Source of the DNA: Phoronis australis
Lineage: Eukaryota > Animalia > Phoronida
Length of the DNA: 64,000 nt
Reading direction: 5' to 3'
NCBI GenBank assembly: GCA_002633005.1
Contig: NMRA01000398.1
Span: 355,944-419,943, forward strand
Position numbers and translations under genes: made by a program. The notes under the pieces are model-generated. The model was not told where the DNA came from. It saw only the letters and a program-made list of their open reading frames with translations, and did no database searches. Of this stretch, positions 1 through 64,000 are shown one piece after another (position 1 is the first letter of the stretch; the number at the start of each line of letters is the position of its first letter).

Positions 1-1
1 G

Positions 2-1336
2 GTGTTGTCTATCAAAAGCTACTACAGTTATCCATACCACCAAACGGCGGCAAAGATATACACAGCTGACAAGCCCTTCCCCAGTGTCTCTGTGTGTAAT
101 ACTGCTCCCACCACAACGACTCAAATGGAGAATATTTATATGCAAATGTTATCAACCGTATCAACATGTCTATTAAACGACTTCACATTTTATCACGAAA
201 AAAATAAAAAGTATGGAGGCTTTGCAATCATTTATGATAACGTTGACAGAATAGGTGACTACATGTGGAAAATGGAGGATATCATAATTGATTGTCAGTA
301 CGACAGTAAAAAGTGCAACAACAGCAAAATAATTGAGTTTTTAAACCCTTATTATGGTCGATGTTTCACTCTTAACATGGATGACGATTCTTTGAAGAAA
401 ACTGGAGACGAGAACGGACTATCGCTCATCCTGTACTCTTACACTTATAAAACAAGTTTAGAGATGCAGGTAAACCAGTCATTGACGTATTCCCCATTGA
501 TAGATGCCAACTCTCACGGGCTAAGAGTAATTGTGCATAATGAAGGAGAGTTTGTAAATCCGTCGGTGAATTCTTTAAAAATAGCGCCTGGGCTGTCAAC
601 ATCCATTTCGGTTCACCCCATCAAAAAAGTGCGACTCGGTCCACCGTTTGAATCAAAATGTTCCATGAAAACCTATTGGAGTTCTAAAGAAAATTGTCTA
701 CGGGCCTGTGAACAATCGTACGTGGTCGATAGGTGTCACTGCAAAGACTCAGACCTGCCGATAAAACACCACCCTGCTGTGCCATTTTGCGGCAACGTCT
801 CGGCTATCGTCAACTGCACTAAAACAACGTGGTCGAACCAAGTAGATTGTATGTTAAAAGCAAAGGACGAGTTCCAATTTAAATACCACAAGCGCTGTGA
901 CTGCCAGGAAGCTTGCGAAGAGTACAATTTTAAGTTAAGTCATTCTGCGTTTATTTGGCCCAGTGACTACGCACCAGCAGCGTTTTACAGGCTTTATGTC
1001 GAGAATAAGGCATCGTCTATCGCCTACAAGGATATGTCTAAATACAGTATGGAGTTCATGTTGAGGAAAAAATTAATCAATCGCCACTTTGCGCAAGTGA
1101 ATGTTTTCTTCAATAATGACGAAGTTGAAACGATTACCGAGACAGCAAAGTATCCCAATTGGACGTGGAGCCTGATGTCAGAAATCGGAGGTCATTTGGG
1201 CTTTTGGTGCGGCGTTTCTATTCTGACATTGACCGATGCGCTACTTTTCGTGTTGAATGTCATGCTCAGAAGACAAAAATCACGAAGCGTCACCAATGTT
1301 GTCAATGTAGTACAAGTTCAGAATGTTGAAAAATGA
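2..1336 (+). CDS. DEG/ENaC (amiloride-sensitive sodium channel family) subunit, paralogue 1; large final coding exon, 5' end outside window
   Basis: 444-codon open frame with FPSVSVCN post-TM1 motif, YGRCFTLN, GLSLIL, GLRVIVH, Cys-rich thumb (CLRAC...CHC...CDCQEAC) and TM2 SEIGGHLGFWCGVSILTL; TGA at 1334-1336. The frame starts inside TM1, so the GTG at 2 is not the true start. Confidence 0.95.
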   Translation: MLSIKSYYSYPYHQTAAKIYTADKPFPSVSVCNTAPTTTTQMENIYMQMLSTVSTCLLNDFTFYHEKNKKYGGFAIIYDNVDRIGDYMWKMEDIIIDCQYDSKKCNNSKIIEFLNPYYGRCFTLNMDDDSLKKTGDENGLSLILYSYTYKTSLEMQVNQSLTYSPLIDANSHGLRVIVHNEGEFVNPSVNSLKIAPGLSTSISVHPIKKVRLGPPFESKCSMKTYWSSKENCLRACEQSYVVDRCHCKDSDLPIKHHPAVPFCGNVSAIVNCTKTTWSNQVDCMLKAKDEFQFKYHKRCDCQEACEEYNFKLSHSAFIWPSDYAPAAFYRLYVENKASSIAYKDMSKYSMEFMLRKKLINRHFAQVNVFFNNDEVETITETAKYPNWTWSLMSEIGGHLGFWCGVSILTLTDALLFVLNVMLRRQKSRSVTNVVNVVQVQNVEK

Positions 1337-3166
1337 CGCACCCAAACATCGCGTTGTGTGCTCATATTATTTACCTTCATGAATAGAACGAAATATACAT
1401 GATTGCAGTTTAGATATCTTAATGAGGTTAGCAAAGCATTCCAACGTAGAAAGATATTCAGTTTGCTACCTGTCTTCATTTACATGTAGATGTGAAAATG
1501 AACCCTTTGAGTGCTTGGGGGCTAGAACAGCAAAACATACATATCGAGAAGTCACTGTAATTGCTAATAACATCATTTTATATCAGCATTTTGTCAAAAT
1601 TGAGACACTTGTCTATCTACATGGATTCCGCGGCAAATGCGGTGCATGATTTGGATATTCGCCCTCATATGTTCTCAGTGTCTTCATCATGTTGTTTCTG
1701 GACAGAAGAGGTTCCTCGTATGCAATGACGAAACGGTGATCATGGGGTGAAATCATCCAGCATCAAAAATCGAAAATAAAAGACTGGTTGTATTGATAGA
1801 GGGTGTCCCAAAACAGTAGCAGTGAGATTTAAAATTTGTACATCGTAATCCAGATATGATGTTCTCATAAACGTGGCTGGTAACGATAAATACTTCTCAT
1901 GTATGAGTTTAGAAAATATCTCCCTAAATGTGTTTTTCCGTGTCATGTGACGGTTCGCTCATCAAAGGTGTTTGACCAATATTCTGATCTGACTGGCTAC
2001 TGCAAATATGGTCTACTTAGGGACTGAGAGTACTCTGAACAAGCGATAATTGATGCCCACGTAGCTTTATCATGCAAGTGTGTAATGATACGTTTTGTGT
2101 GCAATTTGGGCAAAACTTCATCGATAACAAATCAATGCCAGAACACTTGTACAAACCATCGAAGCTTTTAGGCTGGTGTATCAAGTATTCAAGCGCAAGG
2201 TATCCATTAAAACTGTTTACTTGAACATTAGGATGAATTCAAAGACGAGTCAATTAATGGTCAAGGGAAATATGCGCCTTTTCAAATTCGATTCCGAACA
2301 TAGTGGTGTGTGGCTGTTGATTGTCTGCGTGTGTGCATGTGACATGAAATTAGATCTTGCATATTATTTTTTCATCAGATATGAAGACCCCATAATGAAA
2401 GAGACATTCACTTATATACCGTACAGCATTCTTCGTTGCTTGTAATTTTCATTTACAAAGTAATTAAAACTCCCTGCATTTATTCAGCTGGATAAAAATA
2501 GCAAAATACTTAATGGGTAACGATATTCTATAGTTCAAGACCATTACTATTTTCAAAATACATGTAATGTTATTCCACACAGACAAAAGAAGACTTCAAA
2601 TAACATTAAAGTTGTGTGCCCTAACTATACGTGCATTTAATTAAATGATCTCTCGTAGAATGGATTTTACCACTAGTTAGTTAAGTCGAAACTTACGCCC
2701 AAGTAATTAAAGTTCAAGAAAACCCAAGGTTATTTCAAATATAATTAAAGTTGATGTGAATGTTTTATTTTTGGTGAAGCACCACAGCCTAAAATGGCCA
2801 CCGTTTCGATGCCAGATTACTCATGTATTGTGCGTACTCACCTAGCTGCTGCCATACATGAATGTAATGAGACTTCCGAGGAACCAACCCCTAACTCAAC
2901 TTTAGTTCCGAGTTCATGAATGCGAAGGGAAGAGTATAACTGAAATTGATTGTATTTTCAAACTAGAGCATCATTTCCTTTGAGGCACCATGTTGGATAA
3001 TTATGAATTACCTGTAGACACCATACAATAAGACGCACCCGTTTACAACTTCATCACTTGCAAAAGAATGGCTTGTTCATTCATCCGCACTGAAAGGGAT
3101 TTGTTTCAAATGTAAAAATCACGTTGATATGTACTTTGAAATGCAGAGATAGTGTCTCTCTGTTAC

Positions 3167-4435
3167 AATAAAAAGAGCGACGCGGAGAGTCGAAATGTGC
3201 CCACAAATGCACCGCAAACTGGTTGCTTCTAAGGTTGCTTATTTGTATCATAAATTTACACTAGGTGGCGCAAAAACAACGTCCAATTCATCCAAAAACG
3301 GAAACACGCCGTCTCTTTTGTAATAACAAGTTATTTACATATATTCCTAAAAATCTGTCAAGGAACTTAAGAGAAACAAAGGAAAATGAAAAAATGAAAT
3401 TGCCACTAGGAGGCACAGCGTTCGTTGGATCCGCCTAAAAGTCGTCACTTTGTGCTGCTTTTTTCATATAAATAAACTTACTAAAGTTAATGCGGCAGTG
3501 CTTTTGAAGATGTAAAACAAAACAAAACTACCACTAGGAGGTGCCACACCAGTCGACGTCGCCATCGTCAACCGTGTTCTTCACACTGAGAACGCCACTT
3601 TGCACAATCATCCATAAAACGGTTTGGTTGATAGAAGGGTGGACGCCAAAAACAGACTCCAAAACAGTAAACAATGACCACAAGGTGGAGCAAACTACGT
3701 CGAATGTATCTGAAAACGGGATGATTGCGTCATCACACTAGTAGATGCCTATATGCTAAATTTTATGAAAATCCGCTGAGGACCTTTGAAGATACGAAGG
3801 TAAACGTAAAAAACTAAAATTGCCACTAGGGGGCACACCGCTGGGCAGATCCGTCTGAAAGTCGTTATCGCCCATTGTCAACAACATATAAATACCCATG
3901 CTAAATTTTTTAAATAACCTACAAACGGTTTAGGAGATACAACAATGAGTTAAAAAAATGCCACTAAGAACGCCACAGTAGGCCTAGTTAAAGTCGTCGG
4001 AAAATCATCAAGATCCGTTTTCTTCACAGCAAGAACATACACGCCAATTTTCACAATCGTCCTTAGAGCGGTTTGGTTAATAGATGGCCACTAGGTGGGC
4101 CCAACTACGCCATATCCATCCGAATAGCGTCGCTCTACTAATAGATACATGTACCTACATGTATATGCCAAACTTTATGAGAATAAGTTTAGGATCTTTG
4201 AAGATACAAAGGTAAACGTATAAAAACAAAATTGCCACTAGGGGCACACCAGTAGTCGGATTCGACCGAAATTTTGCTCATGCCCTCCCATCCATGAAAG
4301 AAACACCTGTGCAAATTTTATGAAGACACATCAAAGGGTTTTGAAGATCGACTCCGGACGGACGCTCATAACAATGAAAGTAACAAATCGTTGACAATTA
4401 TGGCGAAATCGATGTGTCAGTTGCCGCACCGTGGA
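3167..4435 (+). mobile_element. Non-autonomous element with central ~127-147 bp tandem units (Helentron/HINE-like organisation)
   Basis: Eight diverged units, each with a CCACTAGGNGGCRC-type core, followed by a GGACGGACG microsatellite remnant near 4356; related units at 5030-5256. Confidence 0.55.
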
Positions 4436-4656
4436 ATCGAATGCTAGTACCTCTTTAATCGCAACATACATGTAGCTTTAACTTGCAGTCTTTAATTACG
4501 GATTATTTTCTACATTTTAAATGGTAACAGTGCAGAGGATTATTTCAGCGAATGTCTCACGGAGGAATGACGTAAAATCACAGAAACGCAGTCTGTGTAT
4601 TTTGTTGTTTTACAAACGTGGTCAAAGCCAAATATAAGAAATCTTAACCACTTAGT

Positions 4657-5600
4657 AGGAACCATGAAAAGGCGTTTTTCTACATGTACCAACTTGCTCT
4701 CGGTTTCAGGGGACAACTGAGCAATCTACTTACTGTAGGGGCTTGAAAATTTTGGTCGCAGTGAGTATACAGATCTGTTTGAAGTCCAGTGTTACAAGGG
4801 GTGGGGTTAAGTTAAGTATCACGTTACATTCGTTACTAAGGGTCGGATTTCTTAGTTAATGTTTAAATGATTTAATAAAATAGAACTATGAAACTCAATA
4901 TTTGCAAAATCGCTGATGATCCTCCAAAATTTTAATTTGCACCAAAATTATATTCATTCCACTGAGTTTTTTCAAATCTTAAATTTTGGCCGAAATAGTA
5001 GCAATTTCAACGTGAAACATGCCAATTTTAACCATCATCCTTAGAGCGGTTTGGTTAATAGATGGTTGGACGCAAAAAAGCAGACTCGAAAACAGCAAAA
5101 GTGGCTACTAGGTGGCGCAAACTACGTCATATCTATCCAAAAACGGAGAATAGCGTCACTCTACTAATAGATACCTATATGGCAAACTTTATGAAAATGC
5201 GTTTAGGATCTTTGTGGATACAGAGGTAAACGTAAAAAAACACAATTGCCACTAGGAACCATGGAAAGGCGTTTTTCTACCAACTTGCTCTCGGTTTCAG
5301 GGGACAACTGAGCAATCTACTTACTGTAGGGGCTTAACAAATTTTGGTCGCAGTGAGTTTACAAAACTGGTAGAAGTCCAGTGTTACAGGGGGTGGAGCT
5401 AAGATAAGCATCATGTTACCTTTGTAACTAAACATCGGATTTCTTAGATAATGTTTAAATGATTTAATAGAATGAAAATATGAAACCCCAATATTTGTAA
5501 ACTCGCTGATGAACCCCAAAATTTTTTGCACCAAAAATATACTCATTCTACTGAGTTTTTTCAAATCTTAAATTTTGGCCGAAATTGTATCAATTTCCAA
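4657..5600 (+). repeat. Internal direct repeat of ~340 bp (4657-5005 and 5254-5600; third copy ~12042-12430)
   Basis: aggaaccatg...ggcgtttttctac...tttggccgaaat is repeated. Confidence 0.8.
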
Positions 5601-8600
5601 GACAAACATGCAAATCCTGTTATTTAATGTTAATTAATACGATATCCAGTTTGGAATTTTCAGCCCCAAAACTCCGCTGTCAGAAATGAAGGTGTCAAAT
5701 ATCCTTAAAAACTGAGTCTTCATTTTTGGCTCTCGTGCTAAATGGCCTTAAATGTAATTTCCGGGCATGCTTTTGTAGAAAGAATAAATAAATAGGCAGA
5801 CTTTGTAAGCTCGTGCGAAAAACTGCATGCATCTGGAAAATACGGAGTACATTGAGCTCCGTGAGCGATCACGACAGCTGGCCATTGCTCTCATGCACAT
5901 CCGCAACCATAAAGTATTTTAAAATATGTTGTTACGTGGGTCCGTTCGGCCTTGGCGACCGGTTACTTCGAGGTTGGCAAAAGAAGTAAGGTTCCCCGCT
6001 GACGCCACTATTCATATAATTAGTAACATGGGATCCCCACATCAAGCCAAGTCCACGATACCTTTAATTCTCTTATATCCTTGAGCAAACGATTGGCCGA
6101 GGCCATTTTTGTTACCTGTAGCAAACAATATTACTGCTCATTTCCAGTTAATGGAATAATGTCTTCGTTCACATTTAGGGACTGTCACCCATAAACTGGA
6201 ATTGCTGATCCACAGCGCTCCTTATCCAGTTTTTTTAATGTTGCCCCACCCCACGGGGTGCGCTAATGATGGAATCAACTTAATATATATTTCTCTATTT
6301 GGGAAATCGTGCGACCTTTATGTTAAGGCAGGTCACCTCTTGGAGATCAATTTTGATGGATTTAACTGTCATTTGTTTCCATTGTTGATAATCTGACATA
6401 TCAGGAAGATCTCTCTCTCGGTAAATGCCCCTCCTATAAATCTGGCACTGTCGACTACATACAAATGCACGTATTGTCATGTGAAGCACAACAGCATCAA
6501 GGCATACAGCTCGTGCAACCAAAGACGTACATGTAAATTGGTATTGAAAAACACAAACCTTCCCACTGGTATCTACGGCTTAAACTGTGAATGACATGAC
6601 GACAATTAGTGAATTACACAAGACAATGAATGCCGATGATTTTTAACGTTAAAAGGATCGATAGTTTTCCCAAGAATTCCAAGTGTTAATTTTGCTACAG
6701 ATCATTTATAGAAATTCATTGCTGATGAAGAAAAAGACACTTGTGGAAGATTCATGCGTCGAAAAGACTGCCGGGGATTTTTGAGCCTGATGAGTTTAGG
6801 TGTATACATGCATTTATCCTATGGCCATGAAATACGGGTCGTATTGTGTGGTTTGATATGGAAGAACTACATGTACGTTTCCGTACTCAACGCGCGTTGA
6901 ATACGGATGCCTTCATTCTCGCCAAAAATCAATTTCGAGTTCAGTTCCGTGCGCATGAGTTCTGAAAACTAAACAAGAAAGTGAAATAAAAATATCGTTG
7001 ACAATGTTTCTAAATATACCGGTACTGTGAAATTTTGCATCTGAGTAGGACACATAAATCACCAAAAGTCTCCAACTTGCCACAATATATTTGGAATTAG
7101 GAAAGCAATATACATGTACGTTACAAATGCACATGGTCACCTATTGCACTACGCCTGTTGAGGTTCTTACGGTCAAATATGAGTCAAATTTGTTCTCAAA
7201 ACAGTCAAAATACGTCGAGCCCAAAATCAAAACGGCAACTTCTGTAAACACTGTATTTTTGTCAATTTTACGATAAATTTCGGAATACTTTCTACATAAG
7301 AATGATAAGAACCGAGTGCAAGGAGCATTTTTAAGAAGCGTCTGAACGTGCATCAGCCACAACGTCCTGCACAGATATTACTCAACGAAGTCAAGAAAAA
7401 TCGTCGGAAATGTAAGTTAACTTTAACTTAGAAATAGATTTAGCTCAAACAATGACAAAAATACCGAAAATAGCAGATATGCACTCCAAGCCTGTAGCTT
7501 CTGTAAATTACAACTTGACTACCGTGTCATGCAGGCTGCAAAAAAAATCATTCACAAAAAATTGCGTCCACGTGTACGTGTCACGCGATTTGCGATCATC
7601 ATTGGTAAAACATGACTAACGACACCCAAAACAAGAGGTGCAATCAGTGTAATAGGATAATTCGCCCTCGTTCAATTACTTTTGCATATCACGAATCTCG
7701 ATAGAATAACCATTGGTACAAACACGTACTTTGTATACATGTAACCTACTGTATATGTCTAGCAAATGAGGGTAAACACAAATGTCTACGATTTTAGAAT
7801 TGCAAATTTAACTTGTAAACTGTAAGAGGCTACCACTGACTTGAATGAACCGGAATTCACGTCAAATAAACCTGAACATTTTCTTGAGCCGTGGAGGCCG
7901 CTAAACTCCTCGTGGGATACATCCCGCACCGTGCTCTATCAAACGCCTATAAAATATTTGTGTACATACTTAGGAGAATCGTCTAAAATCCATCAAGTAA
8001 TTTACTGAGTTGAGAAACGTCTCGCAACTAAATGTAATTAGCTACCTGCAGTTTCAAAGGGAGTGCTGCCGTTTCAGTGTTGAAACTCCCTAATTTGCGA
8101 AGTCTTTAATGAAATGATCTGAAACAAGCATATCAACTAAATCAACAAGTGTATCATGTTCTTTTCTGTTGGAATTTTGTTCATGAGGAAGATATTGCCT
8201 AAGTTCACAATGTCGTTTCCATACTGCAGCCTAGAGCCGTTTTCGTTTCGACGTCTTGCTTCAAAATGCTAAGCGGTGCAGCACCAGAAAAAACCCAGCG
8301 GCATGAAAAGGATGCAAAATTGCCGTCTAGTGTAAAGGACTGTACGAGGTAAACATTAAGGTTTTGAAGTTAGTACAGACTGACCTTCGGCTGTGGTTTC
8401 CTATAACGATGGAATTCTACAATGCTACAGCGTGTTCATTTAGAATGTTACGGCTGAAGGAGTTGAGGTGACGCTATTTATCAAGACAGGTTGGTGCGTA
8501 TTGGCGCAAAAAGGCAAGCTACTGCGGTAATATCCATGGATGGACATACATGTATTTATCGAGTTTCTTGTGTGAAAGAGTTATATACCTTCCATGTTTA

Positions 8601-8789
8601 TGTCCAATGCCATGCTAAGAAATTTCTTAGTGAAAGGTAAGTGAATTTAGCAAAAAACTATTATGAATTCACACCAAACCTTTTGTTTTAAAACTCACAA
8701 ATTTAAATGGGCCATTTTACCGAAACGTTTCCTTGCTTGCCCATCTTTTTCTTTGTTTGCCTAACTAAAGCAATAATAACTGGTGGTGT

Positions 8790-10893
8790 CACATTCCCGA
8801 CAGTCCCCGTTTGAAGTTATGCCCTTGAAGAAATGTGTTGAAGACGGTAGCGTAGCTGACGAGTGTTTCATCTGCCAAGGGAAATTGTCGATTTTTGAAC
8901 ACATAACAATCTACGTGAGGACGCTGACTAGGAAGTCCGATTCGACGCTATTACGTATGGTGACTAGTCAGATTGCGGCGCAGGAATAGATGCTGTTTAG
9001 CACGAGTGCCATTCTCCAGTCCAGTATGAAAGTTCTGAATCCCAAAATTAACTCTGGATAGGGCAGTGAAGTGCATACCACCAAATCCTGGTGACATGGC
9101 GTTGATATTTGCAGCACTAATCTGGTCACATGAGAACGCTGCGAAGGAACGTGGGAGTAACGCATCTTTCATGGAGAGTGCTCTCAATGAAATATCTTGC
9201 CCACGTAAAACCTTTAAGGCATCAGTGTATTTAGCGCCTGTAACTATGGAAGTTTAGTCCAGTTAAGAATTTCGCTTTGAACGTTGACAATGCACTCACC
9301 GGACTCTATACCATCTGTCAAAACGTCACCTGTTCAGGAGACAAGTCTTGGGAAAGAATGATGGACTAAAGGCAAACGTGCGTGGTTTGGGCGTGTGTCG
9401 AGAATGTATAAATCGGAAGTGAGCATTAAATATATAGGGAGTGATTTTATTGCTTCCTTTTACGCCTTCTAATGGCCTAAGAGTGTCAAAAAGTTAGGTG
9501 CAACGCAACTATTTAGTCTCATTTTTTTCTTACAGGAGGCATATTTCAAAATATGGAGCTGTATACCTAAACAGTGAATGTATTTCTCAAGATCAGTCAA
9601 CTCGAAATGTTTGGATGTTACATCTAGGAACGGATCCATGATTTTAAGTTCGGGGGGGGCAGGCAGAGTATCGTCCATGATAGACATTCGCACCCCCGAA
9701 GTGCCAAATAGAATATGAAAGAATGTTAGGGTTCCCATGATATCGTTACCCCGCCCCAAACCCGTCACTGAGCTCGAATTGGTGAAAGGTCCAGAAGATT
9801 TCAACACACTAACCTGTATTCAGTCTACAAACACACACCAAAACCTATTAGCATCGGTCAGTGATGACCTGCGCTCACCACCATCCACGGGAGAATGTGT
9901 GACACAAAAATAATAAATTTCGATTTGGATTATTGCAACTACAAAAGCTGCTCTCAACCCTTGTCAGATGAAAATTGACTTATGGTCTTGAGAATATGTT
10001 GGTGAATAGAATGACAAGTCAAAATATGAAGCCTTGTTCAAAACAGTGGTGTGATCTGTGAGTTTTTTAGAGACCTAGCATTGAACCTTGCTTTGACAGA
10101 GGAACAATTTGAGATCATTTTGATAAGTTAAACAATAAGTGGTCTTACAATTTCTGAGGTGACGAAACTTGGTTAATAGAGAATTGAGAGTGCGTCATTG
10201 TTGAGAACGTTTATTTCAAGTTGATCTGTCAAATAATTCCAATGCGTTGAAAATTGTCTCTAGTAATGTTGAATTACCAGTTAGAAACACTTCTTGTTTG
10301 AGTAAAGAAAAAGGTGAGACCCTTTTTTGTATCAGTGACTGCTCTAACTCAAAAGATAGCTTATTGGACGAATAGACGATGGAACTGCCTCTTTAGGAAA
10401 ACCACTTACAACATCAGCACACATGTATCAGGCGGTCCCTTTGGATATCATATCTAACACCTGACAACTTCTTCCTCAATCGTTCATTCCGTTTCCATCG
10501 CAATATTAGTGATTTATGCTACCAGATTTCACAGGTCGGCATTTGCAACACCTTCTGACTGTCAGCAGAATAGTGCAATGACTGGACTTTTCCTTCTACT
10601 CTATGTCAAAATAAAGCTGGCTTGTTAGGCCGAATCGAGGTAAGGAATCCCATACGATGTGTTTCCTACTTTCGTTTGTCTTGTGAATGTTGCGTTCGCC
10701 AATAGGGCCGTCCTGGATTCCACGGCGACACTCGAATCTCGCTGTATTTACCCGCAATGCCATAAAAATCAGCCAGTTTTCTCCGTTGCATTACTCGATA
10801 TATTCGTCCTACCGATGCTAAAGAAGTATTACTGCTGTACCGAGGGCTGCTACTCCGATGTGAGAATGTTTGATAAACTGAATAAATGCCTGT
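8790..10893 (-). pseudogene. Decayed intronless ORF resembling herpesvirus major capsid protein (candidate endogenous viral element), copy 1
   Basis: Long frames broken by a few stops and frameshifts, with collinear motifs VLNNDAL (~10190), EIYYFCV (~9910), QISAANINAMSPGFGGMHFTALSRVNF (~9045-9125), RAKQHLFL (~8990) and LPSQRPHVD (~8920). Resemblance judged from memory of HSV-1 VP5. Confidence 0.55.
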
Positions 10894-10894
10894 N

Positions 10895-12430
10895 GAGAAC
10901 GCCACTTTGCACAATCACCCATAAAACGGTTTGGTTGATATAAGGGTGGACGCCAAAAACAGACTCCAAAACAGTAAACAATGACCACAAGGTGAAGCAA
11001 ACTACAGTACGTACAGTACTTCAAATCTATCTGAAAACGGGATGATTGCGTCATCGCACTAGTAGATGCCTATATGCTAAATTTTATGAAAATCCGCTGA
11101 GGACCTTTGAAGATACGGAGGTAAACGTGAAAAACTAAAATTGCCACTAGGGGGCACACCGCTGGGCAGATCCGTCTGAAATTCGTCATCGCCCATTGTC
11201 AACAACATATAAATACCCTTGCTAAATTTTTAAATAACCTACAAACGTTTTAGGAGATACAACAATGAGTTCAAAAATGCCACTAAGAACGCCACAGTAG
11301 GCCTAGTTAAAGTCGTCGGAAAATCATCAAGATCCGTTTCATCACAGCAAGAACATACACGCCAATTTTAACAATTGTCCTTAGAGCGGTTTGGTTAATA
11401 GATGGATGGACGCCAAAAAGCAGGATCAAAAACAGCAAAATGGCCACTAGGTGGGCCCAACTACGCCATATCCATCCGAAAACGGGAGGATAGCGTCACT
11501 CGACTAATAGATACCTACATGTACATGTATATGCCAAACTTTATGAGAGTACGTTTAGGATCTTTGAAGATACAGAGGTAAACGTATAAAAACAAATATG
11601 CCACTAGGGGCACACCAGTAGTCGGATGCGACCGAAATTTTGCTCATGCCCCCCATCCATGAAAGAAACACATGTGCAAATTTTATGAAGACACATCAAA
11701 GGGTTTTGGAGATAGAGCAGCGGACGCAGGATCGACTCCGGAGGGACGCTCATAACAATAAAAGTAACAAATCGTTGACAATTATGGCGAAAGAGATGTG
11801 TCAGTTGCCGCACCGTGGAATCGAATCCTAGTACCTCTTTAATCGCAACATACATTTAGCTTTAACTTGCAGTCTTTAATTACGGATTATTTTCTACATT
11901 TTTAATGGTAACAGTGCTGGGGATTATTTCAGTGAATGTCTCACGGAGGAATGACGCAAAATCACAAAAACGCAGTCTGTGTATTTTGTTGTTTTACAAA
12001 CGTGGTCAAAGCCAAATATAAGAAATCTTAACCACTTAGTTGGAACCATGGAAAGGCGTTTTTCTACCAACTTGCTCTCGGTTTCAGGCGACAACTGAGC
12101 AATCTACTTACTGTAGGGGCTTAACAATTTTTGGTCGCAGTGAGTGTACAGAACTGGTAGAAATCCAGTGTTACAGAGAGTGGAGCTAAGATAAGCATCA
12201 TGTTACCTTTGTAACTAAACATCGGATTTCTTAGATAATGTTTAAATGATGTATTAAAATAGAACTATGAAACCCCAATCTTTGTAAACTCGCTGATGAT
12301 CCCCAAAATGTTTTGCACCAAAAATATACTCATTCTACTGAGTTTTTTCAAATCTTAATTTTTGGCCGAAATGGTATCAATTTCCAAGACAAACATGCAA
12401 ATCCTGTTATTTCATATTAATTAATACGTT
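10895..12430 (+). repeat. Duplicate of the 3589-5640 block (tandem-unit element plus adjacent repeat)
   Basis: Starts gagaacgccactttgcacaatca, as at 3588, immediately after the n at 10894; near-identical throughout. Confidence 0.85.
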
Positions 12431-12446
12431 ATCCTGTTTGCTATTA

Positions 12447-14990
12447 CTTATGGTGATTAGTCTGACTGCGGCGCAGGAACGGATGCTGTTTAGCACGGGT
12501 GCCATTCTCCAGTCCAGTAGGAAAGTTCTGAACCCCAAAATTAACTCTGGATAGGACAGTGAAGTGCATACCACCAAATCCTGGTGACATGGCGTTGATA
12601 TTTGCAACACTAATCTGGTCACATGAGAACGCTGCGAAGGAACGTGGGAGTAACGCATCTTTCATGGAGAGTGCTCTCAATAAAATATCTTGCCCACGTA
12701 AAACCTTTTAGGCATCAGTGTATTTAGCGCCTGTAACTATCACAGTTTAGTCCAGGGCCCGGTATCTAATCTTTGTACTCGAAAAAAACTCGAAACTATT
12801 TTTGGCAATTTCTTTTCTCTTTTTGTGCGAACTTAAGATAATTGGTTATCAGCTCGAATACATTATAGTTTATGCGTAGGAGTCTCTAGTTCAAGTTTGC
12901 CCTTGAAGACCCTTATATTCGTGCTACAAACACGAGTAAAAACTCGAAATTTGGAGTTAAAACTCAAACTTATTGCTTTAATATTGGGTTTACAAACTGT
13001 GAACTAAGGGCAATAAATTATCAACATAAGTTATTGTGTACTCGAGCATAGAATAATAGACACTTATCTTGATTTCGCCCAAAAGTAGAGTAGAAAATGC
13101 CAAACCTATTTTCGAGTTCCATTTCGAGTAAAAAGATTGGAGACCGAGACCAAGTAAGAATTTCGCTTTGAACGTTGACAATGCACTCACCGGACTCTAT
13201 ACCATCTGTCAAAACGTCACCTGCTCAGGAGACAAGTCTTGGGAAAGAATAATGGACTAAAGGCAAACGTGCGTGGTTTGGGCGTGTGTCGAGAATGTAT
13301 AAATCGGAAGTGAGCATTAAATATATAGGGAGTGATTTTATTGCTTCCTTTTGCGCCTTCTAATGGCTTAAGAGTGTTAAAAAGTTAGGTGCAACGCAAC
13401 TATTTAGTCTCAGTTTTTCTTACAGGAGGCATATTTCAAAAAATGGAGCTGTATACCTAAACAGTGTATGTATTTCTCAAGATCAGTCAATTCGGAATGT
13501 TTGGATGTTACATCTAGGAACGGATCCATGATTTTGAGTTCGGGGGGCAGGCAGAGTATCGTCCATGACAGACATTCGCACCCCAGAAGTGCCAAATAGA
13601 ATATGAAAGAATGTTAGGGTTCCCATGATATCGTTACCCCGCTTCAAACCCGTCATTGAGCTCGAATTGGTGAAAGGTTCAGAAGATTTCAACACACTAA
13701 CCTGTATTCAGTCTACAAACACACACCAAAACCTATTAGCATCGGTCAGTGATGACCTGCGCTCACCACCATCCACGGGAGAATGAGTGACACAAAAATA
13801 ATAAATTTCGATTTGGATTATTGCAACTACAAAAGCTGCTCTCAACCCTTGTCAGATGAAAATTGACTTATGGTCTTGAAAATATGTTGGTGAATAGAAT
13901 GACACTCTGTGACAAGTCAAAATATGAAGCCTTGTTCAAAACAGTAGTGTGATCTGTGAGTTTTTTAGAGACCTGGCATTGAACCTTGCTTTGACAGAGG
14001 AACAAATTGAGATCATTTTGATAAGTTAAACAACAAGTGGTCTTACAATTTCTGAGGTGACGAAACTTGGTTAATAGAGAATTGAGAGTGCGTCATTGTT
14101 GAGAACGTTTATTTCAAGTTGATCTGTCAAATAATTCCAATGCGTTGAAAATTGTCTCTAGTAATGTTGAATTACCAGTTAGAAACACTTCTTGTTTTAG
14201 TAAAGAAAAAGGTGAGACCCTTTTTGTATCAGTGACTGCTCTAACTCAAAAGATAGCTTATTGGACGAATAGACGATGGAACTGCCTCTTTAGGAAAACC
14301 ACTTACAACATCAGCACACATGTATCAGGCGGTCCCTTTGGATATCATATCTAACACCTGACAACTTGTTCCTCAATCGTTCATTCCGTTTCCATAGCAA
14401 TACTAGTGATTTATGCTACCAGATTTCACAGGTCGGCATTTGCAACACCTTCTGAATGTCAGCAGAATAGTGCAATGACTGGACTTTTCCTTGTACTCTA
14501 TGTCAAACTAAAGCTGGCTTGTTAGGCCGAATCGAGGTAAGGAATCCCGCATACGATGTGTTTCCTACTTTCGTTTGTCTTGTGAATGTTGCGTTCGCCA
14601 ATAGGGTCGTCCTGGATTCCACGGCGACACTCGAATGTCGCAATGCCATAAAAATCAGCCAGTTTTCTCCGTTGCATTACTCGATATATTTGTGCTACCG
14701 ATGCCAAAGAAGTATTACTGCTGTGCCTAGGGCTGCTCCGATGTGAGAATGTTTGATAAACTGGATAAATGCCTGTGGGATGTGTAATGCGAAATTCATC
14801 GCCTTCGCGAGATCAATGAGAGACACGAAAATGTGCCTGATTTCCTAAACCAGATCATACAACTTATTATCCCAGGGATAAAGTGTAGTTCAATCGCCTT
14901 GTAATACGGGACGGCCCTATTAGACCACTCTCTGTGTATTTTGCCTGCGTGAACGATTGATATGCGACGTCGTAAGCGAACATCGGAACG
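12447..14990 (-). pseudogene. Second copy of the capsid-like decayed ORF, interrupted by a MITE
   Basis: Near-identical to 8957-10893 over 12447-14777, apart from the 12756-13151 insertion; coding-like sequence continues to about 50 nt from the DEG/ENaC-2 stop codon. Confidence 0.5.
12756..13151. mobile_element. MITE (Harbinger-like ends)
   Basis: Ends GGCCCGGTATCTAATCTTTGTACTCGAAA and TTTCGAGTAAAAAGATTGGAGACCGAGACC are imperfect inverted repeats, flanked by CAG and AAG; the empty site is visible at ~9260 in the other copy. Confidence 0.8.
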
Positions 14991-15043
14991 ATTACGAGAC
15001 AAGGATACATGTACATTTATGAAAACGACAATACATTGCTGGT

Positions 15044-17379
15044 TCATTGTTCAATGTTCTTAGCCTCTCTAACATTGACCAAATTTGCGACTGTGTGGGA
15101 TTTTCGACCACTAATTACTACATTGAATAGGAAAAATAAGGCATCGGTCAATGTCAGAATAGAAACGCCGCACCAAAAACCCAAATGCCCTCCGATCTCT
15201 GACAGCAAGCTCCAATGCCCATTGGGATACTTAGGTACCTCGGTAATCAGTTCGACTTCGTCGTTATTGAAAAAAACGTTCACCTGCGCAAAGTGCTCAT
15301 TAATCAGTTTATTTCTAAATATAAACTCCATACTGTATTTAGACATATGTTTATAGGCAACGGACGAAGTCTTTTTTGCAACAAAATGTCTGTAAAAAGC
15401 CGCTGTTACGTACTTATTGGGCCAACTAAACGCAGACTGGGTTAACTTAAAATTATACTCTTCGCAAGCTTCCTGACAATCACAGTGCTTATTCGACATT
15501 TGTTGGAATTCGTTCTTTGCTTTCAGCATGCAATCTACTTGGTTCGACCACTTTTCGTATGTACAGTTGTGGATAGCTGTTAAGTTACCACAAAACGACA
15601 CTAGAGGATGGTGATGTATTGGCAGGTCTGAATCTTTACAGTGACATCTATCGATCACGTGCGTCTGTTCACACGCCCGTAAACAATTTGCTTTCGAATG
15701 GCGATAGTTTTCGAAAGAAAACTTGTTTTGGGTGCAGTTGGATTCAAATGGAGGACCAAGACGTCTTATTTTGACAGGCTTAACTGCTATGGAGGTGGAA
15801 AGCCCGGCGGCTATTTTGAGGGAATTTTCAGACGGATTTACAAATTCTCCTTCATTATGCACAATCACTCTGAGACCGTGAGAGTTCAGATCTGTCAAAG
15901 TGGAATACGTCGATGTACCATTAATTTGCTGCTCCAAACTTGAGTCAACAGCGTATGAGTAAAGAATCAGCGAAAGTCCGTTCTCGTCTCCAGTTTTTTT
16001 CGTAGCATTGTCATCCATATTCATCGTAAAGCAACGCCCGTAATAGGGACTTAGAAATTCTGTAATTTTACTAGTATTGCACGGGCTGCTGTCGTAAATA
16101 CAGTCAATAACAATATCCTGCATCTTCCATGTGTAATCAGCAGCTCTATCGAGGTTATCGTAAATAAGTGGATATCCTCCATATTTTTTGTTTTTTGTAG
16201 TATACAGTCCACTGGTTCCTGACATACATTCCGTTAAGACACTGAACAGGTTCATGAAAACTGTAGTCAAGTGGCTTTTTGTTGCTGGCGCCGTATTGCA
16301 TACTGAGACACTGGGGAACGGTTTGTGAGCTGTAAATGTCTTTGTCACCGTTTTATGATATGGATATTGGTAATAGTTGGCAAAGGATAGCACTACATTG
16401 ACTGCAGCTGTAGTAAGACTGGCGAGAAGCACTACTACCTACAAAGACAGAATGAGTTAATGCTGTATAAAACTTTATTGACAGAATCATATCCGTTGTA
16501 GTAATATTGCACATGTGTATAGCAAAATCCTGTTGTTCATTCTCTGTTAATTTCAAATACAGGGTACATAGCGTGAGAAAAATGGTTTGCAGAACCACCC
16601 TAAACCGCACGGTTGCAGAGCTATCACTCAAATCAAATCTCCTGCCCGAATTTAAATGTATACATGTGACGAGTTACATACATGTATGTCACAGAAGCAA
16701 CGCAGGTAGTGAACTACATGCATGGTGCATTTAACATTGACAAAACGTGCCAAATGATTTACACTCAGAACTATTGGTCACTGTAGCAATACAGCTGAAG
16801 ACGAGGATTCTCGGAAATTACTTTACTGTGATTGCGTGGATAGCTCTCCCGAGAAAAGTTGAAAACAGCTTATCGATAGGAAACCGGAGACACGCCATTC
16901 TGAAAGCGCAAATCCCACTTCCCCTTAACCCAATATCGCAGTCATAGGAGAAACGTGTTCTGACTGAATGACGCTTTGCAACCTTTAGAGTCATTGTGTG
17001 AATCCTTTGTATATTCCACAGCAGGTCCAAGTGGACCACAAAGATTGTCGCTGTGCAGTCCCACTGTATTAAATCATGAACATACAAGAAAATTAAATTC
17101 TCGAGGAACTGAACGTCTTGTCCTTTGTCTCTGCCATACATGTACTCTATCGTCATATTCCAACAAATTTTATTTCATTTTGTCAGCGCTATCGCGGAAA
17201 TAGCCAGTCAAATATGACAATCGTGCTTTAAAAACAATGAACGCAGGTTGTTACTGATGCGGGCAACTTACCATTCCAATTCGTAACACTTTGTTATAAT
17301 TTTGGTTGAAGATCTGAGACGCCCCGTGACAGGAAGTCGTTCCACAGAGCTCAGGCAAGTGTTTTTCCCTATTCTTCAT
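15044..17379 (-). CDS. DEG/ENaC subunit, paralogue 2; two coding exons, 17379-17272 and 16438-15044 (500 aa)
   Basis: Exon 1 MKNREKHLPELCGTTSCHGASQIFNQNYNKVLRIGM carries the pre-TM1 HG motif and ends at ATG|gtaagt. Phase-0 intron 17271-16439 ends tttgtag|. Exon 2 begins VVVLLASLTTAAVNVVLSF (TM1) and shares all family motifs with paralogue 1. Confidence 0.93.
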
Positions 17380-18779
17380 TTTCGCTCCGTGATCAGTTTG
17401 GCCTCTACTTCTCAGTGTTACTATTGGCCTTTGTTTCTGCCTGTTGCAGATTACATAAAACTTGTCCACGAGTCGAGAGATTAGGTGAAGTGATGAACGG
17501 TATTGGATTTTACGATTGAAACACACTGTTCAAACGTGACATTTAGCGAACCGTAGGCCTAACTTGGGAAATGGGTATTGATGAATTAATGGAATTGTAA
17601 ACAATGTAATAAGGAAACTCCAATTTTTGAAGCAGAGTTGATTCATACGTCAACTACACAGGCTTAGTATATGGCGTCTGTGCGACTGGAGCAGTGTCTG
17701 TTACCAGCCTGCAAACGGGGATAAAATAATCAAAAGCGCGCCTTAACGTTAATAAAATCAAAATTTTATCGAATTTGCTGACGAAATGTGGCGAACAAAT
17801 TTTGACAGAAATTATTTTGCAGCACTCGGGCCCGCAGCCGATCGGACCCTGGGCGGACCGAAACCTGGAACTGGCGAACGGTAAAGCCATGCGGTTGCAA
17901 GCCGTTTTGTAGCAATAAAAGTTTCAAGTCATAAATGCCGTAAAAATACAAAGGTAGTTTCAGACACTTCCATAAATACACGCGATGGTTGGCCCTGTGT
18001 CACACTGCCCCGGCAGCCCTAAGGTTAGCTAGCCTGCCAGCTAGCAGTATGAAGACTATCGTCAAAATATCAAATATAATCAATAGTAGTTGACTGTCAA
18101 ACAAAAAACATTTTAAAAATTATTTCAACAATTTTTTAGCTTAGTGTAAGATCACCTGAATGGGGAATTCATAGTAAAATAATTCGAAAATACCTTATTT
18201 TTGCATTAAAATGGAACAAAGTTCCTTTTTGTAGCAATGTTTGTCACAATCAGTCAACGCTAAATCTTCGCAAATTACGAAGTAGCTGTTGAACATGCTT
18301 TTCAGTTCAGTAAAGGTCTCCATGTTGTCGGTGCCGCTAGAAATGAGTCCAACGAGAATTGGGAGCACATCTATCACTTAATAAGTAACAACTGCAAGGC
18401 AGGAATTTGGTGAAAACTGTTGAATAGTAAGTAAAGATATATCTCTTTAAACTTCACCATAAATTGTTGGCGAAAACAATTTACACAAAGTTTTAAACTC
18501 GTAACTTATACCGCTGTCGTCCAAGACGGCCGACCCGATTCAAAGTGACGTAAATTTCGCCAAAAAATTGCAATAACTGTGCACTGCTTGTCCGATTTTG
18601 ATACTTTTTTATTTATACTGAGTAGGATGCATTATCTTTCCGATGAAAGCAAAGTACTTTTTCAAAACGAAAAAAATTGGTTCGACCGCTCTACCAATGC
18701 TATTTTAACATAATAAACAAAAGTACGCGTAACATTTCAAAAAAATTTAACGACCACTAACTACGAAGTATAAATACAT

Positions 18780-18859
<80 letters not shown>
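18780..18859. repeat. (AT)n microsatellite
   Basis: Run of AT dinucleotides with few interruptions. Confidence 0.95.
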
Positions 18860-19747
18860 CAAACGAATCGCGAGATATTACTAATAAAAGAATATAATGA
18901 AGACATTTCGAGCAAGAGATGGAACATTCAGTTACAAGGAAAAAATGGCGGCGTTCAGGATAAGTTCCTGAACTGACGAGCCGAAAATGTGGGTACGGAA
19001 ATAACCGATGACTTACGATAATTATCTGCTCACAGAGAAGGATCAAATACAGGTAAAAAACGCTTGTGGCGCGAAAGGCGAAAAGAATATAACAAAAGGG
19101 TATCGAAAATAAGATTTTATTCATTAAGTATTTATGGATAATGGACACACATTGACATTTTAACATAAGGACTTTAAGCCTCATTGATGAGGTATTTTTG
19201 TGCTTTTGTGTGAATGTGTCGGTATGCCTGTAATTAAGATCGTTTATTATCGAATCTATTATGTTGCAATACATAAAAATCGTCTTTTGCTATTCCAATA
19301 TCTGTCAGTAATAATCGTGTTCATATTTTTTGTTATTATATTTGTTATTCTGCCTGCATATACTGTTTTGTGGACAATATTCTTTTAATTTCCTGTGTTA
19401 CTTTTAGGTTGAAATAAACGGTATTGTAAAGAAAACAAGCCTCGGCGCAAGCGACAAATTACAAAATATGAGCATAATTTACTCTTTGCACATCATAATT
19501 ACCATTTGTCTGATCAATTTTCCAAACATAGGTCATCTTATGACTATCGTCGTAACAGAGGTTATGTTTTTGTCTTTGTTTGAAGATGTGTGTGCTCGTA
19601 TCCCGGGGGTCACTCCTTGACATCTGCGTGGCACCTGTATGCGTGCTCAAGAATTGTGAGTGACTCCCCCAATCGGGTTCCATTTCACTGANGGAGTATA
19701 GTGGCTATTTCTGTTGCGCTACAGTATAATTCTTTTGAATTTTTAAG

Positions 19748-22700
19748 ATAAAATGCTACTAAAAACCTGATGTCTGATTCATTAAATTTTTGCGCATAGT
19801 CCACAACCACTGCATTTTTAGCGCGACTCTCCCACGTTTAAACTCAGCGCAAACAAACTTGTGTTGTTTAAACACGTACCAGTTTGAAAGTTTCGTTCTA
19901 AAAACAGCTATTAATGTTTTGTGTCTCAAGAGCAAGATTTGTTCATATGCACCTGAAGATAAGCACGTCAAGTAACCAATCACCGTTATTTTATTTCCGA
20001 ATAATTACGTAATAAAATTGTCAATAAGCCCATACAATGAAATATAAAATTACTATTACAAAGTTAATGCGTAATTTTAACTACCATTGAAATTCAAATA
20101 TAAAAGCGATAAGGATTCTGACGCTGAAGCAATCAGTGATCTCTACTCAGTTCTTTGAATCAATGCGTTATGTACATTGTATCAGAGAGAGTACAGTTCC
20201 TGACAAGACTTTACAGAACTTAGAATAAATTGAACAGTTAATTCTGGAGATGTATCTGCACACCAATATTCGGAAGCTGAGTATGCAGAAAATGTTTCTG
20301 ATGCTGAAATTAATATTCAAATTTTAAACATTTCTTTGACTATTAAATGGGAATCATATTATATACGTCCGGAAAATCCATTTGGGGATTAATGCTAAAT
20401 AAGGTAGACTTATTCAAGTTATCAAGCTTTATCACAGCTGTATATAGAATTAAAGTCAGTTGTTTTTGTGGATACATTTCAAATCGTCAATTTTCCCCAT
20501 TGTCTGTCAGACATTCTCTGAAATTAAGGTCTTTGGTCAATTACGATTTACAGTAAATAGTCAGACACACAGTGAGGTGGACTAAGGCTAGTAAGTAGAG
20601 CAGTAGGCTGTGACACCAGCATCCGATTGTAATCCATCCTTGGGCTGATCTCATAAAAATACTTTCTACGCCTATAGGTGTCGCTTTATAGCGCCAGTAA
20701 TAATGGTATAGAACATCGGTGGTGCACAAAAATGTAAAAGCACTGGAAATTAGAAATGGTAACGTGCATCTACGAGCTGATCAAATTCTTTTAACCTTAT
20801 TCTTTTGGCAAAGCGAGAGCATTCTTCATATGTGCCAAGTGGCAGAATACAACAATATTTGCTGAGTATTATTAAGTAAATAGTTGTTATAAATTCGTGT
20901 TGCCTGTATACTGGAAAACCTGCTCCGGCTTATGAGACAACAACACCTTTTCTAAGTCGCTAATAAACTATAAATGTTTATATCCTTACACAATGTATGT
21001 GGTAAATATCAGACGAAGGAGTCAACGCCATTCTCCACTAAACTTTGAACTGATTACTGCGATATCGTGAAAATAAAGCAGGCGTGCATAATATGCGTTT
21101 TGGTAAAACAAGCGTAAGCCCGAATCAATCCCAGAGTTAACTGAACGCCCGGAAAGTATGACGTTCCATAAACAGCAGGACGCAAACCAGACCTCGCGTG
21201 CATCAACTTTGATGGATTTACACTTTGACGGAATTATTGGGATGTTTAGTCAAAGTTCTGTTAACATAAATTACGATATGTGTTGAACTCTTGCCGGAAT
21301 TTCGTAAGACGTAATTTTGCGTAGGTGCTAAATGTTAATTTATGAAAGGACCCGTGATTTCGACAACAGCTGTTGAGATTTAATCGGGGTTTAATGGGAA
21401 TTAACTCGTATTCTAGTCATAAAGGAGGGGATTTTTAGTTTTGTATTTTGAAATTCTAGAATTCTGGCACTGTACATTGTATATAATGTGGTAAGATAAC
21501 TCTTTGCAAGTTAATGTGATTTCATTTTTCGTGCATCGGGACGATTTTTTAAAACTAAACTACCTAAAATGCAAATTATACATAAGTGATGTTACCACAC
21601 AAAACAAGTTTCAAATCTCTCCACAGCATTATCCAGGAAATCGATGTGTAAAACCAAGTAAAAAATTAACGATGTTGGCAACCCAACTCCGGGCTGATTC
21701 ATTTCAATATAATTATGCCGAAAACTCAGTTCAATCTGATGGCCGAAAGCAATGTGACATTAAGACAAGGACAGTTGCGAGACTAACTTGTCAGTGGTAA
21801 TAAGCAAGTTTTATGTTATTTATGTTAAGCCGTGAATAGGGGACAAATATCCTATTGTTGAGTAGCTTACGAACAGAAGAAATTTGAAAATAAAAACAGA
21901 GACGCGATTCGTATCCAAGTCAACGTTTCGGTTTATTAGTGTTAAGTATCAGTCCACGGATCCACCGACCACTGTACAGCCAACAAGCGGCAAGGTGGGG
22001 GGTCAACCATTCAGATCCATGTTTAGTCTGATAAATCACATTAGGGATGAGAGAAAATGGGTAAAGTATGACACCACAAAGTTTGGTGGTTTAGGAGATA
22101 CAAGGGAAGTGTTCTGGGGGGCAAAATGAGGCAATTTCTTGGTGTGGAATGAGTCATATTTGACCAAATTTTCCACTNNNNNNNNNNNNNNNNNNNNNNN
22201 NNNNNNNNNNNNNNNNNNNNNNNNNNNNNNNNNNNNNNNNNNNNNNNNNNNNNNNNNNNNNNNNNNNNNNNNNNNNNNNNNNNNNNNNNNNNNNNNNNNN
22301 NNNNNNNNNNNNNNNNNNNNNNNNNNNNNNNNNNNNNNNNNNNNNNNNNNNNNNNNNNNNNNNNNNNNNNNNNNNNNNNNNNNNNNNNNNNNNNNNNNNN
22401 NNNATAAAATGCTACTAAAAACCTGATGTCTGATTCATTAAATTTTTGCGCATACATGTAGTCCACAGGACTTACAACCACTGCATTTTTAGCGCGACTC
22501 TCCCACGTTTAAACTCAGCGCAAACAAACTTGTGTTGTTTAAACACGTACCAGTTTGCAAGTTTCTTTCTAAAAACAGCAATAAATGTTTTGGGTCTCAA
22601 GAGCAAAATTTGTTCATATGCTCCTGAAGATAAACACGTCAAGTAACCGAACACCGTTATTTTATTTCCGAATAATTACGTAATAAATTTGTCAATAAGC

Positions 22701-24575
22701 CCATACAATCAAATATAAAATTACTTTTACAAATTTAATGCGTAATTTTAACTACCATTGAAATTCAAATATAAAAGCGATAAGGGTTCTGACGCTGAAG
22801 CAATCAGTGATCTCTACTTAATTCATTGAATCAATGCGTTATGTACATTGTATCAGAGAGAGTACAGTTCCTGACAAGACTTTACAGAACTTAGAATAAA
22901 TTGAACAGTTAATTCTGGAGATGTACATGTATCTGCACACCAATATTCGGACGCTGAGCATGTAGAAAATGTTTCTGATGCTGAAATTAATATCAAAACA
23001 GCAAACTTTTCTTTGACACCTAAATGGGTCTCATAGGTTTTACGTCCGCAAAGTCCATTTTGTAGATTAATGCTATATAAGATATACAGCAATAAAGTCA
23101 GTTGTTTTTTGTGGTTATATTTTAAATCGTCAATTTTCCCCATTGTCTGTCAGACGTTCTCTGAAATTAAGGTCTTTTGTCAATTACGATTTACAGTAAA
23201 TAGTCAGACACACAGTGAGGTGAACTAAGGCTAGTAAGTAGAGCAGTAGGCTGTGACACCAGCATCCGATTGTAATTCATCCTTGGGCTGATCTCATAAA
23301 AATACTTTCTACGCCTATATGTGTCACTTTATAGCGCTAGTAATAATGGTATAGAACATCGGTGGTGCACAAAAATGTAAAAGTACTGGAAATTAGAAAT
23401 GGTAACGTGCATCTACGAGCTGATCAAATTCTTTTAACCTTATTCTCTTGGCAAAGCGAGAGCATTCTTCACATGTGCCAAGAGGCAGAACACAACAATA
23501 TTTGCTGAGTATTAATAAGTAAATAGTTGTTATGAATTCGTGTTGTCTGTATACTGGAAAACCTCCACCGGCTTATGAGACAACAACACCTTTGCTAAGT
23601 GGCTAATAAACTATAAATGTTTATATCCTTACACACCGTATGCGGTAAATATCAGACAAAGGAGTCATCGTCATTCCACTAAAACTGATTACTGCGATGT
23701 CGTGGAAATAAAGCAGGCGTGCATAATATGAGTTTTGGTAAAACAAGCGTAAGCCGGAATCAATCCCAGAGTTAACAGAACGCCCGGAAAGTATGGCGTG
23801 TCCGAAAACAGCAGGACGCAAACCAGACCTCGCGTGCATCAACTTTGATGGATTTACACTTTGACGGAATTATTGGTATGTTTAGTCAAAGTTCTGTTAA
23901 CATAAATTACGATATGTGTTGAACTCTTGCCGGAATTTCGTAAGACGTAATTTTGCCTAGGTGCTAAATGTTAATTTATGAAAGTACCTGTGATTTCGAC
24001 AACAGCTGTTGAGATTTAATCGGGGTTTAGAGGGAATTAACTCGTATTCTAGTCATAAAGGAGGGGATTTTTAGTTTTGTGTTTTGAAATTCTAGAATTC
24101 TGGCACTGTACATTGTATATAATGTGGTAAGATAACTCTGTGCAAGTTAATGCGATTTCATTTTTCGTGCATCGGGACGATTCTTTAAAACTAAACTACC
24201 TAAAATGCAAATTATACATAAGTGATGTCACCACACAAAGCAAGTTTCAAATCTCTCCATAGCATTATCCAGGAAATCGATGTGTAAAACCAAGTAAAAA
24301 TCAACGATGTTGGCAACCCAACTCCGGGCTGATTCATTTCAATATATGCCGAAAACTCAATTCAATCTTATGGCCGAAAGCAAAGTGACATTAAGACAAG
24401 GACAGTTGCGAGACTAACTTGTCAGTGGTAATAAGCAAGTTTTATGTTATTTATGCTTAGGCCGTGAATAGGGGACAAATATCCTATTGTTGAGTAGCTC
24501 ACGAACAGAAGAAATTTGAAAATAAAAACAGAGACGCGATTCATATCCAAGTCAACGTTTCGGTTTATTAGTGTT
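19748..24575 (+). repeat. ~2.2 kb tandem duplication (19748-21945 and 22404-24575) flanking the N gap
   Basis: Both copies start ataaaatgctactaaaaacctgatg and end cggtttattagtgtta; they differ by small indels and substitutions. Confidence 0.9.
22178..22403. other. Assembly gap (226 N); single-n joins also at 10894, 19692 and 63287
   Basis: Direct observation. Confidence 0.99.
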
Positions 24576-25467
24576 ATTAACAAGCTGGATCAGACTTTAG
24601 ATTTTGGAACTGGCTTCCAAATTTTGAAAAAAATACCACGGAGATTTTGTCATTGATCCGAGATATCATTTCACCTCATCTAAGTAATGGAGAAAGAATT
24701 CATGAATTTAGTAACAGGTATGACGAGCAATACGGCGGGCTAGCAAGGTCTAAATTCATGCGCGCTGTGTTATTTTATCAAAGGTCACACGGACGTAGCA
24801 CGTTCTTGCAAACCCGACGTTGAGATTTCACAGCCATACATGTAAGATTGAAAGTGATTTTAAGTTGGCACTTTTCCTATTCAAACGTAATTGGGTCCCT
24901 AATTAATTTGATAAGCGTTGCATCCCCGATAAATTATTCATTTACACAAAATATTGATGTAACAGGTCAAATTCATTCAGTAGCTTCCAAAATAAATTGA
25001 ATCTGTCAATTTCGAGTTTCCGCTCACAAAAATAACCCTTCATATTCGACTAGAATAGGTCTCAATTCTATCTAAACGTTCACATATTTTCGACAGGTGG
25101 TGCTCCACCCACGTTGTGATGTTGAAATAGGACAACTCCCAGTGCAAAGCCAACTAAAACAAAACGTTGATTTATTTCGACAAAAACGCAACTTAACTGC
25201 AAAATCTGTGTAGTTAACTTAAGGAATTGCTAAGAAGTAACTTCGTTTTCTTCTAATATTTATTCAGAATGGATGAAAACTGAGACCGTGATTTGTAGAT
25301 TTTAAAGCAAACATACTTTGACCAGCATGCACGTGGCAATACTTGAACGATTTACTAATTTATTTAAGAAATATTAATTTTTTGATGACGTCCGTTATTT
25401 GTTTAGAAACAGGCTTACAATAACTCAAATAACAACAGTACATGTATGTCATGACGTTCGGGCGTGC

Positions 25468-25598
25468 TTTCAGTAACGCTAGGACTTACGCTAGGACCTA
25501 GCTAAAATCTAGACAAAGCCACGTGTTCTCATTTACATGTAAAATACACGGCAATACCTCAAGTCTTACTGTTTAGCGAGGTCCCAACGTTACTGAAC
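25468..25598. mobile_element. Short MITE in the 3' UTR of the TLDc-ZP gene
   Basis: ttcagtaacgctaggac...gtcccaacgttactgaa inverted ends; same family as 44455-44591. Confidence 0.7.
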
Positions 25599-25611
25599 GG
25601 GAGGCATGTCT

Positions 25612-25796
25612 TTATTCTTTGTTTTCCGGGTAAGTGAAGTTACGTTTGGCAAAAAAGCCCGCCAAGCAAATGACCAGCAACAAAAGGAAAGCAAGAACTG
25701 ACGCCACAGCATAGAACACAGTGATGTTAACATATCCTCTACAGTCGTCGGTTTTGAAGTCCTCCTTGTATTGGTCTTTGTTTTCGGGCAATCCGT
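25612..25796 (-). CDS. Exon 13: transmembrane helix and short tail
   Basis: DGLPENKDQYKEDFKTDDCRGYVNITVFYAVASVLAFLLLLVICLAGFFAKRNFTYPENKE*. Confidence 0.88.
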
Positions 25797-28700
25797 CTGT
25801 AAATAGACAGTGACATTCGGTCCAAAACCATGCATTTACATAACTTGCTTAAAGAGAGGAAGACGAGTTTTTGGTTATGTAACTGAAGCGGCTTAAAATT
25901 GAACTTTTGATTTGGATCATTTATCGCTATAAAACGGGTCTCAATTTTCTCCTTACACCGATTAGAAAATATTTGCCAAAGAGCTGACATCTCGTTGCTT
26001 TTTGAGAATTTGCTCGGAGTGTTAGCAATAACGAATCGTATGTTCTTTGCAAACCCAAAAATCACGTCTACTCCGAGTACGGAACAAATGGATACTAATT
26101 CAAAATGGTTTAATGCCACGTAGGACCATTTCGACAAGTATTAATTTTACATTTAACCAAATAGGTGCTGAATTGCAATACATATAAGTATCAGATCAAA
26201 CTTTACGTGTAACTTCGAAGCTTTTCCGTGGAAAATATTTCCAGTCCCTATTTAATAGCCTCTTATGCAAAGGGGAACATTTTAAAAATAATTTCGAACA
26301 CCAGTTTAGAGAACCTGTCCTTAAGAAAAGTATTTTAAGTTTCGTATGAATCGAATCAGGCATTTCTGAGGTATGATTAGCCAAATAGACATTTTCTTGG
26401 TTTTTATATAATATTAACTGGGACATGTCACCAAATTTCATTTTGTATGAATGTTCAAGACGAAATCCAAAGAAAAATGTTATAGTTTCGAAATCATCAT
26501 TTCGTTTACAATTTTAGAATTTTTCATTAAAACCTAAATGTGATACTTTTGGTAACCTCATATGCAAAACTGGAACATTTGGAAAACAATTCCTGATTTT
26601 GTTTTGGAGAACATAAAAGCAAGTTCATTTTCTAAAAGTTTCATGTGAGTCTGATTATTCATTCCTACAATATGATGACATGCAGCATTTGGAGAGATGC
26701 TACAGAACTACATATAAATTTACCTTCGTTGGAGACTTTTAACTCCATCTCTAATACCTGTCTGACAGATTCACCGTCTGCAGACCTTCGTTTACGTCCA
26801 ACTGTGCTACACGTATTTCCGTTCGTCTGAAACAGCAGCGCGTAAAATTTACCAAATGCTTCATATAAATTACAAGTAAGCACTTTTGATTTATCTAGAG
26901 TCCTCCACATTTAATGCCAAATAACTTACATTATATGGTTTTACTAATAAATATTACCTGATTTTTTGTTTCTCGCGAAAACTCTACGGTGACTTCATAA
27001 ATGGTGGAGGTTTGGCCGTAAAACCTGAACGTTGTCATGTCAACACACATGGCTTTGCTCAAGGGATCGGTTGTGGGGAAACTGGGACCCACTTGAGTTA
27101 TGGTGTTGGATTTGCATCTGAAAAGATACAACAATGAATAACTGAAATCTACAATGCCGCACGCACAGTATATTTCAAGTGCTGTTCGTGTATACAGGGG
27201 CAATTTAAGGCTCCTTGAGAATTTTCAGTGGTTTTCCAAACTGGCTAAAGCAAATAATATATTCACACTACAAATGTTCCACAAAATTTTGCTTTCTTGT
27301 GATAGTTCTATATTGAGTACTTTGGTTAGACTTACCCTTCTTTTATGATGTAAAACTTCTTTCCGGAAGTATCAATTGTTATAACATCGACTATGAGAGC
27401 GCCTTTGTATGCTAAAACAAAATGTATTACAGGCCAGTGAATGGTGATCTTTAAGCAATATGGCTTGCCATGCAAATAAAACTGTTATCTTGAGGGCAAA
27501 AGGGTTGAAACGCAATAGTGACGAGGAAAACCAAGGGAGGGAGCCTTGTGAAAGTCAAAATGTTAGTTGCAAGGAAACGAAGCGGCTCACTGTAAAAAAT
27601 TAGGCTAGCAAAACATTATTCTTCGGATGTCAATTTGCGGGTATTACTCGAATGTGATGCCTAATAAACTCGTTATGGGTGTAACACAGTATACTTGTGG
27701 TACGCTCGTTTTGCACAGCGCGGATACATACGATTATCGTCACTAAATTTGGGCTCCGCACACAATTGGAATCGTACTCCCAGTGTAGCCAGTGAGATCG
27801 GTTGCCCACCGATGTAGGCGTGCAGAGAAGATGACGGTGGCGCAGCTTTTTCAGCGTTGAGATCTTTCCATTTTCTGAAACCAACAACTACGCAAATCAA
27901 TGCAATTACTTGGAACAGGTCTTATGTAGCATGTTGTGTGTTTGCGCCCTGGCCCTGGAATTCCTAGTCTCCAGTTATCAAGATAAGGCCGGAAATTGTT
28001 AACTAATTTTGCAAACTAGCGGCCACTGAAGTCATTGATCTAAAAACCCGCAGCAGGTTTTTTCGGTGTGTACTTTCACGTTTCCAATCCTCCTGAACGG
28101 GTACAGATGTTTTGCCGGGAAATAAATTAATCAATGCATAGTGCAGGTATTAAACAAGAACACGAAGTCTTTCGACTGCCATAGACAGCTGTCTTCCTGG
28201 GAACGTTCAGTTATGTAGACTGCCCCGTCTCTGTGTATAAAAAGGCATGGCGTCTGATGTAGACTGCTTCGAAATCCCTAATCCCGTAGGAATATACCTG
28301 TTTTCACTGTTCAAAATGCTAACAGATCGTGTCCGTGAACTGAAGACAACCAGCCTGACATAACAGATTTCTTAATGCTCGTCATTACGAGCTTTTAACT
28401 GATGACCAGTCTCTCCTTCATGTTTATAGTAAGCCTCACAGGAAGCACAATCCACTTGGTATAAAACAGCGCACTTTTGATCAGGAGGAATTATATCCTA
28501 GTGGGGCACGCTAACTGATCCCGTGGAGTGTTGACAAGCGAAACACGACATACATTTTTCTCTCTCCCTAGTACTAACATTAGTACTTTGTGGGACAGTT
28601 CCCTTCAGAGCCCAGTTAGGATACACACACGATGATAGAGCAGAATCAAGTAATTTAGACTCAGCGAGCCCGTCCTCTTCCTTACTAACAGCGTTCTTAC

Positions 28701-31700
28701 CCCTTTGTCAGGGAGTTCGAACAACCCCACGTTCTGATGAAGTTGGTGGTGGGAACTCAAGCGTAAAACTGATTATATTAAGCCAGTTTACGATGTGCAC
28801 CCCAAGATCCAGGTAGTCACCAGCTTTCCGGAGGACGAGAGTATCAAAGAACATACAACCTTCTTACGCTGTCTCATGAGTGAACTTCAAGGCAGACGGT
28901 TAGTTAACGTATCGTTTCCAGAGTCTATCGACAGTAGTATACAGCCAAGTAAGAGCTACAAATTCGCCACCATAGGGGGCGTAGCAGCGTCATGTTTCTA
29001 TGTGTAGTAGATACCATCAAAAACACAATATTTCGAGGAAGACAGACTTCCATGTAAGTCCAAAATCTCAATGGTCAGATACATTTGCTTGTTTGTCTTC
29101 GATAACCCCTTCCTGTACCATTTATACTTACCAAAATGATACAGTGGTGCTAATTGTCATGTGTAAACATTTCATTTCAGTCCCAGAAGCAGTCGTCATA
29201 ATTCCCACAAGAAAGAGAACTTTAACATGAGCGGAAAGCTCCTCAACAACAATTGCTAAGAGTTCGAAAACACCTTTCAGGGAAAGTGGAAATCTTTGAC
29301 AAATGGATCATCCATACTGAACATGTGAAAAGTCTGTCCTGTACAGATACATGTAACTTAACTACCACTGATGTTGTTAATGGGTGCGGTGCATTAATAC
29401 GTTTCAAACGAATATATGTTCGAATTACGCATCATCTGTGAGTCACAGTTTTACTTACATGTAGGTTAACCCTTGTCTGAGATCCCTTCCCAATATAAAA
29501 TTTATTTGTCAGATTAGAAGACCAGTTGATCACTAATTGCAGCTATGCACTCGGAAATAAAGGACACGCCACGCAAAATCACAACTGACCACGCCTTACT
29601 GGGGTCGAGCAATAACGTACTGTCACTTCTTGTCACGACCAAAAATCGCTTCTCATCTGAGCTGTGAATATTTTAACGATAATGAGATTTATGGCACTCT
29701 GACATAAATCCTATTATTTGGGCAAATACCATTATAGAGCCCTTCATGCTTCATATCCAACTCCTGGTTAGTTCCTACCAAGTCCGATGGTTGCGCTGTT
29801 TGTTCTTTGTCTCCAGCTTCCTGTTGGCCCAGCCTCAAGCAACAGTACATTCACTCGTAAGTTTTTCTAATTAGACAAGTTTATACTTCTCCCGCCCTCC
29901 CTACCCGGGGTACCACAAAATTTCACGTCAACCGTTTTCTACCTTTACCACGCTCCACCCCTTTTGCCGAACAAAATCTGCTGTTGGTTATTGTCGTTTT
30001 TACAGCCACTGCTCGTACCGTCTTCAAGCCCGGAGCGTGTTACCGCCAGGTAAGAACCGACGTCATTGGCTAGCGACCAGACCTGTACTTGAGCGTCCAT
30101 TACTGCAGCTTGCTTCTCTCCACCCCGGTCACAGCTCTCGTCACATACTGAGCCACAACACCACGTTCCTTACAATATCTCTTTTTATCACTCCGGCTGG
30201 TCTGCTCACTCAGCTTGTCCGGAACCTGCTTTGCAGGTTGTTATAGCCCAGTTGGCTGTTTGGTGTACCCACTTGGTACTTTATATGATATTTGCCCATT
30301 TGGCAGTTTGTACCCACTTGGTACTTGTTATTGAATTTGCCGCTTTGCTCGACCCAGTTGGTAGGCAATCGGCCAATACCCATTTGGTAGTATGTACCCA
30401 TTTGGTACTATGCTAACCTGTGCCACTTAGTATCCGATACTCAGTTACACTTTGGGTATCGGAAATGTGTGTGTTATCTCTTGTAATTAAGGAACCCATC
30501 TGGTTCCTTCTGTGAAATATTTATTTGTAGAGCTGTGACCCTGAAATTCCCAATACAACTTAAAATATTTATTTTTCTTGTTGTTTTATTTGTCCCCACT
30601 AAGTCAGCAACATCAATTTGTTTTTCAAAATGCGCATTTATTTTGCAATAATATGACGAGAGGAATGATAGTAAGATTGAGATTAGGAAGTGGCAGTGTT
30701 GAGTGTTCCGAAAGGACATCAGTGCTTGAACTTATAGCCTATGGTTTACCAGCGAGGTACTTACGCAAAAACTCTTAATTCCGCCGAGAGATTGCGAGAG
30801 ATTGGATCACCTTTGGTATTACATGAAATGTTAACGTAGCCGTCTTCAGGACTATCAAAACCCGGTAGGAGCTGCAGTCTCACTTGGAAACTCACCTCAC
30901 CGTTTGGCTGTAGGGAAATAATGTGAGACATTTACATGTATATAGTAGAATCTCGATACATGTTTAGCAGTGTGTGTTATGTTATGTGAACGGAAAACTT
31001 ACCCGGGGGCTTCTTTTTTCATCACTAACTTCTGCTCGTTATCCATATCTGTTGTAAAGTCTAGATATAATTCAGTCTATAAGCTAATTTTACTTTCATA
31101 AGATATCTTGCTCAATAGAAAAACAATTCGAAATGTCAAAACCGGCAACAAATGAACTTGTTTCCACTGGTTCGCAAAGAAGACATTCGAATAATAGGCC
31201 ATGGAAAATTTACAACATCTGGCATGGGTATGCTAAGATAATAGTCGGTCACATTGTAAGAGAGCCCGGTATGCAATGAGCACAGTATTACTTTCAACGT
31301 CATAATTAAAACCATCGTTGTATTTCCTTAAATGCTGTCCTTTATTCTCATTGTCCCACTTACATTTGCCATGATGTTGCATTTGGGAAGATTCCTAATG
31401 TCAAGGACGAAACTTCCACTTCCGTCGTCAGATGTAGAACAGCTTGAGTCGCCAGGAAATCCCTTGATGAAGGCTTGCCGATACGTCACTCCGTTTGAGA
31501 GACGTGCAGGAAACGTCACTCGCACTCCGTTGTTCCCACAAATATATTCACCTAAATAGCAGCGAATACGATAAAGCAGTTAGGAGGCCCCATGTGAAAA
31601 ATTGAACACAATCTCAGATCATGCGCGCAATATATTTGTTCAAGATCATTAAACAATTCAACAGACTACTTTAAACGCTATTCAAGTACATTCAAGTAAA

Positions 31701-34700
31701 GGCAACCCCGACTATGTCGGCACGAACCTTGAGTGTAGTTTCGTACGCCAGGTCTCCCTGTGGATGCAACTGAAACATATCGAGAACACATTACAAAAGT
31801 TTCCAAGATGGTAGCCGAATAACTCTAAATCACCAGCATTGGGAGCTAGCGATGGCTTCCCATTACACGAATCCAAAAGTTTGTTTTGCCATTTACAACA
31901 GTTAGCTTAAAGATAATCCTACCCATGCCAATTGATGTTGTATGGATTTCGCAAGCTATGCGACAGGCGTAAGCGCGCCGCATGGTTATCGCCTATGAGA
32001 CGGTATCACGTTTTCCTTTGTAGCGTCTTCGTTAGATATAACAAAACAGGTCGCACGGATATCGCACCTTGGGCGCCCATCAGCCGGTTACTGATAAGTG
32101 CTTACCATTGTTTTTTATGAGAAAGAAAAACAAAGTGAACAATATATATGCCTATGTACATGTATGCGACGAGCTTGCACTTTTGTTTCCCATGGGTAGG
32201 TTTATACTATCACCGCTCACAATTAGGCAACTTGACCTAGTGTTTGGGTACCGCGAAATCGGCCGCAGTGACTAAAGACACAATGCAGTTGTAGCCCATT
32301 ACAACGCACCTAGACGTCACAGGCATCTGGTGTTATAGTATTCTAGATTATCAGACCTGCCATAAGCAGACAGGGGATGACAAAAGAATTTTTAAAGGTT
32401 TCTTTTCAAAATCTTTAACTAGCATAATTGAATAATTTGTGAAAAGTACACGTGGTTATATTTCGGAATTTTGAAAATCGGAGACGAAATGTGGCTTTGT
32501 TTTCACATGATGTATCTCATTCTTTCTGCTGATTGAACAACGTTATTTCCAAACCCGAACCTGAGCAACTCAATGTTGAGGTAAGCCAAGTGCCATCGAA
32601 CAATTCTTGCCATGGCTACATCTAATCTCTCTTACTTGCTTTCACTGAAATTCAACACTTTCCTTTGGAGAAATATCAGCCGAAAAACCCGCAACGGAAA
32701 CGCAAACAACCTCGTAAATAGACGCATGTCACATCCTCACTATTGGATCACGCTATTTTCCAAGTTCGGCCCAAACATGTAAAGAATTTAAAGTTTTCAA
32801 AAAGACAGGGGATACGTAAATATTTCAACTAACCGCTAAAGGTTGGGCTTACTCTGTTGTCCCCATACGCGTACATCGAGAGATTAAAAGTAATCAAGTA
32901 ACTGAAATGCCATATCACGATTAAACCTTTCTATAAGATGCCATGCTACATGTATGTGATTGGCACCCGGTTAAGAGGACAACCAATTTACAATGTGTAC
33001 TATTTAAAGGTACCTGTACAACTCTGCTTGTTGCATTGCTGTGTCATCACTGAGTCACCTGAACAGTTCCGGAACTCATTCACACCCATAGAACTCGTAC
33101 ACGACCGTGTTCTTGATTGAATTCCTCCTCCGCAACTTTTACTGCAAGAGCCCCAGTCTGTCCACGTCGACCAACTAGCATCTGCCGACAGTAACAAAAA
33201 ACGTCAGATATCTTCATTTCCGGCATGCTTGACTCTGCATATAACTCCAAATAAACTTGTGGCTAAAAAGACGTTTTCAAATCAGGTGTGATGATATAAA
33301 GTGGTTCAAAATCGATTTTCTTAACATTAAAGTTGCGTCGGGGGACTCAACAGATTCATGTATAACGTATCGTTTTATTGACGTATTTTAAAAATTCCTT
33401 TTGGGGCTAATGGATCAGATATACATGGACATGTGTTGCTGATGCACTACTGAACAAGCAACAGAATAATCTCGTAAATATTCTCAAGATTACGTCACCT
33501 GCGTATGTAACAGAGTACACCTCGATGTCTGACCATTTGACACTTCTCCCACAACCCAATGACCCCCCGCTGTATGTGTGATCTCTTTCGTAGCAGTAAC
33601 CACTGGTGGCAAAGTACTTAGATGCTGCGTTGTAGTTGGAGGATCCGGTGAAGAACATCAGGTCATGGCCACCACCAAACGTCGGTCCGTAGCTCGAAGA
33701 GCGATAAAGAGCGTACTTGCTGTTTGATGATATCTGGTTAAACCGTTTACTGCTACATTCTGATCCGCATATGCGAAACAAAAAAGCCTTCAAGTCTGTT
33801 TGATAGCCATTACCTCCCCAGGACACAAATGCGTAACCCCCGTAGACGGTGCCTTTCGTAGCCTCGCTACCAATGGTGATAGTGGGACCTTTATTGTCGC
33901 ATAGTTGGTGGAAAACTGAGCTCACCATACCATCACCGGTCGCACGGTAAAGCAATTTGAATGCACTATTCGGTAAGTACTGGCGGACTTGCGACACCTG
34001 CTTATCGGACAACAGTTTCGAATTCTCGATGGATTCTGGAATACAATATAAACGTAAATAGTATAATCCAGTTAATACACGTAAATGTATGAAGCTGCCC
34101 AGGGCAAAGTTATTTAACAAAACATTGTTTTACAAGGACATCCCGAACATTATGTGACAAAATAAGCAAAGACAGTAATGTCGGCGTATGACCAACTGAG
34201 ACAAATCTGAAACCAAAGCCTAATTCAAGGTTTATCTTAAGATTGCGTTAGGACCGTTGCAATATTATGAACTCGCGTTCATCACATCGTGGGGGTTACT
34301 TTTTGGTAGTATCGTTTTCTTGGAGTTATTATCTTAAACCAGACCCATCAAATTGCGCAATTCTATTCAACGTTCATGATTCCATAGCAACATTTTATTG
34401 CCATGGCTTCCAGTCAATTTTATGTAAAACCGAGTTGGGGACCTAGTCAGGTGTATCATTGCTATGCGACGAGAAAATGGTCCACACCGTTGATGTGTGG
34501 TGTTAACCAAAGTCAGCTTAAGCATCCAATGGCACAGGAGTACACTTAAAAAAAAGAGGTGACGAGCCAAATCAAATTCGAGGAGTACTCTCACCAGAAT
34601 AAAGGTTTTGTCGAGATCCACTTGTGTTCCAAATGGTTAAATCCCCTTTGAAAAAAACCAATAACATGTTAACCTTTTGAACTTTTTGGGGGTACATTGT

Positions 34701-37700
34701 AAGTATTATCCGAGTACTGAGTTGCTGGATATCGTGTTTAAACTGTCAAATTTCATGACAGCCAAGGTTACCTTAGGAATAAGGTGTAACATGGCATTAA
34801 GTTGTCATTTACATTGCATATCCACCTGCAGTGTAAATAGACTCCATATCCAGCAAATCCAGACAGCTAAGTTCCATACCTATTGCGTTGCTCATATTAC
34901 AAATCTATGCAGGTGAAGATAATTAGGCGCAGATTGCATCCCTTAGTAGTCAAACAGCTGCAGTTAATAAACCGAGTTGTAGTGACCCGATTTTTTCGAT
35001 TTGCACACCGACTTCGAGTATTTTTTACGTTCTACATATCAAAATTCTTGAAAATGTGTACTTTTTCAAAACGCGGATTTATACTTTGATACTGTAGGCA
35101 AGGCTGTTTATTACACTTCACTCAATTTTAAAGCTCTATTAACTGTGTACGTACACGGAAACACGTTTCCAATGAATAACGCTCACCGAAACTAAGCCCC
35201 AGACGCCTCCGGCTTAGCGTTGCGCACAATAGTGGACGCTGTATCTTGATCTCGCCAATACGTTGGTTAATGTACAAGTCAGTGTAAAGGAGATATTTAG
35301 GTGGCGAACCTGAAAGTCAAGCCTCTCAACAGCCACGGAACCAAATAAAAAACACTTTCAAGCTAGAAATTTGTGTGATTTTTGACGGAAAACTTCAGAG
35401 CAACTGCTGAAGCGTTTTGGAGAAAAACAGTGCATTTCAGTTCAAATTAGCTCATAATCTCCAAGCTTCATGGTCGACGGTTTTGTCTTACCCTCAACGC
35501 CATACACCTCAATGTCAGTCCATTTGACACTAGAACCACAGCCCACTGATCCCCCATCAAACGTGTTGTCGCCCACGGAGCAGTAGCCATTGGTAGCAAA
35601 GTATTTAGATCCTGCGTTGTAGCCGAAAGTTCCTTGATCGAAGAACGACAAGTCATGACCACCACCAAATTCAGGTCCGTTGCTTGTATGGTCGTAAATA
35701 GCATACTGCCGTCTATCTGATTTCTGGTTAAATTTCCTACTTGTGCATTCCGGGCCACAGAGGCGTAACAGGAAGGCGTTGCTGTCGGAAGCGTACCCAT
35801 TGGATCGTCTCCAAGATCTAGATGCATATCCAGCGTAGACCGTGCCTTTGGTAGCCTCGCGTCCTACGGTGAGTGTGGGACCTTGCTTGTCACATAAAGA
35901 ATGAAAGGCATTACTTGACATTCCGTCGATTGTGGCGCGGTAGAGTAACTTCATCTTCTTGCCTGGCATGTATTGCCTTAGCTGTGTCAGTTGCTGGGTC
36001 GACAAAAGGTTGGAGTCTTCTATGTACTCTGAAATTGTTAACACGATGAAAAATGAATTACTGTACCATAACAACCGTGATCTCATATCCTGGGAAATCA
36101 TTGTTATAAGTAATCGCCATCCTTGAGAGGAAGCAGTGTGGACTAGTGAGGAAATTGCCCGCCTACTTTACTCAAGTCGTGTGTTCGAGTCCCACTGGGA
36201 CACACTGCTAGAACACTGAATCAGGTCTTAAGCTCTTCAGTTCGGTTTTAACTTTATATTAATAAAGCATAAAAATGGTTTCAGGTAATCTGTGCAATGG
36301 GCCCACCAGATCGTACTTTTGTTAAACACGGTCCTTAGAATTACATAGCTAATCACTAATCTTCTTCACTGAGCGGGAGTGAATTTACTCTCATCTTGGG
36401 ACACGTGTATTCGCTTGGTACTAAACGCAGGGGCATAACAAAAACTACTAGGGTAATAACTTCAAGATTCAAAATCCACAACCCATTGGCTGCCCGTGGG
36501 ACGATGAGTGGAGGCACGTGACGTCCGCTCCCAGTTTGACAATTCCGCTACGAAAATGTGCAAGAAGTTCCCCGAAAGGGCACTTGAAACATCCAGGCAA
36601 TGGACTTTAAGACACATGTGAAACTGAAATCGTGTACAAAAAAGTTAAAGATCGATTCTTTGTGGCTCGTTTTGTTGTCTCGGACAACAACTGGATTAGG
36701 TTGGAATAATTATCCATAATTATGCAACTATAACCATCTCCTAAAATATAAACCTCAATTATCTGGAAAAGACATTGCTTTTCACTTTTCGGTCATAACG
36801 CGATGGGTTACTTGCACAATATCAACCGTAAGTGCCAGAAGCCAGTCAGAATGATGGGCAAAACCGTTGACTTATCTAGCCAGTTTATAAAACCTAGGAG
36901 GCATTAGACGAATATATCGAATTTGAAGACTTTGCCCTTTGAAAGTAGAGACATTATCATACTGACGTGTACAACCTCTCTGGGTTTCGTTGACTTATGT
37001 TAAACATAAATCTCGCCTGGTTTCAATGAAACAATGGATGTTTTCACCTATTTTTATGTTATCGTTGGGTGGATTTGTGTTTGTTATCAACAAATATACA
37101 TAATTGTTTTTGAAGCATCAAAACTGAAATAGGAAACCGATGACATTTGAAAGCTGTAAAACCAAGTTCTCCAGTATACACTGTCCAAAATGATACACAG
37201 TCCACAAGCAATAATATGAAGCTGTTACCAGTAAATATTGTACCGGAAAGCGCTGGTGCGAAGACCATAACAACCTTACGAAACCTGTCTGACTCATGTT
37301 TCGTGCACACTTCAAGTTTTAATATTTCGCTTGAAGCTACATCGCTCTGCCAGATTTACCTTCAATGCTGTACGTCTCCACGTCGACCCACTTAACGTTT
37401 GATCCACAGCCAACTGAGCCCCCATCATACGTGTTGTCGGACCCAGAGCAATAGCCATTCGTAGCAAAGTATTTAGAAGCTGTGTTGTAGCTGTATGATC
37501 CAGAAAAAAACATCAGGTCGTGGCCGCCACCAAACGTGGCTCCATTGTTTGAATGATCGTAGACAGTATAAGTACTTCGAGTTGACATAAGATTGAACTT
37601 TGCACTAGTGCACCTTGACCCACATAAGCGGAACAGGAAAGCTCTAGTGTCAAGACCGTAATTATTGCTACTTTTCCAAGGTCTTGACGTAAACCCGCCA

Positions 37701-40700
37701 TAGACTGTGCCTGTGGTCGCCTCCCGACCAATAGTTATCGTGGCGCCAACTTTATCGGCGTTTTGGTGAAAAGCTGGTGCCGACATACCATCTCGCGTTG
37801 CACGGTACTTCAACTTCACACTTTTGTCTGGTACACGCATGTATTTTTGCAACTGTGTAAGATGTTGAAGTGTCAAGAGTTTAGAGTCTTCTATAAATTC
37901 TGAAAATAGAAAATGGTTGACATGAACTTGTCATAATTTATACAACTACGACGTTGTTAAGAGTATGGTCAGCATCTCAAAAAGGAAACGTCCGACAGTC
38001 AGAATAAAGATGGAGCTTACGACACAATAATACTTATCACACATTCAAAGAAAGCGCCGACCTACACTGTACACAAATACCTCCTTAAATGGGAGACAAC
38101 GAAATTTTTACATGAGCTATACCGGGAAACAAAATCAAAACAAACAAGACACCACTAATAATAACAACATCAAAACACCAAAAGTAGACAATGTGTATTG
38201 TGGTATAAACGCTAATGAAATTGCGACTTCGATTCACAGGCTTACCTATGAGGCCGTACACTTCTACGTCCACCCATTTAACACCCGATCCACAGCCAAG
38301 CGATCCCCCGTTGTAGCTGTGACCCCCACTGTGGCAGTATCCATTGGAGGAAAACTGCTTAAGTGTACTGTCGTAATTTTGAGAGCCGGAGAAGAAAAAC
38401 AAGTCATGGCCGCCACCAAATGTTGGACCATAGCTTGCACCATCATAAACGGCGTAGTTTTGTCCCGTTGATGACTGCGATTGTTTTGCATTGGTGCATT
38501 CTGAGCCACATAGGCGGAATATGAAGGCGTTTTTATCGGCCGTATAACTGTTTAGTCCTTTCCAAACTGTAGCTCTGTATCCGCCGTACACGGTGCCTTT
38601 AGTAGCCTCGCGTCCTATGGTGATGGTAGACCCTTGCTTGTCACACAGGCTGTGAAACTTGGAAGCCGTCATACCGTCACGTGTGGCTCGGTAAAGCAAT
38701 CGAAATTTCTTCTCTGGAACACTCATGTACTGTCGTAGTTGGGATAAATGTCGACTTGTCAATAACTGCGAGTCCTCGATGAACTCTAGAACACATGCAG
38801 AACATGAAACTGTTAGTGTTTTAGATGATCAAAGAAATTTTGCATGGATATTGTGATTTTGATTCCACTTAGGGTTATAACAAATAATTGACATCGACAA
38901 CTCAACTGACACGTTCGATTCAAGTAAAACTGCATATTGGTAAAGTGTACTGTAATGCTTTCTAGCTAATATCGTTTTCATAAAAACAAAAATGTGACGT
39001 TTATCAATGCTCCATAAAAAGAACAACAAACCAGTTTAACCGTATATTAATGTTTGATAATACTTTAAGACATGTTCCGTTGAAGACGACATTCCATTCT
39101 TACGCAAAAAAAAATAATTAAAAGTCTATTTAATTGCCGACCACCAGTCAGATAGTGGATGCCCTACCACGTAAGGATGCTAAGTGTTAAATGTAAAAAG
39201 GCAATGAACTAAGGAATAAAAAAGCTTCCTAAATACTCCGGCCAATTATACCGTATGTTCACCACGTTATTTGACATCATCACACGAATCTTTGTCTTAC
39301 TTCAAAATTCCTGAGCTTCATTTTGACCCTAAGTTTCTGTAACAGCGACGCAATTTCAAAACTTAATTTTGAATTAGATGTCTAGCAACTGGTGCATGAG
39401 CTGCAAGGACTAGAGAGAACATGTTTTTTTATTTATTTCCAGTTAGCATGCGATGTTATTCGTACCCAAAGAGGCCACGCACATTATTCCATGAACAAAA
39501 TCTAAAGTTCAAATATACCGTATATTTGAAAAGTAGTTGAATTAACTAATTGCAGATTACAACGACTAGTTATACGATCAATGTAATGAATGCTATGGTG
39601 GGTTTGTCTGTTGATGATATATGAGTAAGGACCGGCAAATCATCTTGGTGTACCATCAGTGACAACTTATTTTGGCCTGAAATGAGTCTTTTCCGTTGAA
39701 CGTAATTGTCAACCTTCGTAAAGCCAATGTTTCCTCAAATAACTCGTTGAAGTTAAGTAGGAGCTTATCCACCAGTACATGTATGTACCAATAGTATAGA
39801 CAACAAGTCAGTAAAATTATATTTTTAGAATGTGGAAAGCCTGCATAATTTGATTTTTGACTGACCAGCAATCGGGTATTGATTAGGTCATGTTACTGTC
39901 TTTTTATTTGTAAAATTTACAAAATAAATGTTCATTCAAATAACAGTACCGAAAACACAGCCAAATTTGTTTGCAAAATTGGTTGATACACGACACCTAT
40001 CGTTATTAACAATCTTTATTTCGTTTTGCTAGTATCCTAGGCAAAAAGTTCGACACTCAACAGGACATTGGTAAAGCAACAAACCAAGAGACGTGATTAA
40101 AAGACACGCGATATTTTGAAACATACTTGTCTAATTCTCAATCATTGGAAATAAAATGACTCAGTAATACCGCCACAGAGCAATAGCTGGAGCCATACAC
40201 AGTGGGACACGGCAGCTGTGAAATGCTGCAAAGAATGACAAATGAAGGGGGAGAACAGGAAAATCACTCAAACAAGTGTAACGTGCAGCACGACCCTGAT
40301 TATTCAAAACAGGCTTCTCAAATGCAATCAAAAAGTACTCCAATACTTTCAATCGCAGCATATCGTGCTCTACGTACCAAATTGACATGTTTTCCGCAAC
40401 TTCTTGACGGGTGATTTTACATTCGTGACATTGCACAAAATGTTCTTGGATTTTGAAGATGCATAGATAACCGAAGGGAAAGACAGCGAACAGTTTGACC
40501 AATGTAACATTGCTTAACATTTTAACATACAGTGGCAGCTCTACGTTTTCAGTAAGGGGGGTTTAGGATTCGAGCTAATCCGAGGCGCGTAGCGCCGAGC
40601 GCAAGGAAGATCGGAAGGAGGTTTCCCCCTCCCTTGTAAGATTTTTTGTGATTTTTAGAAGCTGATTTCGTTTTTCTTGCGAATTTTTTTCAATTTTTAT

Positions 40701-43627
40701 TTTAGATCCTGTCCCGAAGGGTGGTTTGAACCCCCTGAACCCCCGTAGATCAGCCTCAGAATACAAACTCATAAACAACACTGCACTGGGCAACGGGACA
40801 GACAATGGCTTTAGAAATGTTATTTTTCCATGACCAAGTTGGAGGTCTTCCTATTCCGAATTTCACTTGTTGTAAATATTCAAGGTTAAATGTCAAAAAA
40901 CCTGTTACAACTGTTCATGCATGTAAAGCATAGTACATGAACGTTTGGTGTAATTTCAATCAAGCATTTCTGGGATATGATGTTCCGAAGTTAGTCAAAG
41001 TCAGGAGTAGGTTGACAGTAGTTTTGGTTCTATAGATTTTATTTTAATGTTCCATTTGTTTACGAGCAGATAGCACTTGATGATGTAAATTGTTTACAAT
41101 TGAATATTAAAGAACATTCTAGGACAAAGACCCATGGGGTCAAGATAGTGATGACGCATGTCGTAATTTGTTTGTAGTTGAAAACTAGAGGTCATTCTAG
41201 AAGAAAGTTACGTCATACAAGTGATTAGTAAATAGAAAAATGATCTGAAACATTATGTTTATATTTACAGAAATACGCAACGTTCTAGAGTGTTTTTGTC
41301 TAGAAAACTTCCAGACAGAACGTGTTTACCAGTGAAAGGTTTCAGAACATTTTAAGAAGCTACAAACATTAGGGCATTTGTGTTAGAGTTAGATTTAAAT
41401 TGCGTTGCAGTAACAGATTCAGTAGTTATTGCGTTAGTCAATAGAGAGCCAGCTAAAGAGACAGTAGGTTATTGAATCAGCGAGTTTAACAGTTGCTGGA
41501 AGTGTCTCAGAAGTTCATCACAAGTCAAGGCTTCGCAGCACTGGCTGGAGCATAGAACACTCATTACGTTGGACGTTTTGAGTTTTAATATGAACATACG
41601 ATCGAGATTAATAAAATGATTAACTTGAGCCAGTCTTCAGGCTATCATCACACTGAAAGCTGTCAGCACTGGTCGGTTACCACCTGCGCCCATTCACCGA
41701 TCAGGTTCTTTGCAACCCTTCAATTAAACGTGCTTTTGAATCCTTGACGCACAATTGCGTATTATAGCCTTTCAGATATTTCTTAGAAAATAACACTTAA
41801 TTAGCACAGTCGCCATTAAAAAGTGAGCCTCTTTTCAGGTTTTAAAAACAATATATTCTGCGCATAATCACAGTCCAAAGCGTGATTTTTCGCATGCCTT
41901 GTTATATTTATGGCTCTGATTCATTGTTTTTTAAACCCAAAGAGAGGCTCACTACTAAAATGGCGACTGTGTGAATAAGGTCTGTACGTAAATTTGTAAG
42001 CGGTCAACAATTGCGACGTCGTATTTAAAGAGTGTAATCTCACTATCAAAGTGCAAGGATTTGGTTCTGAGGATTTTTCTTTTACTCTCAATCAAATGAG
42101 ATAAAGCACTGATGCATTATTATTGTTCACTTTTGATGACAGGTATTCTCGTTAAGTTGTTCGATGAAAAGTAAACGAAAACGAAGAAACGGTTACCTAG
42201 TAAAGACCGTAAACTGAGAATCCGAAATTCATCCTAATCAACAAATGGACTAAAGAAAGTTTAATGTTCTTAATGGTAAAAGCGGTCACGCCCCAACTGT
42301 CTGTAAATGGCCACGAAATACCTCGTATAATTCCTCCTTTGACAACTCGTACATTTTAAATATAAAAATGGCTTCAAAGTAATGCTATGAGTCGCCATGT
42401 GAAATATAGATACATTTATCAGTGTACAGAACATTTAAATTTGGATATTTGAAAAAAAATTCCACGACTGTTGACAATTGCATTCCTGTCGGTATTTTCA
42501 TTAGAGGCTAACCAAGAAAGCAACAGCATTTTTTCAAAAAGTTTCACTGAATTGTTAAAGAGGCCTGGAACGCGGTAAGCAGACTAAATTGCAATATGGA
42601 AAGTGGTTCTCTCCCACTGAAGCAAAATTGAACCTGCTGACCTGGTAGTTTTATTCTATAATTTGACGTGGTAATTACAACAAAATCTGGAACTTGAGAA
42701 TTTTAAACAGATTACTTCCAAATACTTTTAAGCTTTAACGTTGCAATATTGTTGTCAACAGTTGACGCTTTTTTACTTTAACATGGTTTACGACCTGTGT
42801 TTCAGCCGGAAACCAGGTTATTTTTGCGCTTGTTTCCTGGATTATACAGTACTTACTAAGCCAGAGTTTGCCAATTAGAGCCTACTGAAGTTCAATTTAA
42901 ACCAATTTGGTTTGTGATACAATCATGAACTTTGATCCCGGTTCCAAAGTTTCCAAAGCCTCGTGCCCTTGCATTCCCTAACAATAATCGCGGAAAACCG
43001 TGTCCACAGAAGAGTCGTAGTGGTAAGACAGCTTGTTTTTCTCGAATGGACGCGTTGTTTAAAAATTTAAAAATTTTATGAAAACTCAAAAATCGTTCCC
43101 ACTCTAACTCCGAACAGTACAAAACCCATAAAATTGTACAAAACAAGAATTAAACAACTAGAATGTCATTTCCGCTTCATTTTTTTCAATATAAAATTAC
43201 GTAAACGAGTTTCAAGAATATTATAGAATCTCAACGACTTGAAATTCCTTTAAAGTATACAAAAATTTAAGTTTCAACAATAATCAGCAGAATGCGTTTT
43301 TCTGCCGTTAAACTCATAATGTCCTTTTAAACACCAAATCATTATCAGTTAAAGGCAGGAAAACGCATTGTTTTGTGTCACAACTTACATAATTTTGTTT
43401 TTGGAGGACTTTCATGGAAACAAAGAAACTATTTTAAAATGAATTGTAGTTCCGCTTGTTTCATATAGCAGCTTACACCAGGGTTTATTTTTGTGATACA
43501 CCAACTCAGGTCAGTACATTCAAATTCTCAAAATTCAACTAGCAGAGAAATATTATATCAACCTACCTTCGGCGTTTGAGAATCTCGCGAGAAGACACGC
43601 GATGAAGCACCAGTGTGGGAGATTCAT
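25612..43627 (-). CDS. 13-exon gene for a type I membrane/secreted protein: signal peptide, 4x TLDc, TSP1, ZP module, furin site, TM (1126 aa)
   Basis: Exons 43627-43567, 38785-38246, 37899-37360, 36028-35492, 34035-33499, 33181-33014, 31551-31364, 30907-30765, 27874-27732, 27411-27336, 27117-26958, 26826-26724, 25796-25612. All introns are GT-AG, the phases chain without a break, and the total of 3381 nt ends in TAA. Confidence 0.85.
26724..26826 (-). CDS. Exon 12: furin site and external hydrophobic patch
   Basis: TNGNTCSTVGRKRRSADGESVRQVLEMELKVSNE; phase 0-1. Confidence 0.88.
26958..27117 (-). CDS. Exon 11: ZP-C
   Basis: CKSNTITQVGPSFPTTDPLSKAMCVDMTTFRFYGQTSTIYEVTVEFSRETKNQ (ZP-C GC...FxF pattern); phase 2-0. 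Confidence 0.88.
27336..27411 (-). CDS. Exon 10: ZP-C
   Basis: PYKGALIVDVITIDTSGKKFYIIKEG; ttttag| acceptor and |gtaagt donor; phase 1-2; conserved in the paralogue. Confidence 0.85.
27732..27874 (-). CDS. Exon 9: linker and ZP-C start
   Basis: KWKDLNAEKAAPPSSSLHAYIGGQPISLATLGVRFQLCAEPKFSDDN; differences from the paralogue exon at 61379-61521 are mostly synonymous. Confidence 0.88.
28190..29400 (-). mobile_element. Degenerate Penelope-like retroelement (RT C-terminus and GIY-YIG endonuclease)
   Basis: Minus-strand fragments EEGCMFFDTLVLRKAG, SSHHQLHQNVG, YQVDCASCEAYY..GETGHQLKARNDEH and EAVYIRRH. Confidence 0.7.
30765..30907 (-). CDS. Exon 8: ZP-N domain, second half
   Basis: PNGEVSFQVRLQLLPGFDSPEDGYVNISCNTKGDPISRNLSAELRVF (fourth Cys); ctacag| acceptor and |gtaagt donor; phase 0-2. 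Confidence 0.8.
31364..31551 (-). CDS. Exon 7: ZP-N domain, first half
   Basis: EYICGNNGVRVTF...AFIKGFPGDSSC...FVLDIRNLPKCNI (three Cys); tttag| acceptor and |gtaagt donor; phase 1-0. Confidence 0.85.
33014..33181 (-). CDS. Exon 6: thrombospondin type-1 repeat
   Basis: [25 protein letters not shown]...C...C...C; ggcag| acceptor and |gtacct donor; phase 1-1. Confidence 0.93.
33499..34035 (-). CDS. Exon 5: TLDc domain 4
   Basis: LLYRATGDGM...FHQLCDNKGPTITI...YGPTFGGGHDL...DIEVY; 537 nt, phase 1-1. Confidence 0.92.
35492..36028 (-). CDS. Exon 4: TLDc domain 3
   Basis: LLYRATIDGM...FHSLCDKQGPTLTV...GPEFGGGHDL...DIEVY; 537 nt, phase 1-1. Confidence 0.92.
36129..36300 (+). mobile_element. tRNA-derived SINE head, degenerate
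   Basis: A-box-like TGGACTAGTGAGG and B-box GTTCGAGTCC; no intact cloverleaf. Confidence 0.5.
37360..37899 (-). CDS. Exon 3: TLDc domain 2
   Basis: YRATRDGM...FHQNADKVGATITI...YGGFTS...AFLFRL...GATFGGGHDL; 540 nt, phase 1-1. Confidence 0.92.
38246..38785 (-). CDS. Exon 2: TLDc domain 1
   Basis: LLYRATRDGM...FHSLCDKQGSTITI...YGGY...AFIFRL...YGPTFGGGHDL...DVEVY; ttctag| acceptor and |gtaagc donor; 540 nt, phase 1-1. Confidence 0.92.
40530..40760. mobile_element. Small non-autonomous DNA element (hAT-like MITE); related remnants at 44806-44872 and 56336-56485
   Basis: cagtggcagctctacg...gggggg start and cccccgtagatcagcct end; GC-rich gaggcgcgtagcgccgagc core. Confidence 0.55.
40978..41650 (+). 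mobile_element. Solo-LTR-like element in intron 1
   Basis: TGATG...CATCA termini, AATAAA at 41610-41615 and repeated TTCTAGAA-type motifs; no clear TSD. Confidence 0.45.
41795..41982. mobile_element. Palindromic MITE
   Basis: cacagtcgccattaaaaagtgagcctctttt...aaaaacaat is mirrored by attgtttttt...agagaggctcactactaaaatggcgactgtg. Confidence 0.75.
43567..43627 (-). CDS. Exon 1: signal peptide MNLPHWCFIACLLARFSNAE
   Basis: ATG, hydrophobic core and S-N-A cleavage-like end; donor GAAG|gtaggt is phase 1, matching the first TLDc exon; TATA/Inr immediately upstream. Confidence 0.78.
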
Positions 43628-43663
43628 CACGATAGTGATCGCCTCAAATGTCTTTCCAAAACC

Positions 43664-43785
43664 ACTGAGAAATTTACGATTCCTTCGTTATTTATAACAA
43701 GACGTGTGAAAAGAGCCGCTCCCGTTCAGGAAAATTATAAAAAATGTCGTGCAAGTGTTTTTTTCGCCCACGTGTGATGACGTCA
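43664..43785 (-). promoter_or_regulatory. Core promoter of the TLDc-TSP1-ZP gene: TATA box and Inr, with upstream E-box and CRE
   Basis: Minus-strand TATAAA at 43696-43691 lies 30 nt before the A of an Inr TCAGT (43668-43664); CACGTG at 43769-43774 and TGACGTCA at 43778-43785. Confidence 0.6.
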
Positions 43786-44454
43786 ATGCGTAAATGGGTA
43801 CATGTATAGAAAATGGGTGCCGGGGTAGAGTGAATAGAAATTCACACTGGCAATAAAATTTGAATTTCAAATGCGCAAGAAAAGGAGTGCTATTCGATTG
43901 TGAGGCGAATCAATGTTTTCGCGTCCTGTCGATCAAACAATTTCTTAATAATAACAGCGGAAAGCGAGGATAGGGTTTAAGTTTCATGAGCATTCATACA
44001 CGTTTGTGCCTTCAATTTAATTAATGCTTTAAAAACTAATACAAATTTTCATTGGTGTTGATTTCATAAAAAAGTTTCTTATCGTACAATTTTGTATATT
44101 TAGGTACACGTACATACAGTGGTGTTTTTTTCTGAAATTAAGCGTTTTTTTCCCAAAGAACTTCAATTCGTTTCGTCAAGTATTTTGAATACAGACCAGT
44201 GAATCGAAATTTTGCTTATATGTGCAGGTGGGTGTCAAAGCACTGATACACGGCTTTACATTGTTGTGGATTCGGGTAGACGCAATGATCTCGCCAAAAG
44301 TACATGTACACAATTTAGATCTTGCAAAACATTTTTTCAGCAAGTAAACCGGGATTTATATTTTCCTTGGATACAACTTTTATTTTGATTGCTTATGTTG
44401 ACACTCACACTTGCAAAAAGTTAAAAACACTGTTTTAGTGGTTAGATCATTGTA

Positions 44455-44591
44455 GAGTTCAGTAAGGACCAGCGCCAGGACCTCGCTAAAATCTAGCCAA
44501 TATCACGTATTCTCCTTTAAGATACGCGGCAATATATCACGTAAGCTTGCGAAGTTTTGCTTTTTAGCGAGGTCCTAGCGGTACTGAACTC
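44455..44591. mobile_element. Short MITE
   Basis: GAGTTCAGTA...ggacctcgctaaaa and ttttagcgaggtcc...TACTGAACTC inverted ends. Confidence 0.75.
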
Positions 44592-47500
44592 TAAATAGCT
44601 TGTGCAACTACTCGTTAAACCACCACCAAGAAGGTTATGACCGTGCTTAAGTTACTGCAACAAGTGTTATATCGCTTCAACCACTTTTCTATGCTACAGC
44701 CGCATTGATATGAACAGGACATTAGTTTAGTAGTGCATGCCCTAGATTATACAGTGCACCTCAAATAAAATTACGTCCTTTGAGACTCACCCTGGGGAGC
44801 CACTCATGGGCGGCGCATCATAAGGGGCTGGGGTCTATAGCCCCCCCCCCCGATTTCAGTGCTACGCCACCCACGGTCAACAAGAAATACAAGTACAGTC
44901 CAGTTCAGGGGAAAATTGGTTTTAATGTTTTCATATTCGTAAAGGGTGAACAAAACTAGTATATTATTAATTGAAATACAATTTAGGCTTGAATTTTAAG
45001 TGTACAATTCACACCTAGCCCGCATTCAGTCTTACAGGTCTTTGGTTTTCTAAACGCGAGAAAGTTGCCAAGCAAACTTTTAAAAATGGCTATTGCAAAG
45101 AGGCTTGGACAGACCTGTGGACCAAATCATAGCCACTATACGAACAGCGCAGGTTTCTGTTGCGAAGACTTGGTGCGAAAAGGGGTTAACTTACGCTGTG
45201 ATCTGAAGCCTGATTTGTTACACTTCTGATGGGGACTTCCGACTCGGTCAGCAATTAAACACAGTTTTTCCTTAACCTAAGTGATGAACAACTCGATTTA
45301 TTTGATTTGAAACAACACACGCCAATGTCATCAATTGGTAGGGGTTACGAATACCGTGCATTTGCGATCATATCGTTACCACGCTCCTGGTATCGCACGG
45401 AGACGACATGGGTTGTCAGACTGGCTGGTCCATTCCTAAATAAAACATTAGAAGTTTTGGTGTTCCTCAACATAGTGGCAGTTTGAGCACCAGCAAAATG
45501 TGTATCCGTAAACTTTTGTTATATTTTTTGTAACATTAGCTCTGCACTCAATCTCTCTACCGTAGTCTGTAGTACCAAAACGAATTCTGTTTCGGCCACT
45601 GCAAATTAACTTCTCCGAAAATGTCGTTTGTTCAAATTATTCTCGCGTTGAAGTAAAATTAGTTACTGAACGATTTAGTAAGTTTCAATGTGAGATCCGG
45701 CAGAAGCAGTGCTTCTTAATTATTCAGTTTACATACTTTCTTTTATATATTTGCATTGTAAACCCCTTGTAATACTGGCTCCTTCCTGTATAGTGAATTG
45801 ACAAAATATTAGTTCGCTGCGTATACTTATCATTATAAGCATTGGGCCCTCCTGTAGACACAATTTGTCATTCACACACAAATGCTCACGATTGATATTC
45901 TTAACGATATTCGTTCGAGCTCTCTGCATCTTTGACAGTTGTTCGCAGCACAACAAGAAAGCTGACGGCTAACTAGAAACATAACGAAAGCAATATGTCG
46001 AGACGTCACAGAAACAAACAACTCTTAACGAATGGCGTTGAAAATTTTTAAACGTAAAATTAATATCGTTGTGTGTTCAACAAATTTTGTGTTGGTGCAC
46101 TCATGATCTAAACGCTCTTCCTAATTGTACTCTTGGCTATACTTCGAATGTTCATGTCTATTTACAACAAACCTCGTAAACATGGCCTCAACTTGGAAAG
46201 AACTGCAGCAGTTCATTATCTTGTCCATGACCTTATTCAGGCTCGAGGCGTAAAATGAGCTGCCGTGAGATTAATTAGAAGTTTTTACCAAGTCCCAAAC
46301 ACTAACAAGCTGTCAGTTGGGTCAAAGCCTGCAATCATTTCTATACTCATTAACGGGTAAAATCGAGAGGTGAAATCATTTTTTCAACGTACAGCGATTG
46401 TAACAGCTTTAATTATTGCACATGAGGTCAAGTAAAAATTATACCACCTCTTATATCTCAAATCAATTAATATTTTCTGTTCCCATTGACCCATTACAAA
46501 AACGTCTTAAAAGGGCGCGAGCAATTATCTGCATTTTTGATTAACGCAAGATTTTGAAGACATCTAAAATTTGGGCAAAGCACGATATTATTAACCTAAT
46601 TATGGAATACGACGAGTGGAGAAGGTTGACATTTACGACGGAAGCTTTCATTTTACTTTGAACATTGATAAGCTTGATCGGCCTGAGTGTTTTTTTTTTA
46701 ATTTAACAGAGCAAAATGTGCGTCTGTTATTGCATGAGGCAAATCCGCTACATTTATGCCGCGACCGAGTGTTCGTTGAAAAGTGAAACGGGCGGGAAAG
46801 GAGTGAGGAAGCACCCGTTGAGATAATCAAATTTGAATGTAGTTAAAGTACATTTAATTATAGATTTAATTCCTTTCAAAGAGAGGAGAATGTTGCTCAT
46901 AATCAAAGCCCATACATCCTCTTTATCAAATTTCACCTTTACGATTGCATTCGAGCGACCATGCGCATTATCATAGTCGTGACCAAGAGCACTTTATTCA
47001 CATTTGTGTCAAGCAGGAGCTTGCACATAAACAAAAACTACCTCTCCTGGGGGTCGAATAACAAGCTGAACACGAAATTAATTAGCGAAATTGCTTTGCT
47101 AGATATTTTGTCACGCTCTGAAACCTCATTGGCGACCTATACATGACCATTGTAGCGCATCGACAGATCTATTTTTTGGTTGTTCGTGGATACAAAATTT
47201 TCACTAGTTTCTAAATGAATCCCAGTAATCTACATGTACTTGCATGCGTCATTTAAAATTTACGTTTGTTTGGATCGTTACTACTCTTTATTTCCATCCC
47301 ACTTGCGGTGCTTTAACAGTACATGTATGATTATCAAAAGAATTAGGCCAACATGTCAGTACGACACACACAATATCGCCCGGTTGATCCGCCGAATTCA
47401 ACAGTGTGTCAACATCGACACGTATTGGTGCCGGGGAGACAGTACGTGTATGTGTCGAGCAGATACTACAATATCTCACTTAATCTCCCGGCGTCTTACT

Positions 47501-49749
47501 TTCCAGTGAGGTCCTAGAGTTCCTGAACTCTACTTCGGATTAACACCGTAACGGATGTTGCATATGCTACGGGCTCCGCCCTTTTGTGGTACCTGCTCCC
47601 ACAGCATTATTAGAGGTACCAATAACATAAGCGTAGGCCTATAAATTTTCTTTGACTATGGAAGCACTGACCTCAGGTGGTGCACGTTTGGCATGGGACA
47701 CCGCCATTTTCAATGTGTGGGGTCAATAGTGTGGGGCCCCACTGAGTAAGCTACGCTAATATATTGTAGGTGTCGTTGTGCTGCTCAAAGCTAGTACATA
47801 AAGGTCTCAGGTACCTAAAAGTGCAAAGACTCATCAAGGCGCCAAACATTCCTCGATCGGTATTTTAACCATTCTTGAATTTACAGTTTGGGTTTTGTAC
47901 AGAGTGACAGAAATCTGCAAAACTGATATGTGCGCGAAATGTGTATATTTGACATACGCGTGTATGTAGCATTCTTGATATTGTAATCGGCACAAGCAAG
48001 GGGGACCTGATTATAGGGGGCTGAACACATGAAACCTTCCAGTTCGATCAGCTGACTTTACCCAATGAACACACGTCTCATCAAGCAGAAGCCGTCTCAA
48101 TTGCTTTTCTTATCAAAGGTGAAAATCACTCGTTAATTTCTTTTGCTTTGGGGTAATTGCTGTGATGACCATTCGAGTAGGGGCTCCGCTTTTCGACCTA
48201 TGCAACGGAACTCGTCATTGCTTAATCCGGCACTGGTGTCCAGTGCGATAGTATCTGTTGTTATGTTATGGTGGCTTGTACTAGAGAGTTTCAGCTACAC
48301 CTTAAACGTGAGGTCGGCATTCTTTGCTTTCTACGTCGCAATAATGACCTTCAATTTCGCATTCAGTCTTGTCACACCAACCTCTGACCCCGAGTACAGT
48401 AACTGCACAACGTGAGCTTTAGTTTCTGATTTATCTTAAATATCACTAAATTAATAGCAACTTTTGGTGTTGATAAAAAATTTAGCCCTGGAGCGATCTG
48501 TTTCATAAAAAAGTGACTTTTGAGACTTAGAACAGAAATTTGGCCTTACGCTCCATGCATCTATATCTGAAAACAAAATTAAGTCTCACTTTAGTAAATA
48601 TGCAATCTATCTGTGTCTATACACATAATTTCTTGTCAATGAGATAATTTCTACATGTCTGAATGATTTCTAGACGGCAATGCGCTCCTTTACTTGGCTA
48701 AACCTTCATTCAGAAATAATTAAGTGAAAGCATGACATCGAATTTCTTCCTCAAGTAGTAAGCCACTTTCCTGAAACAGACCCAAGGAGATGGTGGCGAC
48801 TAGTGCATAAGTTGCATGTGTATAACAGGCTGAATGTTTGAATTACCACCTTGGTTCCGAGGCTCCCGTCGCGTTGTTGATTTATCTCGCAGAAACCACA
48901 GTAATTAGGTGGAAATGGGCGACACAGAAAACTAAACGAATGTTTCGTACACAAACAACCCATGTTTTCATCAGAGTAAAGAGACGAATGCTTTGATTAG
49001 AAATGCATGTACTCAAAGCCAACAGAAATAGCTGACACATATCTTTTTCTGGGTTTTTTCAAAGTAACTTTTTAAATCGTATAAAATGACATCTTAGAAG
49101 GTTTATACCTGGGATATTGATTGCTTTCACCGAGTGCAAATATACAATGTCGAAGCTTTGACACCCTCCCGCCTGTCGCCACTTATTTGCCGCCTCCTGG
49201 AAACCAAGTCACCATCCATTCCTCGCACCCGCAGCCTACGTCTGGCGCCCGGGAGCAGCTGCCCTACTCCCCTGCCCCGACACTCGCCACTTCGAGACAC
49301 GGGATTTTCATCCAAACTACACAATTTGTAGAGGAACTCAAGTCGCAGACACTGCGTACATGCATCAATTACGAACTGGAAAATTTGAGGTTGTCTAACT
49401 CCAGTGAACTCTGAGGCGCTGATGGTTTCCATGGTATGTTTGATAACGGAAATAGAACCTTGTCGTGGTAAAAATTATGTGAGACCGATTTCGGCCAGCT
49501 CAATAGCCTTCAATGCGCAAATTCACCAAAAAGCAGTTGTTATCAAAATGACCGACTATAGATTAGAATTTAATAATTGTCATTGCTTGTCAATGGATGT
49601 CAATTGTATTTACGCAAGGAAATACGCGCGCCCTTGGATATGAACGGGCAACGAATGAACGCTGAGATGTATAACACGTTTCTATGAGATTGATCATACG
49701 TCAGTGAAGGTTTATGATATGACTGTTATGGTATCCAGCTTTCAATAAT

Positions 49750-52526
49750 GGGGCTATTCGGAAAATCTACAATAACTAGAGGGCGTGCGTGTACTAGTGG
49801 TGATAGATTAACAGCCTCGATTTCGCGAGCCCTTTAAATACATGGTGAAATGGCTTGCAGCCGTGCCAACTGAATCTGAGATTGCGTAAAAAGGGTGCTT
49901 CTATGAGAGGAAGTAAGCATGACCTCATACAAAGGTAAGGTTTGTGATTATTTTTACGATTATTCCATGATTATTCTACCGATGCCTGTTAACTGTAGCA
50001 CTCGCCGATGTCGACTTCGCGGCAGTCAGTCGCCAGCCAGAGTCTGGTTAATCTTTGTATTTTGTGATATGTGATACGATACTTGACGTGGCAATAGGGA
50101 TCATTTCGTACATCAAAGCATTATTATTGTCTGGAAAGATTTCTAAAAGTTTATCAGTGACAGTTACATCAATCAATGCTGAATGTTTATGCTGTCAACT
50201 CGATACAGGTTAATGAATTAAGATTACAATCCAATCCCAATGGCAAAGGGTACGCGAGTGATAAATATTCATTGCATTAGACTATTTGTTTACTCCCTAT
50301 CATATGTCTTCTGGAAATCTATTACACGTTGAAATGGAAATCACGTCAGTTTTCACGTAACCATTGGTTTTTAGGTTTGAAGGCTTGTACCGTATATTTT
50401 ACAGACAAGTGATGCGTTTAAAGAATTGTTATGGCTAGGGATAAAAAATAAAGACACAGTTTTATGCAATACTTATTATATACACCCTTGGTTTCTGAAA
50501 ATAGTAATTATTTACTTTTATGTGAAACTGTTGACCAATCACCATAAATTTTTGAAAAACAGGGATAACATTTTTGATCCAATCTGGAGTACTTAATTAT
50601 TCATATTTCAATATTTGTTCCAGGTTCAGTGACATTTTAAGGCCACTTCAAGCTGTATCATAGACAAGCTTTGTTACTCCGTTCTCTTCCCACAGCACTT
50701 CCACACACCAGCAGTGCTGCATGGCACAATGTGCAAGTCAGTGGCCCTGCAGAAATGTGAATCGCAGTACTAAGTTACCATAAGACAATGTGCCAGTGGA
50801 CTGTCTGTGTATCCAGACGAACTATATCTGACTGCTACACAAATAAGCCTTGTTGGTGAGGATGCCCTTTCATAGGCAATGAGTCATGTGTGGACAATAG
50901 CTTATTTCCTTTCCTGGAAGAAACATGAGGGACTGAAGCTAAAGAAGACCTAGTCACACTCTGGTCTAGTTCAGAGTCTGATTTTGGGCTCAAAACGATT
51001 CAAGTGATATGCTGCTGTGTTTACCTTCAAGGGTCTAATTGTGGATGTTATTGAGGCTGAATGAGGTTACATGAAAGAAAGCCACGTGTTGAAACTGGAC
51101 CTTTTTTACAAGCGCTTCTATAGGCCATTGAAACTAGAACCCAGTGAAATGAAAGCCAAAAGCTGAGTGACATTAAATTTTCCTTTCAGAAGAAAGGCTT
51201 TATACTATTGGTAAAAACTTTTCAATTTGGTACAGATTATGGGGAAATGACATTCAGTGACTGCATCGATTGTCTTATTGTATGTTTTCAATTGTAGCTA
51301 GCTGGATAAGAATCTGCTATGCACAAGATTCGAGAATAAACAATTATCAGTGTATTTAAAAACAAATGGCAAACTGAAAAAGCACAGAAAGAAACAACAT
51401 TGCGAGGGAGTCCATAATCAGGCATATCAGGTGCTGAATTTCTGAATTACGTTCAATTCTCTCAGGTTATTGCTGAAGGATTGCTTTTCACTTTGTCCAA
51501 CGGTGAAATAGATGGTCAGGCGGTTGGTTTCAGTTGTTTTTTCTTGCCTGTAACAGAATAGAAATATTAGCAAATTGTAAAAGAAAAGACAAGACAAAAC
51601 TACTTTTGTAAGGCAGAACATACTTGACATTTCATCTTCATGTTTATGTGTAGAAACTAATAACCTTTGTACCCAAGTCTTATTTAATATCTGAATTAAA
51701 ATATGTGAAACAGGCTAAAAGTGATTTAACAATGTGTATTTTTCATGACACTTAAAATGTGCTTCTGATCTCAACAAGTAAAATTCATTCTAGGTGTCAA
51801 TTTATTTCCAATGCAATGTTACGACATTTACTGAATTAAGGCTTATTCATGTTAATTCGATAACTGAGCTGGTGGTCCTGGGGGTGGGGTCCACGATAAA
51901 ATAAGGAAACTCACTCATCTAGAGAATTTTATTGGAAACAGCATAGTTTTGAAGAGAAACTGCTGTGAAAAAGTCACTCTTGACTTCTGTGCATCACGTA
52001 CCATACACCTCTTATTTTGGGAGCACTCCCACCCAGGACAATATGAATATGTGCTGCTAGCCTACCCGGCATCGGGTGAGTTTCCAAAAAGAAACACTTA
52101 GTTCCACTCAATAAAACTGTTATTCAGTGGGGTAACTGGTGGGGATAACATCACCGAACGATGTTGATAGAAACTGATTGCTAAAAACTTACCAAGTAAT
52201 GTTGTGTAGTCTCCGAATGGAACTGCATAGTCATAGACATAGAGCACACACGGGGCTTCAGCATCCACACACTTTTTGTCAGTTAGTTGACCCTGTTGAC
52301 CGCAATTGTCCACGAATATAGTAACCTTAGGTCTTTTGGGAATTTGTGGCCACCTGTCGAAGACTTGCACCAGGGAAATTAGCAGTAATAAGGCTTAGCG
52401 CGACGACGTATTTTGATAAAAATTCCTTCTTTTACCAGTTGTTTACATGCAGACAGCCACGCATGCGCAATTTAATCACCACTAGTACAGCAGCGACACC
52501 GCGAGGAGAATTCTCCGAATAGCCCC
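49750..52526. mobile_element. Degenerate ISL2EU-like DNA transposon with TIRs and an AT target duplication; convergent SAP/YqaJ-exonuclease (+) and THAP (-) remnants
   Basis: TIR GGGGCTATTCGGA...GTACTAGTGGTGAT at both ends, each flanked by AT. Plus strand: LRLRKKGASMRGSKHDLIQR (SAP-like, ~49865-49934) and SGLSVYPDELYL..., LKLKK...VFTFKGLIVDVI...LKLDLFYKRFYRP (YqaJ-like, ~50790-51130). Minus strand: C*FPWCKSSTGGHKFPKD...W...VCS (THAP, ~52190-52395). Confidence 0.75.
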
Positions 52527-53599
52527 ATTATGTCCCTTGATGCAAAATCATTTCCAAGCAATAGCCAGTACTGAGTTTTTGTATAGGAAACTACATGGAC
52601 AAATCTGTGTAATTAGCCGCCTCAGTAGTTTTTCTGTTGTCGTTTTTTCCTGCTTCGAAATCACCGTCTGAGTTTTACACATTTACAATGCAGAAGTTAT
52701 GAAAATGGTTTAACATCGATCCTAACTCAGATTGGTTGTGCTCTTTCTGCATGGGAAAACTGAAAAGTCTTTGGTATTATCACAGGGGTCATTGTGTACC
52801 AGCACACCGCGAGTTCCATGCAAGCCCAGCAGGCGTACATGTACTGTACATATACAAGCACATCAAATCCAACCTGACGTGACTGTACAACGACAATTAA
52901 TTGCTAAATTCGAAGCTGTTATTGGCAGGAAACAGAGTCATAGTACATTTAACGGTTGCTGAATGTAACAAAATCTACCTCCCGGGTTGCAAGAGTAAAT
53001 CTTGTTAAGGTACATCTGTACGAGAAGTGCAGGTAAAAAGTATAAGTGCTGAGCAAATTCGGTTACGATATGACCACTTGCATGTTTCTCGTTTGGTGGC
53101 GCATTTTCTTGAATTTCCTCCCAAAAGAACGAGCAATCAGAATCAAACCTAGACTTTTGCAAGCTAAATTGTCAACGCCTGAGAACCCATTGACAATAAT
53201 ACAGTACGCGTCCTACGTGACATGCACAAGACATGTCAAAAAGATTTTTTTACTTCGCTGAATGAACATTATTTATGCAAAACAATTCAAAGCAGGTGTG
53301 TTGTTTTCGGAATACCCTGGTCTCCATTTGAAATTTTGAGTTTATATCATTGTGGAAATACTGTTTGTTTGTTTTCGAACGTACTTGGTCTCCACTTGAA
53401 GTTCCGAGTTTACTATCTTGTAGAAATTCGGTTTTTAAAGTAAACATGCTTTGGATTTGTACTCATTCTGGTTCTTATTGCCTATAATAAGCACTGGAAC
53501 GACGTTGGGAAGAATAGGATGCAATTACATAAACTTTAACAACACAAGAAACAACAAAGACCTTATATTTTTATACTGTGCTGACATTTTGTCCATATG

Positions 53600-55465
53600 A
53601 CGTGAAAAGTATTAAAATCGGCGACGTTATAACGACTTCGTTATAACACAATACGCAGATGACACAACTTTCACATTGGACGGAACTCCAAGATCCCTGG
53701 CAGCACTTATGAATAACCTAGATCTCTATGCAGGGATGTCGGGGCTGAAGATAAACTATTCTAAGACAAAAGTAGTGTGGATTGGAAGTAGAAATTCTCT
53801 CAAGAAGTGTTTCAACGCACGCGTTGGAAACTAAAAGGGGGTGACGTTGATTTTAAGCTTCTGGGTATTAATTTCAGAGTGAACTTGAATACCATGTCCA
53901 AAGATAACTTTGATGCAAAAATAATGGAAATGAAGAGTCTGATTAATATATGGTCTCGTAGAAAGCTGACTATCTTTGAAAAGGTCACAGTATTAAAACA
54001 CTTGTGCTTCCAAAAATTATACATCTGCTAATGCTGCTCCCAAGTACCAATGATACTACTTCTAGGTATATTGCATCTTTGTTTTTTAAATTCATTTGGG
54101 ACGGAAAACCTGATAAAACAAAAAGAGGAGTACTCATTAAATCCATAGAAGAGGGTGAATTGATGATGGTTGGTGTCGACAAATTTAATATGTCTTTAAA
54201 AATTTCATGGATTAGAAGATTCTTTGTAACAACATTCCCATGGACTTATTTGTTACAAAAAGATATCGGGCTTACTAGAGATGGAATGTTGAACTATGGA
54301 GACTATAGATTAACTATATCGGATAATTGTAACTCTTTTGGGGCAGAATGCTTCCAGTATTGGAGCCTTTTAATTCACAAACAAACTATTTCAGGTCACG
54401 AAGATGCGGTGTCAATTAATGTTTGGGCCAACAGTAGTACAACGGTGGAATACAGCCCTTGTATTTATGAGTCATTCGTTGAAAAAGGTATAATATTTGT
54501 GAACGATTTTTTAGACTGAAATGGTAACTTCTACACCTTTGAAAGTTTCCAGATGATTCATCAGATTAATGTCAGCTTAATATTATTCAATTGTCAGTGC
54601 AATAAAAAATACCTGAAAACGTTTTCCAAAAACATAATACTAAAAAAGATATATGGACCACTTGTACCTTTTTCCCTAAAAAATATGATTTTGACGAAAA
54701 AGCGGTGTCGGGACTATTACCATATTCTGTGCAAAAATGGTATAATACCATCGGCTCCAAAGAAATTTGAAGTATTATGATTTTCACTATCAGAGAAGAT
54801 GTGGAACTTCTATTACAAACTTCCACATGTGAATGTACGAATGACACAAGGCAGCTTACTTTTCTTTTAAGTTCCGCTTACTGCATAGAATTCTACGTAC
54901 TAACTACTTTTTAAATAAGATTAGATACGTGGACTCAAATTCTTGTACTTTTTGCAAATGCTTTCCCGAAACTCTAGAACACTTATTCTTTGAATGTGAA
55001 TATGTTAATTCTTTCTGGTTAACGACTACAATGCAAATAAATTTTGAAATAGACAAAAGCACCATAATATTTGGTCTTTGAAATGAAAAGAATAGAATTC
55101 TGAATTGGTTTCTTTTACAAACTAAAATTTTCATTTTTAAAATGAAATTTGTTAACGTCAAACCTAATTTAGGTCTTAAAAAAATTTTGAATGAGTGTTT
55201 CAATGTAGAAGTTAGTGCTTCGTTAAACACACGTAAATTTAATGATACAAAAAATGGGGAGATTGGAAATGTGTTTTTGAAACATGAGGGGACCCAGAGA
55301 GTTTACCAGATGCCAGAACAGAAATTTAAGTAGTACTTTTTAACTTCAAAGTAACAATGAAATGCTTTCTCGTTATTTTTTGCACAGTTCTGTACGTTGT
55401 TGTGTTGTGTATATTTGTATATGTATCTGTCTTTTGTAATAAATGTATTAATTGCGAAAAAAGCT
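53600..55465 (+). mobile_element. 5'-truncated, frameshifted L1/Tx1-clade non-LTR retrotransposon ORF2
   Basis: QYADDTT, SGLKINYSKT, KLLGINF, WSRRKLTIFEKVTVLK, FIWDGKPDK, zinc knuckle CTFCKCFPETLEHLFFEC, and an AATAAA/A-rich 3' end. Confidence 0.9.
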
Positions 55466-55589
55466 GTGTGCAGGTAATGTCCTGAAACAGTTATTGCATT
55501 AAGATCTTGTTAGACAAATGAGTTCATGGCTCGGTCAAATAAAAAATTAGTGCTAGACTGGTGTGAGTATACGCTAATAGATAAACATG

Positions 55590-58500
55590 CCATGTAACCA
55601 ATCACCATGATTTTATTTCCGAATAATTACATGTATGTCTACAAATGTGTCTTTTACACCATGTGATTAAACTGACGATTCCCATTACATACCTAATTCT
55701 CCATTTTGAACGCCACAAATCCCCTAATTCCACTGAAATTCAAAGATAACAGCGAATGAGAATTTGACGGCTCTAACAATCACTGCTCTTTACTAAGGTC
55801 TTTGAATCAAGTGCAGAGAGCAATTTGCTGACAAGACTTTCCAAAATAAAGATGAACTGGAATGGTTAATTCCAGAATTGCATTTGATGACCAGTTTTTG
55901 GAAGATGAACATGCAAAACGTTTTTCTGAAGGTGACAGTAATATCAAACCGTTCTTTGACACTTATAGGGGCATTAGGTTTATGGTCGAGGCGCCCATTC
56001 CAGGATTATTGCTGAATGGGGTAGACGTTTTCAAATTGTTAATGTTGACCAGAGCTTTAATTTGTTGATGTAGTTTTATTTAAAATTGTAGATTCTGGTC
56101 ATCGTATTCCAGACATGCGCTGAAATTATGATCGCTGACTTCACACTTTCGAAATACTGCTTTTAAAAATACTTTGACCTACGGTGAGGTGGATTTAGAT
56201 CAGCAAATAAAGCGGTTTCCTACAACAGGGAATTTCTGTTCGATTCCACCCCAGGGTTGATCTCAAAAAAGTACTTTTTCCTGTCGATAGTGTCACTTTA
56301 ACGCGACAGCAAACGTTGAAATTGCAATATTCCTTGGGTGGATCCAGAATTTTTGAAATGGGGTCAGATCAACGATTTTTTAAAAAGGGGGACTCAGTCA
56401 ACGATGTGAAAATTACAGGTGTTACATCACTAAAATCAAAGGAAAAGAGGTACCGGACCCCCTTGACACCCCGGATCCGCCTATGGTGACCGGCATATAC
56501 GAGCTGATCAGATTTGTTTTCAAAAGTTAATTGTCAAAGCACAATTGTTCAAAATAACAGAGTACAAGAATAACAGTGTGTCTCCGAGTAATTAGAACTA
56601 AATAGTTTTGATATGTCCAAGCCATCTTTTAACAAGCTCAAGCGGATACGCGTTTTTACCTAGACGGGTTTATAAAACAATGACAGCTTCACCCATTTGC
56701 TAATGAACTATAAATGATAATTTCCTTACACAAAATATGTTGCAATATGTCAGACAAAGGAGTCATCGTCGTTCCTATATAACTACATGTTTTTACTGTG
56801 ATATCGTGAAAATAAAGCATGCGTAATCAATAAGCATTTTTGTAAAACAGTCCTAAGCTCGACTCGATTATAGGACAACATTACAGGATGCGCGCGCATG
56901 TATGACTTGTCGCAAATCAGCAGTAAGTAACTCCCGCCAATGTTTAACAATAAATGGTAAACGATTCTTCCGTTAAGAGTAAAAGGCAAAAAATAAAAGT
57001 AACTACCTCCCCTTTTGAGTTGTTACAAATGTCAGTAATGTCCTGCCCCCGTTTCATGTTGGACAATTAAAACGGTAGAGATACCTACATTGATTGATAC
57101 TGTATTTAGTGATCATGTCTTAAACTGAACTAATAAACTAGACATAGTTCGCCAGAATTCTGCCAGCCTCTGTCGTACTCTGCCAGAATTGTTGGGAAGT
57201 TTACTCCTGTAACACTGTATACGTAAAACTTTACATGTAGTACGACGATATTTCCCCTAAGGCTAGTTGTTTATTTATGAAGGAACTTGCGATTTCGACA
57301 ACACGTGCTGAGACTTTGTCGAGAATTAGCCAGAATTGACACGGATTTTAGTCGAAAAGGAAATGATGCTTACTTGTGTGCTCTCAATTTATCGAAATTG
57401 CCCAGTTTATTTTGGAAACTTTTGTATGTGATGTCGTATGACAACTTTTTTCAAGCTTTATGTGTATAAATTCTTTATAAGATAATTCGACTCGGTTCGC
57501 AGGCGTACAACAATCAACAATTGTTTTGCATGAAATTCTATGGTATAAGTTGTTGGAATTACCCACAGCATCACTGATCAAAACAAGGGCTGAAATCATA
57601 TGTTTACCGCCAACTATCAAGACTGTATAAAATACTCAAGATGCCAGAGAGAAAGTTTGAAAATATCTTTCTAATGTTTGCATGGGACAGTTCAACACTT
57701 TATTCTCTTGTGTTTTTATTTCCATTAATTTGGATAGGGTTGAATGTTTGACTATAAAGAGACGGATGCAAATTTTATTTAAGCAATGTTGCCGCTCAAT
57801 GCACGTCTTAAATCTTTTCATAGCATATCGGAAAATAATTTTCTTTCCCAAACACCACCTCCAAGACATCTATTAGTAAAACAGAGTCAAAAAGTCACCA
57901 ATTTCTACAATATTGACCTCCAAACATTTGGCTGATTCATTTCAAAGTATGGCGAAAACTCAGTTCAGTTTGATGGCCAAAAGCAAGGTGTTCCTTAAGC
58001 AAGTAGAGTTTCGAGACAAATTTGCCAGTGGCAATAAACCCGTTTCGTGTTATTCATGTTTAGGCCGTACGTAGGGAGGAAATGTCCTGTTGTAGAGTAA
58101 CTGAAACACACTTTCGAGACGTTATACCACGGTGATTATGCGCATGATATGAAATGTCATTTTACCTCCTATAAATGTTAGAGTAAGAACTCGTGAGCTT
58201 GAGCTGCGCTACACGCGCATCGTGAGATAGTCTGGGCTTAGAAGATCTACAGCTCATACACGTTGTCTTGTAAGTTGTTTTGTGCCGTTTAATCAAAGCC
58301 AAAGGTCACAAGTCCGGTCGTTGCACGTTGGTGCAAACCCGACGCGACGTTTGTACAAGAGTGAGACGTTGGAGCTAATGTTAAGTTACTTCGCCACCGT
58401 CTTCACGTGCCAAGTTATTGAAGTGCGAGCGCAGCAAAACAGAAGTTACGACTATTGATGAATGCGACCCCTAATTTAACAGATGAGCGTCGCATCCCAA

Positions 58501-59050
58501 ATACATTATCCCTTCATAAAAATGCCGATGTCATAAATAATATCCATTCAGTAGTTTTCAAAATTAAGAAGACAACGTCGAGTTCGACCCTCGGCCTATA
58601 AATATGCATCTTAATTATCATTTTTTCGACTAGAATCCGTCTTATTTTATCTAAATCGTCACAAAATTTTGACAGGTGGTGCTCCGTCCACCTTGTGGAG
58701 TCGAAATAGGACAAATTACTGAGAAACGCCATTGCATAAATAAAAAATGGCTAGGCGCAAACCGTCACATGAAACTCCGAGAAAAAAATTAACACAACGC
58801 TATTTTGTTGGCACAAAAATCAACCTAAATTGGCAATTGATTCCGGAACGAAGTGTATCCGCGTTTGGCAGAGTTGAAGTCTGATGAGTTTAGTTTGAAA
58901 ACTAGTGAAATTGATGGTGAACTCTATGCATTTCTTACTAGCATCACATCAATGACAAGCTGAGACGGAATAGATATTGTGAGTTGAACATTTCAAAGTA
59001 AACATAGTTCCGCCACGATGCACGTGACAACTAGCGCATGCTGGTTGACT
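55590..59050 (+). repeat. Diverged paralogous copy of the 19970-25400 region (downstream flank of the duplicated ZP gene)
   Basis: Collinear anchors such as taaccaatcacc...ttttatttccgaataattac, ctgacaagacttt, tacgagctgatca, cagacaaaggagtcatcgtc, gctgattcatttcaa and gacaggtggtgctcc...gaaataggacaa. Confidence 0.75.
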
Positions 59051-59152
59051 TATTTTAAAAATATTAACTTCGTGAGAGCTTGTGATATTTGAATCGACTT
59101 AGAAAATGCCTGCGGTAGCTAAATTAGTAGCAGCACTTCATTGCATCGATCT

Positions 59153-61521
59153 TCAGTCTTTGTATTCTCGGTAAGTGACGTTACGTTTGGCAAAAAAGCC
59201 CGCCAAGCAAATGACCAGCAACAAAAGGAAAGCAAGAACTGAAACCACAGCATAGAACACAGTGATGTTAACATATCCTCTACAGGTGTCGGTTTTGAAG
59301 TCCTCCTTGTATTGGTCTTTGTTTTCGGGCATTCCCTCTGCAAGAAAAGAACTTACAGTGACATTAGGCCCAAACCATGCGTTTACACAGCTGGCTTAAA
59401 AAGAGGATGCCGAGCTTTTGGTGGTGTAAGTAAAGAGGCTTTAAATTGAACTTTTGACCTGGATAATTTATCTCTATAAAATGGGTTTCAGTTTGCTCCT
59501 TACACCGATTAGAAAATATTTACCGAAGGGCTGAAAGCTCGTTGCTTTTTGAGACCGCGCTCGGGTTGTCAGCAATAACGAAACGTCTATCCGTTGCAAA
59601 CCCAAAATCACGTCTAATCCGAGTACGGAACAAATGGAGACTAATGCAAAGTGATTTAATGTCATGTAGGACCAATTCGACAAGTAGTATGCACATTTAA
59701 CCAAATACGTGTATCTACTTAAGTGTAGCTACATACAGCGTATCCGATCAAACTTTAGGTGCAACGTCGAAACTTTTCCAAGGAAAATATTTTAAGTCCC
59801 TTTTTAATAGCCTTTCATGCAAAGGGGAACATTTTAAAAACATTTTCGATCACCGGCTTAGAGAATCCAAGACAAAGAATAGCATTTTAATTCTCGTATG
59901 ATAAACCAAATGTGGAGATTCTTCTTTGGTCTTGCATAATCTCAATTGGGACACGTTACAAAATTTCATTTTACTATATGAATGTTTAAGACTGAATCCC
60001 AAGAACATGGTTAGAATTTCGAAGTTATCATTCCGTTTTCGTCGTTTACAATTTTGAACTTTTCATTAAAATCCTGAACGCCTTTTTTTGGTAACCTCAT
60101 ATGCAAAACTGGAACATTTGGAAAACAATTCCTGATTTTGTTTTGAGAACATGAGAGCAAGTTCATTTTCTGAAAGTTTCATGTGAGTCTGATCAGCCAT
60201 TCTGAAATATGGTGATATGCAACATTTGGAGAAATACTACAGAACTAAAAGTACATGTATGTCTAAATTAATTTACCTTCGTTAGAGACTTGTAACTCCA
60301 TCTCTAACACCTGTCTGACAGATTCACCGTCTGCAGACCTTCGTTTACGTCTAACTGTGCTACACGTGTTTCCGTTCGTCTGAAACAGCAGCGCTTAAAA
60401 TTTACCAAATGCTCAATCACATAAATTACAAGTAAGCTCTAGTGAGTCATCTAGATTTCTTCATGTTTAAGTTCGGTTATATGGTTTTACGAATAAATAT
60501 TACCTGATTTTTGGTTTCTCGCGAAAACTCTACAGTGACTTCATAAATGGTGGAGCTTTGGCCGTAAAACCTGAACGTTGTCATGTCAACACACATGGCT
60601 TTGCTCGAGGGATCGGTTGTGGGGAAACTGGGACCCACTTGAGTAATGGTGTTGGATTTGCATCTGAAAGGTTAGAACAATGAATAGTGACTGATGCATC
60701 GACCAAATAACCGAAATATATAAACCAAAGGCATGGCAAAACTAAAGTGCTGCGCTTATATACTGGATCAATTAAAGGTTTATTAAAAAAATTCAGTGGT
60801 TATTTTGAGTCTTCCAAACTGGGTAAATCAAAAAATATCTTCAAACTACAAGTGTTTTACAAAATTATCAACACAATTAGTTTTCTTTTGATAGTTCTGC
60901 AGTTATTACTTTGGTTAAACTTACCCTTCTTTAATGATGTAAAACTTCTTACCGGAAGCATCTATGGTTACAACGTCAACTACTATAGCGCCCTTGTATG
61001 CTGAAATAAAATGGTTTGCAGGCCAGTGAATTGTGGTCTTGTGGCTATATGGCTTGCCATGCAAATAAACAGGAAGCTCGTAGAAAAGCAACAGTGACGA
61101 AGAGAACCAAATTAGGGGGGGATGTGAAGGTCAAATTGTTAGTTGCAAGGGAACGAAACGGCTCAAAAATATTTAACCTATCAAAACAATGTTGTTGTGA
61201 TGTCAGTCTTCGGTATTACTCGATTGTGATGCTTAATAAAGAGACAACAATAATGACAAATTAAGAAGACATTATGGGTGTTATGGAAATGTCATTGGGG
61301 CACATTAATAAGTGTTTTCGTGTTTAGACAACACCGTGTACTTGTGTTGCACTCGTTTTTCACAGCGCGGATACATACGATTATCGTCACTAAATTTGGG
61401 CTCAGCACACAATTGGAATCGTACTCCTAGTGTCGCTAGTGAAATCGGTTGTCCATTGATGTAGGCATGCAGAGAAGATGACGGCGGCGCAGCTCTTTCA
61501 GCGTTAAGATCTCTCCAGTTT
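59153..61521 (-). CDS. 3' five exons of a tandem paralogue (ZP-C, furin site, TM): 61521-61379, 61000-60925, 60663-60504, 60379-60277, 59337-59153; 5' part lies beyond the window
   Basis: Exon lengths (143, 76, 160, 103, 185 nt) and phases are identical to exons 9-13 of the first gene; frame intact with RRKRRS, TM VFYAVVSVLAFLLLLVICLAGFFA and TGA at 59155-59153. Confidence 0.88.
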
Positions 61522-62229
61522 CTGTAACCAACAACTACGTAAATCAAAGCAATTACTGGGAACAATTTTCAGGTAACATGTTGTGATTGCGCCCTGATCC
61601 TGGAATATCTTGTCTCCAGTTAACAGAAATAGCTAACAAAGTTTGCAAACTGGCGGCCACTGAAGTCATGCATCTGATTCCTAGCAGCTGGCAGTTTCTA
61701 CTTGTACTTTCAATTGATTCAGAATGCATGCTATTTCCCATGCCAAATCACAAAATATACATGTAGAGGTAGTAAGCTATTATTAAAATTCGGAGAACCA
61801 TAGAACGCGCGTGAGCGCGTCGTATAGATATCGCCTATGGGACACTACCATTGTTTTCCTTTGTTGGGTCGTTCTTGGATATCCCAATACATGTAGCACG
61901 GCTATCGTACCTTTGGCACTCAAATGCAGGTTGCCAATGAATGCTTACTACTATTTTTACGATAAGAAAGAAAAAAAAACACCATGGATACGCCTATCTA
62001 CCGATATCTATGAAACAAGCTTGCAACCTAGTTTCCCGTGGGCTACGTTTCCAGTCCTCCTGAACGGGTACGGTTACATTGTACCGGTACATTCATTAAA
62101 CAAGAACACGGGAACTTTCGACATAATTTTCAATTGCGTAAACTGCACCTAGGGGGCGCAGTCGTAGCGGCTAGTACCCGGTTATGTACATGTACACATG
62201 GTAATTCTAGGACATAGTCTCTTTTGGTA

Positions 62230-62900
62230 CTGAGAGGGGGCATGGTGCCAGATGAAGACAGCTTCCCTGATCTTTGTTGGAATGTACCTCATCTAACTAT
62301 TCAAAATGCCAGCAGATTAGCAGCCAATAAATAAGGTCGTGTTCTTGAGCTGAAGACAACGAGTCGGTCCTCACCGAATTCTGCTCCTCAATACGGGCTT
62401 TTACTGTAACTGATGACCAGACTCTCCAATACAGGAAGCCTCACAAGAAAAACTATCCAGCTGATAAACAGCACTACACTTTGGTTCAGGGCTACAGTAT
62501 GTATATCCTTGGGGGACACTAGTGGATCCCGTAGAGTGTTGCCAAAGAGTAAACCTGCGCCCGTATTGTGTTTGATTCTGCAGTCTCTCTGAGATGCCTT
62601 GTAAGTATGGTAACACCGTCTTGCATTCACCTTTCTTGCACTCCTCAGTACTTCCAGTAGGTTCTCAGTCAGTTATCCGCAGTCTCAGTTAGTATACCCA
62701 AACGAGGACGTTTTCTTATTTTAATAAGGCTTTGCTGGTTGAAATTGGGGTTTAGCGCATTCGGCTGTTGATGTTGACATATGTTTTAAATAAATGTAGG
62801 CCGCTCCACATCGCTGAATTAAGGAACACGCGTTTGGATATGGGTGACATCTGTAAGTCACAATTTTACCTTGGCTGACCCTTGTATAGTACACCCCTTA
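62230..62900 (-). mobile_element. Degenerate Penelope-like GIY-YIG fragment in the homologous intron of the paralogue
   Basis: LPYLQGISERL, GNTLRDPLVSPKD, VYQLDSFSCEASCIGESGHQL and KIREAVFI. Confidence 0.75.
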
Positions 62901-63519
62901 CTGTTATAAAATTCGTCAGATTAGAAAACCAGATAATTGATCACTGCTTGTAACCATACCCGACATATAAATGACACGCCGTGGAAAATCTAAACTGATC
63001 ACGTCTCACTGGCCTCCAGCAATAACGTATTGTCACATCTTGTCAAGATCAGTACCCCAGTTTTAATCTTTTTACTCGCGGAAATTTCCATGATAGCAAG
63101 TAGCAGCTTAAATTCAAGAAAATAACTACGGTTTTTAAAAATTGACATGTTTCGGTGTCATTTATTAAACACCATCCTCAGAAGTCATAATACAGTGGCC
63201 ACCTAGCTAGGCCCAGCAACAAGTAACGAAGCACAGATACAGTCAGTTACAGGGAGTGACAATGAACTAGACCAACAATGACAACCNGTGTGTGTTATCT
63301 CTTGTAATTAAGGAACCCATCTGGTTCCTTCTGTGAAATATTTATTTGTAGAGCTGTGACCCTAAAATTCCCAATACAACTTAAAAAAATATTTATTATT
63401 CTTGTTGTTTTATTTGTCCCCAATAATTTATATCACAATATTAGCTTCGAATGGCAAATACGACCGTGCAATAACCCATTTAGTTATCTCACTAGTGAGA
63501 CATCATTTTGGCGGGAAAC

Positions 63520-63590
63520 CGAGGCCGATTTCGAACCCGGGCCTCAAGACTTTGGTGTCGCCGGCTTTACCACTACACCACTCAGCGGCT
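63520..63590 (-). mobile_element. tRNA-derived SINE head, degenerate
   Basis: Minus-strand TGGTGTAGTGG (A box) and GGTTCGAAATC (B-box-like). Confidence 0.5.
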
Positions 63591-64000
63591 GACGTCATCG
63601 AAAGTGAAAACAGAATACTTAAATGAGCACGTGTAACAATCGCATGTTCAGCAAAGGGCATTGTACAGTCATTTATACGCTATGAAAAATAAGACGCATA
63701 ATATCCATAAAAACGATATTTTAATTCAGTGAAATTTTTCTCTCGCGTTCTCTCATTTGCAAATCACCGATCTCCAATTTGAATGGGGGTTTCATGTCGT
63801 CCAGATCCTTTGACCTGAGGATTGTACTCAGTTACTAGTGGTAACCTACTTCAGCAGCCGATATTTTCCCGGTCCAAGCTTAGCTTGATAAAATGTGTAG
63901 TAAGCTATAATAGTTGCTAAACCTTAATTTATAGATTCACTTTATTATTTCTATTTTGTTTAAATTTTCAATTGGTAAAAGCATTATTTGCCAAAAAACC

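What the first reader, a model, noticed from the sequence alone, without database searches (positions are those of the whole stretch)
25612..43627. Extracellular TLDc array fused to a TSP1-ZP-furin-TM module
Seen: splicing 13 GT-AG exons gives one unbroken 1126-aa frame with a signal peptide, four TLDc domains, TSP1, ZP-N/ZP-C, RKRR, a hydrophobic patch and a TM helix. Established: characterised TLDc proteins (OXR1, NCOA7, TBC1D24, TLDC2, MEAK7) are intracellular and linked to oxidation resistance and V-ATPase binding, while ZP proteins are shed by cleavage and polymerise into egg coats, cuticles and mucus filaments. Inference: this protein would display TLDc domains on an extracellular ZP filament, an architecture I do not recognise. 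TLDc may have been recruited as an extracellular binding, lectin-like or redox-protective module.
Basis: partly seen in the sequence, partly recalled or inferred. Interest (0 to 1): 0.88.

Follow-up and report, generated by a model that had tools for sequence, protein, structure and literature searches.

The report
TLDc heads on a ZP stalk
An animal gene joins four TLDc domains, a module so far studied inside cells, to a likely zona pellucida (ZP) module with a furin-type site and a membrane anchor, so it would display TLDc heads on an extracellular filament; RNA shows the TLDc-to-ZP splice in this gene family, but what the heads bind is untested.

Summary
The gene is real. The 13 GT-AG exons give an open 1126-aa frame. 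RNA adds a missed 42-nt exon, making 14 exons and 1140 aa. Four TLDc domains and TSP1 pass Pfam cut-offs. ZP-N is supported by Atlas features. ZP-C rests on motifs and layout and lacks the Cys5-Cys7 pair.

Most ZP-exon reads come from paralogues, one with a different upstream exon, so the full four-TLDc transcript is not shown.

The TLDc repeats are single phase 1-1 exons, are under purifying selection, and carry two cysteine pairs almost absent from 521 other TLDc domains.

No TLDc+ZP protein was found among 323 fetched relatives or in the paper searches. Apparently extracellular TLDc itself recurs, unstudied, in cnidarian, choanoflagellate and unnamed proteins, including TSP1+TLDc in Nematostella.

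Verdict: a new variant of ZP apical-matrix proteins, likely a family with swappable heads on a constant stalk.

The parts
43567..43627 (-). Exon 1: start codon and predicted signal peptide (20 codons, phase 1 donor)
   Evidence: in-frame stop and no Met upstream; joint to 38785 in 5+1 reads
38246..38785 (-). Exon 2: TLDc repeat 1, phase 1-1
   Evidence: Pfam TLD 79.4 bits; model pLDDT 91.5, Foldseek to NCOA7 TLDc E 1.3e-7, TM 0.74
37360..37899 (-). Exon 3: TLDc repeat 2, phase 1-1
   Evidence: Pfam TLD 68.8 bits; low read depth in X2
35492..36028 (-). Exon 4: TLDc repeat 3, phase 1-1
   Evidence: Pfam TLD 80.1 bits; contig depth in X4, no sense-strand depth in X2 on its 3' half
33499..34035 (-). 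Exon 5: TLDc repeat 4, phase 1-1
   Evidence: Pfam TLD 71.3 bits; X4 contig joins 33499 to 31769 at depth 443.6
33014..33181 (-). Exon 6: TSP1 repeat, phase 1-1, skipped or absent in the X4 form
   Evidence: Pfam TSP_1 45.5 bits; low depth in X2 and X3
31728..31769 (-).
   Evidence: joint in 3/14/70 reads and a contig; 113 X3 reads leave here into a sequence not in the window
31364..31551 (-). Exon 8: ZP-N first part (Cys 813, 846, 866 in 1140-aa numbering)
   Evidence: Atlas 0.93, 203 of 256 features, ZP-N/CUT_N clusters; joint in 4/9/90 reads
30765..30907 (-). Exon 9: ZP-N second part (Cys 900)
   Evidence: joints in RNA; ZP-N motif by eye, recalled
27732..27874 (-). Exon 10: interdomain linker, predicted internal hydrophobic patch, start of predicted ZP-C (Cys 957)
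   Evidence: joints in 3/5/90 and 7/9/67 reads; conserved in gene B
27336..27411 (-). Exon 11: predicted ZP-C, middle strands
   Evidence: joint in 11/8/99 reads; gene B copy
26958..27117 (-). Exon 12: predicted ZP-C (Cys 993, 1016)
   Evidence: joint in 9/34/101 reads; not recognised by Pfam, PDB sequence search or Atlas
26724..26826 (-). Exon 13: Cys 1051, RKRR furin-type site (1056-1059), predicted external hydrophobic patch
   Evidence: RKRR kept in gene B; joint in 13/21/94 reads
25612..25796 (-). Exon 14: juxtamembrane linker, TM helix, short tail, stop
   Evidence: hydropathy 2.92 over 19 residues
59153..61521 (-). Gene B: tandem paralogue, last five exons (same lengths and splice sites); its 5' part lies beyond the window
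   Evidence: exon identity 619 of 667 vs non-exon 1414 of 1834; dN/dS 0.25

Best explanation
The gene encodes a predicted type I membrane precursor with four TLDc domains, a TSP1 repeat and a likely ZP module, which would be cut by furin at RKRR, shed, and polymerised into an apical matrix or mucus filament that displays the TLDc domains as likely ligand-binding heads. Shown: the open spliced frame, the TLDc and TSP1 domains, the ZP-part splice joints, one TLDc-to-ZP joint, and a second tandem copy. Inferred from known ZP biology: cleavage, release of the external hydrophobic patch, polymerisation. Inferred from the anatomy: the TLDc domain was turned into a phase 1-1 exon module, gained two likely disulfides, was duplicated four times, and sits in a slot that paralogues fill with other exons. 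The heads most likely recognise a protein or glycan at the body surface (matrix partner or microbe), not V-ATPase.
For: Open 14-exon frame, all introns GT-AG. No hydrophobic first-exon candidate between TLDc1 and the ZP exons, so no sign of a second gene start. RNA joints for exon 1-TLDc1 and TLDc4-like to linker to ZP-N, with matching contig depths 443.6 and 413.8 in X4. ZP-N Atlas match, with 10 of the 10 best family-bearing hits sharing a family or clan. Order IHP, RKRR, EHP-like strand, TM as in ZP precursors (PMC3543715 passages). Purifying selection: A vs B dN/dS 0.25; repeats 0.10-0.28 in 5 of 6 pairs, one saturated. Cys pair 92/96 in 4 of 4 repeats and 0 of 521 other domains; pair 150/164 in 4 of 4 and 2 of 521. 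TLDc recurs among classic extracellular modules in other lineages.
Against: No transcript of the full four-TLDc form is shown; five internal joints are not among the 15 printed. At 15 of 18 listed sites the ZP-exon reads carry gene B's letter, mostly in all reads, so they come largely from paralogues or diverged alleles. The TLDc-to-ZP joint rests on one contig with 30 letters on the short side, and X4's TLDc4 contigs differ from the window by small deletions. ZP-C was not recognised by Pfam, PDB sequence search or Atlas and lacks Cys5-Cys7 and CysA-CysB by my alignment by eye. The signal peptide core is only moderately hydrophobic. Nothing here identifies a ligand.
Confidence: 0.62

Rival explanations
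1. The protein is a non-polymerising cell-surface receptor or adhesion protein: the ZP-like part acts as a stalk or co-receptor scaffold (as betaglycan and endoglin do, recalled), and the TLDc heads stay near the cell or are shed as a soluble decoy.
For: The predicted ZP-C has only four cysteines in an unusual pattern and was not recognised. Other TLDc arrays sit in long membrane-anchored FN3 proteins such as P0209.
Against: RKRR and the strand after it are kept in both gene copies, as polymerising ZP precursors need. The cytoplasmic tail is only about a dozen residues. Loss of Cys5-Cys7 and of CysA-CysB each has precedent in real ZP modules (PMC7456536 passages).
Confidence: 0.18
2. Gene A as assembled is a weakly expressed or decaying member of the family; the working forms have one TLDc or another domain before the ZP part, and the four-TLDc plus TSP1 protein is rarely or never made.
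For: Estimated exon depth in X2 is about 1-9 on TLDc1, 2, 4 and TSP1, 0 on half of TLDc3, against 17-20 on ZP-N exons; in X3, 0-2.5 against 114-127 (rough, from bin means). ZP reads are mostly B-like. The only TLDc-to-ZP joint skips TSP1.
Against: All 14 exons are intact with good splice sites; the repeats are old (58-60% identical to repeat 1) and conserved; exon 1, three TLDc exons and TSP1 have sense-strand reads in X2. Tissue of origin is unknown.
Confidence: 0.12
3. The TLDc heads protect the surface matrix against oxidants, acting as a redox buffer through their cysteines.
For: TLDc proteins protect cells from oxidative stress (PMC5614904, PMC8608904 passages). The family-wide Cys at profile position 47 is kept in 3 of 4 repeats.
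Against: The review passage reports no enzymatic activity for OXR1 or the TLDc domain, and isolated NCOA7, OXR1 and TLDC2 TLDc domains bind V-ATPase, a partner absent outside the cell. Repeat 2 has Ala at position 47; the new cysteines come in pairs, as structural disulfides do.
Confidence: 0.05
4. Two neighbouring genes, a secreted TLDc-array gene and a ZP gene, were joined by the reader.
For: Depth is much higher on ZP exons than on TLDc exons in X1-X3, and 113 X3 reads enter the linker exon from a non-TLDc sequence.
Against: That sequence is not in the window, so it belongs to another copy; no separate first exon was found before the ZP part; X4 splices TLDc4-like to the linker exon.
Confidence: 0.03

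Closest known systems
Invertebrate ZP-module apical matrix proteins (cuticlin / LET-653 type; Pfam ZP-N PF23344, CUT_N PF25057)
   Same: Signal peptide, N-terminal accessory modules, four-cysteine ZP-N, ZP-C-like region, basic cleavage site, hydrophobic patch, TM helix, short tail (PMC3543715 and PMC7456536 passages).
   Different: The accessory modules are TLDc repeats, not the vWFA, LDLa, EGF or PAN domains named in those papers. The predicted ZP-C lacks Cys5-Cys7 and CysA-CysB and has an extra pair (957, 1016), by eye.
Characterised TLDc proteins (OXR1, NCOA7, TBC1D24, mEAK-7, TLDC2, yeast Oxr1/Rtc5)
   Same: Same fold: 16 Foldseek matches at E<=0.001, and all 15 printed are TLDc structures, TM 0.59-0.75; Pfam TLD.
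   Different: 14-20% identity; those have one TLDc (domain figure legends) and bind V-ATPase inside the cell. Here four tandem copies follow a signal peptide and carry two extra cysteine pairs.
IFI44-like proteins of molluscs and amphioxus (N-terminal TLDc)
   Same: Best single-domain scores to the repeat profile, 116-136 bits; 31-41% identity.
   Different: No hydrophobic N-terminus, one TLDc, no ZP. The tree does not place the window repeats as their sister: the deep branching is unresolved.
Uncharacterised secreted or membrane TLDc proteins: Nematostella LOC5500053 (TM, 3 TSP1, 2 TLDc), Oculina LOC144631135 (PAN, EGF, 3 TLDc), Acropora EGF-TLDc, Salpingoeca PTSG_13098 (FN3, 2 TLDc)
   Same: TLDc, often repeated, among extracellular modules; TSP1 next to TLDc in Nematostella.
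   Different: No ZP module; TLDc is mostly C-terminal; their TLDc domains lack the two cysteine pairs and do not group with the window repeats, which suggests separate recruitment.

Membership tests
TLDc domain (PF07534) | Pfam score above the curated cut-off | tested here: met
   68.8-80.1 bits vs 24.5 in 4 of 4 exons
TLDc domain (PF07534) | TLDc fold | tested here: met
   repeat 1 model pLDDT 91.5; Foldseek NCOA7 TLDc E 1.3e-7, TM 0.74
V-ATPase-binding TLDc proteins (OXR1/NCOA7/mEAK-7) | Cytosolic location and V-ATPase binding | tested here: inconclusive
   exon 1 with a predicted signal peptide is spliced to TLDc1, which argues against it; binding not tested
ZP-module proteins | ZP-N domain with four cysteines | tested here: met
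   Cys 813, 846, 866, 900; Atlas 0.93 to ZP-N/CUT_N clusters, families on 11-31% of members, so a strong lead rather than proof; no Pfam hit on half-domain exons
ZP-module proteins | ZP-C domain recognised by profile or fold | tested here: inconclusive
   single exons not recognised; the spliced domain was not scanned or folded
ZP-module proteins | Typical ZP-C disulfides Cys5-Cys7, Cys6-Cys8, CysA-CysB | tested here: not met
   four Cys (957, 993, 1016, 1051); by eye only Cys6-Cys8 is kept. Each loss has precedent: CUTL-28 and NompA; CUTL-24b and ZP3 (PMC7456536 passages), so this is not a strict requirement
ZP-module proteins | Consensus cleavage site, external hydrophobic patch, TM anchor | tested here: met
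   RKRR 1056-1059, alternating hydrophobic strand from 1069, TM from 1106, kept in gene B; the patch assignment is by position and recall
ZP-module proteins | Signal peptide | tested here: inconclusive
   hydropathy 1.91 over 11 residues, S-N-A before the first module; no predictor available
ZP-module proteins | Polymerisation after cleavage | not testable with these tools
   needs expression and microscopy
TSP1 repeat (PF00090) | Pfam score above cut-off | tested here: met
   45.5 bits vs 21.6
Lectins | Lectin fold or sugar-binding site | tested here: not met
   galectin and ficolin chains appear only at E>=0.2, TM<0.3; sugar binding itself not tested

The most novel reading that the evidence does not exclude
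This is a diversified family of surface-coat proteins in which interchangeable phase 1-1 heads (several TLDc repeats, TSP1, or another cysteine-bearing exon) are swapped onto a near-constant ZP filament stalk, and TLDc is an unrecognised extracellular recognition module, recruited independently in several lineages, here used to sense or trap microbes or partners in mucus.
Probability: 0.3. Interest if true: 0.8.

Novelty: new variant of a known kind. Interest (0 to 1): 0.58.

Why it matters
TLDc is known from cytosolic V-ATPase regulators tied to neurological disease, and its own biochemical activity is still unclear. A disulfide-bearing, four-fold repeated TLDc on a shed ZP stalk cannot work on V-ATPase, so it implies a second, extracellular ligand for the fold and gives small, soluble single-exon domains to test it with. 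It also adds a new head type and an unusual ZP-C cysteine pattern to ZP matrix proteins. The surprise is tempered because apparently secreted TLDc proteins already sit unnoticed in public annotations of corals, a sea anemone and a choanoflagellate.

Tried and rejected
A first guess for exons 9-10 (30147-29949, 27874-27695) broke the frame with 18 stops and was dropped. No whole genome is held for this window, so paralogues outside the window could not be counted. The run search listed no RNA holder by index; the four runs came by species label. A closer read view of the TLDc joints was not obtained, so those joints stay open. Single-exon ZP tests that gave nothing: Pfam, 0 of 6 exons; PDB sequences, 0 of 3 exons with a ZP hit, only chance matches; word search with exon 12, 2 candidates and none scored; Atlas on exon 12, recognition 1925 and no ZP cluster. 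A fold from a 4-sequence alignment was poor (pLDDT 56.8) and was replaced by a 48-sequence one. Trees of 149 and 56 domains did not resolve the sister group of the repeats; the first is a quick tree, the second a hand-picked subset. An IFI44-like origin is therefore only a lead. No orthologue appeared among the best 150 of 10,193 representatives. Rfam found nothing credible at 28000-33000. Earlier-findings look-ups by sequence and place were empty.
Full report
OBSERVATION. The window is animal-type DNA of about 39% GC. Pfam gives TLD on four exons (68.8-80.1 bits, cut-off 24.5) and TSP_1 on a fifth (45.5, cut-off 21.6); none of the six ZP-region exons hit a ZP model alone. A model of repeat 1 from a 48-sequence alignment has pLDDT 91.5. 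It has 16 Foldseek matches at E<=0.001, and all 15 printed are TLDc structures.

RNA. Three raw-read runs (about 18-19% of each read) and one contig set of the same species label were laid on 25300-43800. It keeps the frame, giving 14 exons and 1140 aa. One X4 contig (depth 443.6, 30 letters on the short side) joins TLDc4 directly to this exon, skipping TSP1; the next contig runs on into ZP-N at depth 413.8. This is the evidence that TLDc and ZP exons share a transcript. The joints TLDc1-2, 2-3, 3-4, TLDc4-TSP1 and TSP1-linker are not among the 15 printed; 6 more were not displayed.

WHOSE READS. At 15 of 18 listed variant sites in the last five exons the reads carry the letter of gene B, the tandem paralogue at 59153-61521, mostly in all reads. 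X3 and X4 differ from each other and from both genes at some sites. The list shows only the best-supported differences, so it is biased to such sites. In X3, 113 reads enter the linker exon from a sequence that is not in the window and reads in frame as a short Cys-bearing exon end. So the joints document the family's exon structure more than gene A itself, and at least two kinds of head are joined to the same stalk. Rough exon depths in X2 are 4.4 (exon 1), 2.9, 1.2-8.9, 0, 1.1-2.3 (TLDc1-4), 3.7 (TSP1) and 17-20 (ZP-N) (from bin means). Gene A is likely transcribed at a low level in these samples.

ONE GENE. No hydrophobic ATG-to-phase-1-donor piece lies in any intron between TLDc1 and the ZP exons; two such pieces lie in intron 1. 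TLDc1-4, TSP1 and the linker are all phase 1-1 exons, the class typical of shuffled extracellular modules (recalled), so any can be skipped or swapped in frame. Gene B's five exons have the same lengths and splice sites, 619 of 667 identical bases against 1414 of 1834 outside exons, and dN/dS 0.25. The repeats are 58-60% identical to repeat 1, with dN/dS 0.10-0.28 in five of six pairs and saturation in the sixth.

ZP MODULE. The first ZP-N exon scores 0.93 (203 of 256 features, recognition 2358) to clusters carrying ZP-N and CUT_N, and the ten best family-bearing hits agree. Those families are on 11-31% of cluster members, so this is a strong lead. Four cysteines (813, 846, 866, 900) match the ZP-N count in PMC3543715 (passages). 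The ZP-C assignment rests on order and recalled motifs: hydrophobic strand at 936, GC at 993, an F-x-F strand, Cys 1051, RKRR at 1056, a hydrophobic strand from 1069 and TM from 1106. The one ZP-C exon tried in the Atlas was not recognised. By eye Cys5-Cys7 and CysA-CysB are absent and a new pair 957/1016 is present. PMC7456536 (passages) reports loss of Cys5-Cys7 in CUTL-28 and NompA and of CysA-CysB in CUTL-24b and ZP3.

EXTRACELLULAR ADAPTATION. All four repeats carry two cysteine pairs (positions 92/96 and 150/164). Among 521 TLDc domains from 323 fetched proteins, 0 have the first pair and 2 the second. Coverage at position 164 is thin (96 of 283 domains), so the second count is weaker. 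That they form disulfides is inferred.

RELATIVES. No orthologue was found; best single-domain scores are 116-136 bits, led by molluscan and amphioxus IFI44-like proteins. None of 203 proteins with precomputed Pfam labels shows a ZP family. Of the 120 new proteins among the best 150 of 10,193 representatives, I scanned 30 and none has ZP. The gene's own ZP part finds nothing among all 323 (best E 0.12), a test that would miss distant ZP modules. Apparently extracellular TLDc does recur: Nematostella TM-TSP1x3-TLDcx2, Oculina PAN-EGF-TLDcx3, two Acropora EGF-TLDc proteins, Salpingoeca FN3-TLDc, an unnamed 4500-aa FN3-TLDc-TM protein and unnamed Stig1-TLDc proteins. The four repeats form their own clade (100/100) apart from these, with the sister unresolved (56 hand-picked domains). 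Two unchecked earlier notes report secreted TLDc in Naegleria and in a marine bacterium; I did not test them.

LITERATURE. Full-text searches gave 0 papers for 'TLDc domain' + 'zona pellucida', 'TLDc' + 'ZP domain', 'TLDc' + 'thrombospondin' + 'coral' and 'TLDc' + 'lectin' + 'carbohydrate-binding', and one unrelated paper for 'TLDc' + 'signal peptide' + 'extracellular' + 'secreted' (listing only). (listings only) showed nothing on this architecture. A 2026 ZP review has no occurrence of 'TLD' or 'thrombospondin' (PMC13361971, passages). PMC5614904 has no occurrence of 'extracellular' or 'secreted' and reports no enzymatic activity for TLDc (passages). PMC8608904 shows V-ATPase binding by isolated NCOA7, OXR1 and TLDC2 domains (passages). 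The library lacks most subscription papers, and supplementary proteome tables were not searched and may list such proteins.

MECHANISM. Most likely (0.62): secretion, furin cleavage, release of the hydrophobic patch and polymerisation into an apical or mucus matrix, with TLDc heads as ligand-binding modules. Rivals: non-polymerising receptor or decoy (0.18), minor or decaying member of the family (0.12), redox shield (0.05), two genes (0.03). The ligand is unknown; lectin activity has no structural support.

VERDICT. A real, previously undescribed architecture as far as these searches reach: a new variant of ZP apical-matrix proteins. Interest 0.58. It is lowered by the unproven full-length transcript, the unconfirmed ZP-C and the other secreted TLDc proteins, and raised by the swappable-head family and the testable extracellular TLDc.

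Noticed in passing
window 29679-30598 (intron of gene A): A 920-nt unit transcribed from the + strand at depth 340-500 in X1 and X2, with end-to-start joints in 243 and 206 reads: a circular RNA or tandem copies elsewhere. No credible Rfam match; it holds short palindromic repeats, and its last 135 nt recur at 63288-63422 in gene B.
   Followed up: partly
window 28324-28800, minus strand: Degraded piece that looks by eye like a GIY-YIG endonuclease of Penelope-type retroelements (recalled motif); part is shared with gene B at 62334-62545.
   Followed up: no
window 2-1333 (+) and 15047-16438 (-): Two long single-ORF amiloride-sensitive channel (ENaC/ASC) genes, Pfam 168 and 188 bits, 74% identical in DNA and inverted to each other.
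   Followed up: no
window 59153-61521 and beyond 64000: Tandem paralogue (gene B) with the same last five exons; its head domains lie outside the window and may differ from gene A's.
   Followed up: partly
window 19748-21944 vs 22404-24576: A 2.2-kb direct duplication at 92% identity around a run of 226 N, possibly an uncollapsed haplotype at an assembly gap.
   Followed up: no
window 53600-55100 (+): Frame-broken ORFs that look by eye like the end of a LINE reverse transcriptase; the one ORF scanned had no Pfam hit.
   Followed up: no
P0154, P0125, P0072, P0090, P0145, P0209, P0122, P0024, P0207: Uncharacterised proteins with TLDc among extracellular modules (TSP1, EGF, PAN, FN3, Stig1, laminin G), suggesting repeated recruitment of TLDc outside the cell.
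   Followed up: partly
window 25731: 42 of 132 X3 reads have a 3-nt insertion in the last exon, a further sign of several paralogues or alleles.
   Followed up: no
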